64,000 bases of DNA from Candidatus Limnocylindrales bacterium (GTDB lineage Bacteria > Chloroflexota > Limnocylindria > Limnocylindrales > CSP1-4): positions 22,697-86,696 of the forward strand of contig DASUKL010000052.1 in assembly GCA_036278755.1 (NCBI GenBank), in the 5' to 3' direction. The notes under the pieces are model-generated. The model was given only the letters and a program-made list of their open reading frames with translations. It was not told the DNA's origin and did no database searches. How positions within the stretch are numbered: position 1 is the first letter of the stretch; each line of letters starts with the position of its first letter. Shown here piece by piece: positions 1 to 64,000 of the stretch. The translations under genes and the position numbers were made by a program.

Positions 1-228
1 CTTGATGAGCGCCAACTCCACGACGTTCATCCCGATCTCGGGATCCACGACCGAGCGGAGGGCGTCGAGGATGGCCAGTTCGGTGGCCCGGGCCTCGGCG
101 TCGAAGGCCGGCCCGGGGGCGGAAGCGGCGGGCTGGGCGGTCGGGGCCGTGGGCTCAGCGGTCGGGGCGGGCGTAGCCTGGGAGGCTGCGCTGACGGTCG
201 GGTCGGCGGTGGCTTGCTGGTCGGTCAT
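1..228 (-). CDS. Fe-S cluster assembly protein, DUF59/MIP18 (SufT-like) family; truncated by window edge (start at 228, 3' end outside window)
   Basis: Reverse translation from the ATG at 226-228 gives MTDQQATADPTV...ELAILDALRSVVDPEIGMNVVELALIK. This contains the DUF59 signature V.DPEIG.N.V.LGLI. A GAGGAA SD lies 6 nt upstream on the minus strand. The + strand ORF 2..289 is an Ala/Gly artefact. Confidence 0.7.
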   Translation of the reverse strand, partial: MTDQQATADPTVSAASQATPAPTAEPTAPTAQPAASAPGPAFDAEARATELAILDALRSVVDPEIGMNVVELALIK

Positions 229-285
229 CGGGTTCCTCGCTGGCGCGTTCGGCCAAATCCTACCATCGAGGTCGGAGATCGCCGG

Positions 286-624
286 CTAGGCGGGGGCGGC
301 CTCAGGCTCAGGCTGGACGACGATCCCGCTCAGCTGGCGGAGGAAGCTCGGCAGGCGGGCCGCCTCTGCGGCGGTGAAGGCGGGGCCGGGCAGGCTGCCG
401 TCGGCGGCGAAGCAGTCGGCGTAGCGGTCGCGATGCTCGACGGCGTAGCGGAAGGCCTCGGCGATGGTCATCCGCCGCAGCTCGGGATGCTCCATGACCA
501 TGCGGGACGGGGTCAGGCCGGCGGCCCGCATCTCGAGGATGTTGCGCACGCTGAGGCGGGTGTTGTAGCAGAACGGCTCGCCGTTCATGACTAGGGGGTC
601 CACCTTGACCCACTTGACCGTCAT
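286..624 (-). CDS. DUF433 domain protein
   Basis: Internal ATG at 622-624 gives MTVKWVKVDPLVMNGEPFCYNTRLSVRNILEMRAAGLTPSRMVMEHPELRRMTIAEAFRYAVEHRD. This matches the DUF433 pattern (G.P.I.GTRI.V..IL.....G.S...IL..YP.LT..DI..AL.YA). The ATG overlaps the TGA of the upstream gene (ATGA). Confidence 0.6.
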   Translation of the reverse strand: MTVKWVKVDPLVMNGEPFCYNTRLSVRNILEMRAAGLTPSRMVMEHPELRRMTIAEAFRYAVEHRDRYADCFAADGSLPGPAFTAAEAARLPSFLRQLSGIVVQPEPEAAPA

Positions 625-1127
625 CAGATCACCGAATCGTCGAGGATGCCGGCGCCCTTGAAGGCGAAGCGCACCACGGGGTTGCCGGGGTGGTCGCCGG
701 GCAACCGGCGGTGGAACTCGAGGACCTTGACCCATGCGTCGCAGGCCGCCTGGAGGGCGGGCAGGTCGGCCGGGGCGATGACGGCCGTGGCCGCCGCCTG
801 GAGGCCGCGCAGCAGGGTGGCCTGATCCTTGGCCTGGACGTTGCGCCGACGGTAGAGCGGGATGAGCCACTCGGCGTACTCGGTCACGAAGCGATCCTGG
901 CCGGTCTCGAGGGCCCGGGCGAGCTGCTCGATGTGCCGCTCGTAGTCACGCAGTAGGTGGCGCAGCTCCAGCTCCGTGTAGCGATCGCTGAGGGTCGGGT
1001 CCTGCCTGACGGCCGCTTCGAGGGCCACGGCGCCCAGCCGGGCGGCGGCTCCACGGATGCGGGCGGCGGCTTCCGGCCGGCCGGCCGTCGGATCAGCCGG
1101 CGGCAGGCCCTGGTTGGGATGGCTCAC
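624..1127 (-). CDS. hypothetical all-alpha protein, translationally coupled to the DUF433 gene
   Basis: 167-aa ORF with GTG start at 1127. Its stop overlaps the DUF433 ATG. Composition is protein-like (DRYTELELRHLLRDYERHIEQLARALETGQDRFVTEYAEWLIPLY...). I recognise no family. Confidence 0.45.
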   Translation of the reverse strand: MSHPNQGLPPADPTAGRPEAAARIRGAAARLGAVALEAAVRQDPTLSDRYTELELRHLLRDYERHIEQLARALETGQDRFVTEYAEWLIPLYRRRNVQAKDQATLLRGLQAAATAVIAPADLPALQAACDAWVKVLEFHRRLPGDHPGNPVVRFAFKGAGILDDSVI

Positions 1128-1169
1128 GAGCCAAGTCTAGCGGCCGGTCCCGCGGGCTACAGTGGAGCC

Positions 1170-1610
1170 ATGTCCGACCCTCAGCTGTCCGGCCGAGCGG
1201 CGTCCCGACCCCGGGCCATGGCCTTCGGCCTGGGGGCGGCGGCCCTCGGGGCGGCCGGCTGGTGGCTGACGGGCGGACTGTTCGCCCTGGCCGCCGGCCT
1301 CCTCGTGGTCAGCGTGGCCCTGGGCTGGCTCGTCGGGACGGGCGTTGCCTGGGGGGCCTGGGGCGAGCGGGCCCATGCCCCAGACCGAGGCCTGCGCGGG
1401 CTGGCCGTCGGGCTGGGCCTGCTGGCCTGGCTCGTCGGCTCCTTCGCCGTCTACGTCTTCGAGTTAGCCTTCCTGCCCCAGTCGCATCTGCCGCTACTGA
1501 CCAAGATGGCCCAGCTGCCCTTCCTCGACTTCACCCTCCAGCAGTTCATGCCGTATGGGCCCTTCGAGCTGATCCTCATCGCCCTCTTCGCCTGGCGCGC
1601 GGCGCGTTAG
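1170..1610 (+). CDS. hypothetical integral membrane protein (about 4 TM helices)
   Basis: ATG at 1170 preceded by GGAG. Product MSDPQLSGRAASRPRAMAFGLGAAALGAAGWWLTGGLFALAAGLLVVSVALGWLVG...FELILIALFAWRAAR has four hydrophobic segments. Confidence 0.45.
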   Translation: MSDPQLSGRAASRPRAMAFGLGAAALGAAGWWLTGGLFALAAGLLVVSVALGWLVGTGVAWGAWGERAHAPDRGLRGLAVGLGLLAWLVGSFAVYVFELAFLPQSHLPLLTKMAQLPFLDFTLQQFMPYGPFELILIALFAWRAAR

Positions 1611-2872
1611 CCGGGCAGATCGGCCCGCAGGAGGCTCGGCGTCGTGGTCGCTCCCAGGAGGCGGCGGAAGCGGGGCACGGCGAGGGTGCGCCCGTCGAGG
1701 CCAGACCAGGCCTGGACCAGCCTGGCCCCGCCGGCGTAGCCGAAGAGGGCCGTGCCGAAGGTGCCCGCCGTGCGGGTCCGGGCCCTGGCCCGCTCTGGGT
1801 CGAGGCAGATCTCGTCCACCAGCCAGCGGACGACCTCGTCCGGCGAAGCGCCCGCCTCGTGGATGCGCAGGGCCGCATCGGCGCCCGCGGCGATGCCTCG
1901 TTCCCGGAGGCACTGGACCTGCGCGGCCGTCTCCGCGTCGGTCCCCACGCCCGCCAACCCGGCAGCCCCGGCGATATGCCGGTAGGCATCGGCCAGGAGG
2001 TCGGGCGGGAGCAGCATCTGGGTGCCGGCCACGGCCAGGCCCTCGCTCAGGTATTCCTCGGGCGTGCCGATCAGCACGATCGTGGCCTCGACCCAGCCTC
2101 GGCCCTCCACCCGTTCCGTCTCGCGGGCGGCATAGTCGAGGTGATGCCCGGCGTAGGTCTCGTGGGCCAGCGTGTCGACCAGCTCGGGCAGCTGGCGGGG
2201 CAGGTCGGCCGAGATGTCGATGCGGGTCCGCAGCCCGCCCAGGAACTCGGCCGCGCCGGCCGAACGGGCACCGGTCACGACGTGGCTCTCGACCGTCTCG
2301 CCGTCCGGCAGGGCCGCCTCGCCGATGGCCCCGGCCACCGTGTCGCGGATCCAAGGCAGGGCAGCCTCCAGGGCTGCCCCGAGCCGCCCGGGGGCGACGA
2401 TCCAGCGGGCGTCCCACTCGGCCAGCCGCCGTCGGAGCGGCCCCCGGCCCGGCACCAGCTGCTCCAGCCCGTCGCGCATCTCGACCCAGGCCTCCTCGGG
2501 CGTATCGGCTGGCTCGTCGTCGAGCGCGGCGCGGATGCGCTGGCGATAGCCCAGTGGCGCACCGGCCGCGACCCGGGCTCGGGTCTCGAGGGCCATGAGC
2601 TGGCGTTCGAGCCAGGCCGCACGATCATGTTCGGCGACCTCCTGGGGGACGCGCGAACGTAGTTCGGCGGCATCGTCCGCCAGGCGCTCAGGTGACGGCA
2701 GGGGCTCGAGCTCGGCCCGGGCCTTCAGCTCGGCCGGCCCGAAGTAGGCGTCGATGAGCCCTGGGGCGTGCTGGTCCAGGCGGAGGGCCAGGAGCAGGTA
2801 GTCACGAGCGACGGCGTCCGGCTCCGGCACGCTGCGCTCACCCCCGACCGCCGGGACACGAGCCCTGGTCAT
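1607..2872 (-). CDS. DUF885-like protein (HE..GHH motif; putative metallo-hydrolase fold)
   Basis: 421-aa product from the ATG at 2870-2872, with a purine-rich gagggggagggggg tract upstream. The motif LAHETYAGHHLDY resembles the DUF885 HE.PGHH.Q signature. Composition is non-repetitive. Confidence 0.5.
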   Translation of the reverse strand: MTRARVPAVGGERSVPEPDAVARDYLLLALRLDQHAPGLIDAYFGPAELKARAELEPLPSPERLADDAAELRSRVPQEVAEHDRAAWLERQLMALETRARVAAGAPLGYRQRIRAALDDEPADTPEEAWVEMRDGLEQLVPGRGPLRRRLAEWDARWIVAPGRLGAALEAALPWIRDTVAGAIGEAALPDGETVESHVVTGARSAGAAEFLGGLRTRIDISADLPRQLPELVDTLAHETYAGHHLDYAARETERVEGRGWVEATIVLIGTPEEYLSEGLAVAGTQMLLPPDLLADAYRHIAGAAGLAGVGTDAETAAQVQCLRERGIAAGADAALRIHEAGASPDEVVRWLVDEICLDPERARARTRTAGTFGTALFGYAGGARLVQAWSGLDGRTLAVPRFRRLLGATTTPSLLRADLPG

Positions 2873-2888
2873 GGTTCCCCCCTCCCCC

Positions 2889-3215
2889 TCAGCGGTCCTC
2901 ACCCACGAAGGGCATGCCTTGCTCGGCGACGGCCTTGAGGCTCATCCGCAGCGCCGCCGTCTTCTGTTCGGCCACCTCGCGCACGTAGGCCGCCTCCTCG
3001 TCCGGCGTCATCGATCGGCCGCGGACACGCCCTTTGGGCCGACCGACGGACAACCACGCCAGATGGTAGCGGTCCATGGGACCCCATGCCGAGGCCAGGA
3101 GGTCGTCGCTGAGCTGCAGCCAGAGGCGCAAGGCGCCCAGGCTGGGGCTGGTCTGGAGGCGCTGGCCCTCGTCGATGAGCTGGTGCGTGTGGGCGATGAG
3201 CTCGTCGCGGGTCAT
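2889..3215 (-). CDS. hypothetical protein (108 aa)
   Basis: Clean ORF: MTRDELIAHTHQLIDEGQRLQTSPSLGALRLWLQLSDDLL...AEQGMPFVGEDR. It ends 16 nt upstream of the DUF885-like start, so probably the same operon. Confidence 0.4.
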   Translation of the reverse strand: MTRDELIAHTHQLIDEGQRLQTSPSLGALRLWLQLSDDLLASAWGPMDRYHLAWLSVGRPKGRVRGRSMTPDEEAAYVREVAEQKTAALRMSLKAVAEQGMPFVGEDR

Positions 3216-3264
3216 CGGGCCTCACGGGCCATCGCGCCGTGCGGGATCATCGGACTCTCCGGGA

Positions 3265-4137
3265 TCATCGGGCGACCCGCCGGTCCTGCCAGGCGCGCCG
3301 GGTCCAGGGGCCCGGCCGGCCATCGCCCAGGGGGCGGCCCTCGAACCGGGTCACGGGCAGGACGCCGGCCACACTGCTGGACAGGAAGGCCTCGTCCGCC
3401 TCGTGCACCTCGCGGGTCGTGAGGAGCGTCTCGAGCGGCCGCAGGCCCACCTTGGCGGCCCAGGCCAGCAGCCAGCTTCGGGTCGTCCCGGCCAGGATCC
3501 CGCAGCCTAGCGAGGGCGTGGCCAGCTCCTCGCCCCGGACGAGGAAGAGGTTGGCACTCGTGGCCTCGGCCACGTAGCCGTCGAGGGTCAGGAAGAGGGC
3601 ATCGTCGGCACCCGCCCGCTGGGCCTCCAGGCGGGCGAAGACGTGATCGGCCCGGCTGACGATCTTGAGGCCGGCCAGCGGGCTCTCCGGGTCGCGACGC
3701 ACGCTGCTGACGGTGAGGCGGATGCCGCGTTCGAACCGCTCCGCGTCGGGCGGCAGGTGGGGCCAAGCCTGGACCACGATCGTCGGCCGTGCCGCCCCGG
3801 GGGCCGGCAGGATGGCGCGCTCGCGGATCGCGCCCCGGCTGACCGTGATCCTGATGGCCGCCTCCTGGTCAGGGGCAGCCAACTCGTCCGCGCGCAACAG
3901 CTCGCGGATGGCGTCCGCCAGGGTGGCCTCCAGGTCGGCCGGCAGATCGATGGCCAGCCCCTCGGCCGAGTGGCGCAGACGGACCACGTGCTCGTCCAGC
4001 TCGACGGCCTGGCCGTCCCGTGCGTGGAGCGTCTCGAAGACCCCGTCGCCGAGCTGGAAGCCGCGGTCGAAGGCGGAGAGGTGTCGTTCCTCGGCCGACC
4101 GAAGGGCGCCGTCGACCCACACATGCGTCGCTGCCAT
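3265..4137 (-). CDS. class IV aminotransferase (aminodeoxychorismate lyase / D-amino-acid or BCAT-like)
   Basis: 290 aa. FDRGFQLGDGVFETLHARDGQ...RITVSRG...ANLFLVRGEELATPSLGCGILAGTTR is the typical PLP fold type IV signature. Confidence 0.8.
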   Translation of the reverse strand: MAATHVWVDGALRSAEERHLSAFDRGFQLGDGVFETLHARDGQAVELDEHVVRLRHSAEGLAIDLPADLEATLADAIRELLRADELAAPDQEAAIRITVSRGAIRERAILPAPGAARPTIVVQAWPHLPPDAERFERGIRLTVSSVRRDPESPLAGLKIVSRADHVFARLEAQRAGADDALFLTLDGYVAEATSANLFLVRGEELATPSLGCGILAGTTRSWLLAWAAKVGLRPLETLLTTREVHEADEAFLSSSVAGVLPVTRFEGRPLGDGRPGPWTRRAWQDRRVAR

Positions 4138-4157
4138 GACGGCGACATCATCCCATC

Positions 4158-4227
4158 GCGAGCCTTCGGCCTACCTGCTAGCGAGGCTTCGGCCCACCTG
4201 CGGGCGAGGTTTCGGGCCCACCTGCGC
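4158..4227. repeat. three tandem 23-bp direct repeats in the divergent promoter region between the class IV aminotransferase and serine hydrolase genes
   Basis: gcgagccttcggcctacctgcta / gcgaggcttcggcccacctgcgg / gcgaggtttcgggcccacctgcgc. Each contains a small ggc-ttcg-gcc hairpin. Confidence 0.7.
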
Positions 4228-4256
4228 GTCCGCGGCCCGAGGGCCAAGATGGCGGC

Positions 4257-5366
4257 GTGACGAGCTTCGGCGCCCGCGGTGCGCTGCCGACGGCCGCTCT
4301 CGAACCTGCCTTCGCGGCCGTCGCCCGGCAGCTCGCGTCGACCGGCGCCAGCGCCGCGGTGTGGGCCGTGGCCGATGCCCAGGGCATCGTCCGGGCCCAG
4401 GCCTTCGGGCGACGCGGCGACCGGGTCACCCCGGAAACGCGGTTCATGATCGCCTCGATCACCAAACCGATGCTCGGCGCGGCGGTCATGCAGCTGGCCG
4501 ACGAAGGGCGCCTCGACGTCTACCGGCCGGTCCACGACCTGCTGCCCGGCTTCCACCCGCCGCCCGCGGCCCCGGGTGAGCCGGGTGGCGAGGCCATCAC
4601 CCCCTGGCACATCCTGACCCACACCTCGGGCATCCCCGAGCTGGGGGCGGCCGAGATGCTTCACGACCGGCCCTCGGCCGAACGGATCCTGGAGCGGGCC
4701 TGCACCCGCCGCCTCGAGTTCGCCCCGGGCACGCGCTACGCCTACGTCTCGGTCTCGTTCTACGTCCTGGCCGAGCTGCTCCACCGCCTCGAGGGTCGGC
4801 CCTACGCGGAGGTCCTTGGGCGCCGGGTCTTCGATCCGCTGGGCATGGCCGAGACCGGGTTCGCCGTGCCGCCCCAGCCGCGGGCCCGGGTCCACGACTT
4901 CGGGCCGCCGGCGCCGCTCAACGCGATCTACCTGCGGCTCTTCGCTCGCCGCGAGATGCCCGGCGGCGGGCTGTGGTCGAGCCTGAGCGACGTCGTCCGC
5001 TTCGGCCAGGCCTTCCTCGCCGACGCGCCGTCGCCGCTCCTCGGCGGGCCGGCCATGGCCCTCATGACGAGTGAGCAGACGCACGGCATCCCCGAGGGCG
5101 ACCCGCCGCTCGAGCCCTATTACGCCCTGGCCTGGAACAAGTCGGGCCTCCGTCCCGAGCGGCCGGGCGGGCCCGGGGTCATCGACCACGGCGCCGCGAC
5201 CGGCAGCTGCCTGTGGGTCGACCGCGACCACGGCTTCCTGATCTGCTTCCTCATGAATCGCTGGACCGCGGGGCGAACGTGGTCGCTGCCCGCGGTCCGG
5301 ACGATCTATGACGCGCTGGGCCTACCGACGGGGGCCTCCGACGCGACCGCCGCAGGCACCCGCTAG
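4257..5366 (+). CDS. serine hydrolase, beta-lactamase / PBP4-like (class C) family
   Basis: GTG start. SxxK motif in RFMIASITKPMLGAAVMQLADEGRLDV, HTSGIPE box, and YxN-like downstream. No signal peptide, so probably a cytoplasmic esterase-type enzyme. Confidence 0.75.
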   Translation: MTSFGARGALPTAALEPAFAAVARQLASTGASAAVWAVADAQGIVRAQAFGRRGDRVTPETRFMIASITKPMLGAAVMQLADEGRLDVYRPVHDLLPGFHPPPAAPGEPGGEAITPWHILTHTSGIPELGAAEMLHDRPSAERILERACTRRLEFAPGTRYAYVSVSFYVLAELLHRLEGRPYAEVLGRRVFDPLGMAETGFAVPPQPRARVHDFGPPAPLNAIYLRLFARREMPGGGLWSSLSDVVRFGQAFLADAPSPLLGGPAMALMTSEQTHGIPEGDPPLEPYYALAWNKSGLRPERPGGPGVIDHGAATGSCLWVDRDHGFLICFLMNRWTAGRTWSLPAVRTIYDALGLPTGASDATAAGTR

Positions 5367-5374
5367 GCCGAGCC

Positions 5375-6214
5375 TCAGCGCTCGATGGGCACCCCGACCA
5401 TGGAGCCCCATTCGGTCCACGAACCGTCGTAGTTGCGGACGCGGGGGTAGCCCAGCAGCTCGTGCAGGACGAACCAGCTGTGGCTCGACCGCTCGCCGAT
5501 GCGGCAGTAGGCGATGATGTCCCGATCGGGCGTCACGCCCTTGGCCTCGTAGAGCGACTTCAACTCATCGGGGCTCTTGAAGCGCCCGTCCTCGGCCACG
5601 GCCTGCGACCAGGGGACCGAGGCCGCCCCGGGGATGTGCCCGCCGCGCTGGGCCGTCTCGGACAGTCCGGGAGGGGCCAGCACCTCGCCGCTGAACTCGG
5701 CCGGCGAGCGGACGTCGACCAGGGCCAGGGTGGCGTCACCGATGCGCGGCAGGATGTCGTCGCGGAAGGCGCGCAGGGCGAAGTCGGGCTGCGAGACCGT
5801 GATCGAGCCCGCGGGGTGCGATGGCGCGTCCACGGTCAGCGGCAGGGCCTTGTCCAGCCACAGCTTGCGGCCGCCGTCGAGCAGCGAGACGTTCTCGATG
5901 CCGTGCAGCCGGAGCTGCCAGTAGGCCCAGGCGGCGAACCAGTTGCTGTTGTCGCCGTAGAGGACGATGTGGGTGTCATCGTCCACGCCGGCCGCCCGCA
6001 GGAGAGCCTGGAGGTCCTCGGTGCTGGCCAGGTCGCGGCGCAGGCCGTCGGCCAGCTGGCTCGTCCAGTCCCAGCCCACGGCGCCTGGGATGTGCCCCTG
6101 GTCGTAGGCGGTCGTGTCGACGTCCACTTCGATGAAGCGGACCTTGGGGTCGTCGAGATGCTCTCGGGCCCAATCCGCCGTGACGAGCGGCTGGGTCGCG
6201 ATCGATGTGGTCAT
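5375..6214 (-). CDS. sseA: thiosulfate / 3-mercaptopyruvate sulfurtransferase (tandem rhodanese)
   Basis: 279 aa with two rhodanese domains. Active-site CRIGERSSHSWFVL, N-terminal VRFIEVD...GHIPGAV, C-terminal WTEWGSMVGVPIER. Confidence 0.85.
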   Translation of the reverse strand: MTTSIATQPLVTADWAREHLDDPKVRFIEVDVDTTAYDQGHIPGAVGWDWTSQLADGLRRDLASTEDLQALLRAAGVDDDTHIVLYGDNSNWFAAWAYWQLRLHGIENVSLLDGGRKLWLDKALPLTVDAPSHPAGSITVSQPDFALRAFRDDILPRIGDATLALVDVRSPAEFSGEVLAPPGLSETAQRGGHIPGAASVPWSQAVAEDGRFKSPDELKSLYEAKGVTPDRDIIAYCRIGERSSHSWFVLHELLGYPRVRNYDGSWTEWGSMVGVPIER

Positions 6215-6379
6215 GGGGATCCTTCTGATGGGCGCGGCCGTGCGGGATGGGCGCGGCTGCGCAGCGGGGAGGCCGGCGCGGAGGTCAGCGGGCGACGTGG
6301 GCCCGCCAGAGACATCTACATCGACCGCCGATCCGCGGCAGGAGGTCGGTGCGGCGAGGCCGGACGGGGGGTGTGCGGG

Positions 6380-6796
6380 TCACGGTATGGCCCCCTCCTC
6401 CACGGCGAATGTGCGCAGCCGCTCGCGGCACGCACCCACCAGCCGCTCGGTCTGGCTGATCATCCAGGCGTCGACCCGGGTCGTGTCCTCGAGGGTCACC
6501 GTCTCGCCGGCGGCGTCCCGGCCGAACTCGATGCCCGACGTATTGCGGAAGTCGATCATCCAGTTGGACTGCAGCTGGACCAGCGTCTCGACCACCACGC
6601 GGCGGTCGAACGACCAGTCGACGTACTCGCTGTTGAGCCGGTCGACGATGTCCCGCAGGCGGACCGGCGTGCCGCGGGGGATGCGGGCCACGAGGTGGGC
6701 CACGCGCAGCCGGGCGAACGGATCGCCGGACTGGGCGATCTGCGGCGGCGAGATGTTCGGGTCGGGGAGACCGCTGGTCTCCCGGAGGGGCAGCAC
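6380..6796 (-). CDS. hypothetical protein (start uncertain; GTG at 6796 chosen)
   Basis: The C-terminal 120 aa are clearly protein-like (LRVAHLVARIPRGTPVRLRDIVDRLNSEYVDWSFDRRVVVETLVQLQSNWMIDFRNTSGIEFGRD...). The N-terminal part of the longer ORF (to 7030) is low-complexity P/R/S and probably not coding. Confidence 0.4.
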   Translation of the reverse strand: MLPLRETSGLPDPNISPPQIAQSGDPFARLRVAHLVARIPRGTPVRLRDIVDRLNSEYVDWSFDRRVVVETLVQLQSNWMIDFRNTSGIEFGRDAAGETVTLEDTTRVDAWMISQTERLVGACRERLRTFAVEEGAIP

Positions 6797-7010
6797 GGCT
6801 GGGGCAGGCCTCGTGGCTGAAGATGATCCTGGTCGGCCCGGCGCGCCCCTCACGGCCAAATCCGACCGGCCGGGTCGGGATGGGGCCCGACTATACCACC
6901 GGCTCCGGGCCGAGCCCGAGGAGGCCTCCGGGCCGGGGTCCGGCCAGGCCTCCGGCTGGGCCGACCGAGGACTCCGGCGCCGGCCTTCGGGCTCCGCTAG
7001 GCTCAGCGCC

Positions 7011-7532
7011 ATGGATACCTGGACCGCCATCGACTCCGTGCGGGTCGTCCGCCGCTTCGCCTCTCGACCGCTCGATGAGGCTCACCTGCGACGCATCCTC
7101 GACGCCGGCCGTCGGGCCGGCAGCTCGAAGAACCTCCAGCGCTGGGCCTTCATCTCGGTCGAGCAGCCCGATCTGCTGAGCGAGCTCGCGGGGGTAGGGC
7201 CGTACGCTGGCCATCTCGCCGGAGCCGCCGTGGCCATCGCCCTCATCACGCCCGACCCAAGGAACGCGGACAGCCCGATGTCGGTCCTGTGGGACCTGGG
7301 TCGGGCGGCCCAGAACATGGTCCTCGCAGCCTGGGAGCTGGGCGTCGGCTCCTGCCCAGCGACGGTCTATGAACATGACCTGGCCGGCCGCCTGCTGGGC
7401 TACCCGGCCGACCGGCACTGCGAGTACATCCTGTCCTTCGGCTATCCGGCCGATCCCGAGGTGCTGGGCCGGCCGAACCGGGCCGGTGGCCGGCGCCAGC
7501 TGGCCGAGATCGTCCACCAGGAGCGCTGGTGA
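7011..7532 (+). CDS. nitroreductase family protein (NAD(P)H-flavin oxidoreductase fold)
   Basis: ATG at 7011 gives MDTWTAIDSVRVVRRFASRPLDEAHLRRILDAGRRAGSSKNLQRWAFISV...AWELGVGSCPATVYEH, the typical nitroreductase fold sequence. The long ORF 6114..7532 upstream of this Met is low-complexity. Confidence 0.75.
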   Translation: MDTWTAIDSVRVVRRFASRPLDEAHLRRILDAGRRAGSSKNLQRWAFISVEQPDLLSELAGVGPYAGHLAGAAVAIALITPDPRNADSPMSVLWDLGRAAQNMVLAAWELGVGSCPATVYEHDLAGRLLGYPADRHCEYILSFGYPADPEVLGRPNRAGGRRQLAEIVHQERW

Positions 7533-7972
7533 CCCCGAGTCCCGATACGCCTGAGCCGCCGGCGCCTGGAGCCTCCGATGCGTCCGAGCTTCCCCTGAGC
7601 CCGAGCTTCGCGCCCGACCTGCTCCAGCTCCTGTCCCATGAAGCCGAGGTCGACATCGAGACCGCTGTTCCGGACGGGCCGGCCCACCGGGCCACGATCT
7701 GAATCGTCGTCAGCGGGGGAACGGCCTACGTGGCCTCCTACCACGGGCCGCGAGGGCGCTGGTACCGGGAGCTGCTGGGGCAGGGGAGCGGCGCGCTGCA
7801 CGTCGGTGGGCGGCGCGTGCCCGTGCGCGCCGTGCCGTCACCCGCAGCGGCCGACGCGGTCGTGGGCGCCTTTCAGGCGAAGTACGCGGGCGACCCGGCC
7901 CTGCCGGCCATGGCGGAGCCCGACGTGCTGGCCACGATCCTGCGCCTCGAGCCGCTCGAAGCCGCGCCGTGA
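7529..7972 (+). pseudogene. DUF385 / Ddn-like (deazaflavin F420-dependent nitroreductase family) gene interrupted by an in-frame TGA at 7700-7702
   Basis: Same frame on both sides of the TGA. After the stop: IVVSGGTAYVASYHGPRGRWYRELLGQGS...VVGAFQAKYAGDP...DVLATILRLEPLE. This matches the Ddn family C-terminus (ASKGGA..HP.WY.NL...A.YW...YP.Y...T.R.IPVV.LEP). Before the stop, AVPDGPAHRATI resembles TTGRKSGQPRTTPL. GTG at 7529 overlaps the nitroreductase TGA (GTGA). A truncated 80-aa product from GTG 7730 is the alternative. Confidence 0.4.
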
Positions 7973-7991
7973 GCCCGGAGGCGGCGGCGAG

Positions 7992-9491
7992 CTAGCCGGG
8001 TGGCTGGGTCCCGGGCCGATCCGCTGGGGTAGCCTCCGCGGGCCCGGGCTCGCCCGGCTCGCCGGAGGGCAGGACGGGCAGGGGGCGGCGAGCCTCGCCC
8101 TCGACCGCGCCCACGCCGTAGGGCTGCCACTTGTGGGGGTCGATGAGGCGGTGGCCCTCGTGGCGTCCTCGGGCGTGGGTCTCCTCGAAGCCCTGCGGCT
8201 CGATCCACATCCGCTCGCCCTCGAGCAGGCCCAGGACGCCCGACTGACCGGGTTCCGGCCGGGGCCGCTGGCAGGCCGCGCAGGTCGCCGGATCGTGACG
8301 CTGGTAGGTGGGCGGCTCCTCGTAGGTCGTGACGTAGCCCTCGTAGTTACGCAGCACGACCTTGTGATCCGAGTAGCTGACGAGGTAGTTGGGGTTGAGG
8401 GGGATCTTGCCGCCGCCGCCCGGGGCGTCGATGACGTAGGTCGGCACGGCGTAGCCGCTGGTGTGGCCCCGCAGACCCTCGATGATCTCGATGCCCTTGC
8501 CGACCGGGGTCCGGAAGTGGCCCGAACCCTCGACCAGGTCGCACTGATAAAGGTAGTAGGGCCGGACCCGGATCTCGACCAGGCGCTGGACCAGCTCCCG
8601 CTGGATGTTGACGCAGTCGTTGACCCCGGCCAGGAGGACCGACTGGTTGCCGAGGGGGATGCCGGCGCGGGTCAGCTTGTCGCACGCGCGGGCCAGCTCG
8701 GGGGTGATCTCGTTGGCGTGGTTGACGTGGATGTTGATCCACAGGGGGTGGAACTGGCCCAGCATCTCGCACAGCTCGTCGGTGATGCGCTGGGGCAGGA
8801 AGACGGGCACCCGCGAGCCGATGCGGATGACCTCGATGTGGGGGATCTCCCGCAGGTTGCGGATGATCGTCTCGAGCAGCTTGGGGGCCAGGGTGAGGGC
8901 GTCGCCTCCACTGATGAGGACGTCGCGCACCTGGGGCGTGCGGCGGAGGTACTCCAGCTGGGCCTCGTGCTCGCGGCGGTTGAAGTTCTGGGTCGGGTCG
9001 CCCACGATCCGCGAGCGGGTGCAGTAGCGGCAGTAGCTGGCGCACTGGGTCGTGACCAGCATGAGGACCCGGTCCGGGTAGCGGTGGACCAGGCCGGGCA
9101 CGGGCGAGTGGCGATCCTCGGCCAGGGAGTCCTCCATCATGCCCGTGAAGGCCTGGGCCTCCCGGCCGGTGGGGATGACCTGGCGACGGATGGGATCGTC
9201 GGGATCGTGGGGGTCGATGAGGCTGATGAAGTAAGGCGTGATGTCGACCCGGAACTTGTCGGGAGCCGAGAGGCCCTCGCGCTCGTCGTCGGTCAGTTCC
9301 AGGATCTCGGCCACCTCGTCGAGGTCATTGACCCGGTGGCTGAGCTGCCAGCGCCAGTCGTTCCACTGCTCGTCGGGCACATCGGCCCAGCGCGGTGCGC
9401 GGCGGCTGACGGCGAGCTTGCCGTCAGGGCCCAGGCGGCGGGCCGGGTCACGCTGATTGACGAAGGGGAGGAGGTCGTCGGCTTGGGTCAT
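7992..9491 (-). CDS. kamA: lysine 2,3-aminomutase, radical SAM (KamA family) with about 80-aa C-terminal extension
   Basis: 499 aa. Radical-SAM cluster motif TTQCASYCRYCTRS (CxxxCxxC). KamA-specific blocks include VLISGGDALTL, PYYLYQCDLVEGSGHFR and IDAPGGGGKIP. Confidence 0.85.
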   Translation of the reverse strand: MTQADDLLPFVNQRDPARRLGPDGKLAVSRRAPRWADVPDEQWNDWRWQLSHRVNDLDEVAEILELTDDEREGLSAPDKFRVDITPYFISLIDPHDPDDPIRRQVIPTGREAQAFTGMMEDSLAEDRHSPVPGLVHRYPDRVLMLVTTQCASYCRYCTRSRIVGDPTQNFNRREHEAQLEYLRRTPQVRDVLISGGDALTLAPKLLETIIRNLREIPHIEVIRIGSRVPVFLPQRITDELCEMLGQFHPLWINIHVNHANEITPELARACDKLTRAGIPLGNQSVLLAGVNDCVNIQRELVQRLVEIRVRPYYLYQCDLVEGSGHFRTPVGKGIEIIEGLRGHTSGYAVPTYVIDAPGGGGKIPLNPNYLVSYSDHKVVLRNYEGYVTTYEEPPTYQRHDPATCAACQRPRPEPGQSGVLGLLEGERMWIEPQGFEETHARGRHEGHRLIDPHKWQPYGVGAVEGEARRPLPVLPSGEPGEPGPAEATPADRPGTQPPG

Positions 9492-9556
9492 GGATGCATA
9501 GTCCTTATGCAGACTGGATACCCATGATACCGCGCGCCGTTTGCTAGACTCGTGGG

Positions 9557-9979
9557 GTGAAGGTCGTCGGTTCCCTGGCCCTGGTCGGGTTCATCGTCGT
9601 CATGGCCGCCTGCCTCTTCGGCGCGTTCGTGGCCACCATCGCCCCCGGGGTCCTCGAGGCGGTGGTCATCGGCGGGCCCATCGCGGTCCTCACCGCCGGG
9701 CTCATCGTGGTCATCGTCGGCTCGTCCGCCCTCAGCCCGCAGCACCGGGCCAGCGCCTGGGCTCGAGCCGTGACGAACGTCAACATGAAGTACCTCTTCG
9801 GCCTGGGCATCATCGTCTGGATGGTGTACATGGCCGCCGTCCACCTCGTCGTGCCGGCGATCAACACCCCCGGCGGCTACAGCGGCTCGGCCAACGCCGA
9901 GGGCGGTCTGGCCTTCGTGGGCCTGCTGGCCGGGGTCTTCATCTTCCTCGGCTTCATCTGGGCGGTCATCGGGGAATAG
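9557..9979 (+). CDS. hypothetical small membrane protein (4 TM)
   Basis: GTG start. MKVVGSLALVGFIVVMAACLFGAFVATIAPG...LLAGVFIFLGFIWAVIGE, hydrophobic throughout. Divergent from kamA. Confidence 0.5.
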   Translation: MKVVGSLALVGFIVVMAACLFGAFVATIAPGVLEAVVIGGPIAVLTAGLIVVIVGSSALSPQHRASAWARAVTNVNMKYLFGLGIIVWMVYMAAVHLVVPAINTPGGYSGSANAEGGLAFVGLLAGVFIFLGFIWAVIGE

Positions 9980-10036
9980 CCCCGGCGGGGGAGCGGCCCG
10001 GCCGGACTGCTGGGCCGGGGCTCGTCGCTCGGCCGG

Positions 10037-11701
10037 TCAGTCGCTCGGCGTGGCCAGGACCCGAACGGCCTGCCAGCCGGTAGAGCCTGAAGGCAGGGCC
10101 GACGTCTCGTCCCCTGACTGGACGGCACCCGTGCCATCGACCGCCCGCACCACCAGCCGGGCGGGGCCCGTCGGCAGGGTCACCTGCGCTCGCCACAGGA
10201 TCCAGGTCAGCGGACCGAACGGCGCGGCATGGACGTCGTCGAGTTCCGCCGCCTGCCAGGTCGAGCCGCCGTCGGCGGAGAGCTGCACGGCGCTGATGCC
10301 CCGGTCACCGGCGTTGGCGATGCCATAGACCGAGACTGGGCGAGCGGCCGGGACCGAGGCGCCCGGGAGCGGGAAGTCGATCCGCGACATGGTCTTGACG
10401 ATGGCCTGTTCGTCCCAGCCCCGCTCCTCCCAGTAGCCGGCCGGCACGGAGGCCGCGAGGTGCATCCGGGTGACCCACTTGGGCTGCTTCATGCCGAAGC
10501 GCCCGGCGATCAGGACGCGAGCCGGGGCACCATGCTCCACCGGGAGCGCGGCGCCGCCCATCTCGTAGGCGATCCATGAGTCCGGATCGAGCGCCACCGG
10601 GAGGGGGATCGACTCGGTGTAGCCGTCGGCCGCCTCCCAGAGGATGGCAGTGGCGGCGGGCTGGACGCCCACGGGGGCCAGCAGGTCGGCGATCCGGACG
10701 CCCTTCCAGTGCTGGTTGCCGATGAGATGGTCGCCGGCCACGATCTCGGTGCTGATGCATTCCAGGGTCCGATAGGCCGCGAGCGGCGGCCTGGCCCGCA
10801 GCTGGGCCAGGCTGATCGAGGTCGGCCGGTCGACCAGGCCGTCGATCAGGAGCCGCCAGGCTTCGGCGTCGACGTTGGGGGCGATGATGTCCTTGGCCAC
10901 GATGTAGAAGTCGGACACCGGTGTCAGCGGCGGCGTGGGGCCGAAGCTGTCCGGCGGGAAGGTGCTCGCCGTCCCGCCGCTGCGACCCCGGGCCGCGGTC
11001 ACGACCTGGGTGCCCATCGTGCCCAGGGAGGCCAGGATCGAGAGCCCGCCCAGGAGTCCCAGGCCACCGCCCAGGAAGCTGCGCCGGGCAAGCGTCGGGG
11101 CCCCCGCGGCCGGAGGGCCCGTGATCGCCGGGCCCACGAGCCCGGGGCCTGAGGCCGTCGGAGTGCGGGCTAAGGGTCCCGGTCCGGCGGCCGCTCGGCC
11201 GGCCCGGTCGCGCAGGGCAAGGTAGGTGAAGCCGTAGAGGAGGCAAGCCAGCAGCAGCGGCGCGTGCAGGGCCAGCGGATCGAAGCCCGTCTGTGAGCCG
11301 AAGAGCCCCTCCTGGAAGATCGGCAGGACGATGACCTCGGCCAGGGCCAGGAGGCCGATGGCGATCGTCACCGCGTGGCCCGCGTCCGCGGGACGGGGCA
11401 GGTAGCGATCGACGAGGATGCCGACGAGGACGCCGAGGGCGAGGAAGCCGAGTCCCACGCCCAGGTAGACGAGCCCCTTGGCCAGCGGACCGAACGTCGC
11501 GATGGCCGCTCCGACGACCTGGATGGGCAGGAAGCTCAGCCCGTCAGCCAACGCCTCCAGGAAACCGGGCGAGCCGGTCAGGGTGTGGACGGCGACGAGG
11601 ACCAGCAGGCCGGGCCCGGTCGCCAGAAGCCCGGCCAGGGCCGGCTGGCGCAGGGACCTCCCCGGACCCGGGGCGGCCAGGGCTGCAGGCGAGACGGCCA
11701 T
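10037..11701 (-). CDS. sulfite-oxidase-family molybdopterin oxidoreductase (YedY/MsrP-like) fused to an N-terminal polytopic membrane domain
   Basis: C-terminal domain: YRTLECISTEIVAGDHLIGNQHWKGVRIADLL...VRAVDGTG, the SO-family Moco plus dimerisation/Ig fold. The N-terminal 200 aa have 5-6 TM helices. An internal twin-arginine-like ARRSFLGGGLGLLG motif lies at the junction. Start is taken at the ATG at 11701 (MAVSPAALA...). Confidence 0.75.
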   Translation of the reverse strand: MAVSPAALAAPGPGRSLRQPALAGLLATGPGLLVLVAVHTLTGSPGFLEALADGLSFLPIQVVGAAIATFGPLAKGLVYLGVGLGFLALGVLVGILVDRYLPRPADAGHAVTIAIGLLALAEVIVLPIFQEGLFGSQTGFDPLALHAPLLLACLLYGFTYLALRDRAGRAAAGPGPLARTPTASGPGLVGPAITGPPAAGAPTLARRSFLGGGLGLLGGLSILASLGTMGTQVVTAARGRSGGTASTFPPDSFGPTPPLTPVSDFYIVAKDIIAPNVDAEAWRLLIDGLVDRPTSISLAQLRARPPLAAYRTLECISTEIVAGDHLIGNQHWKGVRIADLLAPVGVQPAATAILWEAADGYTESIPLPVALDPDSWIAYEMGGAALPVEHGAPARVLIAGRFGMKQPKWVTRMHLAASVPAGYWEERGWDEQAIVKTMSRIDFPLPGASVPAARPVSVYGIANAGDRGISAVQLSADGGSTWQAAELDDVHAAPFGPLTWILWRAQVTLPTGPARLVVRAVDGTGAVQSGDETSALPSGSTGWQAVRVLATPSD

Positions 11702-11836
11702 CGTTCGTCCGCAGCATAGACCGCGTGCCCGGCCTGAGCAGGGATCATGGGCTGAGGTGCCAGCGGTGCCTGGCAGCCGGCCCGTCCGCCGTCGGGTCAT
11801 GACCGCCGATCAGCCCGGGCTGGCATCATCAGGGCC

Positions 11837-12283
11837 ATGAAACGTGTCGTCGTCGCCTGGCGGCCCGCTGCCGGCCGCTTCGAGGCCGTCGGCGGCCACG
11901 CTGATTTCCCCATCGCGGTCAACGCGCCCCACGGCGAGGGCCCGGCCACCGGATTCTCGGCGGCCGAGTTGCTGCTCGCGGGCTGTGCCGCCTGCTCCGC
12001 CTGGGACGTGGTCGAGATCCTGCGCAAGGCCCGCCAGCCGCTGGTGGGGCTGGAGGTCGAGGCCGTGGGCACCCAGATGGACGAGCGTCCGTTCGCCTTC
12101 ATCGGAGTGGAGCTCATCTACCGGGCCCAAGGTCCCCGGCTCGACCGCCGTCGGGTGGAGCACGCCGTCCACCTCAGCGTCGAACGCTACTGCTCCGTCA
12201 TCAACACCATCACCGGCGTGGCCACGGTGACCACGCGGGTCGAGCTGGACGAGGTCACCGACCCGGCCGCGACCGTCGCCTGA
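11837..12283 (+). CDS. OsmC/Ohr family peroxiredoxin-like protein
   Basis: 148 aa with the two conserved Cys contexts: LLLAGCAACSAWDVVEILRK and SVERYCSVINTITG. Confidence 0.75.
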   Translation: MKRVVVAWRPAAGRFEAVGGHADFPIAVNAPHGEGPATGFSAAELLLAGCAACSAWDVVEILRKARQPLVGLEVEAVGTQMDERPFAFIGVELIYRAQGPRLDRRRVEHAVHLSVERYCSVINTITGVATVTTRVELDEVTDPAATVA

Positions 12284-12296
12284 GCGGAGGCTGACC

Positions 12297-14609
12297 GTGT
12301 TCGGGCGGCTGGGCGCCGCCATGGCCCGCCGTCGTTGGACGGTCATCGCCGCCTGGGCAGTCCTGCTCCTGGCGGCCCTGCCCTTCGCCCCGCGGGCCGG
12401 CGCTGCCTTGCGGGCCGGCGGCTTCACCCTCGAGTCCCTGCCCGCCGTCGAGGCCGATCGCACCTTGGCCCAGCTGGGTCTGCCCCCGTCCGTCCTGGTC
12501 ATCGTCATCCAGAGCCAGACCTCGGCCCGGGCCGGCCAACCGGCCTTCGAGGCGGCCGTCGCGGGAGCCATCCGCGAGGTGCCTCGGGCACGCTATGTGA
12601 CCGCCGTCCAGACCCACCTGACCGACCCGCGACAGGTGGGTGCCGACGGCTCGGTGGTCTACGAGCTGGTCGACCTCTCCCTCTCGCCCGACGACTCCCC
12701 GGCCGCCCTGCCGCCGGTGGAGGCGGCCCTCCATCAGGAGCCCGGCCTGCGCATCCTGCTGGCCGGGGGCCCGGCCTTCTACGGCGACATCCAGACGGCC
12801 TCCGAAGCCGATCTGCGCCGCAGCGAGATCGTCTCGCTGCCGCTGGCCGCGGCGGCGCTGCTGCTCGTCTTCGGCTCCGTGGTCGCGGCCGGCATGCCGC
12901 TCATCGTGGGCGGGGCGGCCGTCGTCGTGGCCCTGGCGGTCATCTTCGGCTTGGCCACGCTCACCCCGATGAGCATCTTCGTGCTCAACCTGGCCACCCT
13001 CCTGGGCCTGGGCCTGGGGGTCGACTACTCGCTCCTCATGACCAGCCGCTTCCGCGAGGAGCTGGCTCGCCGCGGAGGCGGCCGGACGGCCCGTGGCGGG
13101 ACCGACCGGGCCGCCGTCGATGCGGCCGTGGCGGCCACCGTGGCCAGCGCCGGGCGGGCGGTCTTCTTCAGCGGCCTGACCGTGCTCCTGGGCTTGCTCG
13201 GCCTGATCCTCTTCGAGTTCATGATCCTGCGCTCGGTGGGCGTGGCGGGGGCCATCGTCGTGGGCCTGGCCGTCTTCGCCGCCCTGACCCTCCTCCCCGC
13301 GGGCCTGGCCGTCCTGGGCCCCGATATCGACCGCCTCAGCCTGCGGGGGCTCCGGCGCGGGAGCCCGAGGACCGATGGGTCGGGCGCGGGTGGGTCGGGC
13401 GCGGGTGGGTCGGGCGCCTGGCATCGGCTGGCCTGGTGGGTCATGGCTCGGCCGTGGCCGATCTTCCTGGCCAGCCTGGCCCTGCTGGTGGGCCTCGGCT
13501 TGCCCTTCCTCCACGTCCGCCTCGACGCCCCGGACGCGACGATCCTGCCGCCGTCGCTGCCCTCCCGGCAGGGCTACGACCTCCTCGCCCGGACCTTCGG
13601 CGAAGGGGCCTTCGCCCCCCTGACGCTGGCCGTCCGGACCGCTGGGCCGGCCACGGCCCCGGCCAACGTGGCCCGCCTGTACGACTACACCCGGACGATC
13701 GCCGCCGATGCCCGGGTCAGCCGCGTGGACAGCATCGTCGACCTCGATCCACGCCTGACGAAGGCCCAGTACGAACTGCTCTACGGCGCTCCCGGCGGCC
13801 CGGCCGACCGCTTCGCGGCGACGGTCCTGGCGGCCACGACGAAGGGCGACCTGACGGCGGTCACGGTGACCACCCGCTACGGTCCCAATGACCCTCGGGG
13901 CCGAGCCCTCGTCGAGGCCCTGCGCGATCCTGACTCGGGGCTCGCGCCGCCGGCCGGCCTGAGCGTCCAGGTGGGCGGTGGGGCAGCCGAGGTCAAAGAT
14001 GTCGTCGATCGGATCGGGCAGGACTTCCCCCGGACCGGCCTCTTCGTCTTCCTGACCACGTATGCGGTGCTCTTCCTGCTCCTCCGCTCGGTCGTCCTGC
14101 CACTCAAGGCCCTGGTCATGAACGTCCTCTCGATCCTGGCCAGCTTCGGGGCCCTGGTCTGGATCTTCCAGGACGGCAACCTCTCGGCCGTCCTGGGCTT
14201 CCATCCCCTGGGCTACGTCGAGACGACCCAGCCGGTGATCCTCTTCTGCGTCCTCTTCGGGCTCTCGATGGACTACGAGGTCTTCCTGCTGAGCCGCATG
14301 AAGGAGGCCCACGACCGCCTGGGCGACAACGCCACGGCCGTGGCCCAGGGCCTGGAGCGGAGCGGGCGCATCGTGACCAGCGCCGCGGCCATCGTCGTCC
14401 TGGTGGCCGCGTCCTTCGCCCTGGCCGACGTCGTCCTGGTCAAGGCCCTGGGCGTGGGCATGGCCATCGCCGTGGCCCTCGACGCGACCCTGGTGCGGGC
14501 CCTGCTCGTGCCGGCCACGATGCGGCTGCTGGGGGAGTGGAACTGGTGGCTGCCGGCCTGGCTGGAACGCTGGGTCGCCAGCCGGTTGCCCATCGTGGAG
14601 GGGGAGTGA
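12297..14609 (+). CDS. MMPL family RND-type transporter
   Basis: 770 aa. Two 6-TM bundles separated by soluble loops: LGLGVDYSLLMTSRFREEL and LSMDYEVFLLSRMKEAHD. GGAGG SD 7 nt before the GTG. Contains a GSGAGG x3 tandem (15-bp repeat at about 13375-13415) in a loop. Confidence 0.85.
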   Translation: MFGRLGAAMARRRWTVIAAWAVLLLAALPFAPRAGAALRAGGFTLESLPAVEADRTLAQLGLPPSVLVIVIQSQTSARAGQPAFEAAVAGAIREVPRARYVTAVQTHLTDPRQVGADGSVVYELVDLSLSPDDSPAALPPVEAALHQEPGLRILLAGGPAFYGDIQTASEADLRRSEIVSLPLAAAALLLVFGSVVAAGMPLIVGGAAVVVALAVIFGLATLTPMSIFVLNLATLLGLGLGVDYSLLMTSRFREELARRGGGRTARGGTDRAAVDAAVAATVASAGRAVFFSGLTVLLGLLGLILFEFMILRSVGVAGAIVVGLAVFAALTLLPAGLAVLGPDIDRLSLRGLRRGSPRTDGSGAGGSGAGGSGAWHRLAWWVMARPWPIFLASLALLVGLGLPFLHVRLDAPDATILPPSLPSRQGYDLLARTFGEGAFAPLTLAVRTAGPATAPANVARLYDYTRTIAADARVSRVDSIVDLDPRLTKAQYELLYGAPGGPADRFAATVLAATTKGDLTAVTVTTRYGPNDPRGRALVEALRDPDSGLAPPAGLSVQVGGGAAEVKDVVDRIGQDFPRTGLFVFLTTYAVLFLLLRSVVLPLKALVMNVLSILASFGALVWIFQDGNLSAVLGFHPLGYVETTQPVILFCVLFGLSMDYEVFLLSRMKEAHDRLGDNATAVAQGLERSGRIVTSAAAIVVLVAASFALADVVLVKALGVGMAIAVALDATLVRALLVPATMRLLGEWNWWLPAWLERWVASRLPIVEGE

Positions 14610-15790
14610 TGGGCCGGTCGTGGGGCTGGCCGGGCGGCACGGGCCACCGGCGGCGGGCCGGGGCCGTGCTGTCGGGGGCCCTCCTCGTCTCCGCCTGCAC
14701 CACGGGGCAGCCGCTCCTGGCCGAGGCGCCGGCCGTCCATCCCACGCCGCCACCGCCGACCGCCACGGCCACCCCTGTCCTGCCCGACCCGCAGCCCATC
14801 GTCCTGCCCCGCGACGACGGCCCGCACGGCCGGCTGACGGAGTGGTGGTACGACACGGGGCACGTGGTCACAGCCGACGGCCGGCACTTCGGCTTCGAGT
14901 TCGTGATCTTCCGCGCGGAGCGGGGCGGCTTCCCGGTCAGCTGGGCCTCGCACCTGGCCCTGACCGACGAGGCGGGCGGCACGTTCGTCTACGACCAGCG
15001 GACGGCCGTAGGTCCCCAGGTGGACCATCCAGTGGCGGGTGGTGGATTCGACCTCGCCCTGCCCGCTCTCGACGCATCCGGCGCGCCGCTGCCCGGCGGC
15101 CAGCCCTGGACGATGATCGGGGGCGGCGGTCACGATCGCCTGACGGCGGCCAGCGAGGCAGCCGGATTCGGCCTCGACCTGACCCTCGACGCGGGCGGCC
15201 TGCCGGCGCTGCTCCACGGCCAGGACGGCTGGGTGGACTTCGGGCCGGCGGGCGGCTCGTACTACTACTCGCGGCCGCGGCTGCGGGTGAGCGGCACCCT
15301 CACCCTGGGCGGCACGGCCCTGCCCGTGAGCGGCCTGGCCTGGTTCGATCATCAGTGGGGCGACTTCATCGCCGTCGGTGGCGGTTGGGACTGGTTCGCC
15401 GTCGATCTCGACGACGGCAGCGCCCTGACCCTCTCCCTGGTCCGAGACGTCGAAGGCCGGCAGGCCCTGGCCTACGGGACGCTCATGCAGCCCGACGGCA
15501 CGGCCGTCCACCTCGCCGCGGCCGACTTCGCGGTCCAGGTCCTGGACCACTGGACGAGCCCCCATACCGGCGCCCTCTACCCAGCCGGCTGGCGCCTGAC
15601 CGTGCCCGGCCGCGGCCTCGTGATCACGCTCCGACCCACGGTCGCCGACCAGGAGCTGGACACCCGGGCCTCCACGGGCGTCATCTACTGGGAGGGCTCC
15701 CAGGTCGTGTCGGCCACGCGCGACGGCCTGCCGCTGGGCGGCCAGGCCTACGTGGAGCTGACCGGCTACGCCTCCGCGGCGAGCCGTTAG
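14609..15790 (+). CDS. AttH/CrtC-like (lipocalin-like, hydroxyneurosporene-synthase family) lipoprotein
   Basis: ATG overlaps the MMPL TGA (ATGA). Lipobox ALLVSAC. LPRDDGPHGRLTEWWYDTGHVVTADGRHFGFEFVIFRA and DHQWGDF...WDWFAVDLDDG are typical of the CrtC/AttH family. Confidence 0.7.
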   Translation: MGRSWGWPGGTGHRRRAGAVLSGALLVSACTTGQPLLAEAPAVHPTPPPPTATATPVLPDPQPIVLPRDDGPHGRLTEWWYDTGHVVTADGRHFGFEFVIFRAERGGFPVSWASHLALTDEAGGTFVYDQRTAVGPQVDHPVAGGGFDLALPALDASGAPLPGGQPWTMIGGGGHDRLTAASEAAGFGLDLTLDAGGLPALLHGQDGWVDFGPAGGSYYYSRPRLRVSGTLTLGGTALPVSGLAWFDHQWGDFIAVGGGWDWFAVDLDDGSALTLSLVRDVEGRQALAYGTLMQPDGTAVHLAAADFAVQVLDHWTSPHTGALYPAGWRLTVPGRGLVITLRPTVADQELDTRASTGVIYWEGSQVVSATRDGLPLGGQAYVELTGYASAASR

Positions 15791-15799
15791 CATCCGGGG

Positions 15800-17011
15800 G
15801 TGCCCCTCGATCCCGCCCGCCGGGCTCTCATCCTGACCTGCCTCTATGCCGCCGCGACGGGCACCGACTACACGAACCATGGTCCGGTGCTCGACGTCAT
15901 CAGCCGCGAGTTCGGCCTGTCCGACGCCAGCGCGGGGGCCATGGCCACGGCCTTCTTCGCCGGCTCGGCGGCGACGATGCTCCTGGGCGGATCGCTGGCC
16001 GACCGCTTCGGGGCCCGGCTCATGGTCACCCTGGGCTTCGCCCTGGTCGTCATCTCCAACATCGGCTGCGGGCTCCTCGCGCCGAGCTACCCGATCCTCC
16101 TGGCCTGGCGGGTGGTGGGCGGGATCGGCACCGGCATCTCGTTCCCGGCGGGGTCGGCCTACCTGACCCAGACCAGCCGGAGCGGCGGCTCACACTTCGC
16201 CCTGGGCCTCTACGGGGCCGGGTTCCTGCTCGGCTCGGCCAGCACCTTCCTGTTCATGCCCGCCCTCGCCGGGCCGGGGCACGACTGGCGGCTGGCCTAC
16301 GTCGTCTCGGGCCTGGGCGTGGGCCTCTGCTTCCTGTTCTGGCTGGCCTGGGCGCCGCGCGTGCCGAAGGGGGCGACCTCGGGCCTTCGGGCATCCAAGA
16401 CCGGGAGCTCGGGATCGGGACTGCGGGCCGCCATGAGCGTCCGCAACAGCTGGCTGCTGGCCCTCTGCCACACCTGCGGCTTCGGGCTGGCCATGATCCT
16501 GGGCACCTGGGTCACCAGCTTCCTGACGCGCGACTTCGGCCTGGGCCTGGCCCTCGCCGGTGGGCTGGGCTCGCTGGTCCTGGTCATGGGCATCGTCGGC
16601 CGGTTCGGGGGCGGCGTGGCTGTGGAGCGGGGCCTGCCGCCGTTCCTCGTCATCCGGGCCTCCCTGGCTGTCTGCGCCCTGGGCCTGCTGGCCATGGCCC
16701 TGGCCGGCGACCAGCTGTGGCTGGCCCTCGCCGGGGTGGTCGTCACGGGCCTGGCCATCGGCCTGCCCTACGCCTCGCTCTTCGACGGGGCCGCTGCCAG
16801 CGCACCGTCCAGCCCGGCCTCCGCTCAGGCCCTCGTCGGCTGGGGCGGGACCATGGTGGCCGTGGTCGGCCCGCCCCTGGTGGGAGGCTTGCTGGACCTG
16901 ACCGGCGGCTTCCCGGCCGGCTTCACGACCCTGGCCGTCTTCAGCGCCCTGGTCCTCCTCTCGACCTGGTTGCTGCGGCCGTTCGGCGGGCTTGTCCTGG
17001 CCGAGGGATAG
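15800..17011 (+). CDS. MFS transporter
   Basis: GTG start, 403 aa with 12 predicted TM segments. MFS motif GGSLADRFGARLM between TM2 and TM3. Confidence 0.8.
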   Translation: MPLDPARRALILTCLYAAATGTDYTNHGPVLDVISREFGLSDASAGAMATAFFAGSAATMLLGGSLADRFGARLMVTLGFALVVISNIGCGLLAPSYPILLAWRVVGGIGTGISFPAGSAYLTQTSRSGGSHFALGLYGAGFLLGSASTFLFMPALAGPGHDWRLAYVVSGLGVGLCFLFWLAWAPRVPKGATSGLRASKTGSSGSGLRAAMSVRNSWLLALCHTCGFGLAMILGTWVTSFLTRDFGLGLALAGGLGSLVLVMGIVGRFGGGVAVERGLPPFLVIRASLAVCALGLLAMALAGDQLWLALAGVVVTGLAIGLPYASLFDGAAASAPSSPASAQALVGWGGTMVAVVGPPLVGGLLDLTGGFPAGFTTLAVFSALVLLSTWLLRPFGGLVLAEG

Positions 17012-17094
17012 GTCGATACTGACCTTCCGACGCGGAGGTGGGGATCACCGAGCAGGCGACCGTCGGACCGGACAAGGCCGACCCTGTCTCTCGC

Positions 17095-18012
17095 TCAGAC
17101 GCCCAGGGCGGCCTCGATGGCCGAGCGGAGCGGCATCCCTTCGCGAGCGCCGGTCACGGTCACTGACAGCCCCGCCGCCACGACGGCCCTGTGGGCCGCC
17201 TCGTCGAGGGAGCGGCCCTCGAGGAGCCCCGCGGCGAGCACACCGTTGAAGGCATCACCGGCCCCGGTCGTGTCGACGGCCCGGACCCGATGGGCGGGCA
17301 GCGTGGCCTGGGCCTGCGGACCGTCGACCCGCGCACCGGCTGGGCCCAGGGTCGTGATCACGGTGAGCCCGGGGTGCCTGGCGCGCAACCCGCCCGGGCC
17401 ACCCAGGGCCGCCACCTCCACCTCGTTGGGGGTGATGACCTGGGCCCGAGCGGCCAGGTCCTGGCCGCTGACCCCGGCCGGGACGGGGGCCGGATTGAGG
17501 ATCGTGACGGCCCCCGCGTCGTGAGCTGCCTGGAGCCCTGCCTCCACGGCGGCCAGCGGCACCTCCAGGCTGGCCAGCAGGACGCCGCCGTCGGCCAGGA
17601 GGCGGCTCACCTGCGTCGCCACCGCGGCCGGATCGAGGTGCTCGTTGGCGCCGGGGGCGACGGCGATCTGATTGCGGCCGTCGGCGGCGACGACGATGAG
17701 GGCCACCCCGGTGGCCGCTTCCGCGCGCACCAGACAGGCCTCGTCGGCGATGCCTTCATCGTCGAGGGCGGAGAGGGCCGCGCGACCATGCGAATCCGCT
17801 CCCACGGCCCCCACGAACCAGACCCGCCCGTCCAGCGGGCCGCCGCGCAGGGCGCGAGCCGCGGCCACGGCCTGATTGCCCCCCTTGCCGCCCTGGTGGG
17901 TGGAGAACCGGCCGCCGACGACGGTCTCCCCGGGGCTCGGCAGGTGGGGGCTGCCGGCCAGCACGAGGTCGACGTTGATGGAGCCGAGGATGACGAGCCG
18001 CGGCTGCGTCAC
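17095..18012 (-). CDS. PfkB-family carbohydrate kinase (ribokinase-like)
   Basis: LVILGSINVDLV...GGKGGNQAVAAARAL...DTTGAGDAFNGVLAAGL gives the ribokinase GG and DTxGAGD signatures. Confidence 0.8.
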   Translation of the reverse strand: MTQPRLVILGSINVDLVLAGSPHLPSPGETVVGGRFSTHQGGKGGNQAVAAARALRGGPLDGRVWFVGAVGADSHGRAALSALDDEGIADEACLVRAEAATGVALIVVAADGRNQIAVAPGANEHLDPAAVATQVSRLLADGGVLLASLEVPLAAVEAGLQAAHDAGAVTILNPAPVPAGVSGQDLAARAQVITPNEVEVAALGGPGGLRARHPGLTVITTLGPAGARVDGPQAQATLPAHRVRAVDTTGAGDAFNGVLAAGLLEGRSLDEAAHRAVVAAGLSVTVTGAREGMPLRSAIEAALGV

Positions 18013-18027
18013 CGGATCAGCCAGCGA

Positions 18028-18852
18028 TCAGCCAGCGATGAGCTCGCCGCCGTCGATGCCGATGACGTTGCCCGTCATCCAGTCCGTGCCGTCCTGGGAG
18101 AACGTCACGATGGCCTGGGCCACGTCATCGACCGTCGTCATCCGCCCGCTGGGGTTGCGCGTCCGAGCGTGCTCGATGAGCTTCTCGCGCTCGGGGATCT
18201 GCATCAGGGCGTGGGTCACCGTGACCCCCGCCCGGATGGCGTTGACCGTGACGCCGCTGCCCAGTCGAGCGAACTCCATGGCCAGCTGGCGGCAGTGGGA
18301 CTCGAGGGCGCACTTGGCCGCGCTGACGGCGCCGTAGCTCTCGATCATGCGGCTCGAGCCCTCGCTGGTCATGGCATACAGCTTCGAGCCGGCGGCCAGG
18401 AAGCCGCCCCGCCACAGATCCTGGGCCCAGTAGACGAGGCTGTGGGCCATGACGTCCAGGGTCATCTCCATGTTCTTGCGGCTGATGGCCTCCGGGGCGT
18501 CATCGGCCAGGAAGGGCTTGAGGGTCCCGAAGGCCAGCGAATGGAGGAGGACCCGGACGTAGGGCCGCCGGCCGGCCGCTTCCTGGGCCTGGAAGCGCTC
18601 GCGGAGGCCGGTCAGGAACTCGGCCCGCCGCTCGTCGTCAGCAGCGTTGATGTTGACGAAGTGGGCCTCCCGGCCGAGGCTCGCGATGCGGGCCGTGATC
18701 TCCGCGACATGGGCCAGCCCCTGGCGACGGTCGAGGTGGACGCCGGCCACGTCGTAGCCGTCGGCCGCCAGGGCCAGGGCCGCGGCCTCGCCGAAGCCGC
18801 TGCTGGCACCGAGGATCAGGGCCCACGGTTGGTGGATCTCGGCGTCGGGCAT
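18028..18852 (-). CDS. SDR-superfamily enoyl-(ACP) reductase-like protein (FabI/FabL type, Y-x6-K)
   Basis: ALILGASSGFGEAAALALA Rossmann motif. Catalytic SYGAVSAAKCALE has Y-x6-K spacing, typical of enoyl reductases. Same strand and 16 nt upstream of the PfkB kinase. Confidence 0.7.
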   Translation of the reverse strand: MPDAEIHQPWALILGASSGFGEAAALALAADGYDVAGVHLDRRQGLAHVAEITARIASLGREAHFVNINAADDERRAEFLTGLRERFQAQEAAGRRPYVRVLLHSLAFGTLKPFLADDAPEAISRKNMEMTLDVMAHSLVYWAQDLWRGGFLAAGSKLYAMTSEGSSRMIESYGAVSAAKCALESHCRQLAMEFARLGSGVTVNAIRAGVTVTHALMQIPEREKLIEHARTRNPSGRMTTVDDVAQAIVTFSQDGTDWMTGNVIGIDGGELIAG

Positions 18853-19025
18853 CGAGCGTCTCCTCGGCAGCGACGAGCGACCGGCGGCCCGTCCTGAGGT
18901 GAGTCTACGCGGCGGCCGACCGGCGGAGTGGCGGCTTCAGCGGACGCGAGGGCACGGATCGGGGTCAGATGACACGGGGCTAGCGTGGGAGCCGACGCGC
19001 CGGGGCCGGGGCTAGACTGGCCCCG

Positions 19026-19616
19026 ATGGTCGCCGCCGTGAGCCAGCCCCAGGACGCCGGGCCCCGCATCGAGCCCGAGGCCTATCGCGACGTCATGGGC
19101 CGATTCGTGACCGGCGTCACGATCGTGACCTGTCTGGACGAGCGTCGGGGGCGGTCCCACCCCTGGGGCACGACGGTCAACGCCTTCAGCTCGGTCAGCC
19201 TGGAGCCCCCGCTCGTCCTCGTCTGCATCGGCCGTGAGCGGTCCATCCACCCCATCATCGCCCGGGCTGGGCGCTTCGCCGTGAACATCCTGGGCGAGGA
19301 CTGCCAGGCCCTCTCCGACTGCTTCGCCGGGGCCCCCGGTAGCCGGGCCAAGGATGCGTTCTGCGAGGCCGCCTACCGGCTGGGACAGGACGGCCTGCCC
19401 GTCCTCGAGGCCAGCATCGCCTACATCGAATGCCTCGTGGAGCAGACTTTGGAAGCCGGCGATCACACGATCTACCTGGCCCGCGTCACCGGCCTGGGCA
19501 CCAGCGAGGTCCATCCTCTGCCGCTTCTCTACTACCGCGGCCGCTATCTGCGCATCGAGCGGGCGGCCACGGCGGCGCTCCAGGGCAAGCCCGACGAGCG
19601 CTACCCCGAGCGCTAG
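19026..19616 (+). CDS. flavin reductase (NAD(P)H:FMN/FAD oxidoreductase, HpaC-like)
   Basis: FRDVMGRFVTGVTIVTCLDERRG...VNAFSSVSLEPPLVLVCIG...FAVNILGED is the flavin_reduct domain. Confidence 0.8.
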   Translation: MVAAVSQPQDAGPRIEPEAYRDVMGRFVTGVTIVTCLDERRGRSHPWGTTVNAFSSVSLEPPLVLVCIGRERSIHPIIARAGRFAVNILGEDCQALSDCFAGAPGSRAKDAFCEAAYRLGQDGLPVLEASIAYIECLVEQTLEAGDHTIYLARVTGLGTSEVHPLPLLYYRGRYLRIERAATAALQGKPDERYPER

Positions 19617-19642
19617 ACCCTCCGCGAGCGACCGTCGAGCAC

Positions 19643-20539
19643 GTGGCCGAGCTGGACGTCGACGGCCTGCGGATCCATTACCTGACCGAGGGCGCCGGGC
19701 CGCCCCTGGTCATGCTCCACGGCGCCACGTCCTCCGGCGGCGAGGACTGGGCCGCCCAGCGACCGGCCTTTCGGCGCGCCTTCCACCTCCTCATCCCCGA
19801 CGCGCGCAGCCATGCCGGCACGCGCTGGGACCCCAGCGAGGGCTTCAGCACCGAGCTCCTGGTCCACGACCTCGAAGGCTTCGTGGACGGGCTCGGCCTG
19901 CGCACGTTCCACCTCGTCGGCTTCAGCATGGGCGGGATGACCGCCCTGACCTATGCCACCCGCCACCCGGAGCGGCTGCGGACGTTGCTCATCAGCGGCA
20001 TCGACAACCAGCCCCAGCCCCGCTCGGCCGTGGCCGCTCGCCTGATGGATCCCGAGCGGGTGGACCGCGACGAACCGGCCTGGGCGGCCCAGCTCGAGCG
20101 ACGCCATGGGCCGGTCCAGGGCCCGGGGGCCTGGCGACGGCTGCTGCGGGCCCTGGCCTCCGATGTCGGGGCTCAAGCGATCCTCTCCCCGGCCGTCCTG
20201 CGGGGCATCCGGGTGCCGACCCTCCTGGCCTACGGTGACCGCGACGTCTTCTGCCCGCCCGACCATGCCGTGGCCCTCTACCGCTCGCTGCCCCAGGCCC
20301 GGCTCTTCATGGCCCCCGACTGCGACCACCAGGTCATGGTCAGCCGGCCCGGGCTGTTCAACGAGGCCGCGGCGGCCTTCTACCGCGAGACGGCCCAGGA
20401 GGCCGAGGCCCGGGCCGCGGGCCGATCGACCGGTGGGCCTCGGATCACGCGTTCGGCCGCCCGAGCCCCGATCCCGACCGAGCTGCACGACCTGCCCGTC
20501 ACCCCGACCGAGACGCCCACCCGACCGGATGGAGGTTGA
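19643..20539 (+). CDS. alpha/beta hydrolase fold protein
   Basis: GTG at 19643. VMLHGATSSG, nucleophile elbow VGFSMGG, acid and His near LLAYGDRDVF...DCDHQV. Confidence 0.75.
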   Translation: MAELDVDGLRIHYLTEGAGPPLVMLHGATSSGGEDWAAQRPAFRRAFHLLIPDARSHAGTRWDPSEGFSTELLVHDLEGFVDGLGLRTFHLVGFSMGGMTALTYATRHPERLRTLLISGIDNQPQPRSAVAARLMDPERVDRDEPAWAAQLERRHGPVQGPGAWRRLLRALASDVGAQAILSPAVLRGIRVPTLLAYGDRDVFCPPDHAVALYRSLPQARLFMAPDCDHQVMVSRPGLFNEAAAAFYRETAQEAEARAAGRSTGGPRITRSAARAPIPTELHDLPVTPTETPTRPDGG

Positions 20540-21438
20540 GCCCGATGTCGACCACCGAACCCCAGCCACCGTCCGAACCCCCGCGGAGGCCCGAAGCCCA
20601 GCCCGAGCCTGCCCTCGGCGCCGCCGGAGCCGAAGCCGGACGCCCGCACCGCCTGCGCCTCGAGCTGCCGGCCGAGGGCCCTGACCGGACCTTCGCGGGC
20701 GTGGCCCTCATCACCCTCGACCGGCCCGCGGTCCTCAACGCCCTCGACTTCGAGACGATGCTCCAGCTGACCGAGGCCCTGGAGCGCTTCGACGCCGACC
20801 CGGCCTGTCGCTGCATCGTCATCACCGGCGCGGGCCAGCGGGCCTTCGCCGCCGGGGCCGACATCGGCGAGCTGGCCGAGGCCAGCCCGACGGACCTGGT
20901 CGCCTCCGACGTCTTCTCGCGCTGGGAGCGCATCCGGCGCATCCACACGCCCATCGTGGCCGCCGTGCAGGGCTACGCCCTGGGCGGCGGCTGCGAGCTG
21001 GCCATGGCCTGCGACATCGTCGTGGCGGCCGAGGACGCGGTCTTCGGGCAGCCCGAGATCAGGCTCGGCATCATCCCCGGAGCCGGCGGCACCCAGCGCC
21101 TGACCCGGGCCCTGGGCAAGGCCCGGGCCATGGACCTCATCCTCACCGGGGCTGAGCTGCCGGCCCGCGAGGCTCTGGCCCGCGGCCTGGTGAGCCGCCT
21201 CGTGCCGAGCGAGGAGACCGTCCCGGCGGCCCTGGAGCTGGCCGCTCGTATCGCGGCCCAGCCGCCCCTGGCCGTCCGGGCGGCCAAGGCCTCCATCGAT
21301 CGGGCCTTCGAGCTGTCGCTGGAGGCGGGCCTGGAGTTCGAGCGGCGGGAGTTCTACCTGCTCTTCGCCTCGGAGGATCAGGCGGAAGGGATGCAGGCCT
21401 TCGTGGCCAAGCGCGCTCCCGAGTGGAAGGGCCGCTGA
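20536..21438 (+). CDS. enoyl-CoA hydratase/isomerase (crotonase) family
   Basis: ALITLDRPAVLNAL...ITGAGQRAFAAGADI...VQGYALGGGCELAMACDIVVAAEDAVFGQPEIRLGIIPGAGGTQRL. Start overlaps the upstream hydrolase stop. Confidence 0.85.
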   Translation: MSPMSTTEPQPPSEPPRRPEAQPEPALGAAGAEAGRPHRLRLELPAEGPDRTFAGVALITLDRPAVLNALDFETMLQLTEALERFDADPACRCIVITGAGQRAFAAGADIGELAEASPTDLVASDVFSRWERIRRIHTPIVAAVQGYALGGGCELAMACDIVVAAEDAVFGQPEIRLGIIPGAGGTQRLTRALGKARAMDLILTGAELPAREALARGLVSRLVPSEETVPAALELAARIAAQPPLAVRAAKASIDRAFELSLEAGLEFERREFYLLFASEDQAEGMQAFVAKRAPEWKGR

Positions 21439-21603
21439 GCAGGCCGCGTCGCCCGGGATGCTGGAGCCGCTCAGGGGGCCAGGTCGCCTGCGATCTGCTG
21501 GTGGCCGGCCATCTGGCTCTTGGCCGCGGGGAGTACCCTGTGGCCGACGGCGCCAGCAGTCACCGCTGACCATGTCCACGGCGGGAGCCATGGAGGACGA
21601 GGC

Positions 21604-22368
21604 ATGACCGACGAGGGCTACGGCCGCGATATGGGAGACGAGGCGGCGGGGGCCATCCGCGACCGGCCACCCGACCCCCTGGCGCCCATCGATCCCGACG
21701 CGCCGGTGAGCGGCCACCAACCGGCCCCCGCGCCCGTCCCGGCCTCCTCCCTCCCGGAACGCGACTGGGATACCGCGCGGCGGAGCGTCTTCCCGATCCT
21801 CCGGCCAGTGGGCACCACGGGCGCCGCGGCGGACGTGCCGCTCGACCCGTCGACGGCCGGGACGCGCGACCACAACGAGCCGCTGATCAGCCCCGGTCCG
21901 TGCAGCCTGGTCGTCGGCTTCGTGCTCCCGAGCAGCGGCTTCGACGTCATGGTCAACGGCGACCACCTCCTGAGCTGGGGCATCAGCGCCGACGACCTGG
22001 CCGCGGCGGCGGGCGCCAACCTGGCCACCTGGTCGGCCTCGGTGGGCTGGTCGGACGAGACGAGCGGCGAGCGGCGGCTGCTCGGCTCGGACAGCGGCGA
22101 CGGCCACGACGCCACGCGCATCCTCCTGCCGCCGGTCCGCGAGTGGCTGACCCGCGAGCTGGCCGGCTCGGCGCCGGCCGGAACCCGGGTCCTGGTCGGC
22201 CTGCCCGAGCGCCACCTCCTGATCGCCGGCGCGTTGCGGCCCGACGACCCGGAGTTCGTGGCCCTCTTCCGCGACTTCGTGGTCGAGTCGTCGGGCAACG
22301 CCGAGGAGCCCATCGACCGCCGCGTCTTCGAGCTGCTCAAGGGCGAGCTGGTCGAGTTCGAGGCCTGA
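21604..22368 (+). CDS. hypothetical protein (conserved-looking, no family recognised)
   Basis: ATG at 21604 preceded by GGAGGA. 254 aa, acidic N-terminus, then LISPGPCSLVVGFVLPSSGFDVMVNGDHLLSWG...VLVGLPERHLLIAGA...VFELLKGELVEFEA. Embedded between two crotonase genes. Confidence 0.45.
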   Translation: MTDEGYGRDMGDEAAGAIRDRPPDPLAPIDPDAPVSGHQPAPAPVPASSLPERDWDTARRSVFPILRPVGTTGAAADVPLDPSTAGTRDHNEPLISPGPCSLVVGFVLPSSGFDVMVNGDHLLSWGISADDLAAAAGANLATWSASVGWSDETSGERRLLGSDSGDGHDATRILLPPVREWLTRELAGSAPAGTRVLVGLPERHLLIAGALRPDDPEFVALFRDFVVESSGNAEEPIDRRVFELLKGELVEFEA

Positions 22369-22375
22369 GCCGGCC

Positions 22376-23146
22376 ATGGCCCTCCGCGAGGAGCTCGGCG
22401 AGGGCGTCCTGACCCTGACCCTCGACCGGCCGGAGGCTCTCAACGCCCTCGACCGCGAGCTGAAGACCGGGTTGCTGGCCGCCTTCCGTCGAGCGGGCCG
22501 CACGGCCGACGTGCGGGCGGTGGTCCTGACCGGAGCGGGGCGGGCCTTCTGCGCCGGCCAGGACCTCGGCGAGGCCGACGTCATCGGGACGGGCATCGGG
22601 GCCGAGGTCCGCGAGCGCTACGTGCCCCTCATCCTGGCCATGCGCCGCCTGGACAAGCCGATCGTAGCCGCCATCAACGGCGTGGCCGCCGGGGCCGGCC
22701 TGTCGCTGGCCCTGGCCTGCGACCTGCGCCTGGCGGCCCAGACGGCCACCTTCGCCTGCGCCTTCGGGCGCATCGGGCTCGTGCCGGACAGCGGCCTGAG
22801 CTGGTTCCTGCCCCGCCTCGTCGGCACCGGCTGGGCGGCGCGCCTCGTCCTGGCCGGCGAGTCGATCGACGCCCCCACCGCGGAGCGGATCGGCCTGGTG
22901 GAGTGGCTCGTCCCGGCCGCGCGGCTGGCCGAGGAGGCCCATGACCTGGCCGCCCGGCTGGCGGCCGGGGCGCCGCTGGCGCAGAGCCTGGCCAAGCGTT
23001 CCCTGGCCTTCGCCGCCACGGCCGATCTGGGGGCCGCCCTGGAGTTCGAGGCCCAGGCCCAGACGGCGGCGGCCCGGAGCGACGACTTCGCCGAGGGCCT
23101 AGCGGCCTTCCGGGCCAAGCGCGCCCCCCGCTTCGGCGGGCACTGA
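22376..23146 (+). CDS. enoyl-CoA hydratase/isomerase (PaaG/crotonase-like)
   Basis: VLTLTLDRPEALNAL...LTGAGRAFCAGQDL...INGVAAGAGLSLALACDLRLAAQTATF. Confidence 0.85.
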   Translation: MALREELGEGVLTLTLDRPEALNALDRELKTGLLAAFRRAGRTADVRAVVLTGAGRAFCAGQDLGEADVIGTGIGAEVRERYVPLILAMRRLDKPIVAAINGVAAGAGLSLALACDLRLAAQTATFACAFGRIGLVPDSGLSWFLPRLVGTGWAARLVLAGESIDAPTAERIGLVEWLVPAARLAEEAHDLAARLAAGAPLAQSLAKRSLAFAATADLGAALEFEAQAQTAAARSDDFAEGLAAFRAKRAPRFGGH

Positions 23147-23152
23147 GGCGCC

Positions 23153-24352
23153 ATGCGGGTCGCCGTGATCGGCGCCGGGACGATGGGCGCCGGGATCGCC
23201 CAGGCCTGCCTGGGCGCGGGCCATGGGGTGGCCCTCTACGACGTCGATCCGGGGGCCGTCGAACGGGCGCGCGAGCGCATCGCCGAGGGCCTGGGACGCC
23301 TGGTGGCCAAGGGGCGCCTGGGTGCCGAGGCTCGGACGGAGGCCCTCGCTCGGCTATCCGCGGCGGACTCCGTCGAGGCAGCGGCGACGGGAGCGGAGGT
23401 GGTCATCGAGGCGGCGCTGGAGGAGCTCGAGGTCAAGCGTTCGATCTTCGCGAGGCTGGACCGGGCCGCCCCGGCACAGGCCCTCCTGGCCTCGAACACG
23501 AGTGCCCTGTCGATCAGCGCCCTGGCCGAGGCGACCGGCCGGCCCGAGCAGGTCCTGGGCCTGCACTTCTTCAACCCGGCTCCCGTCATGGCCCTCGTCG
23601 AGGTCGTTGCCGGCGAGCGGACAACGGCGGCCACGGTGGCCGCGGCCCGATCGTTCGCCGAGGGCCTGGGCAAGACGCCGGTCTCCTGCAGCGATGCGCC
23701 GGGCTTCATCGTCAACCGGGTGAACCGGCCCTTCAGCCTGGAGCCGCTGCGGATGCTGACCGCGGGTGAGGCGAACGTCCCGGCCATCGACGCGGCCGTG
23801 GTCGAGGCTGGCTATCCCCTGGGCCCGTTCGCCTACCTGGACCTCGTGGGGCTCGACGTCAATCTGGCCGCCACGACCGCCATCTGGCGGGGCTTCGACG
23901 AGGACGAGCGGTTCCGTCCGTCGCCCCTCCAGGAGCAGCTCGTGGCCGCGGGGCTGCTGGGCCGCAAGACGGGCCGCGGGTTCTACGTCTATGACGCGGC
24001 CGGGCGGCGGGGAGCGCCCGCGGCGGCCTTCGCGGCCGGGGCAGCCGGGGCAGGCGCGGCGGGGCCCGGAGCGGCCCACGCAGGGGCGGCCGATCTCGCC
24101 CCCGCGGCCATCGTCGAACGGATCGGATCGGCCATCATCAACGAGGCCTATCTCGCCGTGGGCGAGGGCGTCGCGACGCCGCCCGAGATCGACCTGGCCA
24201 TGCGTCTCGGCGTCAACCATCCGGCCGGACCGTTCGAGCGCGCGGGCCAGCTCGGCCTGCGTCGGGTCATCGAGGGCCTGGCCCGCCTCGAGTCGGCGTA
24301 TGGTGAGCGCTACCGGGTCGCGCCGGCCCTCTGGCAGGTGGCCAACGCCTGA
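23153..24352 (+). CDS. 3-hydroxyacyl-CoA dehydrogenase (NAD-binding plus C-terminal domain; extended C-terminus)
   Basis: MRVAVIGAGTMGAGIA Rossmann motif. LASNTSALSISALA...LGLHFFNPAPVMALVEVV...PGFIVNRV is the HCDH signature. Confidence 0.85.
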   Translation: MRVAVIGAGTMGAGIAQACLGAGHGVALYDVDPGAVERARERIAEGLGRLVAKGRLGAEARTEALARLSAADSVEAAATGAEVVIEAALEELEVKRSIFARLDRAAPAQALLASNTSALSISALAEATGRPEQVLGLHFFNPAPVMALVEVVAGERTTAATVAAARSFAEGLGKTPVSCSDAPGFIVNRVNRPFSLEPLRMLTAGEANVPAIDAAVVEAGYPLGPFAYLDLVGLDVNLAATTAIWRGFDEDERFRPSPLQEQLVAAGLLGRKTGRGFYVYDAAGRRGAPAAAFAAGAAGAGAAGPGAAHAGAADLAPAAIVERIGSAIINEAYLAVGEGVATPPEIDLAMRLGVNHPAGPFERAGQLGLRRVIEGLARLESAYGERYRVAPALWQVANA

Positions 24353-24395
24353 ACGCTCGGAGCGCTAGGCCGACGACGGCAGCCACGAGGAGGCC

Positions 24396-25625
24396 ATGAC
24401 TCGACCCACCGACCGCCCGCTCCGTGAGGCCTGGATCGTCAGTGCCGTCCGCACGCCCATCGGCCGCTATGGCGGCGCGCTCAGCGCGGTCCGGCCCGAC
24501 GACCTGGCGGCCCTCGTCATCGCCGCCGCCGTCGAGCGTTCAGGCCTGCCCGCCGAGCGGGTCGAGGACGTCATCATGGGCTGCGCCAACCAGGCCGGCG
24601 AGGACAATCGGAACGTGGCCCGCATGGCCGCCCTGCTGGCGGGGCTGCCCGTGGAGGTCGCCGGCCTGACCGTCAACCGGCTGTGCGGCTCCGGGCTGCA
24701 GGCCATCAACACGGCGGCCCACGCCATCATGGTCGGCGACGGCGACGCCTTCGTGGCCGGGGGCCTCGAGTCGATGAGCCGGGCGCCGTACGCCATGCTC
24801 AAGCCCGAGATGGCCTACGAGCGCGGACGGCACACCCTCGAGGACACGACGCTGGGCTGGCGCTTCACGAACCCCCGCCTGGCGGCGGTCCACCACCCTT
24901 ACTCGATGGGCGAGACCGGGGAGAACGTGGCCCAGCGCTGCGGGGTCAGCCGCGAGGCCCAGGACCGCTTCGCCCTGGAGAGCCACCAGCGGGCCGTGGC
25001 GGCCATCGAGGGCGGCCGCTTCGACGAGCAGATCGTCCCGGTCGTCGTGCCACAGCGCAAGGGCGAGCCGGTCGTCGTGGACCGCGACGAGCATCCTCGG
25101 CCGGACACCTCGCTGGAGGCCCTGGCCCGCCTGCGGCCCGCGTTCCGCGAGGGCGGCACGGTGACCGCGGGCAACAGTTCCGGGATCAACGATGGGGCCA
25201 GTGCCACGGTGGTCGTGGAGGCGGACCTGGCCCGAGCCATGGGCCTGCGGCCCATGGCTCGCGTCGTGGCCACGGCCGTGGCGGGCGTCGACCCCGCGAT
25301 CATGGGCCTGGGCCCCGTGCCGGCCACGCGCAAGGCCCTGGCCCGGGCCGGCCTCGACGTGGGCGACCTGGACCTCGTCGAGCTCAACGAAGCCTTCGCC
25401 AGCCAGGCCGTGGAGTGCATCGCCGAGCTCGGGCTGGACCCCGAACGGGTCAACGTCAACGGCGGGGCCATCGCCCTGGGGCATCCCCTGGGCATGAGCG
25501 GCGCCCGCCTGGCCACCATGCTCGTCCACGAGCTGGCACGGCGGGGCGGCCGCTACGGGCTGGCCACGATGTGCATCGGCGTGGGCCAGGGCATCGCCAC
25601 CATCGTGGAGCGCCTCGAGGCCTAG
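24396..25625 (+). CDS. acetyl-CoA C-acyltransferase / 3-ketoacyl-CoA thiolase
   Basis: Active-site Cys in [32 protein letters not shown] and CIGVGQGIA are the C-terminal thiolase signatures. Confidence 0.9.
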
Positions 25626-25700
25626 GCCTCAGGCGCGGAGCCCCCGGGGCTCCAGGCTCCAGGCCCCAGGATCAGTCCCGCCGCAGGGCCAGGCGACGGC

Positions 25701-25988
25701 CTAGTGGCCGAAGGCGGCCAGCCAGAACAGGGCGGCGGTCACGACAGCGATCAGGGCCCCGATCGCGGCCGCGGCCCAGGCCGTCCAGTCGATCGGGCCG
25801 AGTGGCTCATAGGTCGGCAGGGGGTCGGTGCCGTTGCCGCCCCAGTGCTCGTCGTGATCCCCACCATGGCCAGCGGCAGAGCCGGGACCCGATCGGTGGC
25901 CGGCCGTGCGGGTCTCGTCGTGCAGCGCCTCGCCGGCCGCCTCCACCGCGGAGCGGGTCTCCTCGTGGACGTGCCCCTCGTCCTTCAT
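25701..25988 (-). CDS. small hypothetical protein with His/Glu-rich N-terminus and C-terminal TM helix
   Basis: 95 aa. Start overlaps the SBP gene stop (ATGA at 25985-25988). C-terminal WAAAAIGALIAVVTAALFWLAAF. Could be a metal-binding membrane-anchored peptide. Weak evidence. Confidence 0.35.
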   Translation of the reverse strand: MKDEGHVHEETRSAVEAAGEALHDETRTAGHRSGPGSAAGHGGDHDEHWGGNGTDPLPTYEPLGPIDWTAWAAAAIGALIAVVTAALFWLAAFGH

Positions 25989-27105
25989 GGCAGCAACTCC
26001 TGGCTGATCAGATCGTCCACGCTGACCGGGTTCGGCACGAGGCCCCCGGGCAGGGATGCCAACTCGTCGATCGAGCGGGACCAGGCGTCGGTGTCGATCG
26101 CGCCCAGACCGTGGGACCGAGTGTAGGCGCTCTGCCAGGTCGCCACCGTGGCCTGCAGGATAGCCAGCTGCGTGTCGCGATCCTGGCCCAGGGCCGGCAC
26201 GGCGGCGACGGACGCATCGAGGCCCTTCGTCGGGTCCGCATCGATCGCCTCCATGGCCCGCAACGTGGCGGCCACGAAGGCCCGCAGGGCGGCCGTCTTG
26301 CTGGCCAGCTGCTTGGTGCCCACGACGAGGCCCGGCCCGGGGAGGGGCACGACCTGGTCGACGTGGAGCACCGTGGCCGGGAAGCCATGCAGCTCCAGCT
26401 GCACCGGCTCGTTGTTGGTGAAGCCCGTGGCCGCGTCGACCGCGCCCTGCTCGAGGGCCGCCTCCTGGCCGTAGTCGGGGTAGACCACCACCGACAGGTC
26501 GGCCGGGCTCAGGCCGGCCGACTTCAGGAGCGCCTGGAGCATGATCCAGCTGCTGCCGTACTTGCCCGGCGTCCCCAGGCGCGTGCCCTTCAGGTCCGCC
26601 ACGCTGGTGATACCGCTGGCCGCCTTGGCGAAGACGATGTTGGGGAACGTGCCGTAGATCGTGGCCACGTAACGGATGGGGAGGCCCTGGCTGACGGCCG
26701 GGATGACGCTCGTGCCGTCGGAGATGCTGACGTCCACGGCGCCCTGGGCGGTGAGCGTCACGAGGTCCGGGTCGATCTTGTTCTGGAACGTCACGTCGAG
26801 CCCGGCCTGGCGGTAGTAGCCGGCCTGCTGGGCCAGGTAGAACTGGGCGAACTGGACGCTCGGGATGTAGCCCAGCCCGACGATGAGCTTGGTGGGCGGA
26901 CCCGACGGCGAGGCCGACGCCGAGGCCGACGGCGAGCCCGAGTCGGAGGGCCCCGATGATCCACCCGGGGACGAGGAGCCCGGGGCCGATGCGGACGCCG
27001 AGCTCGAGTCTGAGGGGGAGGCCGATCCGGACGGGCCGGCGCAGCCGAAGACGAGGCCGACGATGGCCAGGCCGGCCAGCAGCCGGCGCCCGAACGCGAT
27101 GGTCA
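25985..27105 (-). CDS. ABC transporter substrate-binding lipoprotein, NMT1/THI5-SsuA/TauA-like
   Basis: GTG at 27105 with GGAGGA SD. Lipobox LVFGCAG. Ser/Pro-rich linker (SASPSDSSSASASAPGSSSPGGS...). Then IVGLGYIPSVQFAQFYLAQQAGYYRQAGLDV...GTRLGTPGKYGSSW. Confidence 0.75.
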
Positions 27106-27120
27106 CAGGTTCCTCCACAT

Positions 27121-27870
27121 TCAGCCGCGGTCGCCCACGAGGCGACGCTCGACGATCAGGACCACGAGATAGAGGGCCAGGCCGATGGCCGCCAGGGTCA
27201 CCAGCGTGGCGAACATGAGGGGGATGTCGAAGAGGCTGCCCCGGGCCAGGTTGATGAGGACGCCCAGGCCCTGGTCGCCGCCGGCCCATTCGCCGATGAC
27301 CGCGCCGATGACGGCCAGGGTGATGCCCACCCGCAGCCCGCCCAGGATCGAGGGCAGGGCGGCCGGTACCTCGAGGCGGGTCAGGACCTGCCACCGCGTG
27401 GCCCGGAAGGCGCGCCCCATCTCCAGGAGGCCGGCGTCCACGGTGCGGATGCCGACCATCGTAGCCACGACCACGGGGAAGAACACGATGAGGGCGCAGA
27501 TCACCACCTTACTGAGGAGGCCCGTCCCGAACCACAGGGCGATGAGCGGGGCCAGGGCCAGGATCGGGGTGGCCTGAGCGGCCACGATGTAGGGCGAGAG
27601 GAGGCGCTCGGCCAATCGGGAGCGAGCCAGGAGGAGCCCGGTGGCGAGGGCCAGGATCCCGCCCCCGGCAAAGCCCAGGAGGACCTCCTCGAGGGTCACC
27701 AGGGCGGCCGGCTCCATCGTGCCGTCGGCCCAGGCGCGGGCCAGGCGGCTGGCCACCGTGGGAGGGTCGGGCAGGATGTACGGCGGGTAGCCCCCCAGCA
27801 CCACGACCGCCTGCCAGCCCACGAGGAAGACGGCCGCGCCCACGGCGATCGGCCAGAGGTCGCGCTTCAT
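27121..27870 (-). CDS. ABC transporter permease (SsuC/TauC-like)
   Basis: 249 aa, 6 TM. EAA-like loop LEMGRAFRATRWQVLTRLEVPAALPSILGGLRVG. Confidence 0.8.
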   Translation of the reverse strand: MKRDLWPIAVGAAVFLVGWQAVVVLGGYPPYILPDPPTVASRLARAWADGTMEPAALVTLEEVLLGFAGGGILALATGLLLARSRLAERLLSPYIVAAQATPILALAPLIALWFGTGLLSKVVICALIVFFPVVVATMVGIRTVDAGLLEMGRAFRATRWQVLTRLEVPAALPSILGGLRVGITLAVIGAVIGEWAGGDQGLGVLINLARGSLFDIPLMFATLVTLAAIGLALYLVVLIVERRLVGDRG

Positions 27871-28904
27871 GCCGCGTCCGCCCGGCCTGCGTCGGTCGCC
27901 GAGCCGGCTGGCGCGCCGCCTGACGCGTCGTCTGGCGCCACACCCTCACCTCGACGGAGCCAGGTCCGGATCTTGGCCGAAGCGGCCGTGGCGGCCTCCG
28001 TGTCGAGATCTTCGGCCCGGCGCGGCCGGGGAAGCTCGACCGGGACCTCGGCCACGACGTGTCCCGGCCGGGGCCCCAGGACCACTACCCGCTCGGCCAG
28101 GAGGACCGCCTCGGGGATGCTGTGGGTGACGAGGACGATCGTCGTCGCCGTGCGCTCCCAGATGCCCAGCAGCTCCTGGCCGAATCGCTCGCGGGTCAGC
28201 GCATCGAGCGCGCTGAACGGCTCGTCGAGGAGGAGCACCGTAGGCTGCAAGGCCAGGGCCCGACCGATGGCCAGCCGTTGGCGCATGCCGCCCGAGAGCT
28301 GGTGGGGCCTGGCCGGCGCGAAGTCGGCCAGCCCCAGGAGGCTCAGGAGCTCGATGGCCCGGGCTTCCCGTTCGGCTCGCGGACGGCCCGCCAGCTCCAG
28401 GGGGAAGGCCACGTTCTCGGCCGCCGAGCGCCAGGGCAGCAGGCGCGGCTCCTGGAAGACGAAGCCGACCCGCGGGTCGGGGCCACTCACCGGCCGGCCG
28501 TCGATGGCCACGGACCCGCGATCCGGCGGCAGGAGGCCGCCCATGATCCGGAGCAGGGTGCTCTTGCCGCAGCCGTTGGGGCCGACCAGGGCGCAGATGC
28601 TGCCTTCGGCCACGGCGAAGCTCACGTCGTCGAGTGCCTCGAGGCGCCCGCTGGGCGTGGCGAAGCTGCGGCTGATGTGCTCGACGACGATGCTGGTCAG
28701 GGCCCGGATCTCCGCTGCGTGCCTCGTCCCCGGGGAGCCAGGGCACCCGGAGGTGGCCGGGGCCGTGGACCCCGCCGGCCGGACGCGCGAGCGCGCCGCG
28801 GCGGCACGGGGCAAGGGCTGGGAGTCGGGGCGGTCGGTGGGCTGCGACGACGCCGCGCGGAGGGCCGGAGGCCGGCTCGCCGAGCGGACGCCCATCGGGC
28901 GCAC
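27867..28904 (-). CDS. ABC transporter ATP-binding protein (SsuB/TauB-like); true start uncertain
   Basis: Walker A LVGPNGCGKST, signature LSGGMRQRLAIGRAL, Walker B LLLDEPFSALD. The first 75 codons of the ORF are Ala/Arg/Pro/Ser low-complexity. The real start may be an internal TTG or a non-canonical codon near IVVEHISRSF. Confidence 0.8.
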   Translation of the reverse strand: MRPMGVRSASRPPALRAASSQPTDRPDSQPLPRAAAARSRVRPAGSTAPATSGCPGSPGTRHAAEIRALTSIVVEHISRSFATPSGRLEALDDVSFAVAEGSICALVGPNGCGKSTLLRIMGGLLPPDRGSVAIDGRPVSGPDPRVGFVFQEPRLLPWRSAAENVAFPLELAGRPRAEREARAIELLSLLGLADFAPARPHQLSGGMRQRLAIGRALALQPTVLLLDEPFSALDALTRERFGQELLGIWERTATTIVLVTHSIPEAVLLAERVVVLGPRPGHVVAEVPVELPRPRRAEDLDTEAATAASAKIRTWLRRGEGVAPDDASGGAPAGSATDAGRADAA

Positions 28905-29148
28905 CGTGCCAGGCCTTCTCCCATCCGGACTGTGACCGTCGGCTCCCTGTCAGGGGATCCACCGCCGCCGCGGATCGACACGGACGGCGGGTCGTGGGCT
29001 GGCGGACTACGGCTGGCGCCGCATCCGCCGACCACCGGTCGGGACTTCCACCCGACCCCGAAGGCGAGGCGATATGAGGTTGACCCGGGCAGTGTAGCGC
29101 ACGCTTCGCCGCGCACCCGGCCCCGGGGCGAGGCGCTACGCTGCCCGG

Positions 29149-29868
29149 GTGCTGACCATCGTCCTCAGCCGCCACGGCCCCACCACCCGCTCCTCCCCCG
29201 AGCAGCATCTGGGCCAGCGCATCGACGCGCCCCTCTCCGAGGACGGACGCGAGGCCGCCCGGCGCCTAGGGGCCCGGCTCTTCGGCATCGACTTCGATCG
29301 GGTCATCGCCAGCCCCCTCTCACGGGCCCAGGAGACGGCCGCCATCGCCGCGCCCGGCTGCCCCGTCGAGGCCGAGGCGCGCCTCCTGGAGATGGACTAC
29401 GGCGCCTGGGAGGGCAAGACGTACGAGCAGATCGAATCGGGCGACGGGCTCTACCGGGCCCGCTGGGAGGCCGATCCGGCCGGCCTGCCCTGCCCCGACG
29501 GCGAGAGCGGCGACGACGTGGCCCGCCGGGTACGGGCCTTCCTCGACGACCTCATCGGCTGGTCGCGTGAGCCCTCCGAACCGTTCGACCCGTTCGACTC
29601 GAGCGATCAGACGTCCAGCCCCCAGGCCGCGGCCGGCCCGCCCGACCATCGCGTCCTGGTCATCGCCCACAGCACCCTCGACCGCATCTTCGTGTGCGTG
29701 GCCCTGGGCGTGCCGATCCACGACTTCCGGCGCCGCTTCCGCCAGGAGCCGGCGAGCCTGACCGTCCTGCGCTTCCCTGGCCGACTGGGGGCCGGGGCCC
29801 TGGCCCTCCTGGTCAACGACGTGTCCCACCTGCGGGGGGTGAGCGGCGCGACCTGGGACGGGCCGTGA
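29149..29868 (+). CDS. histidine phosphatase superfamily protein (phosphoglycerate mutase-like / CobC-like)
   Basis: GTG start. LSRHGPT (RHG motif), SPLSRAQETA, and VIAHSTL (second His). Confidence 0.75.
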   Translation: MLTIVLSRHGPTTRSSPEQHLGQRIDAPLSEDGREAARRLGARLFGIDFDRVIASPLSRAQETAAIAAPGCPVEAEARLLEMDYGAWEGKTYEQIESGDGLYRARWEADPAGLPCPDGESGDDVARRVRAFLDDLIGWSREPSEPFDPFDSSDQTSSPQAAAGPPDHRVLVIAHSTLDRIFVCVALGVPIHDFRRRFRQEPASLTVLRFPGRLGAGALALLVNDVSHLRGVSGATWDGP

Positions 29869-31484
29869 GCCCGCCCTCGGCCCAGCGGCGGAGCCAGGCG
29901 CCGAGCCAGGCGTCGAACCCGCCCCTGATCCTGACCGGCCGCGACCTCGACCTCGAGGCCGTGGCGGCCGTGGCGCGGGATCGGAGGCCGGTGGAGCTCA
30001 AGGCCGAAGCTCGGGCCCGGATGGTCCGCAGCCGGCAGGAGATCGAGCGCATCGTGGCGACCGGCGAGGCCGTCTACGGCGTGACGACCGGCTTCGGCGA
30101 CCTGGCCACCCACCGCATCGCGCCCCAGGACGCCGATCGACTCCAGGAGAACCTCCTCATCAGCCATGCCGTCGGGGTGGGGCCGCGCTTCGACGTGCCC
30201 ACCGTGCGGGCCATGCTCCTGCTGCGGGCCAACACCCTGGCCCTGGGCTACAGCGGCTGCCGGCCGGAGCTCGTGGAGCGGCTGCTCGACTTCCTGCGCC
30301 TGGGCCTCCATCCGGCCGTGCCGGAGCAGGGCAGCGTCGGCGCCTCGGGCGACCTGGCGCCGCTGGCCCACCTGGCCCTCCCGATCATCGGCCGGGGCGA
30401 GGCCGAGTTCGACGGGTCGTGGCTGCCGGGGGCCGAGGCCCTCGCGCAGGCCGGACTCGAGCCCCTGCGCCTGACGGCCAAGGAGGGCCTGGCCCTCCTC
30501 AACGGGACCCAGATGATGAGCGCCGTGGGGTGCCTGGCCGTCCTCGACGCGGAGCGGTTGGCCCACCAGGCCAGCGTCGTGGCGGCCATGAGCGTGGAGG
30601 CCCTCCTGGGCACGGACGTGGCCTTCGCCGCGGCTTACCAGGCCGCCCGGCCCCACCCTGGACAGCGCGACGTCGCCGCGGAGCTGCGCTACGTGTTGCG
30701 CGGCTCGGAGCTCCAGCGCTCGCACCATGGCCAGGCCCACAAGGTCCAGGACCCCTACTCCCTGCGCTGCGTGCCCCAGGTCCACGGCGCGTCGCGGGAC
30801 GCCCTGGCCTACGCCCGCCGGGTCCTCGAGATCGAGATCGGGAGCGCCACCGACAACCCCCTCGTCTTCCCCGAGGGGGCCGGACCCGACGCCGACCCAG
30901 ACGCCCTGGCCACGGCCGGCGGCCACGTGCTCAGCGGGGGGAACTTCCACGGCCAGCCGGTGGCCCTGGCCCTCGACTTCGCCAAGCTGGCGGCGGCCGA
31001 GCTGGCCTCCATCTCCGAGCGGCGCATCGCCCTGCTCATCGACGGCCGGCTGAGCGGCCTGCCGCCCTTCCTGGTGGGCAGCGAGGCCGGCCTCAACAGC
31101 GGCCTGATGCTCCTCCAGTACACCGCTGCGGCCCTCGTTTCAGAAGACAAGGTCCTCGTCCATCCCGCCTCCGCGGACTCCATCCCGACCTCCGCGAACC
31201 AGGAGGACCACGTCTCGATGGGCTCGATCGCGGCCCGCCACCTGCGGGCCGTGGTGACCAATGCCGAGCAGGTCCTGGCTCTCGAGCTGCTGTGCGCGGG
31301 GCAGGGCCTCGACGTGCGCCTGGCCGGCGGCCTGCGGCCGGGGGCCGGAGTGGCCGAGGCCCACCGACGCTTGCGCCAGCGGGTCTCCCACCTGGAGTCG
31401 GACCGGGATCCCGGGCCCGACATCGCGGCCGCCACGGAGCTCATCCGCAGCCACGCCTTCGCCGACCTCCTGCCGCCGGGCTGA
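29865..31484 (+). CDS. hutH: histidine ammonia-lyase
   Basis: GTG overlaps the upstream TGA (GTGA). MIO-forming GSVGASGDLAPLAHLA motif. YGVTTGFGDLA, NPLVF and HGQPVALALD blocks. Confidence 0.9.
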   Translation: MSPPSAQRRSQAPSQASNPPLILTGRDLDLEAVAAVARDRRPVELKAEARARMVRSRQEIERIVATGEAVYGVTTGFGDLATHRIAPQDADRLQENLLISHAVGVGPRFDVPTVRAMLLLRANTLALGYSGCRPELVERLLDFLRLGLHPAVPEQGSVGASGDLAPLAHLALPIIGRGEAEFDGSWLPGAEALAQAGLEPLRLTAKEGLALLNGTQMMSAVGCLAVLDAERLAHQASVVAAMSVEALLGTDVAFAAAYQAARPHPGQRDVAAELRYVLRGSELQRSHHGQAHKVQDPYSLRCVPQVHGASRDALAYARRVLEIEIGSATDNPLVFPEGAGPDADPDALATAGGHVLSGGNFHGQPVALALDFAKLAAAELASISERRIALLIDGRLSGLPPFLVGSEAGLNSGLMLLQYTAAALVSEDKVLVHPASADSIPTSANQEDHVSMGSIAARHLRAVVTNAEQVLALELLCAGQGLDVRLAGGLRPGAGVAEAHRRLRQRVSHLESDRDPGPDIAAATELIRSHAFADLLPPG

Positions 31485-31522
31485 GCGGCCGCCCCGGCCG
31501 GACGCACCGTACACTCGCCCTC

Positions 31523-32263
31523 GTGGGCACGATCCGCATCATCGACGTGACCGACGAGCCGACCTTCCGCCTCATCCCGCCCTGCGCCGACCCCGCCTTC
31601 GACCATCGCAGCTGCGACTACTGGGAGGAGGCCGAACGCGGTTCGAAGGCCGCCCGTCCGAGCTGGCTGGAGGCCCCCGCCGGCGGGCCGGCCGGGCGGG
31701 GCTCGGGCTCGGCGATCGCCAATCCGTTCGCCCCCGTGGCCCGACCGAGCGGCCCCAACCCCTTCGTCGACGAGGCTGCCTCGCTGGCCCCGACCGACAA
31801 TCCCTTCGCCCCGCAGCGGGCCGTGGAGCGGCCCCGACGCGAGGGCCTGCCCCGCAAGCTGGTCTTGCTCGATCGGGGGCGGGGCCTGTTCGGGACCTAC
31901 GCCAAGGTCCTCCTCGAGGACGACGAAGCGGCGGCCTATTGCCAGTTCGGGCCGCTCTCGGCCTATCCCCGAGCCCAACGACTGCGCGACCTCTATCCCC
32001 AGCTGCCCAGCGCTCCCCTGCCGGCGGTCATCACCTGCATCGCCTCGTCCGCCGCGGCCCGAGGCCAGGGACACGCCGCGCGGCTGGCCGCGGACGTCTG
32101 CGACGACCTGGCCGGCCGCGGTTTCAGCGCCGTGGAGGCCTACCCCGACCTGACCCGCGGCCCCGACGCCACGAGCGGAGCCAGCCCGGCCTTCTGGGAG
32201 CGGATCAGCTTCCGTCTGGCCGTGGACGACGAACGGTTCCCGGTCATGCGCCGCGAGCTGTGA
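31523..32263 (+). CDS. hypothetical protein, possibly GNAT-like acetyltransferase
   Basis: GTG at 31523, 246 aa. The C-terminal region QGHAARLAADVCDDLAGRGFSAVEAYP resembles the GNAT beta4-alpha3 acetyl-CoA-binding region. The central part is a Pro-rich low-complexity segment. Tentative. Confidence 0.4.
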   Translation: MGTIRIIDVTDEPTFRLIPPCADPAFDHRSCDYWEEAERGSKAARPSWLEAPAGGPAGRGSGSAIANPFAPVARPSGPNPFVDEAASLAPTDNPFAPQRAVERPRREGLPRKLVLLDRGRGLFGTYAKVLLEDDEAAAYCQFGPLSAYPRAQRLRDLYPQLPSAPLPAVITCIASSAAARGQGHAARLAADVCDDLAGRGFSAVEAYPDLTRGPDATSGASPAFWERISFRLAVDDERFPVMRREL

Positions 32264-32757
32264 GCGGCGGTCGCCTGGCCGATCTCCGGGGCGCGGCCAG
32301 GGAGGGGCTGGGCGTGGCCTGGGCCAAGGTCACCCGGGCCTACCTTCGATCGGTCGCCGCGGCGGCCGTCATCCACGATGCCGATGGCCGCATCCTGCTC
32401 GTCGAGAACGCCTTCCTCCATCGCGCCTGGGGCCTGCCCGGCGGACGCCTCGAACGGGGCGAGGAGGCACGAGCCGGCCTCGCCCGCGAGGTCCACGAGG
32501 AGACCGGCCTCGTGGTCGAAGTGGGGGCGCTGCTGACGGTCGTCGTCCGGCGGGCAGGGGTCGTGCTGGTCTTCGCCGCCATCGTCGTCGGCGGGGAGCC
32601 GCGCCCGGCGCCCATCGAGATCGCCCAACTCGCCTGGCTGACCGAAGACGAGGCCCGCGGGCGCCTCTCCTCGGTCTCCCGCCTGCACCTGGAGGCGGCC
32701 CTGGCCGGCGGGCAGGCGGGCTATCTCTGGGATCCCGGCCGCCCGCCCCACGGCTGA
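32260..32757 (+). CDS. NUDIX hydrolase
   Basis: GTG overlaps the upstream TGA. Nudix box GLPGGRLERGEEARAGLAREVHEETGL (G.5E.7REV.EE.G.). Confidence 0.7.
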   Translation: MSGGRLADLRGAAREGLGVAWAKVTRAYLRSVAAAAVIHDADGRILLVENAFLHRAWGLPGGRLERGEEARAGLAREVHEETGLVVEVGALLTVVVRRAGVVLVFAAIVVGGEPRPAPIEIAQLAWLTEDEARGRLSSVSRLHLEAALAGGQAGYLWDPGRPPHG

Positions 32758-33056
32758 CGGATCCCGCAAGGCTGACTGACCAGGCCAGGCTGACGGACCA
32801 GTCACACGGCTGTGGCTTCCGACGGCTGCGACGACGATGCGAGGGCTCATCACGGACGATCCTGAGGCCTACATGGGCATCACCGATCCCGGGTCCAGTG
32901 CTACCCCCAGTGCCATCTGACCTCCTGCGCAGGTCCTGCGAACGTCCGGCTCCGGCGACGACGACGGCGACGAAGCCCTGTCCGATCGCGTCCATGCCCG
33001 CCTGCCCATCGGATCCTCGAACGGAAGCTGGGCCATGGCCCTAGGATGCGTTCATT

Positions 33057-34820
33057 GTGAGTGAGACCGATCCCGGCGCCGCGAACGATCCCGAAACCAG
33101 GACCCCAGGCGCTTCCGGGTCCGGCGTCCGGCCCGATCACGGATCCAGAGCGGGTGCTCCGGCGCCCGGACCGCGGCCCGTCCGGGCCCCCCGCGGCACG
33201 ACGCTCAGCTGTCGGGGCTGGCCCCAGGAGGCCGCCCTCCGGATGCTCATGAACAACCTCGACCCCGAGGTGGCCGAGAACCCCGACGAGCTCGTCGTCT
33301 ACGGCGGCACCGGTCGGGCGGCGCGCAGCTGGGCCGCCTTCGAGGCCATCGTCCGGGAGCTGCGGCGCCTCGGCGACGACGAGACCCTGCTGGTCCAGTC
33401 CGGCAAGCCGGTGGGCGTGCTGCGGACCCACGCCTGGGCCCCCCGCGTCCTCATCGCCAACAGCAACCTCGTCGGCAAGTGGGCCACCTGGGAGACCTTC
33501 CGCGAGCTGGAGCGGCAGGGACTCACGATGTACGGCCAGATGACGGCTGGGTCGTGGATCTACATCGCCACCCAAGGCATCCTCCAGGGCACCTACGAAA
33601 CCTTCGCCGAGTGCGCCCGGCAGCACTTCGGGGGCAGCCTCCGGGGCCGCCTGGTGCTGACCGCCGGCCTGGGCGGGATGGGCGGCGCCCAGCCCCTGGC
33701 CGTGACGATGAACGAAGGCGTGGCCATCGTCATCGAGATCGACCCCGAGCGGGCCCGCCGTCGCCTCGACGCCGGTTACGTCGACCGCCTGACCGAGGAT
33801 CCGGCGGAGGCCCTGGCCTGGGCCCGCGCGGCCGCGGCGGAGGGTCGGGCGGAGTCCATCGCGCTCATCGGCAACGCGGCCGAGATCGAGCCCGCCTGGG
33901 CCTCAGCGGGCGAGCCGTTCGACGTCGTCACCGACCAGACCAGCGCCCACGATGCCCTGGGGGGCTACGTCCCGGCCGAGATCAGCCTGGCCGACGCCCG
34001 CAGCCTGCGCCGCCAGGACCCCGGCCTCTACGAGCGGCGCGCGATGCGCTCGATGGCCGACCAGGTGCGGGCCATCCTGGCCTTCCAGCGGGCCGGCGTA
34101 GTCTGCTTCGACTACGGCAACAACCTGCGGGCCCAGGCCCAGCTGGCGGGGGTCGAGGACGCCTTCGCTTACCCGGGCTTCGTGCCGGCGTTCATCCGGC
34201 CCCTCTTCTGCGAGGGCAAGGGGCCCTTCCGTTGGGTGGCCCTCTCGGGCGACCCGGACGACATCCGACGCACCGATCAGGCCATCCTCGAGCTCTTCCC
34301 CGACGATCCCGCCCTCAGGCGCTGGCTCACCCTGGCCGAGGCCAAAGTGCCCTTCCAGGGCCTGCCGGCCCGCATCTGCTGGCTGGGCTACGGCGAGCGG
34401 GCTCGGGCCGGCCTGGCCTTCAACCGGCTCGTGGCCTCGGGCGAGGTGCGGGCGCCCATCGTCATCGGTCGCGACCACCTCGACGCCGGCAGCGTGGCTT
34501 CGCCCAATCGCGAGACCGAGGGCATGCGCGACGGCTCCGACGCGATCGCCGACTGGCCCCTCCTCAATGCCCTGGTCAACACCGGCGCAGGGGCCACCTG
34601 GGTGAGCATCCATCACGGGGGCGGGACCGGCATCGGCTACTCACAGCACGCCGGCATGGTGGTCGTGGCCGACGGCTCGGAGCTCGCCGCTCAGAAGCTG
34701 GAGCGGGTCCTCACGACGGACCCCGGCATGGGCGTCCTGCGCCATGCCGACGCGGGCTACGAGCGGGCCATCGAGGTCGCCGAGGAGCGCGGCCTCCGCC
34801 TCCCGATGCGCGAGGTCTGA
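33057..34820 (+). CDS. hutU: urocanate hydratase
   Basis: [51 protein letters not shown]...[19 protein letters not shown]...[16 protein letters not shown] aligns collinearly with HutU. The GTG at 33057 is the only in-frame start. Confidence 0.9.
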
Positions 34821-35151
34821 CCGCCTCCAGCTCCCCACGGCGAGGGCCACCGCGGCGTCACTCGGGTCGCCTGACACGCCGGGGACGGGCCCATCCGGAG
34901 CTCTGCCACCCGCCCGTCCGAGGCCCCCCGGTGGTGCGCGGACATGGTGCGCGCGGGGGCCCGAAAGGCCCAGCGGCGATTGGCTCCATCGGTCGATGCG
35001 CCGGCCGGAGGCCCCCGATACGGTGCCTGGGCCACACCCGGGGGGCTGTTCCGGGAGGTGTCCCATCGTGCGATACAAGGCCTTGCCGCCGACCCTGCGC
35101 GGCGCTCCGAGCCCTCATCCGGTCAGCGGACCACCGTGGGACCCGGCGCCT

Positions 35152-36606
35152 GTGAGCCACCCTCGAGGCGGTCGTCGGGAGACGTTCCTGGGCCGTTGGA
35201 TCTCGACGATCCTGGTCCTCGTGCTCGTCCCTGCCCTCCTCCTCCCGATGCTCCAGGCCGGTGCCGCCAGCGGCGGCAGCTACCTGATCATCGACCGGGC
35301 CGACCTGATGGCCCTGCCCACCTCGGGCACGGCCTGGCAGGCCGTCGTCAAGGCCGCCTCGAGCAGCCTGACCTCCCCGGACCTCTGCGACCAGAACGAC
35401 AAGACCGACGTCCAGGCCTTGGCCGCCGGGCTCGTCTACGCTCGCACCGGCCAGGCCAGCTACGCGGACAAGGTCCGCGACGCCATCGCCGCGATGATGC
35501 CCACCCAGAAGCCGGGCTGCAGCAATGCCGTCCTGGCTCTTGGCCGCCAGCTGGGCGGCTGGGTCATGGCTGCCGACCTCATCGACCTGCACGCCTTCGA
35601 CGCCCGCCTGGACGCCACGTTCCGCACCTGGCTGACCGCCATCCGGACCAAGGACATCGGTGGCCACGGACGCTGGTACGCCCTCGATCTCACGAGCGGC
35701 GACTCGGCCAACAACTGGGGCCTCTTCGCCACGGCCTCACGGATCGCCGCTGACCGCTACCTGGGCGATGCCGCCGACCTGGCCACGACGTGGGCCATCT
35801 TCACGGGCTACAGCGACGGGTCCTGGGCCTTCAACAAGACCTCATCCTGGAGCAGCACCTGGTCCTGCCTACCGAGCACGAGCAGCATGCGGCTGCCCAT
35901 CGCCATCGACGGCAGCTGCGCCGTCTCCGGCCATCAGCTCGATGGGCTGCCGGTCGAGGACGCCTCGCGCTCCAGCTTCCCCACCCCCTCGAGCGGCTAC
36001 ATCAACGAGGCCATCCAAGGCCTGACCCTGAGCGCCCTGCTCCTGAGCCGGGCCGGCTACCCGGCCTTCAGCACCGGTGACCGGTCCGTCCTCCGCGTGG
36101 CCCAGGCCCTGCAGCGCTACGGCGATCTGAACGGCACGACCGTGGCCCACCACACGACCTGGGTCGTCAACGCCTTCTACGGGGCCAAGCTGCCTACCGT
36201 GGCCGCCACCTACGGGCGGGACTTCGGCTTCACCGACTGGCTCTACGGCTCGACCACGGCGACCATCGCACCGGCCTCCACGCCGGCCCCGGGCACGCCC
36301 CAGCCGACCCCCGAACCGACGGCCGAGCCGACACCCAAGCCGACGGTCCAGCCGACGCCGACCCCCGCGCCCGCGGCGACGCCGACCGAACGGCCGGCCC
36401 CCACCGCCACGCCGGAGCCGACCGCCAAGCCCACGCCCAGCCTGACCGTGAACCCCACGCCGAGCCCGACCGACAGCCCGACGCCACGGACCGCGGCCAG
36501 CCCGACCCCGGACCCGGTCGAGGCCGCTATCATGGCCGACCCCGACCTGTCGGCCTCGGACAAGGTACGGCTGCTGGACCTCTACGAGCGGCTGCGCAAG
36601 GACTAG
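35152..36606 (+). CDS. secreted protein, polysaccharide-lyase-like (alginate lyase/heparinase-type helical fold suspected) with C-terminal Pro/Thr-rich linker
   Basis: GTG at 35152. Signal-peptide-like RWISTILVLVLVPALLLPMLQAGAASGG. A 330-aa domain rich in W/Y/N (NNWGLFATASRIAADRYLG). Then 36240-36510 encodes a PT-rich linker (PTPEPTAEPTPKPTVQPTPTPAPAATPTERP...) and a 30-aa acidic tail. Confidence 0.5.
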   Translation: MSHPRGGRRETFLGRWISTILVLVLVPALLLPMLQAGAASGGSYLIIDRADLMALPTSGTAWQAVVKAASSSLTSPDLCDQNDKTDVQALAAGLVYARTGQASYADKVRDAIAAMMPTQKPGCSNAVLALGRQLGGWVMAADLIDLHAFDARLDATFRTWLTAIRTKDIGGHGRWYALDLTSGDSANNWGLFATASRIAADRYLGDAADLATTWAIFTGYSDGSWAFNKTSSWSSTWSCLPSTSSMRLPIAIDGSCAVSGHQLDGLPVEDASRSSFPTPSSGYINEAIQGLTLSALLLSRAGYPAFSTGDRSVLRVAQALQRYGDLNGTTVAHHTTWVVNAFYGAKLPTVAATYGRDFGFTDWLYGSTTATIAPASTPAPGTPQPTPEPTAEPTPKPTVQPTPTPAPAATPTERPAPTATPEPTAKPTPSLTVNPTPSPTDSPTPRTAASPTPDPVEAAIMADPDLSASDKVRLLDLYERLRKD

Positions 36607-37427
36607 CCGCCGGCGGCGCTGTAGGGGTCCTCGTCGGCCGCGATGCGGGTCAGGGCGGCCACCAGGTGCTCCTGGACGAGGTGGTGCAGACCGCCGCCGA
36701 AGGAGACGCGGGCCACGCCCAACTCGGCCAGGCGGGCCAGTGACGGGCCGGCCGACCGGAAGAGGATGTTGACCGGGCCGCCGATGCCCTCGACCAGGCC
36801 GCGGATCGTGGGCTCGTCGGTGACCATGATGGGGTAGACGCAGTCGGCCCCGGCGGCCAGGTAGGCCCGCCCCCGGCGGACCGCCGCGGCCAGCCGCTCC
36901 TCCTCCGGGCCATAGCGGCGGAGGTGGACGTCGATCCGGGCGTTGATGACGACCGGGACACCGGCCCGAGCGGCCGCCGCGCGGACCTCGGCCAACCAGG
37001 CGGCCTGGGCATCGGGGTCGCGCAGCCCGCCGGCGCGATGGTCGCTGTCCTCGAGATTGCAGCCGGCGGCCCCGGCGGCCACGAGCCGGGCCACCAGCTC
37101 GTCGGGGCGCAGGCCGTAGCCGGCCTCGGCGTCGATGGTGACCGGCAGGTCGACGGCCCGGGCGACCCGCGTCGCGGCAGCGAACATCTCATCGGCCGGG
37201 GCCACGTCGCCATCCTCGAACCCGAGCGCCGCCGTCATGGCGCTGCTGGAGGTGGCCACGGCGGCGAATCCCGCGTCCGCAACGGCCCGCGCCGAGGCCG
37301 CGTCCCAGGCGTTGGGCAGGATCAGCGGCTGCCCTGCGCGATGAGCGGCACGCAGCCGCTGCGCTGCGGCCGCCAGGGCCGCCTCGGTCGCCCAGGAGGC
37401 CGAGGACAGCTCGTCGGACCTCCTCAT
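36603..37427 (-). CDS. isocitrate lyase/PEP mutase superfamily enzyme (carboxyvinyl-carboxyphosphonate phosphorylmutase / methylisocitrate lyase-like)
   Basis: ATG at 37427 with GGAGG SD. LILPNAWDAASARAVADAGFAAVATSS, VDLPVTIDAEAGYG and GAAGCNLEDS are the PEP mutase/ICL family signatures. The upstream 450-aa ORF extension is P/R/G junk. Confidence 0.75.
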   Translation of the reverse strand: MRRSDELSSASWATEAALAAAAQRLRAAHRAGQPLILPNAWDAASARAVADAGFAAVATSSSAMTAALGFEDGDVAPADEMFAAATRVARAVDLPVTIDAEAGYGLRPDELVARLVAAGAAGCNLEDSDHRAGGLRDPDAQAAWLAEVRAAAARAGVPVVINARIDVHLRRYGPEEERLAAAVRRGRAYLAAGADCVYPIMVTDEPTIRGLVEGIGGPVNILFRSAGPSLARLAELGVARVSFGGGLHHLVQEHLVAALTRIAADEDPYSAAGG

Positions 37428-38230
37428 CGGGGCGCTCGGCCGGCCGCTGGCGCCCGGCGCGTCTCGGGCGGCGGCGACGGGGCTAGGGTGGCTCGGCCCA
37501 CCCCCGCCGGCACCTTGTGGAAGAGGGCCGGGTCGGCCTGCCCGGGCAGGACCCGGATCAGCGAGGCCGGCCGCAGGCCCATCGAGCTGCGGCCGCGGGG
37601 TCCCTCCAGGGTCAGCGCATCGAGGCCCACCGAGACCTCCACCACGCTGGCCTGGGCGCCGGGCACGAGGGCCTGCTCCTCGAGGTAGTGGAGCAACTCC
37701 TTGTCCTCCTCGGCCCGCTCCGTGATGCGGTAGATCGTGATGTCCTCGCCGGCCTTGACCTCGCTGAGCGGTACGCCGCGCGGCCGCGTCCGGCTGGCTT
37801 CGGCGCTGATGGGGTTGCCGTGGGGGCAGGTCGGCGGATCGCCGAGCAGCGTCGCCACCGCCGCCTCGACCCGCGGCGAGACGGCGCCCTGGAGGCGCAT
37901 GGCCTCCTCGTCGGACTCGGCCCAGCCCAGGCCCACGACCTGGGTCAGGAGCCACTCCATGAGGGAGTGCCGGCGAAAGATCGTGTCAGCCGCGGCCCGC
38001 CCCGGCTCGGTCAGCGAGAGCTCGCGGTCCTCGGAGACGCGGACCAGCCCGTCCCCAGCCAGGCGGCCGATCATCTCCGAGGCGGCCTGGGTGGAAACGC
38101 CCAGCTCCCGGGCGAGGGCCGACGTGAGGGCCGTCGCACCTCCGTCGGTGATGGCCCGCAGGGCCAGCAGATAGCCCTGGGCGGCCTCGGTCAGGTTGGG
38201 TCCAGCCTCCTCGTCGTGCCGCCGATTCAT
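37424..38230 (-). CDS. ideR: iron-dependent transcriptional repressor, DtxR/IdeR family (with SH3-like C-terminal domain)
   Basis: MNRRHDEEAGPNLTEAAQGYLLALRAI...LARELGVSTQAASEMIGRLAGDGLV (wHTH). TCPHGNPI metal site. C-terminal VKAGEDITIYRI FeoA/SH3-like. Stop overlaps the PEP-mutase ATG. Confidence 0.8.
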   Translation of the reverse strand: MNRRHDEEAGPNLTEAAQGYLLALRAITDGGATALTSALARELGVSTQAASEMIGRLAGDGLVRVSEDRELSLTEPGRAAADTIFRRHSLMEWLLTQVVGLGWAESDEEAMRLQGAVSPRVEAAVATLLGDPPTCPHGNPISAEASRTRPRGVPLSEVKAGEDITIYRITERAEEDKELLHYLEEQALVPGAQASVVEVSVGLDALTLEGPRGRSSMGLRPASLIRVLPGQADPALFHKVPAGVGRATLAPSPPPETRRAPAAGRAPR

Positions 38231-38302
38231 CGCCGCCATGGTAGCCGGCCGGCCCCCCGCAGACCATCCTCAGGCGCCCCTGAGCGCCTCGCTCAAGGGT
38301 AC

Positions 38303-38338
38303 TTGACCGCCTCTCGTCAGCGGCGCTAGGATAGCGCC
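38303..38338 (+). promoter_or_regulatory. candidate efeU promoter (TTGACC-N18-TAGGAT) overlapped by a perfect 17-bp palindrome GGCGCTA-GGA-TAGCGCC
   Basis: ttgacc at 38303-38308. Palindrome at 38322-38338 overlaps the -10-like taggat. It lies in the ideR-efeU divergent intergenic region about 100 bp upstream of efeU ATG. Confidence 0.4.
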
Positions 38339-38438
38339 AATCCCGACCCAGCAGGTCGGAATGGCCCGACCATGCAGGCCGGACGGACCAGACCCGAGAT
38401 CCGACCGGACGCCGCACCCTCAGCCCCCTGGAGGCGCC

Positions 38439-39302
38439 ATGCTCGCCACGTTCGTCATCGGCCTGCGCGAAGGCCTGGAGGCCGCCCTGATCGTGGGCAT
38501 CGTGGCCGCCTTCCTGCGCAAGCGGGGCCGCCTCGACGCCCTGCGCGCGGTCTGGATCGGGGTGGCGGCGGCCGTGGCCATCTGCGTCGCCGTGGCGGTC
38601 GGGCTGCAGGTCCTGGCGGCGGAGCTGCCGCAGGCCCAGCAGGAGGGGCTGGAGACCATCGTCGGGGCGGCGGCGGTGGTGACCGTGACCTACATGGTCC
38701 TCTGGATGCGCGGCCATGCCCGCGACCTCAAGGGCCAGCTCGAGGGCGCTACGGCCTCGGCCCTGGCGGAGGGCTCGGCCTGGGCCCTGGTGGCCATGGC
38801 CTTCCTGGCCGTCCTGCGCGAGGGCTTCGAGACCTCGGTCTTCCTCCTGGCCGCCTTCCAGGCCGCGGTAGACCCCATGCTGGCCGGCCTGGGCGCCCTC
38901 ATCGGCATCCTCGTCGCGGCGGGCCTGGGCTACGGCCTCTACCGGGGCGGCATCCGGCTCGACCTCAACCGTTTCTTCCGCCTGACCGGCGTGGTCCTCG
39001 TCCTCGTCGCTGCCGGCCTGGTGATGAGCGCCCTCCACTCGGCCCATGAGGCCGGCTGGCTCAACGTCGGCCAGCAGCAGCTGCTCGACCTGACCTGGCT
39101 CGTCCAGCCGGGGACCATCATCTCGGCCCTCATCACGGGCGTCCTGGGCATCCAGCCCCGGCCGACGGTCATCGAGGTCCTGGGCTGGCTCGTGTACCTC
39201 ATCCCGGTCGGCCTGTACGTGGCTTGGCCGCAGCCGCGCCCCGCCCCCCGTCCCGTCCCGGCCGGTCCCGAGCAGACCTCGCTGCCTGTCTCGCGCTCCT
39301 GA
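38439..39302 (+). CDS. efeU: FTR1-family ferrous iron permease
   Basis: Two RExxE motifs: GLREGLEAALIV and VLREGFETSVFL. 7 TM. Confidence 0.8.
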   Translation: MLATFVIGLREGLEAALIVGIVAAFLRKRGRLDALRAVWIGVAAAVAICVAVAVGLQVLAAELPQAQQEGLETIVGAAAVVTVTYMVLWMRGHARDLKGQLEGATASALAEGSAWALVAMAFLAVLREGFETSVFLLAAFQAAVDPMLAGLGALIGILVAAGLGYGLYRGGIRLDLNRFFRLTGVVLVLVAAGLVMSALHSAHEAGWLNVGQQQLLDLTWLVQPGTIISALITGVLGIQPRPTVIEVLGWLVYLIPVGLYVAWPQPRPAPRPVPAGPEQTSLPVSRS

Positions 39303-39337
39303 CCCCGATCGCCCCACCCACCATCGATGGAGGTCCC

Positions 39338-40540
39338 GTGCCCCGCGCTTCGACGACCCTGCCGCACCGCGCCCCCATCGGCCCCCTGAGCGCCCTCGTC
39401 GGCGCCCTGTTCCTCGCGGGTTGTAGCGGCCAGGGCGCGACCCCCGGGGACAGCGGCGGGCCGAACGGCTCGGCCGGGACGACCATCGTGGAGGTCACCC
39501 TGAGCGCCGACGGCTGCCCGCCCCAGCCGGCCTCGGTGCCGGAGGGCCCGGTCACGGTCCACATCAAGAACACCGATGCCGCTGCCGCATCGGAGGTGGA
39601 GCTCCTGCAGAACGGGGCCATCCTGGGCGAGAAGGAGAACCTCGTGCCCGGGCTGTCCGGCACGTTCTCCCTCGATCTGAAGGCCGGCCAGTACATCCTC
39701 TCCTGCCCCGGGGCCAAGACCGAGACGGCCACGTTGACCGTGGTCGCGGCCACGGCGGGCGGGGCCAGCCCGACCCCGATCTCCAGCACCCAGCTGGCGG
39801 TGGGCGCCGCCCTGGCCCGGGCCACGTCCGGCTACCAGGCCTACGTGCGCGACCAGGTCGACCAGCTGGTCACGGCCACCCAGGCCTTGGCCCAGGCCGT
39901 GGAGGCCGGTGAGGTGGCCAAGGCCAAGGAGCTCTACGGTCCGGCCCGGGTCTTCTACGAGCGGATCGAGCCGGTGGCCGAGAGCTTCGGTGATCTCGAC
40001 CCCAAGATCGACGGCCGCATCGATGACGCGGCCTCGCCGGCGGACTTCACCGGCTTCCATCGCCTCGAGCAGGCCCTCTGGATCGACGGCAGGACCGACG
40101 CCATGACGCCCATCGCCCAGGGCCTGGTGACCGACGTCCAGCAGCTCCAGACGCTGGTCAAGACGGCCTCCTACCAGCCGGCTCAGGCGGCCAACGGGGC
40201 CAGCGAGCTGCTCGACGAGGTGGCGGCCTCCAAGATCACCGGCGAGGAGGAGCGCTACTCGCACCTCGACCTGCTCGACTTCCAGGCCAACCTCGATGGC
40301 GCCCAGAAGGCCTTCGAGCTCCTGCAGCCTGCCCTGACCCTCATCGACCCCGACCTGAGCTCGACCATCAGCGCCCGATTCGCCGACGTGCAGGCCGCCC
40401 TCGCGCCGTACCAGGAAGACGGCGTCTTCGTCTCCTACACCACGCTGACGGAGGCCGACACGAAGCTGCTGGCCCAGAAGGTCGATGCCCTGGCCGAGCC
40501 GCTCTCCCACGTGGCGGCGGCGGTCGTCGGCCATGGCTGA
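39338..40540 (+). CDS. efeO: iron uptake system component EfeO (cupredoxin-like N-domain plus imelysin/M75-like domain), lipoprotein
   Basis: GTG with GGAGG SD. Lipobox FLAGCSG. Cupredoxin-like N-terminus (VHIKNTD...GQYILSCPG). Imelysin-like HxxE region (FTGFHRLEQALW). Confidence 0.8.
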   Translation: MPRASTTLPHRAPIGPLSALVGALFLAGCSGQGATPGDSGGPNGSAGTTIVEVTLSADGCPPQPASVPEGPVTVHIKNTDAAAASEVELLQNGAILGEKENLVPGLSGTFSLDLKAGQYILSCPGAKTETATLTVVAATAGGASPTPISSTQLAVGAALARATSGYQAYVRDQVDQLVTATQALAQAVEAGEVAKAKELYGPARVFYERIEPVAESFGDLDPKIDGRIDDAASPADFTGFHRLEQALWIDGRTDAMTPIAQGLVTDVQQLQTLVKTASYQPAQAANGASELLDEVAASKITGEEERYSHLDLLDFQANLDGAQKAFELLQPALTLIDPDLSSTISARFADVQAALAPYQEDGVFVSYTTLTEADTKLLAQKVDALAEPLSHVAAAVVGHG

Positions 40541-40579
40541 GCGACGCGTGACCGGCGATGGCTGAGCGCAGGCGGGTCC

Positions 40580-41860
40580 ATGCCTGAGGGCGAGCGGCCG
40601 GGCATCAGCCGGCGAGGCTTCCTGCGGGCCGGCGCGGCGCTGGGCGGGGCCGCCGTCCTGGGCGGCGCCGGCGGCTTCGCGGCCGGCCGCTCCGGCCTCG
40701 CCGTGGGCGGCAGCGGGTCGCCGCTGCCGGGGTCCGGGACGGACAACGGCCGCATCCCCTTCTACGGGGCGCATCAGGCCGGCATCGCCACCCCGGCCCA
40801 GGATCGGCTGGCTATCGCCGCCTTCGACGTCATCGCCGCCCAGCGCTCCGACCTCGTGGCCATGCTGAAGCGCTGGACCGCGGCGGCGGCCCTCATGGTC
40901 GAGGGCAAGCCGGTGGGCGACGTCATGGCCGCGCCGCTCGCCCCGCCGACCGACACGGGCGAGGCCTACGGCCTCGCGCCGGCCCGGCTGACCCTGACGG
41001 CCGGCTTCGGGCCCAGCCTGTTCGACGCTCGCTTCGGTCTGGCCGGCCTCCGGCCCGCGGCCCTCGAGGCCCTACCGTCGCTGCCGGGCGACCTGCTGGA
41101 TCCGGCCATCAGCGACGGCGACCTCGTCGTGCAGGCCTGTGCCGACGACCCCCAGGTCTGCTTCCACGCGGTGCGCAACCTGGCCCGCCTGGGCCGGGGC
41201 ACGGTCGTCATGCGCTGGTTCCAGTCGGGCTTCGGGCGGACGTCGAGCACCAGCAGCAGCCAGGAGACGCCGCGCAACCTGATGGGCTTCAAGGACGGCA
41301 CGAACAACATCGTGGCCGAGGACACCTCGGCCATGGACCGCTTCGTGTGGGTCGGCCTGGAAGCTGACCAGCCCTGGATGCGGGGCGGCACGTACCTGGT
41401 CGCGCGGCGCATCAGGATGCTCATCGAGTCCTGGGATCGCGATGGGTTCCTGGACCAGGAGCACGTCTTCGGGCGCCAGAAGCTGAGCGGCGCGCCGCTC
41501 GGCGAGACGGCCGAGCACGACCCCGTGCCGCTGACCGCCCGCGACGTCCACGGCGACCTCGTCATCCCGGCCGACGCCCATATCCGCTTGGCCGCGCCGT
41601 CGAGCAACGGCGGCCAGCGCATCCTGCGCCGTGGCTACTCCTTCACGGACGGCACCGATCCGGTCACGGGCCAGCTGGAGGCGGGGCTCTTCTTCATCTG
41701 CTTCCAGCGCGACCCCAACACCCAGTTCGTGGCCATCCAGCGCCAGCTGGGGGCCCACGACGCGCTCGATGAGTACATCAAGCACACCGGCTCCGGCCTG
41801 TTCGCCTGTCCGCCCGGGCTGGCCGCGGGGGGCTGGTGGGGCGAGGCCCTGCTGGGTTGA
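40580..41860 (+). CDS. efeB: Tat-exported Dyp-type peroxidase / deferrochelatase
   Basis: Twin-arginine signal ISRRGFLRAGAALGGAA. Dyp blocks GFKDGTNN, RRGYSF and GLFFICFQRD. Confidence 0.85.
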   Translation: MPEGERPGISRRGFLRAGAALGGAAVLGGAGGFAAGRSGLAVGGSGSPLPGSGTDNGRIPFYGAHQAGIATPAQDRLAIAAFDVIAAQRSDLVAMLKRWTAAAALMVEGKPVGDVMAAPLAPPTDTGEAYGLAPARLTLTAGFGPSLFDARFGLAGLRPAALEALPSLPGDLLDPAISDGDLVVQACADDPQVCFHAVRNLARLGRGTVVMRWFQSGFGRTSSTSSSQETPRNLMGFKDGTNNIVAEDTSAMDRFVWVGLEADQPWMRGGTYLVARRIRMLIESWDRDGFLDQEHVFGRQKLSGAPLGETAEHDPVPLTARDVHGDLVIPADAHIRLAAPSSNGGQRILRRGYSFTDGTDPVTGQLEAGLFFICFQRDPNTQFVAIQRQLGAHDALDEYIKHTGSGLFACPPGLAAGGWWGEALLG

Positions 41861-41921
41861 GCGGGCGGCTCGCTAGACTTGGCCCGGCCGCCGTGGAGCG
41901 GCCGCCTGGCGAGGAGGAAGC

Positions 41922-42890
41922 GTGGCCCGGCTGGTCGAATGCGTGCCCAACTTCAGCGAGGGGCGCCGGCCCGAGGTGATCGAGTCCCTGGCCGCGGCGG
42001 TGACCGCCGACCCCGAGGTCCAGCTCCTCGATCGGACCAGCGACGTCGACCACAACCGCAGCGTGCTCACCCTGGCCGGCCCGCCGCAGGCCGTGGCGGC
42101 GGCCATGGAGGCCGGCGTGGGCGTGGCCATCGAGCGGATCGACCTCAACGTCCACGAGGGCCAGCATCCGCGGATCGGCGCCGTCGACGTCATCCCCTTC
42201 GTGCCCCTCGGCGACTCGACCATGGACGAGTGCGTCGCCCTGGCCCGGGACTTCGGCGCTCGCATCGCGGAACGCTTCGAGCTGCCCGTCTACCTCTACG
42301 CCCGGGCCGCCCTGCGCCGCGAGCGGACGATCCTGGCCGACATCCGCAAGCCCCAGTTCGAAGGGCTGCGCGACCAGATCAGCCACCCCGGGCGCGCGCC
42401 CGACTTCGGCCCGGCCCGCATCCATCCCACGGCGGGCGCCGTGGCCGTGGGGGCCCGACCCTTCCTCATCGCCTACAACATCAACCTCGAATCGGGCGAC
42501 CTCGACCTGGCCAAGCGGATCGCCCATCGCATCCGCGAGCGATCGGGGGGCCTGCCCCGCGTGCAGGCCCTGGGCCTCTACCTGGCCGACCTCCGCTGCG
42601 CCCAGGTCTCGATGAACCTGCTCGACTTCACGGTCACGCCGATGTGGCAGGTCTGGGAGCAAGTCGGGGCCGCGGCGGCGGTCGAGGGCGTCCGCCTCCG
42701 CGAGTCGGAGCTCATCGGCCTGGCCCCCCTGGCCGCCCTGACCGACGTGGCCGACCATGTCGGCGTGCCGACCGGGGCGCCGGTCGAGGAGCGCCTGCAG
42801 GCTGCCGCGGCCCGGCTGCGGATCCGCGACTTCCGCCCCGACATGGCCCTCGAACTGCGCCTCGCTGAAGCCGCCCGCGGGCCCGCGTGA
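41922..42890 (+). CDS. ftcD: glutamate formimidoyltransferase (FtcD formiminotransferase domain only)
   Basis: MARLVECVPNFSEGRRPEVIESL...DHNRSVLTLAG...GAVDVIPFVP aligns with the N-terminal FT domain of FtcD. No cyclodeaminase domain. Confidence 0.8.
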   Translation: MARLVECVPNFSEGRRPEVIESLAAAVTADPEVQLLDRTSDVDHNRSVLTLAGPPQAVAAAMEAGVGVAIERIDLNVHEGQHPRIGAVDVIPFVPLGDSTMDECVALARDFGARIAERFELPVYLYARAALRRERTILADIRKPQFEGLRDQISHPGRAPDFGPARIHPTAGAVAVGARPFLIAYNINLESGDLDLAKRIAHRIRERSGGLPRVQALGLYLADLRCAQVSMNLLDFTVTPMWQVWEQVGAAAAVEGVRLRESELIGLAPLAALTDVADHVGVPTGAPVEERLQAAAARLRIRDFRPDMALELRLAEAARGPA

Positions 42891-42941
42891 GCGGCGCGAG
42901 CGGCTCGGCCCGGTGAGCGCGATCACGGCACGGAGGCCTGG

Positions 42942-44255
42942 GTGAGCGCAGCCGGTTCGAGCGCCCTCCTCGTCGTCGGCGCGGCCGAGGTGGTGACCAT
43001 GGCCGGCGGCCTGCGCGGGGGCGCGAGCCAGGATGAGCCGGCCATCCTGTCGGCCGATGGGCCGGCCGTGGCCATCCAGGGGCAGCGCCTGGTGGCCGTT
43101 GGCGGGGAGGAGGCCGTGCGGGCTCGGCTCGACGAGCTGGGGCTGGGAGGGCCGGGGCTGGAGGTCCTCGACGCTCGAGGCGGGACCGTCACACCGGGGC
43201 TCATCGACCCCCACACCCACTTGCTCTTCGCCGGCACGCGCGAGGCGGAGCTGCGGCTCCGGCAGCGGGGCGCCGGCTACCTCGAGATCCTGGCCGCCGG
43301 CGGCGGCATCCTCTCCACCGTCGAACGGACCCGCGCGGCGAGCGTGGACGAGTTGCTGGCGCACGGCCGCCGCTGGCTGGGAGCCATGCTGGGCCACGGC
43401 GTGACGACGGTCGAGGCCAAGTCCGGCTACGGCCTCGAACGGGCCACGGAGCTGCGGCTCCTCGAGGTCGCCGGCCAGCTCGACGCGGAAGGCCCGGTCG
43501 AGGTCGTGCCCACCTTCCTCGGGGCCCACGCTGTGCCGGCCGAGTACCGCGACGAGCCGGGCGGCGGGGCCGAGGCCTACCTGCGCTCGGTCATCGACGC
43601 GCAGCTGCCGGCCGTCGTCGAGCAGGGCCTCGCCCGCTCCTGTGACGTGTTCTGTGAGGCCGGCGTCTTCAGCCCCGACCAGTCGCGCCGGCTCCTGCTG
43701 GCGGCCCGCGAACGGGACCTGGCCGTCCGACTCCATGCCGACGAGCTGGCACCGTCGGGCGGAGCCGAGCTGGCGGCCGAGCTGGGCGCCCTGTCGGCCG
43801 ACCACTTGGCCGCGCCATCGACCGAGGGGGTGGCCGCCCTGGCTCGAGCCGCGGCCGAAGGTCGGGCGGTCGTGGCCGTCCTCCTACCCGCCACCACCCT
43901 GTTCCTCATGAAGGACGAAGGCGCGCCGGCCCGGGCCTTCGTGGAGGCTGGCGTGCCCGTGGCCCTGGGCACCGACTTCAACCCCGGCACCTCGCCCACG
44001 GCCAACCTGCCCCTGGTCCTCTCGCTGGCCGTCCTGCGCCTCCGGCTCAGCCCTTCGGAGGCCCTCGCCGCGGTAACCGTCAATGCTGCCGCGGCGCTGG
44101 GGCTGGGGGAGAGCCACGGCTCGCTCGAGCCGGGCAAGCAGGCCGACCTCGTGATCTGGGACGCGCCCTCCCACGAGCTGCTGCCCTATTGGTTGGGGGC
44201 GGACCTCGTGCGGGTGGTGGTCAAGCGGGGGCGGGTGGTGGTCGACCGCCGCTGA
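42942..44255 (+). CDS. hutI: imidazolonepropionase
   Basis: PGLIDPHTHLLFAG, GGGILSTV, TTVEAKSGYGL, RLHADELA and LGTDFNPGTS are collinear with HutI. Confidence 0.9.
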   Translation: MSAAGSSALLVVGAAEVVTMAGGLRGGASQDEPAILSADGPAVAIQGQRLVAVGGEEAVRARLDELGLGGPGLEVLDARGGTVTPGLIDPHTHLLFAGTREAELRLRQRGAGYLEILAAGGGILSTVERTRAASVDELLAHGRRWLGAMLGHGVTTVEAKSGYGLERATELRLLEVAGQLDAEGPVEVVPTFLGAHAVPAEYRDEPGGGAEAYLRSVIDAQLPAVVEQGLARSCDVFCEAGVFSPDQSRRLLLAARERDLAVRLHADELAPSGGAELAAELGALSADHLAAPSTEGVAALARAAAEGRAVVAVLLPATTLFLMKDEGAPARAFVEAGVPVALGTDFNPGTSPTANLPLVLSLAVLRLRLSPSEALAAVTVNAAAALGLGESHGSLEPGKQADLVIWDAPSHELLPYWLGADLVRVVVKRGRVVVDRR

Positions 44256-44302
44256 GGTTCGGGCTGAGCGCTGGCGGTCGGGCTCAGCGCTGGCGGTCGG
44301 GC

Positions 44303-44986
44303 TCAGCCCTTGCCGCGCGACTCCAGGATGACGACGGTCAGCTCCTGAGGCACCGAGGAGACCGAGACGGTCAGCTTGGCCTGCGGAGCAGGAGCCTGGG
44401 CCACGCCCATCTCGTGGAGGAAGCGGCCCATGGCCGCATCGCAGTCCTCGGGCCGATCGCAGACCGGCATGGCCACGACGAGGTTGACGTCGAGCTGCGA
44501 GACGACCTCCGCGGCGCGGGCCACGGTGAGGTTGCCGCCGATGGGCAGGCAGGCCACGTCGACGGTGCCCAGCTCACCCAGCGTGGCCTCGGTCAGGGCG
44601 TGGCCGATGTCACCGAGGTGGATGGCATGGAGCCCGTCGAGCTCGTAGACGAAGGCGACGTTGCGGCCGCGCTCGCTGCCTCGGGACTCGTCGCGGAAGG
44701 TGCGCACGCCCGTGACCAGGACGTCGTGGACCTCGAACTCGCCCGGACCCTCGAGGACGAAGGCCTCCTCCAGGCTCGCCGGCAGCGGGGTCCCGGCCCG
44801 GGTCAGCGCGGTGCCCTTGCGGCCCCGCGGCCCGGCCTGATCAGCATCGGCATGGCTGAAGGTGACGATATCGGCGGTCAGCCCTCGCCCGGTAGGCCCG
44901 ACGACCGAACGGAAGGCGTCGGCGGCGATGACGCCTTCGCGGCCTTTGAGGCGCAGGCAGGCCCCGCCGTACCAGGTGATCTCCAT
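44303..44986 (-). CDS. MBL-fold metallo-hydrolase (short, lactamase_B_3-like)
   Basis: MEITWYGGACLRLKG...DIVTFSHADADQAG...AIHLGDIGHAL. AGGA SD 9 nt upstream. Confidence 0.7.
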   Translation of the reverse strand: MEITWYGGACLRLKGREGVIAADAFRSVVGPTGRGLTADIVTFSHADADQAGPRGRKGTALTRAGTPLPASLEEAFVLEGPGEFEVHDVLVTGVRTFRDESRGSERGRNVAFVYELDGLHAIHLGDIGHALTEATLGELGTVDVACLPIGGNLTVARAAEVVSQLDVNLVVAMPVCDRPEDCDAAMGRFLHEMGVAQAPAPQAKLTVSVSSVPQELTVVILESRGKG

Positions 44987-45012
44987 CGCCGCATCCTAGC
45001 GAAGAAAGGGAG

Positions 45013-45042
45013 AACGGGAGGCGCCTGCCCAATCGGCGCCTC
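45013..45042 (-). terminator. strong GC hairpin (10-bp perfect stem gggaggcgcc / ggcgcctccc, 9-nt loop) followed on the minus strand by a pyrimidine/U-rich tract, about 27 nt upstream of the MBL gene start
   Basis: Seen directly in sequence. On the minus strand the hairpin is followed by guucucccuuucuucg. Could be an intrinsic terminator or a 5' leader structure. Confidence 0.35.
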
Positions 45043-45635
45043 CCGTTCGGAGGGAGGGAGAGGGAACTGGAAGCGGTGGCTTCACGGTTCCGCTGCCATC
45101 ACGTTACGCGCGCTGCGTGAAGCGACAAGCCCCGAGTCGGTGAAGATTCCGACACCTTTGAGGGGGTCCGAGCGCTGCCTCCTGCCCGGCCGTTCCTGGT
45201 CATGCTCCGGGACCGAACCGTATCGCCGTCCACCCCTGCCGGACCTCCTCCCGCTCGATGGCCGCCCGGATCGAGTGGCTCCCGAAGGGCCGGTCCTGGC
45301 CAAACACGCCGGCAGCGGCGCCTTATCTGGGTCGGACTAGGGCCGGAGCGTCCGGACGTGCCCGACCGTGGCCAGACAGGTGCAGATTCGCGGCGCTACA
45401 TCCCTACGGGTCCGGGTCCTCGCCGCCTGATCCTCCAGATCGGCCTCGATGGTGGCCATACGCGCGCTGGGCGGAGGGTCTGGCCACGGATCAGGCCCGA
45501 TCCGGCCTCGACGAGGGCTCGAGGGTGGCCACGACACCGTGGTCGTCGCGGGGCTCGGGCATAAGGATGCCGGATCGGCCCTGTTTGGCCAGGACGCGGG
45601 GCTGACCGGCGCGGATCGGGGCAGAGGAGACCGGG

Positions 45636-46295
45636 CTACGATCCCGGGTCGAGCTCGATGGGGCCGCCGATGGGGAGGCGGGCGAAGTCGGCCCCGCCCT
45701 CGCGAGCCAGCCACGCGCAGGCCCCGCGGAGACCACGCTCGTTGAGCTGCCCGTCGTGGATGGGGTGGATGTGCCGGGGCGCGACAGCGCGTGCGAAGGC
45801 GATCGCCTCGTCGGTCTTCATCCACGAACCGTGGACCGGCACGAACAGCCGGTCGACCGGCACGCCGGGTGGGACGAGGGCATCGCCGGGCACATAGACG
45901 CGCTCGTCGACGAGGTAGCTCAGGTTGGCCACGTCGGGCCGGCCCTGCCAGATGGGGGCGTGGCGGCCGCCGAAGGCACGGACGGACCAGCCGGCGGCGT
46001 CGAACCGCTCGCCGACGTGAACGGGGACCAGGCGATCGCTCTGCGGCGCACCGTCCGCGGCGGCGACGACCGTGGCCAGGGCCGCGGCCGGGCCGTAGAC
46101 CCGGAGCGCGGGCGAGGCCGCCATAGCCGCGGCCAGCGGTCCGGGATCGATGTGATCCTCGTGCTCGTGGGTGATCAGCACGGCCTGAGCCCCCGCGAGG
46201 GCCGCCGGCTCGGTCCAACAGCCGGGGTCGACGACCAGGGCGCGGCCATCCTCCTCGATGCGAGCGCAGGCATGGCCGTAGCGGACAAGGCGCAC
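45636..46295 (-). CDS. MBL-fold metallo-hydrolase
   Basis: GTG at 46295 with AGGAGG SD. VRLVRYGHACARIEEDGRALVVDPG...VLITHEHEDHIDP (HxHxDH). The longer ORF 45636..47834 is an artefact fused across argS. Confidence 0.7.
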   Translation of the reverse strand: MRLVRYGHACARIEEDGRALVVDPGCWTEPAALAGAQAVLITHEHEDHIDPGPLAAAMAASPALRVYGPAAALATVVAAADGAPQSDRLVPVHVGERFDAAGWSVRAFGGRHAPIWQGRPDVANLSYLVDERVYVPGDALVPPGVPVDRLFVPVHGSWMKTDEAIAFARAVAPRHIHPIHDGQLNERGLRGACAWLAREGGADFARLPIGGPIELDPGS

Positions 46296-46305
46296 AGCAA
46301 CCCTC

Positions 46306-47979
46306 CTACATCGACTCGGGCGCGGAGATGCCCAGCAGACCCAGGGTGTCGGCCAGGGCGAGGCGGACGGCGGAGACGAGGCGCAGGCGCTGGGCCGAGG
46401 TGACCGCGTCGGTCGCATCGACCACCCGCCGGTCGCGGTAGTAGGCGTGGAAGGCGGTGGCCAGCTCGGTGGCATAGGTGGCCAGGCCCTGAGCTTCCTC
46501 GGCCGCGGCGGCGTCCTCGACGACTTCGGACAGGCGCAGCACGCGCAGGGCCAGGGCGGCGGCGACGGGGTCGTGGGCCAGGGCCTGAGGATCCGTGGCC
46601 GGGGCGGCCGCGAGGTCGGCCTCGGCGGCCTTGCGGAGGATCGAGCTGATCCGGGCGTGGGCGTACTGGGCGTAGTAGACCGGGTTCTCCGCGGACTGCT
46701 TCTTGGCCAGCTCGATGTCGAAGTCGATGCCCACGGTGTGCCCGCGGGCGGCGAAGAACCAGCGGGCCGCGTCGACCCCGATCTCGGCCAGCAGCTCGTC
46801 GAGGGTGATGAACTCCCCGGCGCGCTTGGACATCGAGACCTCCGCCCCATCGCGCACGAAGCGGACCCAGGCGATAAGCAGGACCTCCACCCGCTCGGCC
46901 CCGAAGCCCATGGCCTGGGCGGCGTTGCGCAGGCGAGCCACGGTGCCGTGGTGGTCGGCCCCCCAGAGGTAGATGAGCCGGTCGAAGCCGCGCCCGAACT
47001 TGTCCACGAGGTATCCGACGTCCGAGCCGAAGTACGTGGACTGGCCGTTGGAGCGGCGCAGGACGCGGTCCTTGTCGTCACCGTAGCTCGTGGAGCGGAA
47101 CCACAGCGCCCCGTCCTGCTCGTAGGTCGCGCCGGCCGCGGCGAGCCTGGCCAGGGCGTCCTCGACGTGGCCTTCGGCGTACAGCGAGCCCTCGCTCTTC
47201 CAGACGTCGAAGCGGACCCCCAGGCGAGCCAGCGAAGCCTCGATGCCGGCCCGGATGCGCTCCGAGGCCCAGGCGCCCAGGAGGCTCTCGGCATCGGCGC
47301 CAGGGGCCTCGGCCTGGGCCCACAGCTCGGCCGGCAGCTCGGCCGCCAGGGTCTCGACGTAGGCCCCGCGATAGCCGTCCTCGGGGATCGGCTGGCCGGC
47401 CCGCACGGCCCGCACCGAGGCGCCCAGGTTGCGGACCTGCGAGCCGAAGTCGTTGAAGTAGTACTCGCGGGTGACGTGGTGGCCGGCGGCTTCGAGGATG
47501 CGGCATAGGAGATCGCCCACGAAGGCCCCCCGGGCGTTGCCGATGTGCAGCGGCCCGGTGGGATTGGCCGAGACGAACTCGACGTCGATGCGCCGGCCCC
47601 CGCCCTGCCCCGCCGGCAGGCGGCCGAAGTCCGGCCCGGCGACGAGGGCCGCGTCGAGGGCTGCGGCCAGGTGGTCCGGGGCGAGACGGACGTTGAGGAA
47701 GCCCGGCGCAGCGACCTCGACCCCGGCGATGGCCGGATCCGCGACGCGGGCCGCGATGGCCGCGGCGATGGCCATCGGCGGGCGGCGCAGCGGGCGGGCC
47801 AGCTTGAGGGCCAGGTTGGAGGCGTAGTCGCCATGGGCCGGGTCGCCGGGCCGCTCGACCTCGACGGCCGGCGGGCCGGAGGCCTCGGTGTCGTGGGTCA
47901 GGTCGCCGGCCGCGACGGCGGCGAGATAGGCCCGTTCGATGGCCTGGCGCACGGCGCTGCGCAGGGTGCCTGGCTCCAC
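46306..47979 (-). CDS. argS: arginine--tRNA ligase
   Basis: 557 aa. VEFVSANPTGPLHIGNARGA (HIGH region), MSKRAG (KMSKS-like), and the C-terminal DALR anticodon-binding domain. GTG start with GGAGG SD. Confidence 0.9.
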   Translation of the reverse strand: MEPGTLRSAVRQAIERAYLAAVAAGDLTHDTEASGPPAVEVERPGDPAHGDYASNLALKLARPLRRPPMAIAAAIAARVADPAIAGVEVAAPGFLNVRLAPDHLAAALDAALVAGPDFGRLPAGQGGGRRIDVEFVSANPTGPLHIGNARGAFVGDLLCRILEAAGHHVTREYYFNDFGSQVRNLGASVRAVRAGQPIPEDGYRGAYVETLAAELPAELWAQAEAPGADAESLLGAWASERIRAGIEASLARLGVRFDVWKSEGSLYAEGHVEDALARLAAAGATYEQDGALWFRSTSYGDDKDRVLRRSNGQSTYFGSDVGYLVDKFGRGFDRLIYLWGADHHGTVARLRNAAQAMGFGAERVEVLLIAWVRFVRDGAEVSMSKRAGEFITLDELLAEIGVDAARWFFAARGHTVGIDFDIELAKKQSAENPVYYAQYAHARISSILRKAAEADLAAAPATDPQALAHDPVAAALALRVLRLSEVVEDAAAAEEAQGLATYATELATAFHAYYRDRRVVDATDAVTSAQRLRLVSAVRLALADTLGLLGISAPESM

Positions 47980-48329
47980 GCTTCCTCCGATCTCCTTGGG
48001 GTCGGGGCCAGCCTAGTCGCTCCCACGTGACCGCGCCGAGGGGATGTGGTGGGGCCCGACCTGTCCGACCGCCCGGGCGGCAGAAGTCCCGTCCGGGTCC
48101 TAGTCGCTCGGTGCGACAGGGCACCGGATATCGACCGCCGGCAGGGCGGGTGCGCCGGGGTGCAGGCCGGTCCAGGGGAGTCTGGTGCACTTCGTTCGTA
48201 CTGGACAGACCCATGACCATCCGCGACACTGCCGGTACTTCGTAAGGCAGGTCGTAAGGACCGGCCACCAACATCCGAGGTGACCCCTCGGTCAGCCATC
48301 ATCGCGACGACCGTCCCGTCGCCAGAGCC

Positions 48330-49409
48330 ATGACGAAAGGACCCCACGTGTCTGCCCGACCTGATCCAAACCTCTTCCATCTCGGTAGGACGCGCCGGCG
48401 CTCCGGCCCCGCGGTCGTCCTGGCCACCGTGGCCATGCTAGGGGTCGCCCTCGGCGGGGGGTCGATCGCGTTCGCTGCCGGGCCCGGCAACAACGGCCTC
48501 GGAACCCCGAACGACGGCTCCACGTCAGCCGTCATGGTCGGGGGCAGCGTCACCGCCGCCGGCGGTAGCGCGACGATGAACACGAACGCCACGATGTCGT
48601 GCACCTCGAACGACTCGGTGCTTGGCTTCAGCGGCTCGTTCACCTTGGACAAGACCGTCGACTCCGGTTCCCGGTTCGTGGTCTATCTCGTTCCCAACAA
48701 CGGTTCGGACGCGAACCCCAGCACCAACGTCGCCGCCAACTCCGCCACCGTCACGGTCAGCGCGCCTGACAACTTGAGCGGCAAGACCATCTCCTTCTCG
48801 ATCCCGATCACCAGCGCATTCACCGAGTCCAGTGGTGGCATCCTGATCGTCTTCGCGGTCAACTCGGACAGCATCACGGCCATCTCGTCGAGCAAGTCGA
48901 ATTCCCTGAACTGCAGCGAGGCCGCCACGCCGACGCCCACCGTGGCGCCCACGCCGACCCCGACGGTCGCCCCGACGCCGACGCCCACCGTGGCGCCCAC
49001 GCCGACCCCGACCGTGGCCCCGACGCCCACGCCCACCGTGGCGCCCACGCCGACCCCGACCGTGGCCCCGACGCCGACCCCGACCATCGCACCCACGCCG
49101 ACCCCGACCGTGGCCCCGACGCCGACCCCGACCATCGCACCCACACCCACGCTGCCCAACACCGAGGGCTCGCCCACCCCGACGCCCTCCGGCACGGTCG
49201 TCCCGGCCACGTCCACACCGGCCCCCTCGGGGACCGTCGAGCCGGCCACCCCGACCCCGACAGCCGGCCACACCCTGCCGGCGACCGACACGACCGGCTC
49301 CGGCGGGCCGTCCGGCCCCGGCTCATGGTTCCCGCTCCTCCTGCTCGGTCTGGCCTGCCTGGCCGCTGGGATCGTGCTCCTGAGGCCGGCTCCGGCACCG
49401 CGCCGCTAA
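48330..49409 (+). CDS. secreted cell-surface repeat protein with C-terminal membrane anchor (sortase-/exosortase-like sorting signal)
   Basis: N-terminal signal ([25 protein letters not shown]). A 150-aa S/T/N-rich domain. About 9.5 tandem copies of a 27-bp repeat encoding (A)PTPTPTVAP (48921-49150). C-terminus [19 protein letters not shown], then [18 protein letters not shown], then RPAPAPRR. Confidence 0.6.
48921..49150 (+). repeat. 27-bp in-frame tandem repeat (about 9.5 copies; alternating two codon variants, effectively a 54-bp higher-order unit) within the surface protein CDS
   Basis: gccacgccgacgcccaccgtggcgccc / acgccgaccccgaccgtggccccg units repeat perfectly. Last copies have V to I substitutions. 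Confidence 0.85.
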
Positions 49410-49521
49410 CCAGCCACGGCGCCCGCGGGGGGCGGGCGCTCATGAGGGGGACCCTGGGGGGAACCGAGAGGCGGGCCGAAAGGCCCGCCTCTTCGCGTCT
49501 GCTGGCGGGGTCGGCCTCGGT

Positions 49522-50289
49522 TCAGCCCTCCTCGAGGTGCTCCAGGACGAGGCCCGGCCGGGCCATGGCCACCGGGCCGTCGAACGTGCGGCGGGCTCGG
49601 GTCGCTGCGCCCGCCACGGCCTGGTCCAGGACGTGGGTCAGGATGAGCCGGCTGGCCCCTCCGTCGCGCGCCACGGCCGCGGCCTCGGCGGCATCGAGGT
49701 GCATCGCGGCCGGTTCGTTGGGCAGGGCCCCGAAGGCGGCCTCGGAGAGCAGCGTGTCCCTGGGCCGTACGAGGGCCAGCAGGTCGGCCATCCGGCCGCA
49801 GTCACCCGAGTAGACGAGCCCCGGACCGTCGGCCGCGCCGGCCGGCGTGATCCGGAAGGCAAAGCTGGGGCCCACGTGCGTCACGACCCCGATCTCGACC
49901 TCCAGTTCGCCGATCGTCCGGCGCCCGGGCTCGAGCTCGAGGCCCGAGCCGGGCAGGCAGCTCAGGAAGTCGGGCTCGTGCATCAGCACGTCATAGCGGG
50001 CCCGCAGGCCCACCGGCGCGTGGAGGGCCAGGGAGTGGCCCGGCCCGCAGCCCCAGCGCAGGTAGTGGCGCAGGGGGACGAGATCGATGTGATGGTCGGG
50101 GTGGAGGTGGCTGATCATCATCGCCGTCAGGCTCTCGGGCGGCAGCCGCGAGCCCAGGGCGGCGAAGCTGCCCTGTCCGATGTCGAAGCAGATCCGCGTC
50201 TCGCCCTCCTCCACGAGGTAGCAGGAGGAGGAGAGGCCGGCCGAGCGCCGGGTGTAGGCCGGGCCGGCACCGACCACGGTCAGCTTCAT
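49522..50289 (-). CDS. MBL-fold metallo-hydrolase (RNase Z/ElaC-like subfamily)
   Basis: ATG at 50289 (MKLTVVGAGPAY...). MMISHLHPDHHIDLVPL (HxHxDH). C-terminal LILTHV. The upstream part of the 409-aa ORF is Arg/Pro junk. Confidence 0.65.
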   Translation of the reverse strand: MKLTVVGAGPAYTRRSAGLSSSCYLVEEGETRICFDIGQGSFAALGSRLPPESLTAMMISHLHPDHHIDLVPLRHYLRWGCGPGHSLALHAPVGLRARYDVLMHEPDFLSCLPGSGLELEPGRRTIGELEVEIGVVTHVGPSFAFRITPAGAADGPGLVYSGDCGRMADLLALVRPRDTLLSEAAFGALPNEPAAMHLDAAEAAAVARDGGASRLILTHVLDQAVAGAATRARRTFDGPVAMARPGLVLEHLEEG

Positions 50290-51143
50290 GCGCCCACGGC
50301 CCCGGGAGCCACGGGCAGCGGCCCATCCAGGGGCAGCGCACCGCGGCGCCAGGCGAGGGCCGCGAAGCCGGACCGCTCGAGCAGCCCGTACGCCTCGCTG
50401 AGGCCGAAGCCGAAGTGGTCGAGCCGATGGGCGTCGGAGCCGGCCGTCACGCGCTGGCCGCCCAGGGCCCGGAAGCGCTCCACGGCGGCCCGCGGCGGAT
50501 AGGTCTCGAGCGCCTCCTGGCGCAGCCCCGAGCTGTTGACCTCGAGGGCCGTGCCGCTCTCCACGAGGGCCGTCAGGACCCGCTCGTAGAGGTCGGCGTG
50601 GGGCTCGTAGGCGAAGGGACCCAGATAGGGCACGAGGTAGCGCTTGATGAAGTCGAGGTGGCCCAGGGTGTCGAACAGACCGCTCCGAGCGGCCGCCTCG
50701 ACCTCCTTCCAGTAGGGCTGACTGGCCTCGCGGGGCGTCTTGTCGGCGCACCAGCGGGCCGCGGCGGTCCGATCACGAAAGGGGCTGTCGGGCCCCACGT
50801 GGACCGAGCCGATGATGAAGTCGTAGGCATGGCTCGCCAGATGGGCCCGGATGTCGTCCTCGAAGCGGCGCTCGTAGGTGATCTCGACGCCGAAGCGGAT
50901 GATGGGCCGGCCGGCCCAGCGCTCAGCGGCCTCGCCGACGACCCGTCGCCGGCGCTCGTAGTCGGTGAAGGCGAAGGCCGGGGCTCGGGGGTCGAAGTCG
51001 AGGTGGTCGGTGATCATCAGCTCGGCCACCTCGCGCTCCCGAGCGGCAGCGGCGTAGAGGTCGATGGGGACGTCCGCATCCGGCGAGAGGTCGGTGTGGA
51101 GGTGGGCATCGAGGGGCAGATCCAGGCGGTCGGGCGTGGGCAT
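50286..51143 (-). CDS. PHP-domain phosphoesterase (HisJ/histidinol-phosphatase-like family)
   Basis: LDAHLHTDLSPDA, ELMITDHLDFD, FIIGSVHV, AGSDAHRLDHFG are PHP metal-binding His/Asp motifs. Stop overlaps the MBL ATG (ATGA). Confidence 0.7.
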   Translation of the reverse strand: MPTPDRLDLPLDAHLHTDLSPDADVPIDLYAAAAREREVAELMITDHLDFDPRAPAFAFTDYERRRRVVGEAAERWAGRPIIRFGVEITYERRFEDDIRAHLASHAYDFIIGSVHVGPDSPFRDRTAAARWCADKTPREASQPYWKEVEAAARSGLFDTLGHLDFIKRYLVPYLGPFAYEPHADLYERVLTALVESGTALEVNSSGLRQEALETYPPRAAVERFRALGGQRVTAGSDAHRLDHFGFGLSEAYGLLERSGFAALAWRRGALPLDGPLPVAPGAVGA

Positions 51144-51265
51144 CGCCGCGCAAGGCTAGCGCGCCCCGGTCCACCCCGCGCGGCCACCGGGCAGGCGCCG
51201 GCGTAGCCACCCCTGGTCTGTGGCGATCCCGGCACTTCTGGCCTGGGGGCCTCCCCGGCGATGCC

Positions 51266-51530
51266 CCTGCCGTCACGCCCAGCGGTACAAACGACGAATG
51301 ACCCGGCGGCCGGCGGCCTGCCGTCACGCCCAGCGGTACAAGCGACGAACGAACCTGCGGCCGACGGCCTGCCGTCACGCCCAGCGGTACAAGCGACGAA
51401 CGAACCGGCGGCCAGCGGTCAGTCGTCACGCCCAGCGGCACATCCGACCGGTCTGCCCGTCATCCGTTGCACCCAGCGAACCATCCGACCGTTGGGCTCG
51501 CAGCCGTTCGTCGCTTGTCACGCCGGCTGG
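51266..51530. repeat. three tandem 51-bp direct repeats plus a degenerate fourth copy and a downstream inverted 14-bp arm, in the XRE-TPR / PHP-MBL intergenic region
   Basis: Copies at 51266, 51317 and 51368 share cctgccgtcacgcccagcggtacaagcgacgaacgaac plus a variable 13-nt tail. A partial copy follows at 51419. The sequence cgttcgtcgcttgt at 51497 is the reverse complement of acaagcgacgaacg found in each copy. Confidence 0.8.
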
Positions 51531-51728
51531 AACAAGCCTCCGTGGGACCGGCGTAGCATCACCGGCAGGAGGTGCCTCACGCGTCAGGAGCAGCTGCTCA
51601 GTGTCCTGCTCATCGCATTCGTCATCCTGCTGGCCCTGAGCGTGGTGGTCATCGTCGTCGCCGGGGTGGTGGCGCCGGCCTCGCCGGTCGGCCCTGGCTG
51701 AGGCGCGAGCGGCAGCCGGAACACCACC

Positions 51729-53039
51729 CTACTGCGAAGCGGCCGCCCGCATCAGCTCGTAAGCGCGGCGATGGTCGCCGCTCTCCGCGGCTAGGGCGGC
51801 CCAGGCCCGCAGGACCTCTGCCCGCCGCGACGGCAGACCATGCTCGGCGGCTATGTCGGCAGCGCGCTCGAAGTCGGTCGCCGCAGCCGACACATCGCCC
51901 AGAGCCTGCGCCGCCCGCGCCCGGGTGGTGAGGGCGTCGATCGCCGCCTTGTGATTGCTGCTGGCCTCCGCGTGCGTAAGCGCCGTCGTGGCCAGCTCGC
52001 GGGCGTTCTTGGGTTGACCGCGGGCGATAGCGATCTGGGCCTGCGTGTCGAGGACGTGGGCCAGCTTGCGCACATCATCGAAGCGAGCGAGGGCGGCGGC
52101 AGCCGCGGCCGCGTGGGTCTCGGCCGCGACGAGGTTGCCCAGCACGAGATAGGTCAGGGCGAGGTTGTTGTCCATCGCCGCGGCGTCGCGCTCGGCGGCC
52201 GCCTCGGCGTAGAGCGCCACGCTCCGCTGGCCCTGTCGCAGCGCCCCCTCGAAGTCGCCAAGTTCTCGGTAGCTGGCGGAGAGGGCGGCCGCGAACGAGG
52301 CGCGGCGCAGGGCATCGAAGCCGGCAGCGGCGCGCTGCGCCTCCTGGAGGAGGGCCAGGGCACTGGCGTGATCCCCGCGCCGGGCGTCCACGTTGGCCGC
52401 CGCCACCAGCGCGCGCACGTGCAGGTCCGGATCGACGCCCGGGTCGCCTGAGCGATCATCGAGCAGGCCGCGGAGCAGGCCGCGGGCCTCATCGAGGTCA
52501 TCGCTGCCGTAGTAGGCGGCGGAGAGCCAGTAGCGTGCCAGCGCAGCATCCGCAAGGCGGCCCGCCGCAGTGAAGAGCTCGAGGGCCTCCCCAGCCGGCG
52601 CGATCGCGTCGGCGCCCCGATCCAGGCGACAGAGCGCCTCGGCCTGGGCGCGCAAGAGCTCGGCCCGGGTCAGCGCGGCGGGCTCCCGGGCGAGGAGGGC
52701 GGCGTACCCGTCGGCCGCGGCCTGCCAATCGCCCGAGGCGAGATGCAGATCGGCATCGAGCCGCAGGGCGACGACGTCATCGTCACCTACGAGTGTGGCG
52801 GGCGTCGTCCCGAGCCGGGCTGCGAGATAGGCCAGCGCCTTGATCGATGGTTGGGTCAGGCTGTTCTCGAGGGCCGAGACATACGCCTTCGAGTACTGCT
52901 CGCCCGCTAGTTCCGCCTGGGTCAGCCCGGCTGCCAGACGAGCGGCACGGATCCGTGCGCCCATGCCCTGTGCGCTCCGGGCCGGAGGCCGCCCGACGCG
53001 ACGGGCCGACGGGGCCGATCGGGCGGACGTCGTGCTCAT
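51729..53039 (-). CDS. XRE-family HTH transcriptional regulator with C-terminal TPR-like helical repeat domain
   Basis: IRAARLAAGLTQAELAGEQYSKAYVSALENSLTQPSIKALAYLAARLG (HTH_XRE). Then about 330 aa of Ala-rich helical repeats. Confidence 0.75.
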   Translation of the reverse strand: MSTTSARSAPSARRVGRPPARSAQGMGARIRAARLAAGLTQAELAGEQYSKAYVSALENSLTQPSIKALAYLAARLGTTPATLVGDDDVVALRLDADLHLASGDWQAAADGYAALLAREPAALTRAELLRAQAEALCRLDRGADAIAPAGEALELFTAAGRLADAALARYWLSAAYYGSDDLDEARGLLRGLLDDRSGDPGVDPDLHVRALVAAANVDARRGDHASALALLQEAQRAAAGFDALRRASFAAALSASYRELGDFEGALRQGQRSVALYAEAAAERDAAAMDNNLALTYLVLGNLVAAETHAAAAAAALARFDDVRKLAHVLDTQAQIAIARGQPKNARELATTALTHAEASSNHKAAIDALTTRARAAQALGDVSAAATDFERAADIAAEHGLPSRRAEVLRAWAALAAESGDHRRAYELMRAAASQ

Positions 53040-53182
53040 GCTTGGCAGTGTACTCGATTATCCAGGCGGGTGGACAGACGGCCATTCATTAGTCAGTCCC
53101 ACTGGACTATTGCGCCCAGTTAGGCGTACCATCAGAGCGCCAACCCCGGACCGGACGTGCCCTCTCGGGAGGTTCGTCCGAC

Positions 53183-53695
53183 ATGCGAGAAGGCTCGCCA
53201 ACTCAGCGGCTAGGGACGGATTTCTCCGAGCCAACAGTCTATGATGCGATCAGGGAAGGCCTGTCGAGGAATGGACTGACGGGCGATAATGCCTTGGGGA
53301 TCGACCTCACGGACTATGCTGTCGGCTCTGTCGCCCACGTCACATCGTTGGCGAAGGAGGTGCCGTCCTATGAGCTGGCTGAGCTTCGAGTTGGAGGAGA
53401 AGTCCGAGCAGTCGTTCGCGTTGATGACACCGAAAACGGATACCTCTTCGCAGCTCTCAGCCCCGCAGGCAGCGACTACCCATTCGCCTCCACCGCGACC
53501 CTGAGCCGCTACATGACGGCCAACGGACTCAGCGGCACAGGAACTCTGGTCTGGGCCTGGGCGGACGAAGGCGCATCACCCTTCACACCGTACGTGGAAT
53601 CGACTAACCCTTCATCCAGCTCGCCCACGTACCTAACCCCCCAGGGTGTCTTCGCAACTCTCCATCTAGCCCCCGGCCTCACTCCATCCCAATAG
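53183..53695 (+). CDS. hypothetical protein (first gene of lower-GC island)
   Basis: 170 aa of balanced composition (MREGSPTQRLGTDFSEPTVYDAIREGLSRNGLTGDNALGIDLTDYAVGSV...). About 57% GC, against about 72% in flanks. No family recognised. Confidence 0.4.
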   Translation: MREGSPTQRLGTDFSEPTVYDAIREGLSRNGLTGDNALGIDLTDYAVGSVAHVTSLAKEVPSYELAELRVGGEVRAVVRVDDTENGYLFAALSPAGSDYPFASTATLSRYMTANGLSGTGTLVWAWADEGASPFTPYVESTNPSSSSPTYLTPQGVFATLHLAPGLTPSQ

Positions 53696-53744
53696 GGGAC
53701 CTGCCCCGCGGCATGCAACCATGCCCCAGATCGCGGAGAGCTGC

Positions 53745-53771
53745 TGAACGTTCTTGGGCAGCTGCCCGTCT
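53745..53771 (+). promoter_or_regulatory. ECF-sigma-type promoter (TGAAC-N17-CGTCT) upstream of the ECF sigma gene (likely autoregulatory)
   Basis: tgaac at 53745-53749, a 17-nt spacer, and cgtct at 53767-53771. This fits the GGAAC-N16/17-CGTCT pattern of ECF promoters. It implies translation starts at ATG 53801 (AGGAA SD). Confidence 0.45.
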
Positions 53772-53800
53772 CTACAGATGTGGAGCTTCACCAGGAACCG

Positions 53801-54337
53801 ATGCGCCCACTCGCTAGCCTCGACGTCCACGGCGGTCCAGCCTACTCTGAGGCTGAGTTCGTGCGGCTAGTTGAGCCGGAACTGCGACACGCGTACCACT
53901 TGGCACTGATGCTGCTTCGCAATGCCGCCACGGCCGAGGATGTGGTCCAAACCGCCATCTTGCGTGCCTGGGCCGGCTGGCCCACGCTACGGGACCGGGA
54001 CCGCTTCGTTCCTTGGTTCCACAGCATCCTAATCAATGCCTGTCGCGACGAGCTCCGGCCACGCGGGCGAATACGCTGGCTCCCGCTCGATCAAGTCAGT
54101 ATCATCGCTCCGGATGGCCTAGACTCGGCTCTAGACCGCGATGTTATCGGTCGGGCATTCACAGTATTGCCGCTCCCTGAGCAGGAAGTTTTGGCTCTCC
54201 GGTTCTGGGCTGACTTGACCGTGGCGGAGATCGCATCCCGGGTCGGGGCGCCGGTAGGCACCGTCAAGTCTCGGTTGCACTCGGCATTGAGACGCATGCG
54301 GGCGGCTGTCGAGGAAGCAGGGCAGGGGACGGCATGA
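53801..54337 (+). CDS. ECF-type RNA polymerase sigma-70 factor
   Basis: Region 2 (HAYHLALMLLRNAATAEDVVQTAILRAW...FVPWFHSILINACRDELR) and region 4 (LPLPEQEVLALRFWADLTVAEIASRVGAPVGTVKSRLHSALRRMR). The ORF track starts at GTG 53780. ATG 53801 is preferred from promoter geometry. Confidence 0.8.
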   Translation: MRPLASLDVHGGPAYSEAEFVRLVEPELRHAYHLALMLLRNAATAEDVVQTAILRAWAGWPTLRDRDRFVPWFHSILINACRDELRPRGRIRWLPLDQVSIIAPDGLDSALDRDVIGRAFTVLPLPEQEVLALRFWADLTVAEIASRVGAPVGTVKSRLHSALRRMRAAVEEAGQGTA

Positions 54338-55668
54338 ATATGCTCGACGACGAGCTTGAGCGCAGGATTCGGCGCTGGTTTGAGCGCATGACTCTTCCTA
54401 CCGAGCCGGATAGCCTGCACGAGGCGCTGCAACGTCTACCACCGACGACTCGTCGCAGGCGACAGTGGATAGTCGTTCCGAGTATTGTTGCCGGCTTGCT
54501 GGCGGCGATATCACTCATCGGACTACTAATCTTCGCGAACTCCTTGCTGGGTTCAGGCCAAGGAACTGGTTCGGGGCAGCCCATTGCCTCACAGACCACG
54601 ACCACTCCCTCATCTCGTCCAACGCCACACGAAATAACACTCGCGGGTAAGCTCACCGCAAGCGAGGGATGGGCTATAGCCGACGGCGTCCTCCAGTGGA
54701 CCAATGATAACGGCACCTCATGGCACCTCACGAAAGACCTCAATGCATGGCCCCTCCTCCCAACGAGCCAGGTTGGGTTCATCGACTCCATGCATGGGTG
54801 GGGGCTCAATTTGGCAGACCCTGCACGGCCGTTGTTCGAGGTGACCAGCGATGGTGGTCAGAGTTGGGCCGCAGTCCAGCTGCCGGACATGCCAGGATCG
54901 CCATCCTCTCCTTATTTCTCCAATGTGCATTCCGGGTGGCTCGTGATAACACATGCCAGTGGAAGCGGTGAGCTGCTAGCGACTGGTGACGGCGGGGCAA
55001 GCTGGCATGTCCTAGGCTCGGTCCCATCGAGCATCCTTGGCCCCGTCGTGTTCCTCGACGAGTCTAATGCCATCGCGATCGGGACAAGCGATCCTGTTGC
55101 TGCCGCAGGACGAACGGCTGATTCGCTGTTCGTAACGCATGATCAAGGACGAACGTGGACACACGTCAACATTCCTACCCCGACCGGATTCGGCTCTACC
55201 AAATCGTCTTCTGTGGCGCAACTCCCGAGAGCGACTTCCGGAAGCAGCGCGGTCGCCGTAATAGATGTTTCAAGCAGTGCGGCGTCGATTACTGAATTGC
55301 TGAGGACCAATGACCGTGGCAGCACATGGAGCATTGCAGGGATTCTGCCAGCGGACAACAGCGGCCTGCCGTTCGCAATGGCTACACCGGGTCGATGGCT
55401 CGCTGCCTTCGCGTCCGGCGGAGCCAGCGCGCCGACGCTCATGGAATCGTTGGACGCGGGCAGGACGTGGCATCCCGTGATGGTCACAGGGTTCCCTCAG
55501 TCCCCTGTGTTCAAGAGCCTGATGTTCTCGGACGCTCAGGATGGCTGGGCCCTGGTCGATTTGGCACCTACCCCTGACGCCCAAGTGACAGTCAGCGGTC
55601 AGCTATTCGCAACGACCGATGGTGGCGCGCACTGGATTTCCATAATGTCGGGACTGCAGGTGCCTTAA
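54334..55668 (+). CDS. putative anti-sigma factor: N-terminal cytoplasmic segment, single TM, extracytoplasmic BNR/Ycf48-like repeat domain
   Basis: ATG overlaps the sigma factor TGA (ATGA). TM is IVVPSIVAGLLAAISLIGLLIF. Repeated S.DGG.SW / TxDxGxTW BNR-type motifs: TNDNGTSWH, TSDGGQSWAAV, TGDGGASWHV, THDQGRTWTHV, TNDRGSTWS, SLDAGRTWHPV, TTDGGAHWI. Confidence 0.6.
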   Translation: MNMLDDELERRIRRWFERMTLPTEPDSLHEALQRLPPTTRRRRQWIVVPSIVAGLLAAISLIGLLIFANSLLGSGQGTGSGQPIASQTTTTPSSRPTPHEITLAGKLTASEGWAIADGVLQWTNDNGTSWHLTKDLNAWPLLPTSQVGFIDSMHGWGLNLADPARPLFEVTSDGGQSWAAVQLPDMPGSPSSPYFSNVHSGWLVITHASGSGELLATGDGGASWHVLGSVPSSILGPVVFLDESNAIAIGTSDPVAAAGRTADSLFVTHDQGRTWTHVNIPTPTGFGSTKSSSVAQLPRATSGSSAVAVIDVSSSAASITELLRTNDRGSTWSIAGILPADNSGLPFAMATPGRWLAAFASGGASAPTLMESLDAGRTWHPVMVTGFPQSPVFKSLMFSDAQDGWALVDLAPTPDAQVTVSGQLFATTDGGAHWISIMSGLQVP

Positions 55669-55807
55669 TAGCGAGAGCGTCGTCGGGTTCCGAGACTCTG
55701 CCACCACAAGTAACTTGACTCGACCCCAGCCTCTTCGTTTCCGGGCTTCCCGCGTGACCGCGGCACTAGGCATACCATGGCGAGTGGCCACAAGAAGCCA
55801 TGAAGAC

Positions 55808-55837
55808 TTGACAATGGCAACTATCAGTTTGTAGAAT
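55808..55837 (+). promoter_or_regulatory. sigma70-like promoter (TTGACA-N18-TAGAAT) upstream of the DUF1906-like gene
   Basis: ttgaca at 55808-55813 and tagaat at 55832-55837 in a 326-bp lower-GC intergenic region. An approximately 155-nt leader follows. Confidence 0.45.
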
Positions 55838-55994
55838 CCGGGTCACACCCTAGCCGCCAAGCAGCGGCATCGACGGAGAACCTCCTGGGCCCGAACCCGC
55901 AGAGGGCGACCTCCCCTCTCCAGGGGCGGGTTCCAAGGGTCACACACGGGTATGGGCATGGCCGAGGCCGCGGCCCTGAGCGGGAGGCAAAGCC

Positions 55995-56876
55995 ATGTGC
56001 TCACGCAATCGTCGATTCGTCTACACGAGCCATTCGCGACGACTGCTCGTCGCCATAACGGCACTCGCCTCTCTACTGATACCAGGATTGCGGGTGTCGG
56101 CATCGATTGGCACGCAAACCTACGTCCTCGCCGAAGGATTCGATACGTGCGCCAATGTCAGTGCAGCGACACTGAGCGCGTGGTGGAATGGTACTCCATG
56201 GTATGTCTACGGGACCTATCTTGGCGGAAGCGGCGGCGCATATGTTGGCTGTGTCCCTATGAGTCAGGCGACGATCAATTCTGCAATCGGGCAAGGTTGG
56301 GCGCTCGAACCGTTTTGGTATGGGCGCCAAATGCCGTCTTCTTGCATCCGCGAGACATATCCTTCGACCATTAGCCTCAACACCACAACTGCATATAGTC
56401 AAGGAAAGAGTGAGGCCGACTCGGCGAACACCGCTGCCGCATCGTTCGGATACGGAACTTTTGACATAATCTATTACGATCTGGAGGCGACAGGAGACTC
56501 CTCCGCTTGCATAGCGGCCGCCAAGGCGTTCGTAAACGGCTGGGAGTACGAGCTTGCGTATTTCACTGCGTATTGGGGAGGATTGTATGGCTCGTCATGT
56601 TCCTCCAACCTATCGTCATTTGCTTCGATCGCTAATGTTCCTCGGGCGATCGCACCAAGAGACGTCAACCACGATCCTACCGGTGTCTATGGTCTATCGT
56701 GTCTTTCGGATAGCCTTTGGGACAATGAACAACGTATCCATCAACTTGCGGCAATGGTGCCTCTGATGTATGGCGGCCATAGCTTAGTTGTTGATGAGGA
56801 TTGTGCCTACGGTCCCGTCGACACTAATTCGGGAGTCGATCGCTCACCCTTCAACTGCAGCTATGTCCACCAGTGA
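55995..56876 (+). CDS. secreted hypothetical protein, possibly DUF1906/Rv2525c-like glycoside-hydrolase-like (TIM-barrel) fold
   Basis: Signal peptide LLVAITALASLLIPGLRVSAS. Many Cys/Trp/Tyr. Blocks LAEGFDTC, FDIIYYDLEA and VNGWEYELAYFTAYWGG are collinear with the GFD...D.D.E...GYW pattern of DUF1906. Low confidence. Confidence 0.4.
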   Translation: MCSRNRRFVYTSHSRRLLVAITALASLLIPGLRVSASIGTQTYVLAEGFDTCANVSAATLSAWWNGTPWYVYGTYLGGSGGAYVGCVPMSQATINSAIGQGWALEPFWYGRQMPSSCIRETYPSTISLNTTTAYSQGKSEADSANTAAASFGYGTFDIIYYDLEATGDSSACIAAAKAFVNGWEYELAYFTAYWGGLYGSSCSSNLSSFASIANVPRAIAPRDVNHDPTGVYGLSCLSDSLWDNEQRIHQLAAMVPLMYGGHSLVVDEDCAYGPVDTNSGVDRSPFNCSYVHQ

Positions 56877-58174
56877 TGACCGGCACCGCCCGGAGGCATG
56901 TTGGCGAGCGGGTGGAGTCAGGAGGATACGGAATGGAGAGGATTCAGTCGACGGGGCATTGCAACTTGCAGATTGCACTTGGAGTGACCGTAACGGCCTT
57001 TATTCTTGCCCTCGAGGGCTGTTCCGCCGCCAGGATTCCGACAAAAGCGACGGCCCCCGCTCTTGGCGCCACGACGGGCCATTCCAGCAATCCGTGGGTT
57101 TCGGCGACCCCTCCAGTCAGTCCCAGCCCGGCCTCCAGCACGCCCCACAGCCTCGACGGACCGGTGGGCTTCGACGGCGCGGCTGGCTGGCGCTTCTCCC
57201 CGGATGGCATGTGGACCTCGAGTGACGGCGGGCGGCACTGGAGCGCTGCGACCCTGCCGGAGGGGGTCCAGCCGACCAAGGTGGTGGCCGCGGCGATCGA
57301 CCCGCAGGGGACGATCTGGCTGGCCGTGATCCACGATCAGGGCCTGGACCTCTATCGCTCCGACCTGCTGGGCCCCTGGTCGATGGTGACCCTGACGCCT
57401 ACCTGGCCGTCGGTCGGCGGCCTGTGGAGCGGGCCACCGGAACGGGTGTCGATCTGGCCTGGACCCGCGGGGCTGGTGACGGTCGTGGCCAGCCAGACCT
57501 CGGGCATGGCCTTGGCCGTTTCGTCGACCTTCGTCTCGACCGACGGTGGACGGACGTTCCGTCAGGGATCTGCCCAGGCCGGCAGCGAGGCCAACCTCGT
57601 CTGGTCGTCCATCGCCTTCGTCGATGCCGATCACGGCGTTGTGGTCGCTGGTCCTGCCGCGAACATCCTGTTCTGGACGGCCGACGGCGGCGCCTCCTGG
57701 TCGCCGAGTTCGGGTGGCGTGAAGCGCGCCTCCGGTGACATGGTGTTCGGCCAGCCCTTCGTCGCCGGCGCAATGATCGAGCTGCCAGTCACGACCGCCG
57801 ACGCCGATGGCGGCGAATCCCTCGCGATCTACGCCAGCTCCGACGGAGGCGGCCACTTCGAGCCGCTCGCGAAGCCGGTCCGGATCGGACCGGACTACGA
57901 CCCGCCGGCCTCCGTGGCCGTGAATGGCCAGACCCTCTGGGCCCTGGGCGAAGGAGCGACGAGCCTCGAGATATCCACCGACGGAGGACGGACATGGACC
58001 TCACGAACGACCGCCGGCCTCTCAGAGAACGCGTCGATGCTGGCCCTGACGGGCGGGGAGGGCGCAGTGGCCGTGGTCAGCGATACGACATGCGCGGGGT
58101 TCAAGAGCGACTGCACGACGGACACCTACCTCGAGTTCACCGCCGACGGCGGCGCGACCTGGAGTCGGCCATGA
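56873..58174 (+). CDS. BNR/Ycf48-like repeat lipoprotein (start probably ATG 56933)
   Basis: Lipobox ILALEGCSA. BNR-like repeats SSDGGRHWSAA, STDGGRTFRQG, TADGGASWSPS, SSDGGGHFEPL, STDGGRTWTSR, TADGGATWSRP. Overlaps the upstream gene's stop. Confidence 0.55.
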   Translation: MMTGTARRHVGERVESGGYGMERIQSTGHCNLQIALGVTVTAFILALEGCSAARIPTKATAPALGATTGHSSNPWVSATPPVSPSPASSTPHSLDGPVGFDGAAGWRFSPDGMWTSSDGGRHWSAATLPEGVQPTKVVAAAIDPQGTIWLAVIHDQGLDLYRSDLLGPWSMVTLTPTWPSVGGLWSGPPERVSIWPGPAGLVTVVASQTSGMALAVSSTFVSTDGGRTFRQGSAQAGSEANLVWSSIAFVDADHGVVVAGPAANILFWTADGGASWSPSSGGVKRASGDMVFGQPFVAGAMIELPVTTADADGGESLAIYASSDGGGHFEPLAKPVRIGPDYDPPASVAVNGQTLWALGEGATSLEISTDGGRTWTSRTTAGLSENASMLALTGGEGAVAVVSDTTCAGFKSDCTTDTYLEFTADGGATWSRP

Positions 58175-59325
58175 GCACGTTCGGCCGGCCAGGACTAGCC
58201 GTCGTGGCCTGCTGCTGCCTGAGCCTTCTTGCCGGATGCAGCGGCGTCGGCAGTCCCTCAACGCCGCCGGTCACATCGGCCCCGCCTTCACCGACCACCG
58301 GGACCTCGGGATCCCCGACGCTATCGGCCAGCGCCCCGGCGTCGGCGACCGCGACAGCGTCGATGACCGTCACGCCCTCGCCAACGACGCCGCCCGACCA
58401 GATCCCCGAGGCGCTTCGGGGCTTGCCGTTCGTCGTCGGGGAGCCGGGTCAGGGCCAGGTCGTCGGGCTCGTCGGATCGAGCGTCCGGCTGTCGGTGCCC
58501 ACGACTTCGACCGTCCTCGCCGCTTCGTCGCGGTACGTCGTGACGGCCAAGCTGGGCAAGGTCCCCGCTGAGGACGTGACGGTCTACGACCTTCAGGGAG
58601 ACACTGCCTCGGCGCTGACCTACGCCATCGGTCGGCCGGTCAGCTCGGCGGCCATCGCGGGCGACGTCGTCCTGCTTGCTGGTCCGGCGCCCAGCGGCGT
58701 CGACGGTGGGGTGACGGCCCTCGACCTTCGGACCCGGACGACCATGCAGCTGGTCAAGCCCGGAGGGGCCGTGAGCCGGCAGAACGTCCGAGCGGTGCTG
58801 CTCTCGTCGAGCGGCCAGACCGCCGTCTCGGCGTCATGCACTTCCGATGGCAGCGGCTGCACGGCCGACGTCATCGACGTGAAGGCCCTGAAGGCAGTGA
58901 GGACAGTGGATCTTGCCGGCTCGCCAAGCGCCGCCACCGACGAGATAGTGCTGGTAAGACCCGACGGCAGCACCATCAGCGGCGTCGACCTCCTCACGGG
59001 CAAACCCCGCTGGAGCCACTGTTGCGAAGAGTACGACTGGTCCTACGCGATCCCTAATGGCTTCATCGTGGCCAAGGGCTCCTACCCGTTCCGCCTCCTC
59101 CTCGTTGATGCAATGTCGGGCGTGGTCACGACCAAGCTCGAACGCGCGACACAGGATCACTGGACACTCTGGCCGTCGCTCTCCACCTCCTCGGCCGCCA
59201 TATTCAGCCCGAACGGTCTGCTCGCGGAGACCGCAGCCGATTCGGGACGCATCGTAGGCGACCTGCTCGACCTAGACACAGGTCAGGTAACCGAGCACGC
59301 CCTCGATATCGGGGCGCGACCATGA
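58171..59325 (+). CDS. hypothetical lipoprotein (beta-rich, S/T/A/V-rich)
   Basis: ATG overlaps the upstream TGA (ATGA). Lipobox LLAGCSG followed by an S/P/T linker. No family recognised. Confidence 0.5.
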   Translation: MSTFGRPGLAVVACCCLSLLAGCSGVGSPSTPPVTSAPPSPTTGTSGSPTLSASAPASATATASMTVTPSPTTPPDQIPEALRGLPFVVGEPGQGQVVGLVGSSVRLSVPTTSTVLAASSRYVVTAKLGKVPAEDVTVYDLQGDTASALTYAIGRPVSSAAIAGDVVLLAGPAPSGVDGGVTALDLRTRTTMQLVKPGGAVSRQNVRAVLLSSSGQTAVSASCTSDGSGCTADVIDVKALKAVRTVDLAGSPSAATDEIVLVRPDGSTISGVDLLTGKPRWSHCCEEYDWSYAIPNGFIVAKGSYPFRLLLVDAMSGVVTTKLERATQDHWTLWPSLSTSSAAIFSPNGLLAETAADSGRIVGDLLDLDTGQVTEHALDIGARP

Positions 59326-60377
59326 GATCCGCACGCACCTTCGTGGCGCTGACCCGGTCGGCCATAGGCGCCATCGGACTCGCCATGGCCCTTAGTGTCG
59401 CCGCGCCCAGCGCGCTACTTGCTCACGTTCCAACGACGGGAGCGAGCAAAGGCAGTTTCGTGAAAGACCAAGCAGTGACCTTCAAGTACGCTTCCGCCAG
59501 CTACCCATCATGGCTTACGACGGCGGTGACCGATACCTTGCAGAACTACTACCACGATGCAAATCACAACAGCCACGCTCCATCACTGACCTACTCCAGC
59601 AATGGAACTGCAGTCGTCCACTATGTCGCCCAAACAACGTCGCCGTGTGGCACTGGCTCGCAGACATGGCTCATGTGCACGACCGGCGGAGGGTCAAGCG
59701 GGTGGGATATATATGTACGCGACCTCGACAACTCGGGATCAAGCAATAACTGGTGGGAGGAGACGCCTCACTGCTCCGCTGGGTCGACGTGCTACTACGT
59801 CCATCGTGCAATGATCCACGAATCCGGTCATGCGATGCTGAGTTTTGCGGATGAGAGTGGTTGGTCGGAAGATGACACGGTCATGAACGGCATTGATCCA
59901 CATGTAGGCGCCACTGGCGCTACTCACTGGGATTACCAGCGGTGCGACGAGGCGGCATCGCAGTTACTATGGGACCTCAAGAACAGCGCCGGGGAGTATG
60001 GCGATTGCTTCGACGATATCGTCAACCACGGAACTCATGGTCTCAAGACGGATCTAACCATGGGAACGACTAGCTACAGCGCATGTAATGGCGACTCAAT
60101 CATCGCTAGCGGTCGCATCCAGGTTCACGACTATTCAAGCTACGGTCCCCTCGGAGGAAACCCCCTCACCAATCGGACCGTATGGGTCGATCGCGGGAGC
60201 ACGCTTAAGTTCACCTCGGCCATTGCCAGCAACGCTTCGAATGATAATTGGTCGGTAACGCTCAACGGGAGTAGCGTGACCTACAGCTACTCAGCTCATT
60301 TCGACTATTCGTCTGGTTCCGGGCTCGATGCCTCTGCCCACGTTGCCTTTACAGCGCGATGGGGGACCGCCTGCTAG
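59322..60377 (+). CDS. secreted zinc metalloprotease-like protein (HExxH zincin motif)
   Basis: ATGA overlap with the upstream gene. Signal peptide AIGLAMALSVAAPSALLAHV. HRAMIHESGHAML (HExxH) with downstream acidic FADESGWSEDD. Many Cys, Trp and Asn consistent with a secreted disulfide-bonded domain. About 55% GC. Confidence 0.6.
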   Translation: MRSARTFVALTRSAIGAIGLAMALSVAAPSALLAHVPTTGASKGSFVKDQAVTFKYASASYPSWLTTAVTDTLQNYYHDANHNSHAPSLTYSSNGTAVVHYVAQTTSPCGTGSQTWLMCTTGGGSSGWDIYVRDLDNSGSSNNWWEETPHCSAGSTCYYVHRAMIHESGHAMLSFADESGWSEDDTVMNGIDPHVGATGATHWDYQRCDEAASQLLWDLKNSAGEYGDCFDDIVNHGTHGLKTDLTMGTTSYSACNGDSIIASGRIQVHDYSSYGPLGGNPLTNRTVWVDRGSTLKFTSAIASNASNDNWSVTLNGSSVTYSYSAHFDYSSGSGLDASAHVAFTARWGTAC

Positions 60378-60389
60378 TCAAGCGCCCAC

Positions 60390-61679
60390 CTAGACAAGGT
60401 GCAGTTCCCGGCCGGCCGTGGCGAAGGCGTCAAGGCAGGCCTGGAGATCGTCCCGGCTGTGCTCGGACGTGACGATGGTCCGGATGCGGGCCTTGTCCAG
60501 GGCCACCGTGGGGTAGACGATGGCCTGGGCGAAGACGCCCAGCTCGCCCAACCGGTCGGAGAGTCGGGCGGCGTTCTCCGAGGAGCCGACGATGACCGGG
60601 GTGATGGGCGTCTCGCTGATGCCCGTGTCGAAGCCCAGGTCCTCCAGGCCCGACTTGAAGAAGCGGGTGTTGTCCCACAGGCGTTCGATCCGCTCCGGCT
60701 CGCCCTCCAGGACGTCGATGGCGGCCAGGCAGGCGGCGGCCACGGCCGGCGGATGGGAGGTCGAGAAGAGGAACGGCCGCGAGCGCTGGATGAGGTAGTC
60801 CCGCAGGGCCTGGGTCCCGGCCACGTAGCCGCCCAGCACGCCGACGGCCTTCGACAGCGTGCCGACCTGGATGTCGACCCGGCCGTGGAGCCCGAAGTGG
60901 TCCACCGTGCCGCGGCCGTTGTGGCCCAGGACGCCCGAGGCGTGGGCGTCGTCGATCATGACCGCCGCCTCGTAGCGGTCGGCCACGTCGCAGATGGCGG
61001 GCAGGGGACAGATGTCGCCGTCCATGCTGAAGACGCCGTCGGTGATGACCAGGATGTGCTCGTAGGCGCCGTTGGGGCCGCCCTTGGCCCGCGCTTCGCG
61101 GAGGACCGACTCCAGGCCGTCGACGTCCTTGTGGGGGAAGACCGCCCGGGAGGCCTTGGAGAGCCGGACGCCGTCGATGATCGAGGCGTGGTTCAGCTCG
61201 TCGCTGACGATGAGGTCGCGCTCACTCGTGACCGTGGGGATGACCCCACTGTTGGCCGTGAAACCGGACTGGAAGGTGAGGACCGCCTCGGTGTGTTTGA
61301 AGGCCGCCAGGCGCCGTTCCAGCTCCTGGTGGAGCTCCATGGTGCCGGCGATGGTCCGCACCGCACCGCTGCCCACGCCCAGGTCACGGACCGCGGCCAG
61401 GGCCGCCTCCACGAGGTGGGGATGCGTGGCCAGGCCCAGGTAGTTGTTGGAGGAGAGGCTGATGAGCGGCCGCCCGTCCATGACCGCATGCGGTGTCTGG
61501 GCCCCCGACAGGACGCGCAGAGGCCGGTAGAGCGACTGGGCCTTCAGCTCCTCGATGGCCTGGCCGAGGTAGGCCAGGGGGTCCGCGCGGGTCGAAGCCT
61601 GGGCCGGGTCAGGGATCTTGGTCTGCGCCGTGTCGCGGGTCGTGGTCTGCGCCGTGTCGCGAGTCGGGGTCTGGGCCAT
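60390..61679 (-). CDS. kbl: glycine C-acetyltransferase (2-amino-3-ketobutyrate CoA ligase)
   Basis: Collinear with E. coli Kbl: SNNYLGLATHP, DELNHASIIDG, TDGVFSMDGDI, DDAHASG, GTLSKAVG (PLP Lys). The N-terminus carries a 24-nt tandem duplication encoding TRDTAQTT x2. Confidence 0.85.
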   Translation of the reverse strand: MAQTPTRDTAQTTTRDTAQTKIPDPAQASTRADPLAYLGQAIEELKAQSLYRPLRVLSGAQTPHAVMDGRPLISLSSNNYLGLATHPHLVEAALAAVRDLGVGSGAVRTIAGTMELHQELERRLAAFKHTEAVLTFQSGFTANSGVIPTVTSERDLIVSDELNHASIIDGVRLSKASRAVFPHKDVDGLESVLREARAKGGPNGAYEHILVITDGVFSMDGDICPLPAICDVADRYEAAVMIDDAHASGVLGHNGRGTVDHFGLHGRVDIQVGTLSKAVGVLGGYVAGTQALRDYLIQRSRPFLFSTSHPPAVAAACLAAIDVLEGEPERIERLWDNTRFFKSGLEDLGFDTGISETPITPVIVGSSENAARLSDRLGELGVFAQAIVYPTVALDKARIRTIVTSEHSRDDLQACLDAFATAGRELHLV

Positions 61680-61680
61680 G

Positions 61681-62712
61681 TCATGCCTCCTGAGGCAGGA
61701 GTACCACTTTTCCGGCGTGCCCGGCGGCCACCAGGTCGAAGGCTTCCTGGAACCGCGCCAGGGGCAGGCGGTGGGTCACGATCGGGGACAGGTCGAGCCC
61801 GCCTTCGAGGAGGGCCTTGCTGCGCTCCCAGGTCTCCCACAGGCGGCGGCCGGTGATGCCGTAGAGGCGGATGCCGCGGAAGATGACCTCCTCCGAGAGG
61901 TCGAGCGTCACGGGCCGGGCGTGGGTCCCCAGGAGCGACATGCGGCCGCCGTTGGTGAGGGCCGCGAGGCCCTGATGGAAGGCCGGCTCCGCGCCCGACA
62001 TCTCGAGCACGACGTCGACCCCGTCGCCTCCGGTCTCGGCTCGCAGGCGGGCGGCCACGTCCTCGCGGGCGTCGATGACCGCGTCGGCGCCCATGCGGCG
62101 GGCGAGGTCCAGGCGCTCGGGCAGGAGGTCCGTGGCGAAGACGCGCCGGGCGCCAGCCTCGCGCAGGACGCCCACGGCCATCAGGCCGATGGGCCCGCAA
62201 CCGAGGACGGCCGCCGTCTGATCCGCCACGTCCTCGACGAAGACGGCGTGGACGGCGTTGCCCAGGGGCTCCTGGATAGCGGCGAACTCCGGGGCCAGGC
62301 CATCGCTGGGCCAGGCATTGGTCTCGGGGATGACGGCGTACTCGGCGAACGTGCCGGGGACGTGGACGCCGAGGATGCGGTAGTGCTCGCAGACATGGGC
62401 CCGGCCGGTCCGGCACTGGAGGCAGGTCCAGTCGACGAGGTGACTCTCGGCCGCGACCAGCGTCCCCAGGGGCACCCGCGTGGCGCCCGAGCCGGCAGCA
62501 ACGACGAGGCCTGCCATCTCGTGCCCGGAGACCATGGGCGGCGGCCCGAAGTTGGCCTGGGCCCACTCGTCCCAGCGCTCGATGTGGACGTCGGTGCCGC
62601 AGACGCTGGCGGCCAGGACCTTGACCAGCAGCTGCCCCGGCCCCGGTTCGGGGACGGGCACCTCCCGCAGTTCGAGTCCGGGCCCGGGTGCCGGCTTGAC
62701 GAGGGCCCGCAT
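61681..62712 (-). CDS. tdh: L-threonine 3-dehydrogenase (Zn-dependent MDR family)
   Basis: ATG at 62712 gives MRALVKPAPGPGLELREVPVPEPGPGQLLVKVLAASVCGTDVHIERWDEWAQ...PMVSGHEMAG...VLGCGPIGLMAV, collinear with E. coli Tdh. Stop is 1 nt before the kbl start. Confidence 0.9.
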   Translation of the reverse strand: MRALVKPAPGPGLELREVPVPEPGPGQLLVKVLAASVCGTDVHIERWDEWAQANFGPPPMVSGHEMAGLVVAAGSGATRVPLGTLVAAESHLVDWTCLQCRTGRAHVCEHYRILGVHVPGTFAEYAVIPETNAWPSDGLAPEFAAIQEPLGNAVHAVFVEDVADQTAAVLGCGPIGLMAVGVLREAGARRVFATDLLPERLDLARRMGADAVIDAREDVAARLRAETGGDGVDVVLEMSGAEPAFHQGLAALTNGGRMSLLGTHARPVTLDLSEEVIFRGIRLYGITGRRLWETWERSKALLEGGLDLSPIVTHRLPLARFQEAFDLVAAGHAGKVVLLPQEA

Positions 62713-62832
62713 CGCGGCGGGGATCGCAGCCGAGGTCGGGACGGCGGCCGGGGCGGGGAGCGCCGCAGCCGCAGGGCCCGGCTGGCTCATGGTCGGCCCC
62801 GGACCGCCCGGCTCATCGCTGCGGGCGGTCCA

Positions 62833-63804
62833 TCAGCAGACGCCCTGCTCGGGGTTGGTCTGGTCCATGTTCTGTTCGGCGAAGACGAGGCCGAGATTGG
62901 CGTCGAAGGTGTCCGTCAGATACACCCGGTCCCAGGAGAGCAGGGCGAAGCGGGTGGTCATGTCGTCGAAGCGGACGACGATGACCTTGTTGGGCAGGCC
63001 GCAGGCCTTCGCCCCGGCCGTCTGCGGGGCGGTGTCGAAGACGGTCTGCATGGCCGTCATCTCCTCCGAGCTGGGGCACGTGGTGCCGTCCTTGCCGCAG
63101 CTATAGGCGATGACCACATAGCCGTGCTCCAGGTTGTGGACGAAGCCGCCGGGCTTCTGCTCCTGGGTGGCCGGGTAGAAGGCCCGCGGCAGCGGGCCGA
63201 CACCGGCGATGTTGTAGTGGTTGCCGGAGGCGGGCGGGCAGAAGGCGTACTCGATGGATTGGTTCGCGTCCAGGACGTGGGTCCGGCCCATGTCGTTGGT
63301 GACGAAGCCCAGGCGGGTGGTGGGCTCCGGCGTGGGGCTGGGACTCGGCGTGGTCGTCGGGCTGGGCGAAGGCGTGGGGCTGGTCGAGGTGGTCGGACTT
63401 GCGCTGGGGCTGGCGGTCGGGCTCGGGCTCTCCGTCGGGCTGGGGCTCGGGGTCTCGCTGGGGCTCGGCGTCGGCGCGACGTAGGACGGGATCGACTGGC
63501 TGGGCCCGGGGGTCAGCAGGCTGTCGCAGCTGTAGGCCTTGCCGCTGCTGGGCAGGAAGACGAAGAAGGCCACGAGAGCGATCCCGGCCAGGGTGAAGCC
63601 GCCCAGCACGAAGCCGCCGTAGCGATCGAAGAACGAACGCTCCCGGGTCGTGTGGGCCCGCCGGTTGCGCTCTCGACGGGCCTGGCGGCGCTCGGCCGCG
63701 GAAGAGGCGGGCTCGTCGTCGGCGGCCTGGTCGCGGTCGGCGGCAGGCAGCAGGGAGGACGGGGCGGGGGCTCGGCCGGCGGGGCGGCGTGAACGTTTGG
63801 CCAC
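62833..63804 (-). CDS. DUF3105 domain membrane-anchored protein
   Basis: Basic N-terminus, TM ([20 protein letters not shown]), S/P/T-rich linker ([31 protein letters not shown]...). C-terminal domain has [13 protein letters not shown] and Cys pairs typical of DUF3105. Confidence 0.65.
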
Positions 63805-64000
63805 AGGGTCAGCGAACCTCGGCGGTCGATGGAGGGATCAGCCCGGGCGACGGGGCGCCGACGGCGTCAGCCGGGGTGGCTGCACCATCCGGGTGCACAG
63901 GGTAGCGCCGCCGCTCACAGCTCGCAGGGGTCCCTTGCTCGCAGGGGATGGACGCTCGCGCCGGGGTCATAGCTCGCTGAACCAGGCCCGCGAGGAGGAG

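Follow-up and report, generated by a model that had tools for sequence, protein, structure and literature searches.

The canonical mechanism of ECF sigma factors has been reviewed (PMC8999054), and RsiV is a precedent for an ectodomain that serves as a direct ligand receptor (PMC6066255). Canonical pairs such as SigL-RslA of M. tuberculosis and SigW-RsiW and SigV-RsiV of B. subtilis share with the locus described here a minimal sigma factor (regions r2 and r4), a sigma gene preceded by an ECF-type GAAC...CGT promoter, and a translationally coupled downstream gene whose product is an N-in single-pass protein with an extracytoplasmic domain. Unlike these pairs, the locus encodes a membrane protein (‘BNR-TM’) with a cytoplasmic part of only ~37 amino acids (two short helices), neither a ZAS motif nor a Pfam match to zf-HC2, RskA or any other anti-sigma domain, and with a seven-bladed BNR propeller as its ectodomain; the host, moreover, belongs to the Chloroflexota, so that actinobacterial comparisons are analogies only. 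Propellers of similar size and the same seven-bladed BNR/Asp-box type are known from the photosystem II assembly factor Ycf48/HCF136 (Foldseek 5oj3, TM 0.59), and a seven-bladed BNR propeller is likewise found in the Streptomyces dispase autolysis-inducing protein (DAIP; 6fhp/5fzp, TM 0.56-0.58), a bacterial propeller capable of protein binding (in 6fhp it is bound to a thermolysin fragment). Here, unlike in either of these, the propeller is anchored through a transmembrane helix that leads to a cytoplasmic tail, and it is paired with a sigma factor.

The window (the whole 64,000-nucleotide stretch of DNA that was analysed) comes from the soil metagenome-assembled genome (MAG) of an uncultured Candidatus Limnocylindrales bacterium (Chloroflexota). 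The features discussed below are as follows.

51144-60389, no strand: lineage-specific segment, between a PHP-domain gene (50286-51143, minus strand) and kbl (60390-61679, minus strand)
51266-51442, plus strand: 51-bp tandem repeat (3.5 copies, 90% matches, TRF score 284)
51729-53039, minus strand: XRE-type HTH and TPR regulator (Pfam HTH_3, TPR_12/TPR_2; GC3 0.844, near-native)
53183-53695, plus strand: hypothetical protein of 170 amino acids (‘hyp170’), no signal peptide, GC3 0.655
53745-53771, plus strand: ECF-type promoter candidate TGAAC-N17-CGTCT, ~30 nt upstream of the ATG at 53801
53801-54337, plus strand: ECF (group 4) sigma factor, 178 amino acids (Sigma70_r2 53.7 bits, r4 48.1 bits)
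54334-55668, plus strand: BNR-TM, candidate anti-sigma factor (Pfam BNR, Sortilin-Vps10 and BNR_2 above cut-off)
55808-55837, plus strand: sigma-70-like promoter candidate TTGACA-N18-TAGAAT, upstream of the Rv2525c-like gene
55995-56876, plus strand: Rv2525c-like protein, secreted, Cys/Trp-rich and glycoside-hydrolase-like (PF08924 63.7 bits, cut-off 27.2)
56933-58174, plus strand: putative lipoprotein with a BNR/Ycf48-like propeller (BNR 34.2, PSII_BNR 29.6; atypical LEGC box)
58171-59325, plus strand: lipoprotein (LLAGC lipobox, Pro/Ser/Thr-rich linker; just a faint PQQ_2 match)
59322-60377, plus strand: secreted HExxH protein (metzincin-like N-terminal domain, Ig/Fn3-like C-terminal domain)

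This locus is probably an acquired, mosaic accessory island at a variable site downstream of kbl, made up of three exported-protein cassettes that circulate independently among soil bacteria, the first of which is the ECF sigma/anti-sigma pair. The interval 53.04-60.38 kb is the sole low-GC stretch in the window: against a background of 0.733 +/- 0.018 (1-kb bins, n=54), GC falls to 0.55-0.63 in the 53-57 kb bins (z of -6 to -10), recovers to 0.70 at 57-59 kb (z of -1.6 to -1.9) and stands at 0.60-0.65 in the 59-61 kb bins. The original prediction had placed the drop at ~53.0 kb, as found, and had noted a partial rise at 56.9-59.3 kb, which is real but had been put too low, at ~66%. Codon usage is not uniform with the surroundings either, with GC3 at 0.56-0.70 in five island genes and 0.93 in the core (mean 0.929 +/- 0.035, nine homology-validated genes). 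These five (hyp170, the sigma factor at 0.698, BNR-TM at 0.634, the HExxH protein at 0.659 and the Rv2525c-like gene at 0.558, the island minimum) lie at z = -6.5 to -10.5 relative to core genes, and values close to native are found in the BNR lipoprotein (0.829) and in the lipoprotein after it (0.821). The resulting low, near-native, low GC3 profile has two switch points, one at ~57.05-57.1 kb, where GC3 climbs from ~0.66 to ~0.9 inside the BNR lipoprotein gene, and one at ~59.25 kb. The data support a compositionally foreign block.

An origin of this pattern in which assembly or binning joined DNA of a lower-GC organism into a high-GC contig, is highly improbable. The source is indeed a MAG, and an independent Logan assembly (L001, covering window positions 51377-57315) ends inside the tandem repeat on one side and ~250 nt past the first GC3 switch on the other. 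That contig nonetheless runs through the high-to-low junction at 53.04 kb with 100% identity, open reading frames run unbroken over both internal GC3 switches, and the intact kbl stop codon is 12 nt away from the right edge.

In 17 related, although distant, Chloroflexota (L004-L020; kbl 73-88% identical at the amino-acid level), the PHP gene homologue comes after tdh-kbl at a distance of 134 bp to 2.8 kb, with homologues of window positions 50343-51146, 49540-50292 and 46309-47970 beyond kbl; the content of the gap downstream of kbl differs from relative to relative, and the segment genes are absent from all 17 loci. Because these relatives join kbl to the PHP gene without it, ~9.2 kb (51.15-60.39 kb) is lineage-specific, a segment wider than its low-GC part by the TPR-HTH regulator and the tandem repeat. 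The block’s absence from this conserved synteny favours the earlier reading of it as acquired rather than ancestral. It resembles classical genomic islands in its deviant GC and codon usage, its absence from relatives and its accessory cargo of exported proteins, and differs from them in lacking a tRNA target, an integrase and direct repeats, and in its internally mosaic composition. As had been claimed, no tRNA was found in the window and no integrase (nor any transposase or flanking direct repeat) in the segment; plasmid and phage records yielded no similarity to the island.

The converse history, an ancestral block lost from the sampled relatives, with low GC arising from fast evolution or relaxed selection on exported accessory proteins, is quite improbable. 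It draws on the distance of the relatives and the variability of the site in all of them, on the lack of mobility genes and att-like repeats, on the failure to find any relative of BNR-TM above 31% identity among 5.8 billion proteins, and on an HExxH homologue elsewhere (L090) that is likewise the lowest-GC3 gene of its neighbourhood. Absence in 17 of 17 relatives, however, would require many independent losses; the mutation bias of a 73% GC genome would not yield a GC3 of 0.56, in genes 6-10 standard deviations under the core; and Rv2525c homologues 59-69% identical occur in unrelated contexts. The same families are, furthermore, host-like in GC3 in other high-GC genomes: the low GC is not inherent in the gene family, since ECF-BNR pairs elsewhere match the GC3 of their neighbours.

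The 51-bp tandem repeat sits at the left synteny break and holds GAAC-N18-CGTC in every unit; neither the rest of the window nor any of 174 further loci has a copy of its core. The adjoining XRE-HTH/TPR regulator is missing in the relatives, its only tblastn match being L001 (the same genome). The hyp170 protein is a stand-alone copy of a domain that is usually C-terminal in C39-like, M14 or PD40 proteins; its 67 relatives mostly align over their last ~150 residues, and other stand-alone, Met-initiated versions exist.

The sigma factor scores 75.4 against TIGR02937 (cut-off 42.9), has M. tuberculosis SigL as its nearest solved relative (E 4e-16) and carries no regulatory extension; its start is likelier to be the ATG at 53801 than the GTG at 53780. 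The predicted TGAAC-N17-CGTCT element is present as described, as is the ECF sigma factor itself, with its r2/r4 domains. The identical element lies upstream of the closest partner sigma gene (L087), and another partner (L085) has GAAC-N18-CGTA; 25 of the 26 other partner sigmas lack the motif upstream. It shows no enrichment across the larger set and, at two occurrences in the window against 0.9 expected, is not significant by itself.

The sigma and BNR-TM genes share a 4-nt ATGA overlap (54334-54337), and the overlap, Pfam, an AF2 model (pLDDT 81) and Foldseek agree with the earlier description of a coupled membrane protein with a BNR/Ycf48-like ectodomain. The model predicts two short cytoplasmic helices (residues 2-18 and 25-33), an RRRR stretch and a transmembrane helix (~45-72), a disordered linker (73-96) and a seven-bladed propeller (100-440) with seven Asp-boxes, which matches Ycf48, DAIP, sortilin and GH74 structures. 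Assignment as a Ycf48 orthologue was rejected because the PSII_BNR (21.9, cut-off 27) and NF010237 (25, cut-off 326) scores fall below cut-off.

The sensor had been called unusual, a description that does not hold: ECF-BNR pairs occur in many other genomes. In L003 and L084-L087 a sigma gene directly adjoins the BNR-TM gene, and four of these loci show a 4-nt overlap. All six loci that were checked have the arrangement of ECF sigma plus single-pass BNR propeller, and among 76 BNR homologues from metagenomes 27 have an ECF sigma gene immediately upstream; the overlap is usually 1 or 4 nt. These 27 are the homologues with an N-terminal extension and a transmembrane helix. The partner sigmas are 33-45% identical to that of the window, and the BNR-TM N-termini have in common a loose LExxLRxxF/Y helix, a basic stretch and the transmembrane helix. 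One pair (L085) adjoins the peptidoglycan-amidation genes murT/gatD.

From this topology and conserved coupling we infer an anti-sigma role for BNR-TM. That it is instead a co-transcribed, sigma-dependent surface protein (a target or co-sensor), with the sigma factor regulated otherwise, seems distinctly unlikely. The cytoplasmic part is smaller than the classical four-helix anti-sigma domain; it has no HxxxCxxC zinc motif, Pfam anti-sigma domain or solved-structure match; and the N-terminus is weakly conserved across the family (33% mean column identity, one invariant Arg). Short two-helix anti-sigma domains of the CnrY type are nevertheless known, the 1- or 4-nt coupling and N-in single-pass topology are kept in >30 divergent loci, BNR homologues with a signal peptide never have a sigma partner, and the minimal sigma factor has no regulatory extension of its own.

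The second cassette consists of the Rv2525c-like protein and the BNR lipoprotein, Pfam having confirmed both the DUF1906-like assignment (PF08924, formerly DUF1906; E 3e-17, residues 65-269) and the second BNR protein, which has six Asp-boxes. Rv2525c of M. tuberculosis is described in PMC10480492, citing Bellinzoni 2014, as a putative peptidoglycan glycosidase on structural grounds, its activity not being established. The window protein shares the PF08924 domain and export with the Tat-secreted, glycoside-hydrolase-like mycobacterial protein, and differs in its richness in Cys and Trp and in its repeated pairing or fusion with a BNR propeller. We know of no such pairing or fusion for Rv2525c itself. 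The window protein has 57 relatives (identity up to 69%), and none of the solved chains matches it significantly in sequence. The two genes adjoin in three other contigs and are fused, in opposite domain orders, in two (L107 and L121), and on this basis the cassette (a putative peptidoglycan glycosidase plus a propeller lipoprotein) is a functional unit. In L094 and L095 (59% and 40% identical), Rv2525c homologues neighbour a BNR partner 40% identical, and the L094 pair has a GC3 of 0.72 against 0.89-0.96 in its neighbours. The L094 contig also carries a DDE transposase.

The promoter proposed for the Rv2525c-like gene is present in sequence (11 of 12 consensus matches) but does not exceed chance, with one site against 1.7 expected in shuffles, and its position is therefore its only support. 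The ‘structured leader’ did not stand (fold z = -1.35, no Rfam match, upstream regions not conserved among homologues). The proposed chain of ATGA overlaps holds at two junctions (58171-58174 and 59322-59325) and fails between Rv2525c-like and BNR lipoprotein genes, where the junction reads GTGATGA and AGGAGG-N7-ATG at 56933 makes a better start.

The third cassette pairs a further lipoprotein with a secreted HExxH protein, as originally called (LLAGC; HESGH at residues 166-170). The latter has a predicted MMP/snapalysin-like fold and no match in Pfam or NCBIfam, and its family is small (17 clusters). Compared with metzincin-type zincins (matrixins M10A, snapalysin M7, serralysin M10B), it lacks the extended HExxHxxGxxH/D motif (HESGHAMLSFAD), and a third metal ligand is not assignable, residues 185-233 being modelled at pLDDT <50. 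The pair recurs in L090 and L092, the lipoprotein being 34% and 31% identical, respectively, to the genes upstream of the HExxH homologues, with no ECF sigma nearby.

The original prediction of a horizontally acquired envelope-signalling module, whose domain calls were all correct, thus survives as to acquisition and not as to a single module: the island combines three independently recurring two-gene cassettes into a GC3 mosaic. That its seven genes form one co-adapted signalling and envelope-remodelling module, acquired whole and controlled by the ECF sigma factor, is unlikely, even though they share a strand, their junctions are short or overlapping and no terminator is predicted between them, the two propellers are paralogous (30% identical over 202 amino acids), murT/gatD adjoin one ECF-BNR pair, and cassettes 1 and 2 occur together in one other genome (L096, a uniformly ~60% GC contig). 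Against it stand the two sharp GC3 switches, the occurrence of every cassette alone elsewhere, and the presence of Rv2525c homologues near one of ~33 sigma-linked loci and of HExxH homologues near none. The ECF motif, in a scan of the island, lies upstream of the sigma gene only, so that a regulon covering the other island genes is not supported, and the Rv2525c-like gene has a sigma-70-like candidate of its own. A simple scheme of one donor per cassette is also inadequate, because cassettes 2 and 3 straddle GC3 discontinuities (0.56 to 0.83 and 0.82 to 0.66).

Within this mosaic, the two short N-terminal helices of BNR-TM would presumably keep the sigma factor at the membrane, and the propeller would do the sensing; a ligand or a perturbation of the envelope acting there would release the sigma factor, most likely through proteolysis of the anti-sigma factor in canonical ECF style, and the freed sigma factor would act on its own operon via TGAAC-N17-CGTCT, from which transcription may read into downstream same-strand genes. 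Cassette 3 is a conserved pair unrelated to the others. The distant paralogy of the cassette-2 propeller to the sensor suggests, speculatively, that the sensed ligand may be a cell-wall or glycan product. A literature search found no paper describing a BNR-propeller ectodomain in an anti-sigma factor. In sum, the locus is an acquired island of an ordinary kind with an uncharacterised class of anti-sigma sensor, and this sigma-coupled BNR sensor is a widespread environmental class that is apparently undescribed.

The low-GC island, placed by the original prediction at 53.04-60.38 kb, is the sole departure (53.0-60.4 kb) from a very even background of 0.70-0.76 GC in the window. Measured against 54 background bins of 1 kb (0.733 +/- 0.018), the GC content is 0.52-0.64 at 53.0-56.9 kb, 0.69-0.72 at 57.0-58.9 kb and 0.56-0.63 at 59.0-60.4 kb; the low bins lie 6-10 sd under the background, and those at 57-59 kb lie 1.6-1.9 sd under it. 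Five genes of the island have GC3 values of 0.558-0.698, as compared with 0.929 +/- 0.035 for a baseline of nine genes validated by homology to relatives. These and the following observations are best read as an accessory island, acquired and mosaic, that occupies a variable locus and is put together from two-gene cassettes, each independently mobile and coding for exported proteins. Its components are listed below.

Features of the island and its left flank (window coordinates)
51266-51442, tandem repeat with a 51-bp unit (3.5 copies, 90% matches), coinciding with the left synteny break
51729-53039, reverse strand, upstream gene for a TPR-HTH regulator, GC3 0.844
53183-53695, gene for a hypothetical protein of 170 aa (hyp170), GC3 0.655
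53801-54337, ECF sigma gene (cassette 1), GC3 0.698
54334-55668, gene for a BNR-repeat transmembrane protein, BNR-TM (cassette 1), GC3 0.634
55995-56876, Rv2525c-like gene (cassette 2), GC3 0.558
56933-58174, BNR lipoprotein gene (cassette 2), GC3 0.829
58171-59325, lipoprotein gene following the BNR lipoprotein (cassette 3), GC3 0.821
59322-60377, gene for an HExxH protein (cassette 3), GC3 0.659

The GC and GC3 profile divides the island into a three-part mosaic of low, near-native and low composition, the genes for the BNR lipoprotein and the next lipoprotein, together with the TPR-HTH gene, being merely 2.4-3.0 sd low in GC3. In 40-codon windows the transitions are sharp, one at about 57.05-57.1 kb (no more than ~50 codons into the BNR lipoprotein gene) and a second at about 59.25 kb, and both fall within or at the edges of intact ORFs. 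They split pairs of genes that are conserved elsewhere (Rv2525c-like, 0.56, from BNR lipoprotein, 0.83; lipoprotein, 0.82, from HExxH protein, 0.66), a pattern that suggests recombination within cassettes.

Protein matches and gene order identify the host and the limits of the island. The nearest kbl loci (73-88% amino-acid identity) all belong to uncultured Chloroflexota and the exact protein matches to a Candidatus Limnocylindrales MAG, so that the host is not an actinobacterium and an actinobacterial origin is rejected; for the kbl protein itself an exact look-up gave no match. Seventeen relatives keep the gene order DUF3105-tdh-kbl, which is followed, 134 bp to 2.8 kb past kbl, by homologues of window 50343-51146 (a PHP-domain protein), 49540-50292, 46309-47970 and further genes; neither the island genes nor the TPR-HTH gene occur at these loci in any of the 17. 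The lineage-specific segment is therefore wider than its low-GC part, extending over 9.2 kb from 51.15 to 60.39 kb, and the right edge of the island is 12 nt away from the stop codon of kbl, which is intact. The site downstream of kbl is variable: the gap is filled differently from one relative to another, and in several it holds an unrelated HTH/nuclease-like gene together with a methyltransferase. In examples of such gaps (L006:11201-13256, L008:1489-3608 and L010:11270-14100) the C-terminal part of the HTH protein is nuclease-like, and the accompanying gene resembles those of SAM methyltransferases; the low GC value of the first is unreliable because the gap contains a run of N.

A chimeric contig might produce the same compositional step. 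However, a contig assembled independently from the same sample in Logan (L001) matches window 51377-57315 at 100% identity and crosses the high-to-low GC junction at 53.04 kb, which argues against a chimera for at least the left half of the island. That contig ends at one side inside the 51-bp tandem repeat and at the other some 250 nt beyond the first GC3 switch, at window 57315. Each unit of the repeat, which is found neither in the rest of the window nor in 174 other loci, holds the sequence GAAC-N18-CGTC, which resembles the ECF promoter.

The segment combines deviant composition with absence from relatives at a conserved site, and it is devoid of the hallmarks of a classical integrative island (att site, integrase or recombinase, flanking direct repeats). 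As predicted, no tRNA or integrase marks its boundary: the whole window contains 0 tRNAs, none of nine products has a recombinase domain in Pfam, and no long direct or att-like repeats were found flanking the segment. DNA similarity of the island to plasmids or phages was likewise not found, and cargo of a defence system or phage is unsupported, the matches in PADLOC and PHROGs being only to generic HTH and sigma proteins. The TPR-HTH regulator, which is divergent from hyp170, missing in all relatives and near-native in GC3, combines an XRE-HTH with TPRs, and its HTH resembles the capH or phage-repressor type in those same two resources. Between the tandem repeat and this gene, also within the lineage-specific segment, a small ORF (51572-51700, forward strand) is preceded by AGGAGG and encodes a very hydrophobic peptide of ~40 aa (...LLIAFVILLALSVVVIVVAGVV...).

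The protein hyp170 is a stand-alone copy of a domain (67 representative clusters, without a Pfam model) that is usually found at the C-terminus of proteins of 300-450 aa, behind C39-like, M14 or PD40 domains. Its interpretation as a 5'-truncated pseudogene was not adopted, since Met-initiated stand-alone homologues exist and hyp170 need not be a truncation.

The domain assignments made for the remaining products from the sequence alone all proved right (Sigma70_r2/r4; BNR, Sortilin-Vps10 and BNR_2 with one TM helix; PF08924; a second BNR protein; a lipoprotein; and an HExxH protein). The product of the Rv2525c-like gene matches PF08924 (Rv2525c-like, formerly DUF1906) at 63.7 bits against a cut-off of 27.2, over model positions 4-196 of 198, and has relatives of 59-69% identity. 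Rv2525c itself is, according to PMC10480492, only a putative peptidoglycan glycosidase, with an activity that is not established. The public annotation starts the gene 33 codons later (260 aa, P0105, dropping window 55995-56093), and this later start removes a predicted signal peptide with an RR pair (SRNRRFVY). The sigma70-type promoter proposed for the gene is present as a candidate sequence (TTGACA-N18-TAGAAT, 55808-55837). The structured leader proposed with it did not survive scrutiny: its fold has a z of -1.35, with 20/200 shuffles as stable, no Rfam match at E <= 1 was obtained over 50.5-61 kb, and no conservation was seen upstream of the homologues in two other loci (L094 and L095). 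A riboswitch or other structured leader was rejected on these grounds. Of the ATGA overlaps said to chain the downstream genes, those at 58171-58174 and 59322-59325 are real; the junction between the Rv2525c-like and BNR lipoprotein genes reads GTGATGA, and a much better start for the latter (AGGAGG-N7-ATG) lies at 56933.

The second cassette recurs in other genomes. In L094 and L095 a homologue of the Rv2525c-like protein (59%) is followed by one of the BNR lipoprotein (40%); the L094 pair is itself low in GC3 (0.72, neighbours 0.89-0.96), and a DDE transposase lies on the same contig (L094:247-1572 and 7427-9548). In two further loci one ORF encodes both a BNR propeller and an Rv2525c-like domain, the domain order of the one locus being the reverse of that of the other (L107:474-2261 and L121:187-2178). 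Adjacency and two-way fusion constitute good evidence that the Rv2525c-like protein and the BNR lipoprotein work together.

The third cassette also recurs, as a lipoprotein homologue (34% and 31%) directly preceding an HExxH homologue in L090 and L092, neither of which has an ECF sigma nearby. The lipoprotein carries a canonical lipobox (LLAGC; ...CCCLSLLAGCSG) under the criterion [LVI][ASTVI][GAS]C after a hydrophobic stretch, while the box of the BNR lipoprotein, LEGC, is atypical. The HExxH protein has a predicted signal peptide and belongs to a family of just 17 clusters without a Pfam domain. In the 17-sequence alignment H166, E167, H170 and six Cys are invariant; in its AF2 model (pLDDT 69, residues 185-233 poor) the HExxH motif lies on a helix (160-173), and the predicted fold is similar to that of zincin catalytic domains, which carry HExxH on the active-site helix. 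Unlike metzincins, the protein (HESGHAMLSFAD) lacks the extended motif HExxHxxGxxH/D, and the alignment has neither a Gly at +3 nor a conserved His or Asp at +6. At the position inspected for a Met-turn, T186 and V187, both invariant, precede a Met in the window protein (DTVM), in a stretch modelled at a pLDDT below 50. Because the extended motif is missing, the protein is best described as a metzincin-like zincin and not as a member of a named family.

In cassette 1 the sigma factor scores well above cut-off with Sigma70_r2 (53.7 bits, cut-off 24), r4 (48.1, 24.1), r4_2 (44.2, 25.7) and the superfamily model TIGR02937 (75.4, 42.9). Regions 2 and 4 are the only ones present in a protein of 178-185 aa, depending on the start, which identifies an ECF (group 4) sigma factor; the ATG at 53801 (178 aa) is the likelier start, with AGGA ahead of it and a leader of ~22 nt after the promoter. 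The best NCBIfam match, to the Streptomyces-type SigE-family model TIGR02983, reaches 102.3 bits yet remains under the curated cut-off of 141.55. The ECF-type promoter that had been proposed, TGAAC-N17-CGTCT, is present at 53745-53771, and its motif is identical at the closest partner locus (L087) and approximate at another (L085). Upstream of partner sigmas in general the motif is not enriched (1/26 regions, compared with 3.8% of control windows). In the window, GAAC-N15-18-CGTC has 18 matches against 8.9 expected, none of them upstream of another island gene, and the stricter TGAAC form has 2 against 0.9 expected; the only other TGAAC-N16-18-CGTC match lies at 5692-5716 (forward strand). An ECF regulon defined by this motif is thus unsupported, both within the island and at the 26 partner sigmas.

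The BNR-TM gene is joined to the sigma gene by an ATGA overlap. Membership of its product in the BNR/Asp-box beta-propellers was judged by repeated S/T-x-D-x-G-x-x-W boxes (one per blade), by Pfam BNR-type models over cut-off and by fold. The protein has seven such boxes (the BNR lipoprotein has six) and exceeds the cut-offs for BNR (35.5 vs 27), Sortilin-Vps10 (43.5 vs 33) and BNR_2 (31.8 vs 31.4), and its AF2 model matches seven-blade propellers in Foldseek. Among solved structures of comparable size, the best matches in fold are Ycf48 and the Streptomyces dispase autolysis-inducing protein, and there are further matches to Sortilin Vps10 and GH74 domains. Neither window propeller qualifies as a Ycf48/HCF136 photosystem II assembly factor: BNR-TM falls below cut-off with PSII_BNR (21.9 vs 27) and NF010237 (25.2 vs 326), and the BNR lipoprotein passes the former (29.6 vs 27) but not the latter (25.7 vs 326). 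The two are distant paralogues, 30% identical over 202 aa.

In the AF2 model of BNR-TM (pLDDT 81), helices at residues 2-18 and 25-33 precede a TM helix (38-71), a disordered stretch (73-96) and an all-beta domain (100-440). With RRRR ahead of the TM helix, here taken as residues 45-72, an N-in, single-pass topology is predicted, with the propeller outside. Together with the coupling to an ECF sigma gene, this predicted topology agrees with an operational definition of a membrane anti-sigma factor (gene co-transcribed with the ECF sigma, N-in single pass, extracytoplasmic sensor domain). A class I or zinc-binding anti-sigma domain, which would comprise an N-terminal four-helix domain of ~80 aa, HxxxCxxC in ZAS members and a match to a zf-HC2/RskA-type Pfam model, was not recognized: the cytoplasmic part spans ~37 aa and two helices, has no Cys or His motif, and yields no Pfam match over residues 1-100 and no PDB match at E <= 10. 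It is thus topology and conserved coupling, not homology, that support the proposed anti-sigma role.

That coupling is recurrent. No relative of BNR-TM exceeds about 31% identity, and full-length relatives nonetheless match its layout: a short N-terminus, bearing a helix of the LExxLRxxF/Y type, leads through a basic stretch into a single TM helix, which a low-complexity linker joins to the propeller. In 5/5 relatives examined the gene directly upstream encodes an ECF sigma, with a 4-nt overlap in four, and these partner sigmas are 33-45% identical to that of the window. In a metagenome sample of BNR homologues (80 loci, 76 scorable ORFs), an ECF sigma gene abuts 27 of the 76 ORFs on the upstream side, and overlaps of 1 or 4 nt are frequent. 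These 27 are the ones with an N-terminal extension and a TM helix; no abutting sigma was found in the sample beside signal-peptide, lipoprotein or giant BNR proteins. The pairing of a sigma factor with a BNR-domain protein occurs in many other genomes, as the original prediction required. The loci range from 0.50 to 0.72 GC, so the class spans several lineages, and pairs in other genomes share the GC3 of their neighbours, so the low GC is specific to the window copy. At one locus (L085:1785-6803) the pair lies directly downstream of murT/gatD-like genes (Mur_ligase_M/MurT_C, GATase_3), a possible link to the cell wall.

Cassettes 1 and 2 were found together elsewhere in 1 of ~33 sigma-linked loci: a uniformly ~60% GC metagenome contig (L096:1092-4675) encodes an Rv2525c-like protein, a BNR lipoprotein and an ECF sigma in a row, followed by an overlapping ORF with the N-terminal signature of the family, a TM helix and a Pro/Ser-rich linker, at which point the contig ends. 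This arrangement shows that the two cassettes can travel together. The original view of the island as one acquired module is supported as regards acquisition, given its deviant composition and absence from 17 relatives, and not as regards unity, since the three pairs recur separately and the GC3 is mosaic.

Most likely, on the present analysis, the ECF/BNR-TM pair would work as a canonical sigma/anti-sigma switch (a mechanism reviewed in PMC8999054) with an unusual propeller receptor. The 37-residue tail would bind the sigma factor, which could be freed by proteolysis and might then autoregulate from TGAAC-N17-CGTCT; control of downstream genes by the sigma factor is conceivable, and the ligand might be a cell-wall or glycan product. 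A bolder proposal, which we consider rather doubtful as a whole, is that ECF/BNR-propeller pairs form an undescribed, widespread class of cell-surface signalling systems in Chloroflexota-like and other soil bacteria, in which a seven-bladed, Ycf48/DAIP-like propeller would serve as receptor, functionally tied to the Rv2525c-like glycosidase/BNR-lipoprotein unit, and would report turnover of the cell wall (muropeptides or glycans) or an attack on it, while the two-helix N-terminus would be a minimal anti-sigma domain of a new kind.

ECF/anti-sigma pairs are a familiar kind of system, as are genomic islands. A sensor of the propeller type whose cytoplasmic tail is minimal seems not to have been described in the literature searched (the group descriptions of the ECF Hub lay outside it), where nothing relevant was found on ECF/anti-sigma systems with BNR, Ycf48 or propeller domains. 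The main text of the ECF Hub classification (Casas-Pastor 2021) makes no mention of BNR, propellers or Chloroflexi.

The island itself is ordinary, a set of accessory genes for exported proteins in a variable chromosomal site. Across more than 30 independent loci, candidate ECF anti-sigma factors repeatedly have a seven-bladed BNR/Ycf48-like propeller as their sensor domain, in proteins that are publicly annotated as 'photosystem II assembly factor-like' or hypothetical. The analysis also defines a small family of metzincin-like proteins whose lipoprotein partner is conserved, and the tie between Rv2525c-like domains and BNR propellers, through adjacency and two-way fusion, provides a lead on the still unproven function of Rv2525c. 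The propeller pairs offer a testable way into signalling in uncultured Chloroflexota, and a candidate for a minimal anti-sigma domain.
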